Assembly: GCA_024181965.1 (NCBI GenBank)
Contig: BQXS01010956.1
Location: forward strand, 1-40,798
Direction: 5' to 3'
DNA: 40,798 nt
DNA from: Aduncisulcus paluster
Lineage: Eukaryota
Part shown: positions 1-40,798 of the stretch, one piece after another
Position numbering within the stretch: position 1 is the first letter of the stretch
Layout: every line of letters begins with the position of its first letter
Program-made: the position numbers and the translations under genes
Notes under the pieces: generated by a model
Seen by the model: the letters and a program-made list of their open reading frames with translations, nothing else
Told to the model about the DNA's origin: nothing
Databases searched by the model: none

Positions 1-3000
1 AATGATAAATACCTGTTCGATAAGTTCCTTTGGTCCGGTTTTCCCATTCACAATCACCTGAACGAGATTAGAACTAACCCCACTCATGGCAGACTGTGCG
101 AAATCATCGGAATTGTAGCACAGTGCAGCAGTCCACGCAGAAGCCTGGAAACTGGACTTAATGTTCTTCTCCAACCATCTAATTAGTTCAACCCGATGAG
201 ATGATTCGAGAATATATGTCACCATGGTACCAATAAGAGCAGGCGACATCATAGATGAACGTTTTCGAAGGAAAAAGAAAGAAATTAAGTATGAAACAAT
301 GACATCCATCTCTAAATAGTGGAATGAAACAGGAATTTCAAAGAGTTCACATGACATCATTGATATATCACACTCACTACCTGCCACAGATCCAGAAGCA
401 CGAGAAGAGATCTCATCAGAATCCTCATCTTGAGCATACAAACTATCATAAACCAACTCATTCTCTTCAACATCGTCACCTTCCTTTTCTTGTGCTTCCC
501 GGATGGTCTTCAAGGCCTTTTCGCGATTTTCATGAGTCATCTTATTGATTGTCTTAATTTTATCGATTATTGAATCCTTAAGCCATTTTACACCTTCTCC
601 AACGGTAGAAAAACGATTAGACAAAGGCCTTCTTTTTACAATATCATGGGAATAATCATAAATGGCTGGTTCATATATGTTACGCAAGGGTACAACTTTT
701 GAACAAAAGTTTGATGGATCTGTGCCACGTTTGGACACAATTTTTCGATGAGAATCCTCTCGACGCTTCATAAAATGCACAAAAAGTTTGAATTTCATTT
801 CCAAAATGTTGGATAAGAACAAAGCGTCTTTTCTTTTCCCAGAATCCTTATGAGTTCCCATCATTTCATTTTGGTTAAATTTCTTCATGAAAACCCCCAA
901 TAAACCCTGAGAAGATTCCATGGGAAGATAGACGCAGGCAATTTTGACCATGTCCTTGAAAGAGTTATCATTGAGCAGAAGCGTATGGACGAAACACAAA
1001 TCAAAGTAAACCAAGACAATTTCTTGATGGAATGATTCCAAGGTGAGCGATACTCCACTAGGAGGCGTAAGGGAGTCCACAACTTTCTCAATCCGAACAA
1101 TGTGAGAAACAATGCTGAGGATAGTGGTAATAAGTGCAATTGAACGAGGATGATTTTTATCAATAGAAATCATATATGTCAGAACAGAGTAACAAATAGA
1201 AAGAATAAACATTATTTGAGAGTAAGAATAGCGGAATTGATCATCTTTTTCAATAATGTCAATCTTAGTATTCTTATTAGAATTGAACCGGAATAACTCA
1301 GCCTCGAGTATTAATTTAATGTACCCCAGATATTCTGATATTTCAACGATATCCAAGTCTGCTTTGGGAGACCTGCACATCCATTCGATCAATCGAGAAA
1401 CATCCCCACCATCGATAACCTCTGGCTTTGCAAGTCTTACGAGAGTCAAGAGCGAATACGATTTCACAGATAACGAACTAACGGTAGGATTTGAATCAGA
1501 AGAAGAAGAAATCAAAGGCGGGAGTTTGAATTTCGTGTCATCATCACCATTCAGAGAAATACAAACATTCGGTAAGGCACGGACGAGTGATAGGCACAGA
1601 ATATACATCTTATAATCATCCGGAATCAAGATAGAACTAGATTTAAGACCCTCACGGAAAGGATCGAAAGTATTCAAACACGATATACGGAAGAGGAAGA
1701 GAACATCGGATATGATATCTTTCCCGAATAGTTTATACAATAAAAACTTTGAAGATCCAATCAATTTCCACACTGAAGCAAAGAGATGAACCCAAATAAC
1801 ATGTGGAACTCCCATAATATTATAATTATCAAGGGAAAGATATGTTCCAAGCCTTGAAGGTTTCGAAAGGGTTCGTACTGGAAAAGGAAGGTCAATCCCT
1901 TTGAAAGATTCAAAATCATCTAATGTTCCCTTGTTTTCAACTAGGAATAAAGCACGTTTCAGAAGACCAATGCAGTTATGAATGAACAAATAAACAAGAT
2001 CTGTATCATTCTTTTGGATCCTGGGAAGAATATTTGTGAACGATTCAGTGTGTCCTCTGGTGATAAGAGATTGACAGAGAACACACATCGTGAAGACTTG
2101 TCTAAAATACGATTGCTTTATCTTGAAATAGAAATCAAAGGAAACATCTTCTTTTTGGAAAACAGAACTTCGGAGAGATACCCATTTCTTCTCTTCCTCT
2201 TTTCCATTCTCTCCCTCTTTTTCTTCTCCCTCTTTGTCCTCCTCTTTGTCCGAGTCCTTTTCTCGATCTTTCAACTCAACAATAAGAGCACCCGTGGCTG
2301 TTTTGATCTTTTGCGCTTGCTCAAGACCCAGGGATCTTCCACTTTCATTCCATTTTAGAGGATCAACCTTTTTGCAATGATGGATTCCAATCACTTTCCC
2401 TGTAGATTCATCAATGATCTCAGAAGTCTGTGCAAAGATAACCAGAGCTTCCTGGAACCTGAAGGAAGAAAAGTAAGAACACAATGAAGTGAAAGAAGAA
2501 GAAGCTGACCCGACAGTCCCCACAAGAGAAGGAGAAAGCGTTGTGGAATATTCAGGACGGCACATAACAGATGTGAGTTGGGAGGAAAATGTTGAAAAAA
2601 AGACATTACCACCGATTGATCGAATAAGAAGCTGCTCCAATAGAGACAAACGATGGATGACATTTATAGTTTTTGAGAAACAAGCACTCAGAGGCAGACT
2701 TGGAGAAAGGTTCTGAAGTTCATGATCACCAAGGCAAGAGAAAAAATTGAACAAATTCCTATCTCCCATAAACTCCAACATTTTCTTCCAATTGAATCTT
2801 TCAAGACCTGTCAAAACCGTTTCATGAACACGAGAACTCGGATCATACTCAATCCACCCTAAAATATGGAATAAATTGATCGAAATCGTCATATTTTCAG
2901 CAGAGAGGGCAACAGAAGGGTAGAAAACTAAGAAAAGCAAAAAGTTGAAGTAATTTGGATCATTCCCAATCTCTGAAATCCGAGATAAAGGCTGAATTGA

Positions 3001-3474
3001 TGATAAATGCGTCATATAGTCATCAATATCATATTTAAAGTCGATAAACTCCGAGTATTTGGTCTCTAAGTGCTTGAAATAGAGAGAGCACTTCCCTTTC
3101 ATCAAAGAAATAATGTGAGGGTTCGTTGCGATCCTTCGATGGGTTTGAATGGCCAAATGGATATCTTTTCGACCCAAATAAAACAGAATGTTCACCAAAT
3201 CAACAGAAATTTCCTTAAATATGGCATCACTAACGGAAACAATCATTCCCCATAATTTTTGCGCACTCATAGAGAGAGAATCATTCCTTGAGTCTGAGGA
3301 TATTACAAAGACCACACTCAAGAGAATCGGGAACATCGACGGAGAGAGAAACTTCATCAACAAAGCCGTTTGTTTCCTCTGATTTAAGAAATTAGCCCTC
3401 CTTCTCTTCTTTTTCCTCTGAGCGAGTTTTGAACTAGCTATCTCTTTCCTCCTCCTCCTCCTCTTTTTCTTCCA
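1..3474 (-). CDS. GCN1: C-terminal continuation of the GCN1-like HEAT-repeat protein (after a frameshift; 3' end outside the window)
   Basis: The minus-strand frame is open from just after a TAA at 3475-3477 down to position 1, about 1150 codons; it is missing from the ORF track because it has no stop in the window. It begins ...KEIASSKLAQRKKKRRRANFLNQRKQTALLMKFLSPSMFPILLSVVFVISSDSRNDSLSMSAQKLWGMIVSVSDAIFKEISVDLVNILFYLG, which resembles the GCN1 segment [39 protein letters not shown]. It ends QVIVNGKTGPKELIEQVFII at the window edge. Confidence 0.75.
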
Positions 3475-6400
3475 TTATTGAGGCTAATGGAAGAGAAGAA
3501 GAAAGAGTCAAATTAGAATCCTTCATAAAATCCCTCAGAAGCGAAACTATGGAGATCATGCAAATGAGAGATTGATTTTTCTCAAGATCAACACCATTCA
3601 ACATTGATGATAAAATGGCTGAACAGAAAGGAACTAAGATATTTGAGGAATCAACTGAATTCTCTTTCTCTTTGGTACAAGCATTCTGCACGACAATTCT
3701 TGAACAGATTTCACAAACCTTGAGAACTATCATCCTTAGAGGTTCCTCAGATGTCGCACGGAAACTCATCCTCAACAATCTAGGAATCACCGAGATATAT
3801 GAAAAGATTCGAGGGAAATCAATGTCAATCCACACAGATGAATCCTTCTTCTCTGCAAGCCAAAGGAGACTCTCACAGATTGAAACACACTCCAGCATGA
3901 TTATCTTCTCAAGAGAATCTCTGTCTATGGTATTATTCACGACTTTCTGAGAAGAATCAGCAGTGTTACAAGAATCAGCGGTATCATCGTCGTTAACATA
4001 TTCGACGATTCCTGTTAAATGGGAATTAGAATAGAGGCTTGCAAACACATCAAAGCCCCCAGACGCATCGATATCTCGAATAGAACTCGCAATGTTCTCA
4101 TCAATCAGGAGGGATTGAATGTCAATGTGCTCACGAGCCTGTTTAAATGAGTGCAGAAGTTTGTCAAGGCTGGTATCAATACCCTTGATGATTTGCACCT
4201 TATTCCGAAGAGAAACACGGATAAGACCATAGTTTTCAAGGGCAGATGAGAAGGACTGAGCAAAGAATTTCTTCAAATGAGTATCAAAATGCTGAATCAA
4301 GCGCTCGCCAAATACATGCTGAAGATTGGAAATGGCATAGCAGGCAGATCTCCGTTCGTTCTCGATTGTTGAATTAATCGCAATATCGACAAGTGGATAT
4401 AGCATAATCTGAGAGAAAGAGGAGAGAGCTAGCGCTGAAGACAACTGAGGCAAAGAAGAAAGGAAGACAAGACTTGATTGCCGAGCAGTGACCGAACTTG
4501 AGGAAAGACTATCCATCAACAAGGGAATGAGCAAAGACAGCTCTCCGATCTTGAGTCTTGAAGTTAGTTCAACATGTTTGAGTTCATCCAATAGGCGGTC
4601 AAGAGTCCTTGGATTGGATTCTATTCCACCCAAAAGACATCTTACCATCTGGGATATTGGCTCTCTCAACCTTGAATTGGCACAACTATCACCAATGCAG
4701 ACAAAACAGAAGGAGATGGCATCTCTGATAGATTTTCTAGCATCATGGATGGCAGACCTTATGAAGGGTATTAACGTAGGAAGGAAGAAAGAGATGATCT
4801 CGGGAGCGATCTTAGAAATGTAACCAATGGCAGAGACACACCCACAGAACAATTGCCACTCAATCGAGGATTCTTCAGTATTCGTGGAACTCTCCAATTT
4901 CATCAACTCTTCCTCCTCTTTGTCAACTCCTTCTTCCTCTTCTTCTTCTTCTTCGTCTCCTTCAAGATGGATATTCCCGAAGAATGGTGGAACAGAATTG
5001 ATACCGATTGAGGTCTTGTTTGTTTTATACCCTTCCATCGTGGATATAATCTTATTAACCAAGAATATGATACCATCAACTGAAAGAGAATGGAGAACAG
5101 CCTGCAATGTCCTTTCAGCCCTGGATGAAACAACGTCAGAAGAGTCACAAAGGAGCCGAGAAAGGGGAAGGACAATGAGCGGAATGAAAGGTTCGACCAG
5201 AGATCCGTATACAAAGATAGTTGCCTCCACCATAATACACCCACACACCTTCTTGTTGACACTCTTACCATTCAAAGTCGTGAGAATGAAACCAAGGCCA
5301 GATTGGACAAAACCATCTTTGACAAAACAACTCAATCCGTGGACACTTAACAGAGCAAAATAGAGATATACTGAACAAATTTGAAGGGAAAAGCATGTCG
5401 ATGATTCGGAATACATGAATTTCTTCACATATTGCAATGTCTTCGTGGAGAATTCATGCATTTTGGCACCCAAAATAACCGAATAGACTTGTTTTAATGG
5501 ATCAATAGTGTTCAACAATTGAGATTTTGCCCCACAACACTTCAACACTCCATCAATAAGCTCTGTTGTGATTCGTTTGGCATGTTTCAAGGAGGAAGTT
5601 CTCTTACAAGCTACGGCAAGGAGACTACTGATCGACACATAACTATGGTTTGTACAAGCAATAGAGAGAGTCGTGGAGGATGAAATGGCCTTAGATTTAG
5701 CCAAAAGCCGGGGGATAAATAGACTAGAAATAACCACATGATTCGAATGAGTTATGAGACTTTTTAGAGCACTATAGGCAACATTACGCACACTACCATC
5801 GACAGAGGAGATGCAATCAAGGCAAAATGAACAACAATTATCAAGAACACTGACCAAATCAACTTTCTTTCGTTTTTTTCCAGCTGAAACCATCTTGGAA
5901 TCTCTTGAACTTGTAAAAGATTCCTTCTCGACACATGGTTCAGTAAAAGAAACAATTTCGTGTACAAGTGTGTCAATAAAGATCAAAATAACTCGATGAG
6001 ACTCTGGGATTCGTTTGAAGAGAGTCCACAAAACCATATTTACAAATATCCCATTTTTGACACTATTACCAAGAGTTGTGTGAGTTGATACTGCTTGATC
6101 TCTCTCCATGTTGATCTCTACTTGTACTGCAATAGACCACACTCTCTTAATGAGGGTTTGGATGATGTTACCAACCCAATTGAGATCAGAGAGAAGTAGA
6201 TAGGGAGTTAAAATGCGAGAAACACGGCTTACAACGGGCCAAATACCATCAGAATGACTGTGGATACTTTCTTTTCCCTCACCATCATATCCATCAGGGT
6301 GAGAATCATCTAAATATAGAATACCTTGTTCAGAAGAAGCTATGAGATCAACACATATCTTCCGTTTCTCAGGGGAGAGTGCATGATCACATGAATTGAG

Positions 6401-9400
6401 CAGCAATGGAGCAAGGAATGGCGCAGGAATCTCCGCTAATGTCCCATTATGAAGCATCCACAGGGCTGTCAAGCACAAAGACCTGATCGACATAAGGTCT
6501 GAACTCAAACCAACCAACAGTAAGGATAAGAGCAAAGGAAGAGGAGAGAGCGACACAGATTGTCTCTTCAGGAAACTGGAGAGTATTTTAACCGAATCAG
6601 AAATGTCATCAGAAAAATCTTTGACGATTTCATCCCCATCATGAAGTTTCTCGGGGTCAGCCACTCGAGTTTCGAGATCAATGCGATGTAGATTCAAGAT
6701 TCTCCACAAGGAATAAGCAACCATCAAAGATAGTGTCGAGGAAGAGGAAACACAGAGATTGGTGGAAATGAGGAAAGGAAAGATGAGATCAGCCATCGAT
6801 ACGCTGTATTTGTCTAAAATGGTCTCAAATGAAGCTCCAGATGGTAGATAGCCTGGACACATGTGAATAGCCCAGGCAGAATCATCATCGAGAAACACTT
6901 TTTGATACTTATCTCCAAAAATAGCAACTTTCTCACGGAAAATAGGTTCCCATAGCCCACAGATCAACCCAATAACGATATCAGCCTGCTCGTTTTTCTC
7001 CTCATTCATACGATTCATTTCATAAACAAAGGCAGATATCACGTTATCCATCATTATTGAGAGATCGGTGTGAGGAATAACGAGATCGGTTTCAGATAAT
7101 TTAGTATCAACCTCAAATATAACTTCACGTGTCATTTCAGGGCTGATTTCTTCTTCAAGTTGTTTCTGCTGAGATTCTGCGGGTGATTCAATTTGATCAG
7201 AATTCTTGAATTCCTTGGAAGTTTTCTTGGTTCCCTTTGAAGTTTTTTTCGTCTTACTTCCCTTACCACTCTTCATCTTTTTTCTCTCCTCAATCTCTTT
7301 CTTCTGTTTAATTTTTTCCTCCATTTCACGCTTTCTGATTAAATCCCAGAGCAAAATACGATGTAGTTCACGAGGTTCCAGAGAAGTATGGAAAGAATGG
7401 CCAGAAATCTCACTACGAATGATGTTAGGAGATATAAATAGATATGAGAAAGAAAGGATTGAACATATAGATTTTTGAGAGAATCTAATTTGAGGAAACT
7501 TCAAAACATTTGTTATGATCTTGCACATCATGAACCTCATTCCAAACGGGAGAAAAGAGGGCGAATTGAATGCAGACAAAGCGAATAACATTCTTCTCAA
7601 CACAAAAGATGAACAATTCGAAAAGATGAGCGGTGAAGACCGTCCAATTGAAACAGATCCAAGGAAAGTTAGTTTCTCAAGAATATATAAACAACGTCCA
7701 ATATTATCCCTTAGATGAGATAAGGAAACCTCTTCTTCCTTTTCCCTCTCTTCCTTCTCTCCCTCTCCCTCTCTCTCTTTCTTCTTCAGTGTAGAACAAG
7801 AGATAAGATACTCGATTCGAAGAGAATCTAGAACACCACACACGAGGGCGAGTAGATACACAATGATATCTCCAGAGGCAATAAAATGAAGAGATTTAAC
7901 AACATTTGACTCGAAGCCAGCAAGCTTGAGACCATCATAGGAAACACCTTCATCTTGAAGTTCACAAAGCTCTTGTTTGAACAATATCCACTTAGAAAGA
8001 GAAAAAACATCAAAAGAAGGGAAAATAGTACAAAATATAGAGCATGCGGTCACAAACTCACAACCAGAGCCATGAATACGTGAAGTTTTAAACCTTCCAA
8101 GAATTCTTAGCAGTGAATAAGTTCCAATAAGATTATAATTGGAGATAAAACTCATTTGACACTTGATCGTGGATACAAAGGATTTTATAACGTTAAAAAT
8201 AAGCGATTTTGCCACAGCCTTTTCTTTGATTCCAAGTTCGAGAGTGTTACGGATAGCCCAAGCGACACAATCTCCTCTCCCATGCTGAGCCATGTGCTTG
8301 ACCATCCTTGAACAGAGACCTGATGCATAGCAACGAATAGAGCAATCGGAGTGGAGCATCATCACACTGACAATCTTTAAAATACACCTAGCTGATACCT
8401 CAGAAATGAATGAATCACGCAATATTAAACATTTTTCAACTAAATTGAGAATGAAACAAGCAAAAAAGACAGATTTTACGGGATGAGCGGACACAACGAT
8501 TGATGTCAAGATGGTATTGATGGATTGAGTCATAATCCGATCAATTTCCTCATCATTTTCCTCAATATACGCACAAAAATACCTAATTAAGGCAAAGATA
8601 GAATCTTTAACATCCGTGGCCACGAGGGAACGACGAACAACACAAACTAATACTGGAGGGATAAAATCTGCATAATATGTCAAATAAGACAATAAATGCA
8701 AAGAATCATCACCTGAATGATGGATATCACTGAGAGAATGTTTAGAACCGGGCTTAGGGGATTTCATGGGAGTTAGAGAAGAAAAATCCTTGCGAACCTC
8801 ACCTTTTTCCTGTTCTTCATTGTGAGTTCGAACAGAATCGGTTTGAAACTTCCGTTTTGAGACGATAATAATGCCGAAGTAGAGAGCTAGAGACAAAGAA
8901 ATAGATGTGTGAGATTTTGTAATAATAGGAGTAAATTCGAATAGTTCAGGGGCCATCTGACTGGATAATTTGAAAACCTGGGAGATTATGGCGTCTAAAT
9001 GCCGAAGAGACACCTCATGGCATCTATTGATCAAAGATCCAATCAAGACGACACAACTAGCCTTATGGAAAGATAATTTGAGCCATTTATCGGAACTTTC
9101 AGAAGAAAAGATACTTTCAGAATTGAAATATGTCTCCCTTGGGAAATCAAGCGCATGGAACAGATAATCACAAACCTCATAATTGGAGAAAGGATGATTA
9201 GAGCTCAATAAGACGGCAAACAGCAGAGTTACTTCTTGAATAATGACTAAAGAATGCTTATCATATGGAAAAGAGGTTGAAAAGATGAAGGGATGATCGT
9301 TACTGTGTAGATAAACTGTAGATATAAGAGAATGTTGATTTAAACTAATTCCTTCAAAATATGATAAAAACATGCTTGAAACAGTAGTCCAACTCGCAGA

Positions 9401-9676
9401 TGTAATGAAATGTGTCATAAATGCCTGTATCACAATTCCAATTTCTTCAACTTTCTGAAAAATGGTTTCACCACGAACAATAATAGGAGTAAGCATTTTC
9501 AAGAATAAAAAGAAATTTTTAGTCGAATTTAAATTCTTTTTTAAAGACGGAACCAATAAATCATGCATGAGAATGAGATCAACAGCAAGATTTTCTTTAT
9601 CTACTGAAGGAGAGATTATTTCCCAAAATTGTTTCTCACATAAGAGAAAAGATAATTCCCTTTTCGAAATTTTCAT
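3434..9676 (-). CDS. GCN1: GCN1-like HEAT-repeat protein (eIF2-alpha kinase GCN2 activator / collided-ribosome sensor), N-terminal and central part
   Basis: About 2080-aa helical ORF; first ATG at 9676 (the track starts at TTG 9697). The blocks YGSLVEPFIPLIVLPLSRLLCDSSDVVSSRAERTLQAVLHSLSVDGI, WQLFCGCVSAIGYISKIAPEIISFFLPTLIPFIRSAIHD and ELSLLIPLLMDSLSSSSVTARQSS follow the order of the eEF3-like HEAT region of GCN1 (GKLFEPY..., WRTK.GSVELLGAMAYCAP.QLS.CLP, SLALIMPIV.R). Confidence 0.8.
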   Translation of the reverse strand: MKISKRELSFLLCEKQFWEIISPSVDKENLAVDLILMHDLLVPSLKKNLNSTKNFFLFLKMLTPIIVRGETIFQKVEEIGIVIQAFMTHFITSASWTTVSSMFLSYFEGISLNQHSLISTVYLHSNDHPFIFSTSFPYDKHSLVIIQEVTLLFAVLLSSNHPFSNYEVCDYLFHALDFPRETYFNSESIFSSESSDKWLKLSFHKASCVVLIGSLINRCHEVSLRHLDAIISQVFKLSSQMAPELFEFTPIITKSHTSISLSLALYFGIIIVSKRKFQTDSVRTHNEEQEKGEVRKDFSSLTPMKSPKPGSKHSLSDIHHSGDDSLHLLSYLTYYADFIPPVLVCVVRRSLVATDVKDSIFALIRYFCAYIEENDEEIDRIMTQSINTILTSIVVSAHPVKSVFFACFILNLVEKCLILRDSFISEVSARCILKIVSVMMLHSDCSIRCYASGLCSRMVKHMAQHGRGDCVAWAIRNTLELGIKEKAVAKSLIFNVIKSFVSTIKCQMSFISNYNLIGTYSLLRILGRFKTSRIHGSGCEFVTACSIFCTIFPSFDVFSLSKWILFKQELCELQDEGVSYDGLKLAGFESNVVKSLHFIASGDIIVYLLALVCGVLDSLRIEYLISCSTLKKKEREGEGEKEEREKEEEVSLSHLRDNIGRCLYILEKLTFLGSVSIGRSSPLIFSNCSSFVLRRMLFALSAFNSPSFLPFGMRFMMCKIITNVLKFPQIRFSQKSICSILSFSYLFISPNIIRSEISGHSFHTSLEPRELHRILLWDLIRKREMEEKIKQKKEIEERKKMKSGKGSKTKKTSKGTKKTSKEFKNSDQIESPAESQQKQLEEEISPEMTREVIFEVDTKLSETDLVIPHTDLSIMMDNVISAFVYEMNRMNEEKNEQADIVIGLICGLWEPIFREKVAIFGDKYQKVFLDDDSAWAIHMCPGYLPSGASFETILDKYSVSMADLIFPFLISTNLCVSSSSTLSLMVAYSLWRILNLHRIDLETRVADPEKLHDGDEIVKDFSDDISDSVKILSSFLKRQSVSLSPLPLLLSLLLVGLSSDLMSIRSLCLTALWMLHNGTLAEIPAPFLAPLLLNSCDHALSPEKRKICVDLIASSEQGILYLDDSHPDGYDGEGKESIHSHSDGIWPVVSRVSRILTPYLLLSDLNWVGNIIQTLIKRVWSIAVQVEINMERDQAVSTHTTLGNSVKNGIFVNMVLWTLFKRIPESHRVILIFIDTLVHEIVSFTEPCVEKESFTSSRDSKMVSAGKKRKKVDLVSVLDNCCSFCLDCISSVDGSVRNVAYSALKSLITHSNHVVISSLFIPRLLAKSKAISSSTTLSIACTNHSYVSISSLLAVACKRTSSLKHAKRITTELIDGVLKCCGAKSQLLNTIDPLKQVYSVILGAKMHEFSTKTLQYVKKFMYSESSTCFSLQICSVYLYFALLSVHGLSCFVKDGFVQSGLGFILTTLNGKSVNKKVCGCIMVEATIFVYGSLVEPFIPLIVLPLSRLLCDSSDVVSSRAERTLQAVLHSLSVDGIIFLVNKIISTMEGYKTNKTSIGINSVPPFFGNIHLEGDEEEEEEEEGVDKEEEELMKLESSTNTEESSIEWQLFCGCVSAIGYISKIAPEIISFFLPTLIPFIRSAIHDARKSIRDAISFCFVCIGDSCANSRLREPISQMVRCLLGGIESNPRTLDRLLDELKHVELTSRLKIGELSLLIPLLMDSLSSSSVTARQSSLVFLSSLPQLSSALALSSFSQIMLYPLVDIAINSTIENERRSACYAISNLQHVFGERLIQHFDTHLKKFFAQSFSSALENYGLIRVSLRNKVQIIKGIDTSLDKLLHSFKQAREHIDIQSLLIDENIASSIRDIDASGGFDVFASLYSNSHLTGIVEYVNDDDTADSCNTADSSQKVVNNTIDRDSLEKIIMLECVSICESLLWLAEKKDSSVWIDIDFPRIFSYISVIPRLLRMSFRATSEEPLRMIVLKVCEICSRIVVQNACTKEKENSVDSSNILVPFCSAILSSMLNGVDLEKNQSLICMISIVSLLRDFMKDSNLTLSSSLPLASIMEEKEEEEEERDS

Positions 9677-10737
9677 GAGTAGAAAATTAGAAAGCAATCA
9701 ATGAACGAGAAAACTTTAGTTCTTCTTGTTGAACAAGTAAGCTGTGAATAGATGGATCTATGAAGCATTTCAAAGCAAATTATTTGGTGATTCTCTGGAT
9801 AATCAAAAATATAAGGAAATCATGAATTTTTATTTCATTTTGTTCAATCACTTCATTGAAGATTGACTTCAAGACTATAACTACATCAATCACGAAATTA
9901 AAATTTTGTTGATAATAAATTTGCATCGGGAAGTTTAATTCAAGCTCATTTAACAATCAAATGCCAAGGGATTTAACCAGTTTCTACCTTGAAGGAAGGA
10001 AATAATGAAAAACACTATCCTTCCAGAATTCTCATTCAAAATTCATTTCAAAAAGGAAGTATTTAAGTTATTTCACAATAATCACCCTACGAATCGATTT
10101 ATCGGCCTTGGAAGTTGCCACCACATATCCATGTTTCCTGGCGTGATTTTTACAATTTTTTAGATGAACGACTTCTCCACAGGCAGCACAACGAACATGG
10201 GATAATGATTTTGGATTTGGAGGCTCCGACATCCAGTCAGAGGAAGAAAATCCTATTTACATTCTAGGCAGTGCCATGAGATATCCAAAATGATGTAAAC
10301 GAATTATCTACAATCATCAATTTAATACAACATATATTTGGATGATTGTCAAAAAAAAATAATGATCATCTCAGATGAATAATTTGAGGCTCAAATAATT
10401 TCGGATCCAGACCAATCTGCTCAGCATTATAATAAATAAAAAGTTGAACTAAACATTAAACATACCATTATTGAAAAAATCTCCATTAAATTCATATTTG
10501 CATCGGTTCAAAGGAATGAGAATTCCAAAATCGACACTGGAGTCATCATAAACTCATAAAGAATTTTTTTTTAATTCATTCCTGTTTCTGATTTCCGTTT
10601 TTTCTTTTTTCTGTGTTTGGAATTTCATTTTTTTATTCGATTCGTCTTCTGACTTGAATCGGTATCTTACTCATTTGAACTAACATCACCATACTATTAT
10701 AGAAAATAATTATCAACCATAATTTACCCCTAAAAAA

Positions 10738-13227
10738 ATGGAATCTCCCTTAGATGATCTGGCATTTGCTGCGAAGCTCTTAAAAGCTCAATCAGTCCAA
10801 GAAGGTGATTCTTCTTCTCAACAAAGAGAATCATCATCAGTTTCAAAATCACCTTCTTCAGCTTTATCCTCTATTTCAATGATATCTCCTCCTAAATGTT
10901 CCCATTACGTTGAAGAAATCCATGATGTTCCCCATCGTGTTTCGAGGGGATCTCGACCCTCTATTATTTTAAATTGTGATTTTGTGAAGTTTATTCGCAT
11001 CATTGAAGCTGGTACACCGCCTCCAGCTCATCTACCGCTTGTAACAAGTCAAGAAGTTTTAAATGATAGGACTTTATTAAGTCCTGAAGTTTTTGAGGAT
11101 GAGATTTCAAGAAAATTCGAAGCACAAAAAGCCACTTTGATGGAATTAACAAAAGATCAGTCTATCGATGATTGGCCCAAGCAAACTTCATGTTGTCGTT
11201 CGAAATGCTTATCCCTCATTCCAAATGAACAACGTGCAGCCATTTTATATATTCTTTCAAAAATTACGGACCTTACTACTGCCCGAGAGTTTGTTCGTTC
11301 CAAAATTATTCAATTAGCTTTTGTGGGGAGTGACGCTTCATGTACCGTCTGTTATTCAGCAATTAAAATCATTATGAAGTGTAGTAACGATAAAATTAGA
11401 TTGGCAGTGCGCCATAAACGTGACTTTTTAAATTCAAACATTTCTGATAGTTCTCCCTCCACCTCTATCTCGCCCCCTGAAAAATATATTGCTGATTTCC
11501 CCAAATCTCCTCAAAAATCCGTGCAAACTCCACCAAAGAATTGTTACAAGCCTGATCATATCCATAATTCTCTTCCTACCGAACCCCCCTCTAAAGTGAC
11601 CCCTCAACCCAAATTTCCGGTATTAATATATAATTCCATTGCTAAACATCTCTCAAAAAAGCACAAGCAATACTATTTGCCCGATGGTTTCCCCATATCC
11701 CGTCTGTACCAAACAGTGATCCATGACTTACCTCTCTCCGTATCCTTCCCGTACCCGACTTTCCTCGATTTCATTAATACATACTTCCCTTATATTCGCT
11801 CCACCCACACAGTCCACACCTCCCGTGGCCGATCCATTCTCTCTGCTTGTACTCACGGAGATTATGTTCCTGCTGCTCCCTATAACTCCTTACTCCTCTC
11901 TAGCAAGGACATTCCATTGCATTATCAGCCGTGGAACCCTGTCCCCAGTTCTTATACAGAAGAAAGCAGCCATGTTCAGTCAAAAGATGAGCTTGAAAGG
12001 GACAAGAGAACTCTGGAATCCTCGAAAGCACTCTCTATCACGATCAACCCAGGGAGTGCCCCCGAAAATACAACGTTTGTGACAAGTTCCTTGAAGGAAG
12101 AGGAGGTAGAATCTGCGAACAAACCATCCGAGAGTGAGACAGATGATATTATGACTGAGACTGTTCTGACTCCGCCGGCAGTTCTAGGGTCTTATGAACA
12201 ATCACACAAGAAGTTTCACGCCGATCTGAAGGTTCCTCAAGGGCCTGAGAGATGCCAATATCCAGTGATATCCACGCCAATTGGCATTAATTACTTGATG
12301 GTACCGAGAACTGGTCTTAAGGGATCTCAGGGACAACCCGAGTATGTTTTCCTCGATCAACGCACTCTTCCCCACCCTCAGCTTGTCACTTCCTATGTTC
12401 CTGTGATGCCCTCAGTGCACCTTGGGAAGAGAAGGATATGTCCCTTTAACAATATGTATCCTAGGGAATTTCTTTTGACTCATCAGTCCATGATGAACCC
12501 TCTGTCTGTGATTGGGTCTGGCAAGAGACAATCCTTGACCACTTCCTCTTCTAGCGCACTCTCATGTCCTGATGATAAAGCAATCAAATCGACTGGAGAG
12601 GATATTGAGCAATCAAAGAGTGATGATATCATGTCTTCTGTGACTTCATCCCCTCTTGATGATCCGAGTTCTTGCGTGAACTCTTGGGTCGATTCTCACT
12701 TTGTCAGGAAACAACATTTATTCCACCCTCATCTCCCTACAATCCCTTCTTCTGCTGCTGCCAAGAGCTCCACTAATCCTGCTTCCTGTCCATCAGCTTC
12801 AGCTCCATCATCTGTGGGAAGTGCAATAGACGGTGCCAAGAATATGGCTACTGTCCAACAACCCTGTCTTGTGATGCCACTGTTCACCTCTCTGCCGGTT
12901 CCAGTATTCTCTAATGCTCACTCTGCAGACATTCATGCATCTCAGTTAAGGGTGCCTTCTTTTGAATATGCACGCAGGTATAGACATTTCCAGCAAATTC
13001 GCTCAGTGTTGAAGCAAAACAAGAAGAAAATATTAGCATCTGCCGTTGATAAAGGGTTTGGTGGAAAAGGCAACCCTAGAAAATCGATTGACAGATTTGC
13101 AAAGTCGGAGCACAATGCCGGAAAACCCATATCCTGTGCTTCCATTACTAGTATTCCGCATCAAGAAAACCAGCAACTTGTTATGAATTCTCATGTTCTG
13201 CCCCTTGATGGTATTCCTGAAAAATAA
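10738..13227 (+). CDS. Hypothetical, probably nuclear protein: Sola/DUF7869 transposase-like Cys/helical N-terminal region plus long Ser/Pro-rich disordered tail
   Basis: 829-aa ORF from ATG to TAA with AT-rich flanks. Motifs CCRSKC, VC..AIKIIMKCSNDKI and YYLPDGFPISRLY...YPTFLDFINTYFPYI. Basic patch KQNKKK near the C-terminus. The CDS is confident; the domain call is tentative. Confidence 0.7.
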   Translation: MESPLDDLAFAAKLLKAQSVQEGDSSSQQRESSSVSKSPSSALSSISMISPPKCSHYVEEIHDVPHRVSRGSRPSIILNCDFVKFIRIIEAGTPPPAHLPLVTSQEVLNDRTLLSPEVFEDEISRKFEAQKATLMELTKDQSIDDWPKQTSCCRSKCLSLIPNEQRAAILYILSKITDLTTAREFVRSKIIQLAFVGSDASCTVCYSAIKIIMKCSNDKIRLAVRHKRDFLNSNISDSSPSTSISPPEKYIADFPKSPQKSVQTPPKNCYKPDHIHNSLPTEPPSKVTPQPKFPVLIYNSIAKHLSKKHKQYYLPDGFPISRLYQTVIHDLPLSVSFPYPTFLDFINTYFPYIRSTHTVHTSRGRSILSACTHGDYVPAAPYNSLLLSSKDIPLHYQPWNPVPSSYTEESSHVQSKDELERDKRTLESSKALSITINPGSAPENTTFVTSSLKEEEVESANKPSESETDDIMTETVLTPPAVLGSYEQSHKKFHADLKVPQGPERCQYPVISTPIGINYLMVPRTGLKGSQGQPEYVFLDQRTLPHPQLVTSYVPVMPSVHLGKRRICPFNNMYPREFLLTHQSMMNPLSVIGSGKRQSLTTSSSSALSCPDDKAIKSTGEDIEQSKSDDIMSSVTSSPLDDPSSCVNSWVDSHFVRKQHLFHPHLPTIPSSAAAKSSTNPASCPSASAPSSVGSAIDGAKNMATVQQPCLVMPLFTSLPVPVFSNAHSADIHASQLRVPSFEYARRYRHFQQIRSVLKQNKKKILASAVDKGFGGKGNPRKSIDRFAKSEHNAGKPISCASITSIPHQENQQLVMNSHVLPLDGIPEK

Positions 13228-13565
13228 TCTTAATTATGACACTATACAAACTATGATAATAGTTCTTTGTCCCATTATGACTAAAATGTAAGAGACATTT
13301 TCTGAGTAATCATTTCTTTTGATTGTCCTTATATTTCTTTGAAAATAATATCTAAGAGTGTTTTCGTTTATTTAATCTTGTGTTTTTATTTCATTATATT
13401 AGTCTTTTTTTTTGATGTGATCCTGTTTTTTTTTGACCGATTCTTTATATTTTACTTTATCGGTATTTATTAATATCAGAGACATCGATCTGCGCAAATT
13501 AATGAATGATTTTGTATAAATTTTGAGACTCATTTATTAATCCCGCTTGTTCTTGGAATTATAAT

Positions 13566-13811
13566 TTAAAGATTCTTACTGATAATTCTTTTTTTAGTTT
13601 TGTGTGCGTGTATTGCACGTTTCCTAAGGTTAAAGCCGCGAAATCCTTTATCTGTTGACAGAGTAACTGCTTCAGGTATAATAAAGTAATTCCTTTTGGC
13701 AATGCTTTGAATCGTCAATCTTTTGAGCTCCGCTGCAATGGCCATCCACTTCAGAAACTATCCACAACCACCGTCTCCTATTTCCTCCGCCTAAAACAAG
13801 TATTTTGCCAT
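13566..13811 (-). pseudogene. Possible decayed protein kinase N-terminus fragment
   Basis: GC-richer island in an AT-rich spacer. It reads MAKYLF*AEEIGDGGCG*FLKWMAIAAELKRL..., a GxGxxG-like loop followed by a Lys, with two in-frame TAGs. Confidence 0.25.
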
Positions 13812-14530
13812 AATTATGATGATTTATTATAGTTTAAATAAAATTATTTCTTAAATTACATTGTATCCCTTTGATTTCCAAGATTACAAGCAATTCTATC
13901 TCTTTCTCACCCCTTTCTATTTAAATCGAGACCTATATTGATACAGAATTGCTTTTTTCGTGCAGCTCACTAAGCGTTACTGTGTTATGATTATATCCAC
14001 CCATAAGACATGTCAAAATTAGTGTATATCGGTATCTCCTTCATGGGAATCGCATCCATTGTAGCGAGCTCCCATCCGAGATTGTTTTATTTTTACTGGA
14101 GCAATCATTATTATGAGGGGAAGTATACCAAATAATTTAAGACAAATATAGATATTATTTCTCCTGTTTCCCATGTGTATTGACGATTAGTTATTTTTTT
14201 CGTATATTTGAGAGTATGATGATAATTCCAACCAAAGATGCACTCATTTGTATTGACTATTCTATTATTCGACAAATTTTACCAATTTCACATTAAAATA
14301 TCGGTGAACTTTGATGTTACGACGAGCATCCAAAATCTTCGCCTATTTACGTTTTTCTGAAAGAATATATTTTTTTTTATTATAACTTAATCTTCAACAT
14401 GTTATTATTTTATTTATTTTCTCAAGCAGATGGTTTTGCTGTTCATCACAACAGTTTGTCATTCTTTTCTTGTCACATTTTCTGATAAGATGTACACCAA
14501 GTCACTATCTTTTCTTGAATATTTACTATA

Positions 14531-17500
14531 ATGAGATATCAACGAAATCTCCTTTTCTTTTTCGTTGCTTTAGTTATCCTTATTGTTGTGTCTGCAGAGT
14601 ATGATAGGAGAGGTTCTGACCGCGATAGAGATCAAGAATATTCTATGGATAAATCTCGTGATTCTCGTGGAGGATCAGTGTTTGGTGACTATTGGGAGGA
14701 TTCCTGGGGTGAACGCCGGACTTGGAAAGACTCGATGGATGAAAGAGGCCGTTTTGACACCAAAAAAGAAGACACCAAAAGATATAATCAACATGGTAAA
14801 TGGCAAAAGCATCACCACGAACCAAAGTGTGCTTACTGTGATAACACTCCCGAAGCCGAAATAATGAGTCAATTCTACTATCAAACTGATGGATGGGAAT
14901 GGGCTGGAGAAGATAGCCATTGGCTTGATTGTGACTGTCCTGTTTGTGAGTGGGATGAGGGCATTGAGTGTGAATTTGGTCATATTGTTGCTCTTAATTT
15001 CGAGAACCGTGACTTAGGAGGTCAACTCCCCTGGTTCTTACATTTATTACATCATATTCACTCTGTTAATCTTTCTAATAATCACATTCTTTCACCTCTC
15101 CCAGATGAAATTTGTGATTTGATTCAAAAAGTTGATTATCTTGATCTAGGTAATAATGATCTTACTGGTGACATTCCAGAATGTCTTTGTTCGATTCATC
15201 CTTCTCCCGATAAGTGCCACCCATCTGTTGTGAGGCTCAATGGAAATGATCTCAAATCTTTCCCCGACTGTGAGTGTGAGACCCCATTTTTATCTGAACT
15301 TGATGTTTCTTGCAATAGAATTAAAGAGATTCCTGAATCTTTCGCCCAAGCCGGTATTCGTAACGGTGGAAGTGTTGACATCTTCAAATCTTATAACAAC
15401 GAACTCGAATGCCCTTGCTCTCTTCGTGATGATGAAAACAATGATCCTAACTCCCCATTTGAGTCTTACGTATGTGAAGACATAGAGTGTGATCATTGCC
15501 AAGGTTCTCTTTTCAACGAGTGCCCAGAGTGTATTATCTATGGTGATTGCTGTTACGGATCTCTTGTTCAGAAGAAGGAAGTTGAAATGCTAATTGTTCG
15601 TAGGGATATTCCATTAACTGGATACCGTAAAATCAAACAAAAGAACCGTAAGAAGAATAAGGACAAGTGGTACAAGAATAANNNNNNNNNNNNNNNNNNN
15701 NATGAAAACAATGATCCTAACTCCCCATTTGAGTCTTACGTATGTGAAGACATAGAGTGTGATCATTGCCAAGGTTCTCTTTTCAACGAGTGCCCAGAGT
15801 GTATTATCTATGGTGATTGCTGTTACGGATCTCTTGTTCAGAAGAAGGAAGTTGAAATGCTAATTGTTCGTAGGGATATTCCATTAACTGGATACCGTAA
15901 AATCAAACAAAAGAACCGTAAGAAGAATAAGGACAAGTGGTACAAGAATAAGAGTCAAAGTCAGAAGTGGATCAAGAAAGATGATGAAGATTGTGATGAC
16001 GAAACCCCATCTCCTGGTTCTCATCTTCCATATAATGAACACTCTTCAGGAATGGAAGACTTAGATCACATCTGGAATGATTTTGGAAGAAACAACTCGA
16101 AATCAAAGGACAGAAAAGACAAGAAGGACAGGAAAGACAAGAAGGACAAGAAGGACAAGAAGGACAAGAAGGACAAGGGTAGAGATATGAAGAAGAGAGA
16201 TAACAAGAGAAGAGACAAGAAGTACTACGATTCTCGTTCCGAGTATTCTCGCCATTCTCTCTCTGAGCAATCCTATCATGAGTACTCCCATGAACGTTCT
16301 GAATATTCTGAGCGTTCCTATGATAGACCCCATGTTCGTGGTTTCGACATTATGGATGAGGCTGTATATGCTATTGCTGACATTCTTTATTCCGTTACAA
16401 CTTGCCCAATTGAAGAATTCCCATTCTGGAAATTGTGTGACTGCATTACCATATTTGATAATTCTCTTGACACAATTATTGCTCTCTTGCCTGGTGTGTC
16501 TCTCCAAGTTCTCATTGACTGGCTCCGTGACAACCTTGACACGATGAGAGAGTTATATCCAGATAGCACCTACGATTGGTACAATGTGTATTATCTTCTT
16601 CAATCTCTTGAAAAGAGAATATGTATGTTGGACACTCCTGTTCTTGAGGATTGTGATTTAGATGTTGAGTCTATTTACTATCCTCTTGCAGTTTGTGGAA
16701 TTCTCGATGGTATTGAGTGTGAATGCGCATGTGAATTTNNNNNNNNNNNNNNNNNNNNCTGCATTACCATATTTGATAATTCTCTTGACACAATTATTGC
16801 TCTCTTGCCTGGTGTGTCTCTCCAAGTTCTCATTGACTGGCTCCGTGACAACCTTGACACGATGAGAGAGTTATATCCAGATAGCACCTACGATTGGTAC
16901 AATGTGTATTATCTTCTTCAATCTCTTGAAAAGAGAATATGTATGTTGGACACTCCTGTTCTTGAGGATTGTGATTTAGATGTTGAGTCTATTTACTATC
17001 CTCTTGCAGTTTGTGGAATTCTCGATGGTATTGAGTGTGAATGCGCATGTGAATTTGTGTGTGATGAAGAAGCCCTTATCTGTTCCGAAACTGACCCATG
17101 TCCCGTTTTCAACCCTGATGATTGTGATGACCTTGAGTGTCCTGTTTGTGAGTACATCAATCCTGACCCTGTTGAAATCGAGTGTCCCGTATGTGATCGT
17201 ATCACTGCCATTGCAGAAGAAGCAAGAACTTGTTCTGAAGTTGCCCAGACTGATGACGAATCTACTTGCGACTGCCCTCAAGTCCCTCCATGCAATGTTC
17301 AAGTTTGTCCTGATCCCAACTTGTACTGTTTGGTACCTAAGATTGAGAAGCACAAGAAACACAAGAAACATGAAAAACAAATGAGCCGTAAGGAACGTAG
17401 TGAGTCTGAGTGTTCTTATGAATCTGAGAAATGGTCCGAGTATTCCTGTGAGGATGAAAGGTCAGATCGTCACAACAAGAAGGACAAGAGGTCTGACAGA

Positions 17501-19048
17501 AAGGACAACAAGAGAGATTCCAGGAAGAACCGTAGAGAATCCAGTGAAGAGTGCAGTGATGAGTACTCTCACTTTGAATCTTGTTCTGAACAATCATTCA
17601 AACAGGACAAGAAGAACAAGAGATCTCACCAATCTCGTCAGGAATATTCTTGGAGTGAAGGATATTCTCATGAATGGAGTTCAATGTCAAATGATTATCG
17701 CAAGAAATCCAACAAACGCGATTCCAGAAAGGACAAGAAAGATGACAGGAAGAAAGACAGGAGGGATGATAGAGATCGTCGTGACTACGACAGAGAATCT
17801 CGTGACTACGACAGAGAATCTCGTGACTACGACAGAGAATCTCGTGACTACGATAGAGAATCTCGTGACTACGACAGAGAACCACGTGTTGGAGGAAAAG
17901 CCGCTTGTTTGTATTGCACTTGTCCTACTATTGATGATTGTATATGTCCTCAGCACCGTGAGTGCCCAGAGCTTCCAGAATGCCCTGTTCCTGTCCCTTG
18001 TGCTGACCGTTGTTTCGATATTGCGGATGTTAAGTTCCCTGAACCCAAGTGTCAGCAATGTCCTCATTTCCCCAATGATGATCCTCTTATCACCTACGCT
18101 CCTCCTTGTCCTCAGACATCTGGCACCACCACATGTGAGTGTCAATCACAATCCACTTGTGAAGAACTCAGCTGTGAGCTTCCAATATGCAGTTTTGCTG
18201 ATGTCTGCTCTTCAAGTTGGGAATGCTCCAATTCATGGTCTGGTAGTTTCAGCTGGCACTCATGCCGCTCTAACGAGTCTTCCTGTTTCGGTTCTGATGA
18301 CTGTGAATCCAGTGAGTGTCAAAAATTCCACCACAAGGAAGGAGACAAGAAGTTCCGTCGTGTCTGTAAGACTTGGGACAAACTTGATGACGTGAAGCAG
18401 AAGTGGCAATGGGAAGATGGGAAGGAAGAGAAGCATGGCAGACCTTCTTGCTGTCCTCAGCGCAGAAGGGATGATTGCTCTCGTTCTGAGATGAGCGACC
18501 ACTGGGAAAGAAGTGAGAGAGGAAGAGATAGCATGCGTAGAAAAGATGATAAACAATCCTATTCGATGAGCTGTGAACACACTTCTTGTGAAGAATGGAG
18601 TAAGGATTCCAGACGTTCTTCATCAAAGAACAGGAAATCTCAACGTGATTCTCGTAATGAACGTTCTAGAGGTAGTGAAAGAGATAGTTGGGATGAGAGA
18701 AGTGAGAGAAGCCAACGTGGGTCCAGATCTGAAGAAGAGTCCTTCTCTGCCAAATCATATGGAAGTGGTAAGAAGTCACAGAAATCAAGCAACAAGAGCA
18801 GAGATTCTGACAAAAAGAACAAAGATTATGACAAAAAGGACAAAAAGGACAAAAAACATGGAAAGAAGGAGAATCACAAACATAAGAAACACGATGATAT
18901 CTTCTGTGATAAAGATGGAAAATGCCAAGACAAATACGGAAGGAAACACACCTATTCTGGCCCATGTGATGAAGGTTGTCCTTTCACATGGCACCGCCTT
19001 TTCAACCCATACAAGGATGAATGTCCACAAACCCACAAAAATAAGTAA
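14531..19048 (+). CDS. Giant secreted cyst-wall-protein (CWP)-like protein: signal peptide, CWP-type LRR/Cys domain, alternating charged low-complexity and Cys/Pro-rich modules
   Basis: Hydrophobic signal peptide LLFFFVALVILIVVSA. The region 14837-15560 has FYYQTDGWEW...WL...CEW.GIEC, LRRs including LTGDIPECLC and FLSELDVSCN, and YVCEDIECDHC...CP....GDCCY, matching the layout of Giardia CWP1-3. The true length is about 1309 aa after removing two in-frame gap duplications (90 and 106 codons). Confidence 0.8.
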   Translation: MRYQRNLLFFFVALVILIVVSAEYDRRGSDRDRDQEYSMDKSRDSRGGSVFGDYWEDSWGERRTWKDSMDERGRFDTKKEDTKRYNQHGKWQKHHHEPKCAYCDNTPEAEIMSQFYYQTDGWEWAGEDSHWLDCDCPVCEWDEGIECEFGHIVALNFENRDLGGQLPWFLHLLHHIHSVNLSNNHILSPLPDEICDLIQKVDYLDLGNNDLTGDIPECLCSIHPSPDKCHPSVVRLNGNDLKSFPDCECETPFLSELDVSCNRIKEIPESFAQAGIRNGGSVDIFKSYNNELECPCSLRDDENNDPNSPFESYVCEDIECDHCQGSLFNECPECIIYGDCCYGSLVQKKEVEMLIVRRDIPLTGYRKIKQKNRKKNKDKWYKNXXXXXXXXENNDPNSPFESYVCEDIECDHCQGSLFNECPECIIYGDCCYGSLVQKKEVEMLIVRRDIPLTGYRKIKQKNRKKNKDKWYKNKSQSQKWIKKDDEDCDDETPSPGSHLPYNEHSSGMEDLDHIWNDFGRNNSKSKDRKDKKDRKDKKDKKDKKDKKDKGRDMKKRDNKRRDKKYYDSRSEYSRHSLSEQSYHEYSHERSEYSERSYDRPHVRGFDIMDEAVYAIADILYSVTTCPIEEFPFWKLCDCITIFDNSLDTIIALLPGVSLQVLIDWLRDNLDTMRELYPDSTYDWYNVYYLLQSLEKRICMLDTPVLEDCDLDVESIYYPLAVCGILDGIECECACEFXXXXXXXCITIFDNSLDTIIALLPGVSLQVLIDWLRDNLDTMRELYPDSTYDWYNVYYLLQSLEKRICMLDTPVLEDCDLDVESIYYPLAVCGILDGIECECACEFVCDEEALICSETDPCPVFNPDDCDDLECPVCEYINPDPVEIECPVCDRITAIAEEARTCSEVAQTDDESTCDCPQVPPCNVQVCPDPNLYCLVPKIEKHKKHKKHEKQMSRKERSESECSYESEKWSEYSCEDERSDRHNKKDKRSDRKDNKRDSRKNRRESSEECSDEYSHFESCSEQSFKQDKKNKRSHQSRQEYSWSEGYSHEWSSMSNDYRKKSNKRDSRKDKKDDRKKDRRDDRDRRDYDRESRDYDRESRDYDRESRDYDRESRDYDREPRVGGKAACLYCTCPTIDDCICPQHRECPELPECPVPVPCADRCFDIADVKFPEPKCQQCPHFPNDDPLITYAPPCPQTSGTTTCECQSQSTCEELSCELPICSFADVCSSSWECSNSWSGSFSWHSCRSNESSCFGSDDCESSECQKFHHKEGDKKFRRVCKTWDKLDDVKQKWQWEDGKEEKHGRPSCCPQRRRDDCSRSEMSDHWERSERGRDSMRRKDDKQSYSMSCEHTSCEEWSKDSRRSSSKNRKSQRDSRNERSRGSERDSWDERSERSQRGSRSEEESFSAKSYGSGKKSQKSSNKSRDSDKKNKDYDKKDKKDKKHGKKENHKHKKHDDIFCDKDGKCQDKYGRKHTYSGPCDEGCPFTWHRLFNPYKDECPQTHKNK
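15432..15951. repeat. 250-bp exact direct duplication flanking a 20-N gap (probable scaffolding artefact)
   Basis: 15432-15681 equals 15702-15951, with N at 15682-15701. The offset of 270 keeps the frame. Confidence 0.9.
16109..16177 (+). repeat. 9-bp coding tandem repeat (GACAAGAAG-like; DKK/DRK)
   Basis: About 8 imperfect units encoding DRKDKKDRKDKKDKKDKKDKKDK. Confidence 0.85.
16441..17056. repeat. 298-bp exact direct duplication flanking a 20-N gap (probable scaffolding artefact)
   Basis: 16441-16738 equals 16759-17056, with N at 16739-16758. The offset of 318 keeps the frame. Confidence 0.9.
17780..17881 (+). repeat. 21-bp coding minisatellite x5 (RDYDRES)
   Basis: CGTGACTACGACAGAGAATCT repeated five times, with one synonymous GAT variant and a truncated last unit. 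Confidence 0.95.
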
Positions 19049-19372
19049 TTTTCCTGTTTTTTTGAAAAATTATTCTTACTTGTAGCTTCATTATCATCTA
19101 ACATTAAGTAAATGAATGAGATTATTTCCAATCAACTTTTTTCTGTATCTTCGTAATCTTGTGAAATTTATTGATTTCTTACAACTTTTCTTTATCAAAT
19201 ACTCATTTTAATGTTGATTTATACAAACGAATCAAATTATTCTTTTGATTTTCAATAAAACAGCATTTTCTCGCGAAATCAAATATTTTGCAAATTTATT
19301 TAATTCCCAAGTTGCATATTTTTTCATAGACATTTATATTATTTTAATATTTTTTTGTATTAATATTAGATT

Positions 19373-22300
19373 ATGGAAGAGCTTGAAGAGTATATTCTAG
19401 ATAGTGATACCATTGAAATTACAGATGAATTTTTTGGTCAAGGACCGTATAGTTTTACAATGAAGGGAAATCTTCTTTCCACTGAGGAACCTCATGAGGA
19501 GATGGCAGAATCTGATCGTCAGATGGCTGCTGTCCTTCGGAGACGAATTGATATTGATGATGATATTTTAGACGAAATTTCAGCAAAAGGGGCTAAACAT
19601 GGCCTCGTTCCACGGACATCTCGATCTACCCGTACCCCTGTGACCATTCGATCTGATAAATCAGATGTATTATTTTCACTACGAGCTTCCCCTAGAGTTT
19701 CTACATCGGAAGAAATATCCCCCCGTCCTCCAAAAAAGAAGGTTCCGCGAGTTGAGAAAGAAGTAATTATTAAAATGTTTTGCTTCCAATGTGAGCTGCC
19801 ATCAGTTGCACATCAACTCGTTCATTTCATTGATGTTTCTCGTCGTGACGATCTCCATGTTCCAATTTTGGGTATCTATTTTGGTTCTGATGATCTTGTT
19901 GGTATTGTAACCCCATACTTCCCTCACTCCTTCTCTCGCTTTGTGTTTGGAAGCAGCATCACCCCTACAATTCGTTTTTCAATGCTCCTCCGTCTTGCCG
20001 AATCATTATCGCAGATCCATGCCGTTGGATTCTCCCATGGTCGTCTTCACGTGGATAATGTCTTTGTTCGAGACGATGGAACTGTTATTCTGTGTGATCA
20101 TGGATATGGTCTTATTGAGGATGTTTTACTCATCAATAGGGGGAAAGAAGAGGAAATCGAAATGGCAAAAGAGTTCATACCTGGAATGGTTGTTCCTCTC
20201 CTCGAAAAATACAAAATATGCTCCTGTTTTTACACTTCAAATCGAGATATGGTCTTCAAACGTCTTGTATTTCTCCCACCAGAATATGATATTGAACCAA
20301 TTCGGGATGTCGGTGAGAGGAATTCTGTTTTCAGAAGGCCTACAACCCCTGGTGGTTCTGCTCCACGTTCTTCTTCCTCACTTTCTTCTACTCTCTCTCA
20401 TACCTCGCATAAACCATCACATCCAGGATCTTTCTCGCCTTCTTCCTCCGTATCTGTTGGTCAAACAGCCAAATACGGATCATTTCTCCCTCATTTCATC
20501 GCTCCAAAGCCATACTCTCCTTCCTTCGACATGTTCTCGCTTGGAATGATTTTTCTCCATGTTATGTCGGAGAGTGTGCCATTTGCTAGTTGTCTTGAAA
20601 GCGAGAAACAGACCAAGTTTTTCCAGGGACGTGCTGTTGTCCGTCAATTACTCAGAAACAACCAATTTCCCTTTTTGCAGCTTGTTGGTGGAGAGTTTGA
20701 TTGTTGTGTCCTTGTAAGTGGACCCTCCCATCTTCGGTATACCTGCGACACTGTGTGTGAACTCCTTAAGGGTCTTCTCCGTGATGAAGTTGAAAATGCA
20801 CGTGCTGTTTGTCCATCACTCTCACATATCGTGGCCTCTGTTGCCTCAAACGCTGGGATTTTGAGAATGTTTGACAATGAAATTCTGTCAAATCCACTCC
20901 AACTATCATCTTTCCTCATCCTTCTACAATCAGGAGTTGTTCCTCTCACAGCTTTGCAAATAAGGACCCCTTTTACAAACCCAGCAACTCTATTTCATTC
21001 CTTGCGATATGTTCCACGGTTGCGAAGAATGTCAATCGATCTTTCTGATGGAACAGATTTAAATATTTTCGCTGACGAACTTCAATTTTTGACAAGATTG
21101 AAAAGCCTAAAAATAGATTTATTGCGCAAAGTTCACACCGATGAAGATGATATCCTTGCAGTTCTGAAAGAAATGGAGCAACTTCATGAAATTGATGATT
21201 TCTGCTTTTCTTTCACTGGTGGAATGAGAAATGCCTTTCCACGTGTATCAAAGCATCTTGTATCCAGTATTTCTTCATTCAAACACCTCGTGTCTCTTCA
21301 TATTGCTGCTTTTGCCGTTGATACTTTTGGTCTCGCAGATTGTCTCCGCGATTTAGAAGGCATTCAGAGTGTTATCCTCGAAGATATCGACATTTCCTCT
21401 TCAAGTATCCTCATTGATGCTCTGAAATGCTCAAAGAACTTGAAAGAACTCAGGATAAAACGGTGTACGTTGATCGATCTCTTCCCTCGGAAGGCTAAAA
21501 CCTCTTCGACTGAAGGTAAGAAGAAGAAAATGTTGTCAAGTGCCAGTGAATTAATCAAAAAAGCGAAACATAATGCCAAAATGAAACGATTAAAGCATGT
21601 TATCCCTCCACTCGAAATCCTTGATTTGTCTGATAGCCGCCTTGATTGTGAGTCTGTTTTAACAATACTCGAGCTCTTCAAGCCATACGAACACCTTCAC
21701 ACACTGTGCTTGAAAGGCTGTAAGTTGCTTGATTTGCCTTCGTTCCCTTTAGGAAGTGTCTTTGCCAAAATGCCTTCCCTCAAGGTACTGTCTCTTGCAA
21801 GAGCTGGGATTGAGAGTGTTGATGATCTAGTGGAGATTATTCGTGCGATTAGAGGGATTCAATATCTTGATCTCAGCGCAATAACAGTGGGAACTCAGAT
21901 ATATGAAGTCTTTGCAACTTTGAGGGGGATGAGATTCTTGAAAACTCTAATTCTTGATGAATGTACCCTTGAATCTTTCAGTGTTCGTACATTTAGTCGT
22001 GTTGTACCCGTTTTGCCCGCATTAACTCGCCTTAGTTTCAGTGGAAATCGAGGTGTTGAATATAAGGATCTCCATTCTTTGATTATTGCTGTGGGAAGAT
22101 GTAAAGAGTTACGTTGTTTGAGAGTCACCCGTGCTCACCTTGGAGATAGCTTAGTTCCTGGACTATTGGAATCAGTGCGAAAGATTCCAATTCTGAGAAG
22201 GGTTGATATTCAGTGCAATGATCTTACCAAAAAGACAATGGAACATTTTGATATTTATATGAAACATTATAAAAGACATCTATTGGTCGATCTTAGAACA

Positions 22301-22402
22301 AATTCATTCTTCGTAAACGATGGTGAGAGAATCGGGTATGATAACGGTGCCATATTAGAGTTTGCAATTGGAGATGAATGGTTTTCAAATAAATATTTGT
22401 AA
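19373..22402 (+). CDS. Pseudokinase (TKL-like fold) with C-terminal RNI-like leucine-rich repeats
   Basis: Kinase motifs GQGPYS (Gly loop), VIIK, HGRLHVDN (HRD position), DHG (DFG position), LPPE and DMFSLG. The C-terminal half has LRRs such as LEILDLSDSRL, LHTLCLKGCKL, LKVLSLARAGI, LTRLSFSGN and LRRVDIQCNDL. Confidence 0.85.
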   Translation: MEELEEYILDSDTIEITDEFFGQGPYSFTMKGNLLSTEEPHEEMAESDRQMAAVLRRRIDIDDDILDEISAKGAKHGLVPRTSRSTRTPVTIRSDKSDVLFSLRASPRVSTSEEISPRPPKKKVPRVEKEVIIKMFCFQCELPSVAHQLVHFIDVSRRDDLHVPILGIYFGSDDLVGIVTPYFPHSFSRFVFGSSITPTIRFSMLLRLAESLSQIHAVGFSHGRLHVDNVFVRDDGTVILCDHGYGLIEDVLLINRGKEEEIEMAKEFIPGMVVPLLEKYKICSCFYTSNRDMVFKRLVFLPPEYDIEPIRDVGERNSVFRRPTTPGGSAPRSSSSLSSTLSHTSHKPSHPGSFSPSSSVSVGQTAKYGSFLPHFIAPKPYSPSFDMFSLGMIFLHVMSESVPFASCLESEKQTKFFQGRAVVRQLLRNNQFPFLQLVGGEFDCCVLVSGPSHLRYTCDTVCELLKGLLRDEVENARAVCPSLSHIVASVASNAGILRMFDNEILSNPLQLSSFLILLQSGVVPLTALQIRTPFTNPATLFHSLRYVPRLRRMSIDLSDGTDLNIFADELQFLTRLKSLKIDLLRKVHTDEDDILAVLKEMEQLHEIDDFCFSFTGGMRNAFPRVSKHLVSSISSFKHLVSLHIAAFAVDTFGLADCLRDLEGIQSVILEDIDISSSSILIDALKCSKNLKELRIKRCTLIDLFPRKAKTSSTEGKKKKMLSSASELIKKAKHNAKMKRLKHVIPPLEILDLSDSRLDCESVLTILELFKPYEHLHTLCLKGCKLLDLPSFPLGSVFAKMPSLKVLSLARAGIESVDDLVEIIRAIRGIQYLDLSAITVGTQIYEVFATLRGMRFLKTLILDECTLESFSVRTFSRVVPVLPALTRLSFSGNRGVEYKDLHSLIIAVGRCKELRCLRVTRAHLGDSLVPGLLESVRKIPILRRVDIQCNDLTKKTMEHFDIYMKHYKRHLLVDLRTNSFFVNDGERIGYDNGAILEFAIGDEWFSNKYL

Positions 22403-22514
22403 ATATTTGATTTTAAATAATTTTCGGGAATCTGTTTATTGTATGTCGCTCAGATCGGTTTACTTTGACCTTTTGCCCTCACCACCATCAAAATACAATA
22501 ATAACAATATAAAC

Positions 22515-23843
22515 ATGGCAATATGTGGGTTCACAATTCTTAATCTTGGGCAAAAACGTTCGTTAATTCGCCCATCTTATTCCGAATCTCGTGTTGTAAA
22601 TGTATTTCTTTATCTCATCCCAATCTCCTTTTGTCTGATCCTTTTTGTGACGTTTATTGTTTTTGGAATGTTAATTCTTTATTCAGGGACAGATTCTTCG
22701 ATTGAAAGCTTTGTCACTGGCATCGACTCTCTTGATTTTATTTCATCAAGTTCAGACTTCTCTTCTGCACTTTCAGATACTTTCATCGATATTAATATTG
22801 ATATTAATGATCTATCTTATGAAGTGACAACTGATTTTCAATTTGAACAGTCGGAGTGTATCACTAATCGTTACCTCCGCAAACAAATTGTTAAAGCAAG
22901 CAAATACGATAATCTTGATTTTTCTTCCCATTCATATATTCTTTCACCGATAACGACAGGGGTAAACGATAATATTCTTTCACTTTCTAATTTTGAAAAA
23001 GAAATTGATACCACAATCACAATTCGGAAATCAAGTTCCTCTCTGGGATCTTCTTCCCTCATTATTAGTGAGTCAGACACAGTTTTCCCTGTTACAACCG
23101 ATGGAACTAAAGCATGTCCTTCCACATCGATTAATTGCTTCACAGACGGATATTACTGCGTTATATATTCCCAAAGCAAGTTAATTTCTATTTTTATATC
23201 CCCATCCGCCAGCGATAACTCATTTTCTCTCCCAGATGAGTTTTTAGATTCAACTGATTCGGCTGGAGATGAGAGTGTTGTAGCTAATCCCGACTATTAT
23301 ACTTGCGCTGGGATAGATCAAGTTGATATATCTCTTTCTTCCTTGCGCATTATTGATGTGAACAGTGTTTGTGGTCTTTATGAGTCAACGTATCAATACG
23401 GTATTGATAATGTTGATCTCTCTGTTAGAAGAACACTTGTAATTCTATTCCCTATTCTTGCCTCAATTTCCCTTCTCATTCTTATCGCAGATTGTGTCTT
23501 GATTGGACATATATGGTCGACCGGGTGGGAATGTTGTTTAAATGGAACCTTCGGACGAACTGGGAATGAAGTTCTTCCAATAGATTCGTTAGAAGCAGAT
23601 ATTGACCATGGAAGCGATCAAGATCATCCCTCTGAGTCAGTCCAAGAGGTATTCGTGCAAGTTCATGGTGGTGTTGAAGGTGTAAAAGTTGATATTGATA
23701 GTAGTTCTTCAAATAATGATGATGAACAAGGCTCTGGAATTGAATTAGAAGATCTACAAACTCCTAGCAATATTCCTGATCTTCATCAAGCAAAAGAAGA
23801 CACAGATCCAACCTCTGCTTCTCATGATCTCTCTGGTGCTTGA
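22515..23843 (+). CDS. Hypothetical two-transmembrane protein with large Ser/Asp/Cys-containing loop and acidic C-tail
   Basis: TM1 VFLYLIPISFCLILFVTFIVFGMLILY and TM2 LVILFPILASISLLILIADCVLIG. The track start (TTG 22362) overlaps the previous gene; ATG 22515 (or 22443) is more plausible. Confidence 0.75.
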   Translation: MAICGFTILNLGQKRSLIRPSYSESRVVNVFLYLIPISFCLILFVTFIVFGMLILYSGTDSSIESFVTGIDSLDFISSSSDFSSALSDTFIDINIDINDLSYEVTTDFQFEQSECITNRYLRKQIVKASKYDNLDFSSHSYILSPITTGVNDNILSLSNFEKEIDTTITIRKSSSSLGSSSLIISESDTVFPVTTDGTKACPSTSINCFTDGYYCVIYSQSKLISIFISPSASDNSFSLPDEFLDSTDSAGDESVVANPDYYTCAGIDQVDISLSSLRIIDVNSVCGLYESTYQYGIDNVDLSVRRTLVILFPILASISLLILIADCVLIGHIWSTGWECCLNGTFGRTGNEVLPIDSLEADIDHGSDQDHPSESVQEVFVQVHGGVEGVKVDIDSSSSNNDDEQGSGIELEDLQTPSNIPDLHQAKEDTDPTSASHDLSGA

Positions 23844-24301
23844 GTTTTCAAACATTTTGAAACTCTTATAATCCCCAAAATATGAACCTTGTTATATTAA
23901 CCAAACCACTTATATCACCTTTTATCGTTAAAAAAGTGTTAATTTATAAAGTTAATTTATATTTATATTCCTGTGAACCGATAATACTGTTGTTTGTCCC
24001 GAATTTGTATATCTGAAAGTTTTTTGGGACTCAACTTTGTTTGATTCTATATTTCTTGAAATTTTCCAATTCGATAAAAAATAAGAATATATTATTCTGT
24101 TCTTTTTGTTGAAGGTATTTTGTTTAACCTTTTTTAAGTAAAAGTACGCCGTTTCATCGATATTTCTTGGGACATTATTTTAAAATTATCGAAAATTGAA
24201 TCGTTTCGTCATAACAATAATCCCTTTAAAGTAGAATTCCAAATTTACACAAAAACTTTGTGGACAGCCGGGTTTTCTTGACATTATTATTATTGAAACG
24301 G

Positions 24302-26419
24302 ATGAATTTACACGATAATCAAATATCTATTTTATTTATTGGTTCTGAAACGCTCCAAATTAGGTTGGCTTCAGTTTTAAAACCGATTCACACTTTGTCG
24401 GTGGGATATTCAGCTCTCTTGCAAATCACTATTGCGGATTTTTTAAATTTTGATATGGTTAAAGATGATTTATTTATAGAAAAAAAGGAACTATCATTAT
24501 TTCTCACTCCTCAAGATCTTTCCATTGATTGGCAATTCATGCCACCTCATATTGATTTTGACGCGGTAATATATTTATTTAACGTTGAAGATAAACCATC
24601 ATTTGAGAAACTAAAACAATTACACGATCAATATTCCGAGAAGCCAAATTTTCCAAAATCTGCACCAAGTTATTTATTATCCTGTGATGCTCTCCATTTT
24701 GAATCAACTACTCATACTTACATTGTATCAAATCCCTTTTCTCATTCCGTGACAACGCCAATATCCATTTCTCTCATTGATGAGGAATATGTAGAAATTG
24801 CCGAATTAGATAAGATTCCTCCTCCAGAGTTCTTTGGATCTGAAAAAGAAGATTCCCCCAATCACACCGATGATAAACAGCCAGATCCTTGTATTTCTCC
24901 AACTTCATTGCCTCCATATGTTTCAGAAGAAGATATTCCTGATGCTGTCTCAAACACCAAAACTATTCATAGCTTCACATCCGATATTATCAAAAAAATT
25001 TCAGATTCCATGTCCTATGATTACCATCCTAAGTATCCCTTGGTTACTGATCCGGAGATTGCTAGCATGCAATCTTATTTGAAATGTTCCACTGAGATCA
25101 CAAGCATTAAACTATCTAACGAAAGAGATACATGCCAAACTATTCTATCAGTCATTGCACATATTCAGGAATATTCCTCCAATCTTGCTACAAAGATCAA
25201 ATGCGTTGTCCTTGGAGATTCTGCTGTTGGAAAATCTCATCTATGTAATCTGATTCAACTCGAATTAGATAGACATATGAAGCAGGATACGTCCCTTTAC
25301 AGGTCACCATTACTGTGTAGCGGATTTCTAAGCAAAGGAATAAGTCCAATTTCGAGAGAAAGCCATTTCAAAACTTATGGTATATCAAAATCTGAATTCA
25401 AGAAAAAGATGGGAACAATGGAATCCAAAATTATCTCCAAGATGAAAGATAAAAGGAAAAAGATGATTAAATCAGTCTCACCAACGATAGATGTCAGAAG
25501 GTGCATCACTGAGCACGTTTGTCAATATCAGTTCCATCAACCTGGAAAGACGTTCACCATCGATTTAGTGGATACTCCTGGGCTTCCTTGCAACTTCTAT
25601 ACAAGTGATTCTCGTATTCCAATGTCGTCGCATCAGGATTCGATGTCTGCTTCTGTTCGACCTTCTTGCGTTCTTTATCATAACGTCGATTGCGGTATTT
25701 TTGTGTATAATGCAGACCTCCCACCTGATTCCATTATTCTCTCTCTAGAGAAATGGCTCCATGAGTTTTATTGCGAAGCTTTGATGTCCATGCGTATAGT
25801 GTCTGAAAGAAGTTATTGGGAAGGAGTTCTCGGAGAGCAGCCAGAAAAATGGGTAGAAAGAGACTGTGAGAAAAAGTTTAAGGATCATGTCAAAGAAAAA
25901 TGTAGAGATAGACGAAAAAGGCCTCTTGTATCGACCTCCCTACCGGTTTCCGCCGGTATTCCATTAAGTTGGCGCAGTGAAGAGATTAAGGAAGCCCACC
26001 AATCATTATCTGCCGAAGAAAAAGAAATACGAAGTTCCATTCCGATACTTATTGTTGGAAATTCGAGGAAAAGTGGGAAGTTCCATGGTCCAGATAATGC
26101 TGTTCTCGAGGAAAATCATAAACTGATCCTACGTTCTCTGAAGGAATCTTTCCTCAATGGCTGTTCAAAATGTCACTTTGACGGAATATTGTGTGATGAT
26201 ATAGCGAAATCTATTTTAATCCCAAAATCTCCTATTTACTCAAAAATATCGAAATTTTTCAAAGCTTCTACATCTACTAGTGTCAACGACCTCCGAGCAA
26301 AGTTGAGGAAAATAGCTAAGGATTCGTGTGTTGAACACGATGATGAGAAATCAGAAGATTCTTCCGAATCTGAAGCTTCATATGAAGGAACCGATTCTTC
26401 TGAATCTGAAGATGACTGA
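24302..26419 (+). CDS. Divergent protein with two tandem Ras/Rab-like small GTPase domains
   Basis: Domain 2 has KCVVLGDSAVGKS (G1, 25214), IDLVDTPG (G3, 25571), YHNVDCGIFVY..SLEKWLHEF and IPILIVGNSR (degenerate G4). Domain 1 has a Ras-like strand/helix pattern (ISILFIGS, DAVIYLFNVEDKPSFEKL, EITSIK) without a P-loop. First ATG at 24302. Confidence 0.75.
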   Translation: MNLHDNQISILFIGSETLQIRLASVLKPIHTLSVGYSALLQITIADFLNFDMVKDDLFIEKKELSLFLTPQDLSIDWQFMPPHIDFDAVIYLFNVEDKPSFEKLKQLHDQYSEKPNFPKSAPSYLLSCDALHFESTTHTYIVSNPFSHSVTTPISISLIDEEYVEIAELDKIPPPEFFGSEKEDSPNHTDDKQPDPCISPTSLPPYVSEEDIPDAVSNTKTIHSFTSDIIKKISDSMSYDYHPKYPLVTDPEIASMQSYLKCSTEITSIKLSNERDTCQTILSVIAHIQEYSSNLATKIKCVVLGDSAVGKSHLCNLIQLELDRHMKQDTSLYRSPLLCSGFLSKGISPISRESHFKTYGISKSEFKKKMGTMESKIISKMKDKRKKMIKSVSPTIDVRRCITEHVCQYQFHQPGKTFTIDLVDTPGLPCNFYTSDSRIPMSSHQDSMSASVRPSCVLYHNVDCGIFVYNADLPPDSIILSLEKWLHEFYCEALMSMRIVSERSYWEGVLGEQPEKWVERDCEKKFKDHVKEKCRDRRKRPLVSTSLPVSAGIPLSWRSEEIKEAHQSLSAEEKEIRSSIPILIVGNSRKSGKFHGPDNAVLEENHKLILRSLKESFLNGCSKCHFDGILCDDIAKSILIPKSPIYSKISKFFKASTSTSVNDLRAKLRKIAKDSCVEHDDEKSEDSSESEASYEGTDSSESEDD

Positions 26420-26628
26420 AAATAAGGGAAAACAGAGATTAGAAATGAATTTATTATTTGATTCATTATTAATATTATTAATAATATTATATTTGATTTC
26501 GTATTCTTGTAATATGTTTGGAGTTTTTTTCTTTCGCTTTTGTTTTTTTTCCTGACTTTCCTAGTTTTTTTTTATCGATTTTTCGAATCAAAAGGAAAAA
26601 AATCAACTATTATTTATCTATTTTTCAG

Positions 26629-26680
26629 TTCGATAGCGTTTTCCCATGAGATAACTATCGAATATCATCATGGAAAAACG
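26629..26680. other. Interleaved inverted repeats (hairpin or alternative fold) between convergent genes
   Basis: 26637-26653 pairs with 26663-26680 (one bulge and one C/A mismatch that is G.U on the minus strand). 26629-26636 TTCGATAG pairs with 26655-26662 CTATCGAA. Confidence 0.4.
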
Positions 26681-26776
26681 ATTTTAAGACAACAGTGTTA
26701 ATTCTTGGTTAAACGTAAAAGCAAATGAAAATAAAGATATTGGATCAACTAACAAACTATTTTCCAATTCTGTCTT

Positions 26777-27205
26777 CTAAAATTTAAGATATTGAGGCAT
26801 TTTTCGAACCACTAATCCTTTCAGAGTAAAAAACGAGATCAATATTAGAATAACTCCAAATATTGTCCATATTTCCGTTGAATATTTTCCTCCCATCATT
26901 GAAGCCCTAAAATTATCATCTTTCCACAATTTAATAAGAAACAATATGACAATAGAAGGAAGAATCATATAAAATGCTGCCTTTCCACCTTCCTTTGCAT
27001 ATTGAGTCATTAAAGAATCAGAATAATCCACAACAACATATGTTCCTTGAGAATAATCATATTTATATGAATTCTTTGGCGGATGATTTATCATATTATA
27101 GATGGATCCGCGAAACACGAAAAAGCAGAATAAAAACGATAACAATATGATTATTACATAGGGAGGGTTTCGGATATACCTATTAAAGAACAATTTGAAA
27201 TTCAT
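26777..27205 (-). CDS. OSTC: Oligosaccharyltransferase subunit OSTC/DC2 (OST3/OST6 membrane-domain family)
   Basis: 142 aa from ATG 27205 with 3 TM segments. Motifs GSIYNMINHPP, QYAKEG and LISFFTLKGLVVRKMPQYL match the DC2 pattern GGIIYDVIVEPP...QYIMEG...LLSFF...MKLPGYL. There is no thioredoxin domain. Confidence 0.85.
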   Translation of the reverse strand: MNFKLFFNRYIRNPPYVIIILLSFLFCFFVFRGSIYNMINHPPKNSYKYDYSQGTYVVVDYSDSLMTQYAKEGGKAAFYMILPSIVILFLIKLWKDDNFRASMMGGKYSTEIWTIFGVILILISFFTLKGLVVRKMPQYLKF

Positions 27206-27728
27206 TATCCTCAATTCCGTGCAAAAATTCAATAATTTGGTTTTATTGAGATCTACAGTATATAAAGTTTTAATAATGTTTTAAATTAGAAATTCTACAT
27301 GTTTAATAAAAATTCTTACATTTTGATGCGATAGATTATGCCATCTGAATTTCCAATTTGCCTTTCTTTGTGCCAGTCATTAAGTAATGAAAGATCGACA
27401 ATAGTATTAAAATATTCATTTATATAAATATATATTATATAATAATTTGTTCATAATTAAAAACAATTTTTCTAATATTTACAAAATCCTAATATCGGTA
27501 GTTTTAAAAATTATATAAAATAATTATACCTGCAAATTGTTCATAAAATATTCTGGCCCTCGAAGTTCAAACAGTCTTTTGTCGATATAAAACTATTGTT
27601 GTGATATTAATGTATGTATTTTCCTGAACGATTTTTTTGTCAATTTGGTTTTTATTTAAAAAATTAAAATGTTTTACATTTTCCCTTCCCATTAATGCCT
27701 CAAATTTTATCAATTTCCTTCAGATATA

Positions 27729-28154
27729 ATGGCTGTTTCTAAATCTGCTCCCAAGTCCCGTTCTGCCCGTGCTGGTCTTCAGTTCCCCGTTGGTCGTATC
27801 CACCGTTTCTTGAAGGATGGACGTTATGCCGACCGTATTGGTGCTGGTGCTCCCGTTTTCCTTGCCTCTGTTCTTGAGTACGTTGTTGCTGAAGTTCTCG
27901 AGCTTGCTGGTCGTTGTGCCAAGCAACACACCAGACAGCGTATTGTCCCCAGACACATCATGCTCGCTCTTAAGAACGATCCTGAGTTGGGTAAGCTCTT
28001 TGATGATATCATCATCCCTGGTGGTGGTGTTCTCCCATACATCCACCCTCAGCTCCGGCCCGCTACTAAGGGAGGAAAGGGTAAAGGAAAAGGTAAGGGA
28101 AAAGGTAAGGGTAAGGGTAAAGGAAAGGGTAAGGGCATGAGCCAAGAACTCTAA
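27729..28154 (+). CDS. H2A: Histone H2A, H2A.X-type (C-terminal SQEL), with (GK)10 tail
   Basis: [46 protein letters not shown] and GGVLPYIH. Strong codon bias. Ends MSQEL-stop. Confidence 0.97.
28074..28133 (+). repeat. Gly-Lys dipeptide repeat x10 in the H2A tail
   Basis: Mixed codons GGA/GGT and AAG/AAA. Confidence 0.95.
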
Positions 28155-28195
28155 GCTCATTAATCTATCCTCTTCNNNNNNNNNNNNNNNNNNNN

Positions 28196-28417
28196 AGACA
28201 GCGTATTGTCCCCAGACACATCATGCTCGCTCTTAAGAACGATCCTGAGTTGGGTAAGCTCTTTGATGATATCATCATCCCTGGTGGTGGTGTTCTCCCA
28301 TACATCCACCCTCAGCTCCGTCCCGCTACTAAGGGAGGAAAGGGTAAAGGAAAAGGTAAGGGAAAAGGTAAGGGTAAGGGTAAAGGAAAGGGTAAGGGCA
28401 TGAGCCAAGAACTCTAA
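28196..28417 (+). CDS. H2A: Partial second histone H2A copy or allele (3' half, 5' end in gap)
   Basis: Encodes [19 protein letters not shown]...(GK)10GMSQEL, identical at protein level to the first copy. Confidence 0.5.
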
Positions 28418-28846
28418 GTTCATTAATCTATCCTCTTCACTGTATTGATTATCAATCTTCGAAAATTTCAAGCATTTTGTAAAAACTACCTGGGTTTTTG
28501 TTCTCACTTGAGACCACAACTCAAGAAAATATACTCCTACACCTTCATTTTATTTAATAAATGATAATTGATTTTAATTAATTTTCCTTCATTTTTGGTA
28601 AAAAATTAGTTATGGATCATCTGTTGCGGTCAGTGCGCTCAACCTGTAATGATTCCGCGCAAAATTCCAAATTGCAAATTTAAGAATACGAAAATACCTC
28701 AAATAAATGATTGTTAGATTCTGGTTATTCATAAAATATGGGAACAATCTTCAATATCCGCTTTATCGCATCAGGAACTCAACGTCTCGAAATAAAGCCC
28801 TTTTCTGACAGATCACACACTCACTTTCTTTAATTTTCTCATTTCA

Positions 28847-31170
28847 ATGAGCGTTAATGAGAAGACTGTGCTTTCCTGGATTCAGGATTGCCTTTGTTCT
28901 GGTGTAGATGAAAAGGTGTGGTCTAATATAACATCTGTTTTAAAAGAGAAAGAAAAATTAGTGGAAAAATTCATACGAGGAGAAACCACAACTTTATTAA
29001 CATTTTTAAAACCCATATCATCAAGCGGTAAAGTTGAATATTCATTTCCTTTTTTCAAGAGCTCAACCTTTATTATAATATCTATTGATCGACAATATCT
29101 TCAATCGCCTATTCTTTCATACTTTTTCAGGCGGAAAAAATACATAGGTTCAAAGAGTCTGATGGATATTTCAGAACTTGATGATCCCACAGACATGTTT
29201 GGTTATGGAGAGATTAAAGGAACTTCTTTAGAGACATTAGAAGTTGTTTTAATGGAAATATTCAAACCATCCTTTGATTTAGCAAAAATATCATGGTCGT
29301 CATTTGCCTCTTCTCAGTTCGACACTGTATATGCATGGTTCACTCATTTTATGAGCGAACTCAATGGAACACTTCGCCATTGTATTGCTCTCACAAGTCC
29401 TACTGAACTTTTAGAATATTTGAGACGTCAAGGAATGCAGGGTTTAACTGCTGCTGCAAATCTTGCCTCAAGTGATTCCCATGTTCAACATCTTGCTGAT
29501 CAGCAAGTTCATAAATGGATAGATCAGGTGAAAGTTGCTTTGGAAGAGTGTGTTGATTGCGATAGTGATTTCATTCATATGAGTCCCCTGAATTATGATT
29601 CTCTCTCGCCTCTCTCACTTCTTGCCCGCTGGAGAAATACTATGGCAACATGCTCATCGTTGCAACAACAATTTTCTCGTAAAGATGTGCGTAATGTCCT
29701 CGCCGTTGTTGCTCTTTCAAGGGCTTCTTCTGCAATGAAATTGTGGCGCATGCAAGAATCAATAACATCAAAGAAACTCGAATCTTCCAAAACCATTGTC
29801 AAGACTCTTAGTTTATTTGAACGTCTTTTTGCTGCCATTTCGTCTCCTTCTGTTCTCCCTGATACTTGTTTATCTTTATTGAGTTCGACCTTTGCTCACC
29901 AATCCGACTCCCAAGAGAGAGCCGAAAAGAAACTCACAAAGTCTCGGCGTAGTTCTCTTGGGTCAGCTCCTCCGTCCATCACCCTCACAAAAGTTGTTCC
30001 CTTCTCTGCTCCAACCGTTTCTAACTTCTCCTCCCATTTTATATCTCTATGTTCCCTTCCAAAGACTCTTTCAAGGGAGGTTTTGAGGAGAATATCTTTC
30101 CAAGTTTCGCACAATGTCATGGTTGCCGTTGTCAATACTTGCTCCGAAATAATTGCTCTCTCCGAACAGACTCAACGTGGACTCCAAGAAATTGATGATG
30201 AATCCAAGGGTCATGGTCTCAGTAGAGCCATTTCTCCCAATCAACAGCGTGCATCCCTTGATCAAACATCAAAATCTACGCAAAAGGACGATTCAATTCG
30301 TTCCATGTTGAAGGATGGAGTGGACATTGACCTCATTAACGACCCCATGATGGATGTAACAGAGAAGGCAATGCGAATCGTTGCTGAACAAGAAAAACAA
30401 CAGAAGGAAATCGAACATCGTACAAGGAAAGGCAGGAAGAAATCCAAAATAGATGCGGCATCCGCGCTCCACGACGATTCTGTAAGAAACAAAATCAACA
30501 AAAAGATGAAAAATCCCAACAAAACTCACATTAATCGTTATAACATCCCATTTTCATATGAATTACTTCAGAGAACTATCCAAATGGCTTGTCATCCTTC
30601 TCTCCCTACTATCCTCTCCATCCAGCCTCTTCTTGATGTCCTATCGACTCCAATTGGAGCTTTAGACATGATGCGTTCGTTGATTGCAGATTATTTCGAG
30701 TGTTTGGATGAAATCCGTCGAGAGGAATTTGCCAGTACATCCTCCCTTGCCTCTCTCTCCCGTTCCATGTCCCAAGCCAATACTCCAAAGATGGCATCAC
30801 AGGCATTCAAACCATTATACACAGCCCATGAAATGGCAGCCATATCCGCGACAATCCTTGCCCCTCTGATTGAGTTAGAAAAACGTTGTTCCGAGATCAG
30901 CAATCTCACTTCTCTCCTTTTCCAATACCAATCCATCCTTTCCCTTGTAGGTGAGAAGGAGAAAGAGAAAGAGTTGGAAAGAGAAAGAGAAAGGGAGAGG
31001 GAAAGAGAGTTGAAGGAAAAAGAGAAAGAGCGTGATCAAAAAATCGAGAGGGAACGTGATCTTGAACGAGTTCGCGAAAAGACCCGTTCACAGCCGGACT
31101 CTTCCAAAACTGAGCAGAGAGATCGGGATGGTGGGTCAAGTGCTTTGGATGCAGGCAGTGAGCTACAATC
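28847..31170 (+). CDS. Divergent dynein heavy chain-like protein, N-terminal tail segment (continues past the gap)
   Basis: SLETLEVVLMEIFKP and PLSLLARWRNTMATCSSLQQQFSRKDVRNVLAVV resemble the DHC_N1 tail (P..E..FW..R...L..I.EQL....V..VL). The stop at 31204 is produced by the gap duplication. Confidence 0.75.
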
Positions 31171-31361
31171 NNNNNNNNNNNNNNNNNNNNGGAAAGAGAG
31201 TTGAAGGAAAAAGAGAAAGAGCGTGATCAAAAAATCGAGAGGGAACGTGATCTTGAACGAGTTCGCGAAAAGACCCGTTCACAGCCGGACTCTTCCAAAA
31301 CTGAGCAGAGAGATCGGGATGGTGGGTCAAGTGCTTTGGATGCAGGCAGTGAGCTACAATC
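31000..31361. repeat. 171-bp exact direct duplication flanking a 20-N gap (artefact; breaks the dynein ORF)
   Basis: 31000-31170 equals 31191-31361, with N at 31171-31190. The offset of 191 is not a multiple of 3. Confidence 0.9.
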
Positions 31362-34300
31362 TATGGAGATGACCTATGGCGATGGCATGGACGATGAAAA
31401 TGGATCAAAACTGAGGTTAGAGGAAGAACGCCGGAGAATTATCGAACAGAAGGATGCTTTGTTACACCATCGTTCTGCCATCCCTGAAGGATCATCTTCA
31501 CGTGTGGGAATGGATAAAAATGAAGAAGAATCTGAAGAAATGTCGTCAACATCAGATGGCGAAGATCGTCGTCTATTAAATCCACTCACCTGTTCCAACG
31601 ATCCTGTTCCTTCCTCTCTCCTCCCCATGCCCCAACTTCCACCTTCTCTTTCATTATTTGACCTATTCTTATGTCCTTCTTCATCATTCGATTCCCTATT
31701 CTCTTCCACCGGTTCTCATATTCTATCCCTTGATACGATGCTTGATGTAATCGTGTCAAAGCAATTTTCATCATCTTCTTCCATTCTATCGGCTGTGAAG
31801 GTGCTTGAGAGATACACATCAATTCTACACACAAAATACCTCAAAGGACTATTGTATTCAAGGTTTATTGAGGTATGTGTTCGTTTGTTTGAAGAGGTTG
31901 AGAATGTTGCGAAACAATTCGAACATCTCAAGCGGAACCCACCCTTGATGCGTGGTCACAGTAAGGTTGGTGGTGCTCTCATGTGGGTCAGACGTTTGAG
32001 TGATCGCATTGAGAAACCCATGTCTCTGCTAGTCTTATGTTCTCCTCAGAGGTTAAAGGGAACCGAGGAGTGGAGAAGACTCGTGAGCACATACAATCTC
32101 ACTGAACGTGCTTTGGTCCAATATGAGAGACATACTCATGAGATATGGTGTGACGTGATGGAGATATCTCCAGCAGCATTGAAATGCTCCCTCCTCGTCG
32201 TGAGAAGGGAAGCTGATGAAGAAGAGAGGATCAACAGGATGGGCGTTCAACGTGAAATAGATCCTGATATTAAATCCGTGACTCCCAGTGATTTGTTGGA
32301 CGATGAGCCTGAAAGCCTTAGCAAACCCAGTTCAAAGGGAACTTCAAACGGAAAGATAGTATCTTCTAAGGAGGCAAATCCGAAAGCAAATCGAAGTTCC
32401 TCCCAGCCTTCAATGTACATTTTCCCACCTGCTTTGTCATACCATCTGAATCTTGACCCTTCTGTTTCTGAATGTGATAAAGATGTTCATGCCATGAGAA
32501 TGCTGGGACTTTCAGTGCCTCAAACCCTTCAACAACAACTCACTCATGCGATCGAATGTACAAAGCATAAAGATATATTATTGTTTATTATCAAACGTCG
32601 TCGTGATGAATTTAAGAGAATTCCAAGTCATTTGTGGCCATTACTACTTCCTTTAGCGCTTCAAGTTGAGGTTGAGCTTCGTCCTGCCGTTTCCTCCATT
32701 ACATGGGAATCCTTGAGTATCGGTGGTCTCGTTTCACGAACTCTCGATAGCATTAACCGTCTTCAAAGTGTTCGTGAGCGTGTGATGATGGTGATGCGAG
32801 GTAAAGTTACGCCTAATATTTTTAGTCTTGCTTCCCCTCTCCTCAATATCAATGAGTGTGTTATTTCAGCTCAAGAACCATACCTTCAAGACAAGCAACA
32901 ACAAGTATGTGTTGAAGAAAAGAAAGTGAGGAAACTACTTGCCTTTGTGGAGGATGAGTCAGTTTTCCCTCAACAAATATTCCCTCCATCTCTCCCGTCG
33001 GTTAAGAAGCTTCTTGATATGCTTTTAATATCGAGCCGTAAGAAAAAGAAAGAGATGAAACGAATCGTTGGAATTATTGCAAGCGGTGTTCTTGAAATCT
33101 GTGTTATATGTCATAGTTATATCGATTTATTTTCAAACATTGCTCCATTTACTGGCAAATTATCTTTATTCCGCCTTAGTTTGAAACGGATGAAGCGTGT
33201 AACCTCCTCTATTGATGTATATGGACATGCTGTTCGTCATATTGTCTTATGGGTAAATAGTGCCATCATGGGAGTTGTCCGTACATCCCTCAATCGAACC
33301 TTGGCTCAACTCAGACGTCTTGTGCAAAGTCCCATGAAACATCCTTCGAAGTCCTTTGTTGTGAATGAAGGCTGCAATGATCATCAATGTGGCATTTCTC
33401 TGTCATCTGCCCCCGCTCCCTTGTTTACGACTCCCCCATTATGTAATGTTACAATTAAGTTAATGATGCCCCTTTTCACACTGGATCCCCCAATATCTGT
33501 CATATCTACTCAACTTACTCAGTCAATATCTTCTGCAATCCTCACTACACTCTCATTCCCTCTCCTCTCACCATCTTTGATCCTCCAAGGAACAAAGAGT
33601 GAGAGTGCTTTGATGTATTCAAAGGCCCTCAGTGCCAGTACTTTGGGTGAAGGTGGATGGGGCAGTCTGAAAGATGCACCACAGTGGGGCCGGGATCGTG
33701 TTGGCACTTCCCTTTGTAAAATGTGTGATATGAGTGAGAAATGGGGTGCCATATCCAATCCCATGAATGGAATCACCTCTACTCCGATTACTGTGGGATC
33801 ATCAACGATCGTTCCCATCCCAGGAGGACCTCCATCTTCCTCGAGTCCTCCAAGTGGCACATCTTCCCCATCTACAATTACACACAATTCAGGCCTTGAG
33901 ATATATTCTCCTCAGATAACAATTACTCCACTTCATATTTCTACGCTTCCTCTCCTTCTTTCCGCAATATCTTCCCTGTTATCCTTGAGACATACATTTA
34001 CGCAACTCTCCTCAATTCTCAACTTCTATCGTGAACGTGTCGAGGAAATGACACTTCGTTGGCGTGAAAGCGTTGGAGTTCAGAAGGGTGGAAGTGTTAT
34101 GAAACTCCTCAAAAAGGAGAGAGAAAGAGATGCCGAGGGGAAAGCAGATGCCACACAAGAACAAGAAGGAGCTACCCAGACAAAATCTGATCAATCAAAT
34201 TCCAAGAAACAACCTTCTTCATCCCCTTTGCTTGATGAACTTATTGAAAACCCTTCAGAATCTTCTTTAGTGGCCCTTCCAGCTGATTTTGCAACGATGA

Positions 34301-37300
34301 ATAACAAACGATTCATCAAACATTGCCTTGAACTTGAAACGTTGAGAAAAGCCTGGTTAGTTATATCCAGCAGTGGTTCTATCTTCTCTCTTCTTCCCAT
34401 GTTTGTGCGTTTTGGTAATACAATCGTGTCCTGTGCCTCTCTCCGTCACTCGTTGGCAGGAGAAGTAACTGTTAGAACTGGTGTCGTGTTTGTGTCGATG
34501 GGAAATACTCTGAACGCTCTTGTGAATGAAGTGAATTCCCACACTCGATCCTTGGTGTGTAAACTGAGCATTTCTGTGAACACAGCCGAACAATATGCAA
34601 GCACCCTGAAAGCCATTGGTGAGGCTGAAGAAGCATTGCGTGATCTCCCAAAGGTTAGAAGTATTATCAAAGAGTGCTATTGTGTACTTCCTTTACATGA
34701 GAAGGTCCATCTTTCGACTCAAGGAAACAGTACTATGGCTGAGTCTGGTGTTGTTGGTACCCAGGCAGGAAAGTCATGCAAACGTCGTCCTTCGGGAAGA
34801 TTGAGTGATGCAACGCAGTCCCCTTCAACCACAGGTGGTCCATCATCCTCAACAACCCCATTATCTTCCCATGAACAAGCCGTGATCATGTGTATTGACA
34901 CTTTATCACACACTTTATCCCGTTCTAATTCCTCACTCCAAAAGAAGAGACCTATCTTCAGAAACTTGGTTAGTGAAAGATTACGTGCTTATATTGGGGA
35001 TGTTCTTCAGTTCTGGAGTAATGTCGAGGCAAACGGACCCGTAGCTAGGTATTTGAATATCGTTGTGAGCAAAACTACTGGGGCCACCGCTGCTGCTGCT
35101 GCCGCTGCTGCTGCCTCCGGTAGTGGTCTTGGAGTCGGTTTTATTGTTGACAAAACTGGTCGGACTGCCAAAAAGCCTAAGAAAGACAAAGATGAAGATG
35201 AATCCTCAGAATCCTATGACGAATTTGATGAAGAAGAACTTAATGGTTTTGGGAAAGGTGGGCTGTTTTCATCCCAATTTGAGTGGAGTAAGGCTGTTTC
35301 AGTTGCAAAGACTGTCAGTGAAATTATGCTTAGCCAGTGTGTTGAAAGGTTGAGGAATGGAGCTGAAATTCATCAGTGCCAAGTATTATTTGGTATTATC
35401 AAAACCCCATTCCCTGAGCTTGATCGAGCCCACTCATTCCTCAAAGTTTGTTCCCATATCTTTGCCTTTTCTCACTCATTTATCTCTGCTCTCGATGAGT
35501 TTTATGCCCTTCAATGGCGTCAATATGAATCAGATGATGATGAAAATGTTGACCAAGTTCTAAAAAGGGTTAAAAAGATGTGTACAAAAGAATACGATGC
35601 CATGATTGAACACGCTTCAAGCATTGCTGGTCTTGTTGAGCTGGCTCCCGTTAAACATATCGAAGAGATTGTTTTAAAGCATCGTTCTGATATTATTCCA
35701 ATTCTTGAATTGATAAAGAAGGCTAATCTGAGTGCTATCCACTGGAATATTCTCTCTACAATGTGTGTAAGAAGTACAAGTTCCATTCTACCTCCTCTGA
35801 ATTCCATGACAGTGGCTGATGTTATTAACCTCGATATTTCAGTGAATATTCGAGTTGTCATGAATGTAGCAAAACAAGCCATGCAAGAGGGAGAATTAAT
35901 TGAACGAATTCATTCTCTGACTCAACCATGGATCACTGCTTCTTTGATTTGTGTCCGATGCAGTGGAGTTCCTGCTCTTATCAATGCTAAACAAGCCGTC
36001 AATGTTGTCAAAGATGTCCAAAAACACATATTCCCATCAATATCTTTCACCATTCCATTATTGAAAGCCATTACCAGTATTCCTGAGCCCATTTGTGTTT
36101 GTGAAGTCACTTCCACATGTTCTTTAATCCGTAAGTTAAAGAATACCCGTTCATCTCTAATTGCGGTTATTCCAGAATTGTATCAAATGAACAAGAAGAG
36201 GATTGGTGATGGTGATGGTATTCGGAACAGAGAGCAAAACAAGGGAAATTCCAAAGATAAGAAAGATGCTGAGAAAGGAGGAGCTATTTCAAAATCCTCG
36301 TCTAATCCAATTGAAGATGGAACTGTTGGTTCGAACATGCATGACGGAAGTGGGAAATCTTTCCTCACAAATACTATCATTGACACTCATAAATGGCTCC
36401 AGTCTTTATGTGTAACAGAACAGTTCCTTCGTCGATTGATTACTATTCAGGAGAAAGTTCGTCAGATTGTTAACATTAGTTTTGCAGTGAAGAGAGATGC
36501 CATTATCTGTGTAAGAATCACACAAACGAACAAACACAAGGCTTGGCGTTTGGTTCCTGTAGATGTTGCAGACGCTGGCGATACTCCCCGTATAGATGTG
36601 TTTAATGGAGTGTATCAAGGCGACGGAGTCGTGAAGGGGAAAGGAATCATGACAAATGATGCCGGGTTCCCTTTTTTGTCCCACCAACCTTTCACTGTAT
36701 TTCCATGGACTCAAAGCGAACGTGTTCTATCTCTCTGGAAAAGTGTTGAAAAATGTATTCTCCGTGGTGGTCCTCTTATTTCTCTTTGCGGAGATGAAGC
36801 TACTTTTTATCATACTCTCTTGAGAAATATGGAGTCAGCCGTGAGGGCCTTCTTTGATGATATTCCAACATTTTGTTCCCAAATCAGGAAAGTCACTCCT
36901 CTTTTGGCACCCTTAAATGACAATGAAATTGTTGAGATTGTCTCTTGTGGAACAAGTATTCAAAATCCATACTCTCCTTTCCACGCAATCATTAAGAAAG
37001 CTGTGACAGGAATCGGCAGAATTGTCGTTGTATATGCTGATCACGACGAACTAGCTCCAATCAGACCATTTGCCGTAGGATTTCATACTCATCTTGACGA
37101 ATTTGTTCCTTTCAAGGCACCCCTTCCTCTCCCTGTCGATTCTTCAGCTGTCACGTGGTTCAATCATGTGATTGTTGCTTCTCAAATTGCTTTGAAAAAT
37201 CTATTTTTGGATACTCTCGAAGAACTTGAGAAAGTCAGAATTGCAGCAGTGATAAAAGATCATGAAAGGGATGTTACATGTCGATTAGGGGATCTCTTAC

Positions 37301-40300
37301 GGGAACAAGATGATATCGAAACTATTTTTGCAAGTGATACAGTCCAAAATCTTATTCCATCAGATGTTGCCCGAATGAAGGCTCGTCTTGTTGAGATTGG
37401 AAAATTGACCATGTATGAGCGTCGTCACTTACAGAAAACAGAGCAAGTCTCGCCCAATTGTGACTTATTCTCAGTCCTTTTCAATGTTCCCCTCCAAATA
37501 TCTGTCCTTGCCGTGTCTGTGTGGACCACAACAATGATGAAAGGTATGTTACGATTCTCCATCAAGGACCGTGAAAGGAACTTTGCTGCCCTTGCTCTCT
37601 GTGTTCGTGATTTGTGTCGTCGTTGTGGAGATATGGTCGCAGAAAGTGGAGAACAAGAAAGTATTGCACGTGCTGGAACTGCTCAAAAGTCATATGAGCA
37701 ACGTATCAAACAACTTATGGAAGAAGAAATTCGTTTATCGCAGGAAGAAGAACTCGACAGAAGTGCTCGCGAATCCAAGGAAGGATCTGTCGAGAATTCA
37801 ACTCATTCTGAAGCGTTTGAGTTTCATTTCAAACCAGAACCAAAACCTAAATCTATTTCGAATCCACCATCTTCCTATATGAATCATTTACAACAATCAA
37901 AGGTTCCCTCGTGTGTGTTAGATCCAATTTACACCCCCAAACGTATTCTTGCGGTCTCGTTGTCTCTTACTTCCATCTGTAAACACATTGAGAGTACCCT
38001 GTGGCAGTGTGCATGCTGTGATGCTCGTCATATTGAAAAGGAAAAGACAAAGGCCTTGAACAGAGATCGTCGAGAAGGAACAAACAGCGCTGAGGCTTCA
38101 TATCTCTCCATTCAGTGGAAAACAGAGCGTGATAAGATTGAAGAAAGTGTTTGGGAGGGTTATCAAAGTGTCAGAAGTGCCAAGTATTCCGCCAGGAGTC
38201 GTGGTGCTTCATGGTCGCGTAAGAAAGGTACTGGTGATAATTTAACAAGTACTACGTCCGCCTTCCGTGGAATTGGTGCCCCCATCTTCCAACAGGCTTC
38301 TTCAGACCGAATCACGTCTACTTCCCACTTGCACACCAATACTCACCCCCTCACTTCGAATGATGTTTTCTTCTCTGATCGTATCTTCTGTGAATGGAAG
38401 AGTTTGGAAGGCGAAAGAGATCCCGAAAAAGATCCACAAGCTTCTATCCACTGTGAAAGTCAGACATCGATTCAGAAAGATTCTGTCCGTGAGAATGAGC
38501 GTGATCGCCGAAGAAAAGCCGGCGGAGACGATTATCGTCCCAACCCTGAGGAAGAAGAAGATGAATATGAATACCAATATGAAGAAGTATCTGTTGATGA
38601 AGATGATGAAGGATCTTCTTATTCCTCTGATCGGGAGTTTCCTCCAGATAAAACTCAACCATCTCAACAACCTCTGAAGGGAACTTCTCGACTCAGAACT
38701 TCAACTACAAACAAGATGTTAGCATCTGCCATCAATGCTGCGTCTGACAGAATGACTCCAAGATGTTCTCCAAGGGATTCAGCCTCAAATTATCAATCAT
38801 TATTTGCCTCCCACCCATTCATGCTAATGAATCACCCGTCATCTCCATCATTTCCCCCAACTCACATGTTGTTCCCAAAAGATCTCGCTCCTCGTGAATC
38901 TGTCATAGCTACACATTCAATTCTAAGCTCTATGGGTTGGCCTGGAGCTTGTTTACTCATGAATGTCGAAATGAGAACTCGAGAAAAGGAGGAAGAAGCC
39001 AGAAAAGAACTTTCTCAGAAATTAAAGGCTTTGAAACGGAATGATTTTGAGAAGAGAATGGCTGAAGAAAAGAGTTTTATTACCAGCAGAGATGAATCAA
39101 TTTCTCTTGGTCAATCCACTTCATTTTTAAGACGTTCCAGAGTGAAACTTCTTGGAAGACAGAGTGTGGAGATCCCTGCCGATCCTCAAGCCCAAACCCA
39201 ATATCTCAGTTCTCTAGATGATTATGTTTTGGAGACATTCACCGAGAGTGACATGGCACTTTTCTCCCCAAGAGTTATGGGCACCCTGACTCGATTCCCC
39301 CGTGGAGTTCTTCTCCTGCGAGTCAGGAATACGATGCAGGTTTGTCACTGGTTGCCATCAGCCTTTGATACACACACTCTGTCTCTTCCAACTTTGACTC
39401 CATCTTTGGTCCGTTCTGTGAGGAATGTTCTTGAAACAAGCAGTATTGGTGGCTGTGTTTCATTTTCTAATGGTGGAACATCGAGATCATCTGGTTTTGT
39501 GAATGCTTTGAGTTTTCTTTCTTCATTTACGGGAAGACCTTTGTTCCTCCTCTCTCCTCCCAATGTTTGTCAAGGAGAATGTGATGTTTTAACAAGTACA
39601 GAATTGAAGAAAGTTCAAGGGGAGCGACTGGTGAAAACAGTTCAATCTTTGGATTCTGTTAACAGTAAGATTGGAACAAGTGATATCACTGGGATTGGTG
39701 GTGCTTCCTCTGTTCCCGCTGAAGTCATGTCTCTCAACTCTGCTGACCTTTGCTTCGATTGCGGTGGTTCTAAGAGAAAGGCAGCTGCTTCTTCGATATT
39801 TAGAGCCACATCTGAGCCTTCTCCATCAAGAAGTCCCACTTCAAGTGCTCCATCCCATACTTCTCAGCTCACTATCATCAAAGATATGCTGTATTCTGCT
39901 CCTGCTCTTGGGGCAATTGTTTGTGTGCTTGGAACCAGTTCGCATTCAAACACGACTCTTACAGCCGTTGGACTTATGCAAAGTAAGTATAATGAAACTC
40001 AGTTGAAGCGAGGGACTCGTGAATTAACTGTTCAAGCTTGCCTTGAAAATTCTTCATTCACCCATCAAAACAAACTTATTGAAAGAGTTAGTGAACATGG
40101 TGTTCCCTTGACAACTGCTAGATCTGCTACTGCCACCCTCACAACAGCTTCAGCCACTGTTTCAACTCCACCCTATCCTTTCCACACCTCATTTGGCGAA
40201 AGCTCTGAAATCAAACATCTCCCATTACATTCTAGGAGTGGAATGATCATTACTCTGCAATGTAATTGTCATGCTCCTAGTGAGAATCGTGTGGATACCA

Positions 40301-40798
40301 TGAAAGGTTGTGAATTCTGCTCCAATTCCTCTTCTGTGAATACTCCTCTGTCACCTTTGCATACATCATGTCCCCACCTCCCTTCTGCTCTACGGAATAA
40401 TATTATTCATTATTTCCCCTCACATTCAATGAATCAGTGGCCCATTGGTGCCATTCGAGCTCTTAGAAAGCCCGACAAGAAGAAGAAGAAGAGGGAGAAG
40501 AGACTTGAAGTTGAAGAAGAAGTTGAAATGGATGATTCTACCCAGTTCACTTCCGCCATTTCTGGTCAGGAAAAGCCTTCTTCTCCCCCAAAACCACCTG
40601 ATATGTGGGCCTCTCTCCTCAGTACCATTACTTATGGAGGTTCTGCGACAGATATCGAAGCTATGAAGGTGGATAGAGCTCTGGGATACCTTGATAGTGA
40701 GAAATTAGAGCTTGAACTCATTATATATACAATTTTATGGGCTCTCGGTCAAAGGTGGGCCGCTCAAACTCTCTCGTCTGTTCTTGCCTCGTTCTTTG
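31192..40798 (+). CDS. Divergent dynein heavy chain-like protein, tail/linker/AAA1 (3' end outside the window)
   Basis: The frame is open for about 3200 codons to the window end and is absent from the track. DHC motifs appear in order: KRNPPLMRGHSKVGGALMWVRRLSDRIEKPM (31930), IPILELIKKANLSAIHW (about 35700), PLLAPLNDNEIVEIVS (about 36900), DEFVPF...AVTWFNHV, VPLQISVLAVSVWTT, PTLTPSLVRS...GGCVSFSNGGTSRS (AAA1, about 39390-39490) and CPHLPSALRN (about 40370). Confidence 0.85.

Follow-up and report, generated by a model that had tools for sequence, protein, structure and literature searches.

An H2A.X-type histone gene in Aduncisulcus paluster

In this study, we analyzed a 40,798-nt stretch of DNA (the window) from Aduncisulcus paluster, a free-living anaerobic flagellate and Carpediemonas-like organism (Fornicata, Metamonada), and found that it encodes an H2A.X-type histone H2A of this fornicate (Table 1). 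The histone fold was recognized by Pfam (Histone, PF00125, E=9e-13), as was the docking domain (Histone_H2A_C, PF16211, E=1e-10), which covers profile positions 2-35 of 35. In the PDB, 213 distinct H2A sequences match the protein. The top match is human H2A type 1-B/E (E=1.7e-42), to which the protein can be aligned as far as residue 123 of the 141. All 37 invariant columns of a 30-sequence alignment are retained. An AlphaFold2 model built on this alignment, mediocre in quality (mean pLDDT 63), places helices at residues 23-32, 41-66, 74-83 and 85-90. Residues 115-141 have pLDDT values below 50, so that no structure is predicted for the Gly-Lys (GK) tract they contain.

The C-terminus reads SQEL and is followed directly by TAA. 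This fits SQ(E/D)Φ, the terminal motif that defines H2A.X according to the Table 3 legend of PMC3380720. An H2A ending in SQEL had been proposed by an earlier, sequence-only reading of this DNA, and Pfam, the PDB matches and direct reading all agree with that proposal. H2A.X is described as polyphyletic, and the main H2A is said to bear the SQ motif in Giardia and yeast (PMC3380720; PMC3510494). The gene found here may likewise encode the main H2A of A. paluster. An antisense ORF of 146 aa (27720-28160) was set aside as incidental to the histone frame, with Pfam backing the plus strand.

Table 1. Features of the histone locus, in window coordinates
Feature	Position	Strand	Details and basis
H2A.X-type histone CDS, complete, intronless	27729..28154	+	141 aa + TAA; ORF listing and translation, Pfam, PDB match
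Histone-fold region, residues 6-82	27744..27974	+	Pfam PF00125; AlphaFold2 helices
H2A C-terminal docking domain, residues 86-119	27984..28085	+	Pfam PF16211; human H2A alignment
G(GK)10G tract, residues 115-136	28071..28136	+	Direct reading; Tandem Repeats Finder array
Terminal SQEL, residues 138-141, TAA directly after (28152-28154)	28140..28151	+	Direct reading
20-N scaffold gap	28176..28195	.	Direct reading
Duplicate of 27933-28175, the 3' part of the H2A gene from the next contig end	28196..28438	+	241/243 identical

Several parts of the core depart from other H2As. The N-terminal tail has only 10 residues before RSxxAGL, against a homolog median of 24, and is matched or undercut in length by 5 of 191 homologs. 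The acidic-patch triplet is DPE, not DEE (NDPEL vs NDEEL); among the 262 homologs scored, 250 have DEE and none has DPE. The acidic-patch glutamates align with those of human H2A. The protein also reads AGRCAKQH, with a cysteine, where H2As in the 30-sequence alignment usually read AGNAARDN, or AGNAARDNKKxR over a longer stretch. Judged by its short tail, DPE and AGRCAKQH, the protein is a divergent H2A, as would fit a fast-evolving lineage. The oddities of the acidic-patch triplet and the N-tail fall within 27975-27995 and 27729-27760, respectively.

Genes surrounding the histone gene

The window has 39.4% G+C and four 20-N gaps, and its long ORFs are intronless and free of stops when read with the standard code. 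Because this code leaves ORFs of 2080 aa and more than 3900 aa open, we discarded the idea of a different code such as some diplomonads use. Upstream of the histone gene lies a 142-aa ORF on the minus strand (26777-27205) with no Pfam family, and downstream a dynein-heavy-chain-like gene starts at 28847. Apart from the 142-aa ORF and two ORFs inside the duplicate, intergenic ORFs of 60 aa or more are absent from the window, in a search that could miss intron-bearing genes. Thus, neither H2B nor any other histone partner can be seen in it. Neither a histone 3' stem-loop nor any other Rfam family was detected in 27000-29000, where a sub-threshold match to the S15 leader (E=1) was taken as chance.

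The dynein-heavy-chain-like gene (28847-40797, plus strand) encodes at least 3920 aa, in which Pfam recognizes DHC_N1 and DHC_N2 only. The 3145 aa beyond the gap, where AAA1-AAA4 should lie, contain no Walker A motif (GxxxxGK[ST]). The product would be a relative of dynein that has degenerated and is no motor, or else a dynein that has diverged to an extreme degree. On the minus strand, 3434-9676 encodes 2080 aa with one EF3-type HEAT match and 22-25% identity to fungal GCN1-like proteins over about one third of the queried region. This product is probably GCN1 in a shortened and highly divergent form. A third ORF (19373-22402, plus strand, 1009 aa) has a partial protein-kinase match and leucine-rich repeats, an architecture that resembles ROCO/LRR kinases. 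Short repeats are present in two large ORFs: the dynein-like ORF has (ER)5 at 30977-31006, a little ahead of the gap at 31171, and the ORF 14531-19048 has (KDK)5 at 16133-16177.

A scaffold gap with duplicated flanks

The H2A gene ends 21 nt short of a scaffold gap, beyond which its 3' part appears a second time. The original and the duplicate differ at two positions. The first is G at 28058 and T at 28321, a synonymous change (CGG/CGT); the second is C at 28156 and T at 28419, which sits 2 nt into the 3' UTR. The 66-nt tract itself is identical, letter for letter, at the two contig ends around this gap.

Duplicated flanks accompany every gap in the window: 250 nt at 15682-15701, 298 nt at 16739-16758, 243 nt at 28176-28195 and 171 nt at 31171-31190. 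When the gap and duplicate at 31171-31361 were removed, the dynein-like gene became an unbroken frame of 3920 aa. Both observations identify the duplicated flanks as contig-end overlaps and not as real duplications. The segment after the histone gene is an overlapping contig end joined by Ns, an assembly artefact and no second gene. This reading implies one junction, in which ...CTCTTC runs directly into ACTGTATT..., without a second copy. The ORFs that span the first two gaps (14531-19048) contain artificially repeated segments.

The published A. paluster draft was assembled with MaSuRCA from 150-nt paired reads and is fragmentary, with an N50 of 4.6 kb and a BUSCO score of 40% (PMC9933649). 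The window presumably stems from this draft, and a read of 150 nt, being longer than the tract, can span it. We searched a collection of 15 billion proteins for the exact 141-aa H2A and for a 64-aa fragment, and neither was found. The neighboring 2080-aa protein from the same contig is present there at 100% identity under the NCBI name Aduncisulcus paluster, which bears out the metamonads, the group that the sequence-only reading had singled out for comparison. The absence of the H2A next to the presence of its neighbor indicates that the annotation is evidently incomplete, and the H2A gene is apparently missing, unannotated, from the public protein set of the draft. Perhaps the adjacent gap is the reason. 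No A. paluster H2A occurs among the 120 homologs listed below, though the database includes A. paluster proteins.

The GK tract varies at synonymous positions only

The protein's C-terminal tail is PATKG(GK)10GMSQEL, as the sequence-only reading had given it; the nucleotides of the window and their translation agree on this. The span 28062-28154 corresponds to ATKG(GK)10GMSQEL and the stop codon. The ten GK units occupy residues 116-135 (28074-28133), with one flanking glycine on each side (115 and 136). Tandem Repeats Finder placed the array at 28073-28135 and assigned it periods of 6, 12 and 18 nt. The large ORFs of the window together comprise roughly 11,960 aa; in them, (GK)10 is the longest dipeptide repeat, and (ER)5 is the only other one of at least four units.

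Glycine in the tract is encoded by GGT (6), GGA (5) and GGC (1), and lysine by AAG (6) and AAA (4). Compared with the 6-nt consensus GGTAAG, the ten units show eight deviations, four at the third position of the glycine codon (GGA) and four at the third position of the lysine codon (AAA). The first and second codon positions deviate in 0 of 40 cases (Fisher p=4.9e-5). Every deviation between units is thus purely synonymous, and the mixture of synonymous codons that had been noticed earlier was found as described. Of the 18 single-base changes that a 6-nt unit can undergo, just 4 are synonymous, which gives a chance of 6e-6 that eight independent events would all be so. The histone core prefers GGT to GGA (9 vs 1) and AAG to AAA (6 vs 1), and the tract is richer than the core in GGA and AAA.

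The superperiods of 12 and 18 nt, seen by Tandem Repeats Finder and in lag counts, suggest that the array probably grew by block duplication, so that fewer than eight of the deviations would be independent. This weakens the selection statistic, which still stands at 2.4e-3 with four events. That all eight deviations are synonymous argues for constraint at the protein level and against fresh slippage. The earlier suggestion that the repeat is held at the protein level is therefore supported, though not proven.

Short GK runs are common in H2A tails, long ones are not

To place the tract among other H2As, we collected homologs and compared their C-terminal regions. The closest homolog, the best of 7080 word-indexed matches, is a metagenome H2A (P0004) that is 71% identical and ends in GKAKGGKGKSQFASQEL. 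The H2As of Carpediemonas are 61-62% identical to that of A. paluster. A phmmer search of 1.84 billion representatives returned none above 68% identity among the best 150. Among the 120 closest homologs, 71 end in SQ(E/D)Φ, and in 52 the last 60 aa contain a run of 4 or more residues in which G and K alternate, corresponding to (GK)2-5.5. The longest such run in this set has 11 residues (P0015). A further 148 proteins from phmmer include 24 with a GK run of at least 4 residues anywhere, and the longest again has 11 residues (P0154). The A. paluster run has 21 residues, and no protein in the whole set of 268 goes beyond 5.5 GK units. The short runs have a scattered distribution that takes in fungi, plants, amoebae, heteroloboseans and metamonads; one homolog, P0017, is from Flabellula baltica. 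In the 30-sequence alignment they share the columns of the A. paluster tract, just before SQ(E/D)Φ.

We also measured the linker, counted from the docking motif G(G/A)(V/I)xPx(I/V). From the 268 proteins, 8 were without this anchor and 169 carried it without ending in SQ(E/D)Φ, which left 91. Their linkers have a median length of 13 aa (interquartile range 11-16, maximum 98), a median of 4 K+R and a median net charge of +3. The A. paluster linker is about twice as long as the median, with 27 aa, 11 K+R and a net charge of +11. Linkers as long or longer occur in 10 of the 91 and linkers with as many basic residues in 5. An equal or higher net charge was found in 3, namely P0075 and P0063 (both labelled Bigelowiella by the sources) and P0042, at +15 or +16. 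A. paluster is therefore not alone in having a long polycationic spacer ahead of the damage motif. A perfect ten-unit dipeptide repeat was seen in no other H2A examined.

Metagenome contigs were searched with the pattern (GGNAAR)7GG, which gave at least 116 loci, and an H2A core lay beside the repeat in 0 of 116 among the matches listed (tblastn, E<=1e-3). These loci (L001-L116) carry at least seven consecutive GK units that do not adjoin an H2A core. A scan of metagenome contigs for close relatives produced 573 pattern matches, none of which was confirmed by tblastn. The tail alone (residues 95-141) gave no hit at E<=0.001 among 8000 candidates, as a query too short and low in complexity to be informative. 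In the literature, the one relevant account that we found of a GK repeat in an H2A-family histone was the work on Trypanosoma cruzi H2A.Z described below, and, judged by titles and abstracts, there was no paper on Aduncisulcus histones.

The sequence-only reading had stated that no such H2A variant was known to it. As stated, this novelty is not supported, given the short GK runs in the C-terminal tail of 52 of 120 homologs, the 3 of 91 linkers that are at least as basic, and the (GK)5 of a Trypanosoma cruzi histone described below. As to whether equivalent GK tails are common among related H2As, short runs of 2-5.5 units are, and runs above 5.5 units are absent from the 268 proteins. Taken together, these comparisons suggest that (GK)10 is an unusually long, perfect extreme of a common linker element and that it represents no new histone class.

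Proposed role of the tract

With reasonable though far from full confidence, we propose that the tract is the GK/KGK element of many H2A.X proteins in expanded form, which would act as a disordered, flexible spacer of charge +11 that presents SQEL and adds contact with DNA. In its most likely role, this polycationic, flexible segment would make SQEL accessible and would touch DNA where it enters and leaves the nucleosome. A short GK/KGK linker element probably grew by duplication of blocks of 6, 12 or 18 nt, after which purifying selection would have kept glycine and lysine while the third codon positions drifted. The resulting tract may hold SQEL out for ATM/ATR-type kinases and phospho-readers, and may bind linker DNA, or other DNA close by, more strongly through its charge. 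Acetylation or ubiquitylation might occur at its ten lysines and could tune the contact with DNA.

For this tail, DNA binding, modification and phosphorylation are inferred. The C-terminal tail of H2A is reported to contact linker DNA and H1 (PMC3510494). The H2AX linker is described in PMC11143218 as positively charged, evolutionarily diverse and functional in vertebrates, where its charge matters for the recruitment of 53BP1. An H1-like role at linker DNA, as suggested in the sequence-only reading, gains plausibility from two analogies, H2A.W and the linker of macroH2A, whose basic sequences are reported to protect 10-16 bp of extra DNA and to promote compaction (PMC8015243, PMC3510494). Metamonads are reported to lack the linker histone H1 (PMC8015243, citing Dalmasso 2011). 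Regarding the kinases, PMC8516963 describes ATM and ATR in Carpediemonas and Kipferlia, the lack of DNA-PKcs in metamonads, and the lack of ATM, ATR and DNA-PKcs in diplomonads, which are also fornicates. A. paluster is not mentioned in the main text of that paper, and the presence of ATM/ATR in this species would be an extrapolation from its relatives.

The main rival to a functional spacer is near-neutral expansion, which we rate as possible but on the unlikely side. Here, a permissive linker would accept almost any flexible basic sequence, and a GK seed would have grown by slippage or unequal exchange under a loose constraint on composition, with no function added to that of an ordinary H2A.X linker. 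The length and sequence of the linker vary freely among H2A.X proteins, so even a tract as long as this one may do nothing particular. The 91 SQ-ending linkers range widely around their median of 13 aa up to 98, with 10 of 91 at 27 aa or more, and the linker is described as evolutionarily diverse (PMC11143218). The scatter of GK runs of 2-5.5 units across fungi, plants, amoebae, heteroloboseans and metamonads points the same way, as do the 12- and 18-nt superperiods, which are typical of block duplication, and the low complexity of neighboring ORFs, which hold (ER)5, (KDK)5, E8 and A9. However, loose constraint does not sit well with 0 non-synonymous against 8 synonymous deviations over ten units. 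Nor would it lead one to expect that none of the 268 proteins exceeds 5.5 units, or that the tract is identical at two contig ends that differ at 2 other sites.

A more specific function is doubtful, in our view: in a lineage reported to lack H1, (GK)10 might work as a built-in, switchable clamp on linker DNA. As long as it is unmodified, its +11 charge would bind the entry/exit DNA and compact chromatin. The clamp would let go once its lysines are acetylated or the serine is phosphorylated, and chromatin would open locally at breaks, so that an H1-like function would be fused to γH2A.X signaling. The serine of SQEL lies two residues downstream of the tract.

An error of assembly, in the repeat length or at the 3' end of the gene, is very improbable. 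The gene does lie 21 nt from a gap with duplicated flanks, in a fragmentary draft. However, both contig ends give exactly the same 66-nt tract, units that are imperfect at the DNA level are easier to place than a perfect microsatellite, and the 150-nt paired reads of the species' published draft, from which the window presumably stems, exceed the tract (PMC9933649). Moreover, the frame stops exactly at SQEL and the stop codon, as it does in H2A.X proteins. Equally hard to credit is a pseudogene, an unexpressed or decaying copy with a drifted tail: the exact protein is missing from a collection that holds its contig neighbor, and the core substitutions are unusual (NDPEL, with DPE in 0 of 262 homologs, and AGRCAKQH for AGNAARDN), but the ORF is intact with 37 of 37 alignment-invariant residues, the codon preference of the core is strong (GGT 9 to 1, AAG 6 to 1), and all variation is synonymous, whether one compares the units of the tract or the coding parts of the two contig ends.

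If the expanded GK spacer is functional, A. paluster would have a core histone that joins a polycationic DNA-binding tail to an SQ motif, a combination called rare in PMC8208582, and would have it in a group said to lack H1. A repeat of a single dipeptide would also be a simple substrate on which to study how tail charge, placed where DNA enters and leaves the nucleosome, affects linker DNA and the reading of γH2A.X. If the tract has no function, it merely extends the known range of variation in H2A.X linkers.

Comparison with known systems

Outside the histones, there is a likeness to DNMT1, whose KG linker of alternating lysine and glycine binds the acidic pocket of USP7 through its lysines in an acetylation-regulated manner (PMC4432644). 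This precedent had been cited in the sequence-only reading and does exist in print. DNMT1 is an unrelated protein in an unrelated context, and as that paper describes the linker, composition alone is shared with the A. paluster tract. Within the H2A family, H2A.Z of Trypanosoma cruzi carries (GK)5 in a tail where acetylation is reported to differ between life forms. In contrast to A. paluster, this repeat is described as part of the N-terminal tail, half as long and with no adjacent SQ motif (PMC8893665).

Two groups of histones with basic tails offer parallels. The linker of macroH2A is lysine-rich and H1-like, follows the H2A fold, and is reported to cut access to extranucleosomal DNA and to favor compaction (PMC3510494, PMC8015243). 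The A. paluster H2A is no macroH2A: it stops at residue 141, Pfam finds only histone families in it and no macro domain, and the terminal SQ motif sets it apart. Plant H2A.W.7 is a hybrid comparable to the A. paluster protein, since it combines the basic tail of H2A.W with an SQ motif (PMC8015243, PMC3510494, PMC8208582). In PMC8208582, hybrids of tail motifs are described as rare, and the motifs as interfering with each other via phosphorylation. H2A.W is a plant clade with KSPKK/SPKK minor-groove motifs. The tail PATKG(GK)10GMSQEL contains no SPKK and belongs to a metamonad, which places it outside this clade. Unlike the H2A.W motifs, the GK tract has no phosphorylatable residue.

H2A.X proteins of the chlorarachniophyte type (P0075 and P0063; also P0042) likewise have a long basic linker, of 30-31 aa and +15/+16, before SQEY. 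Their linkers are rich in K, S and T, mixed in sequence, with short KGK pieces and, unlike that of A. paluster, without a dipeptide repeat. The closest counterparts are the SQ-bearing H2As with short GK runs, such as P0019, P0058, P0071, the plant H2AX P0054 and, as described in PMC3380720, Giardia H2A.X. They share with the A. paluster protein the fold, the docking domain, the terminal SQ(E/D)Φ and the position of the GK/KGK element. A. paluster differs from them by its N-terminal tail of 10 aa, by NDPEL in place of NDEEL, and by the tract itself, which has ten units where theirs have 2-5.5, in a linker of 27 aa and +11, where the 91 linkers measured have a median length of 13 aa and a median charge of +3.
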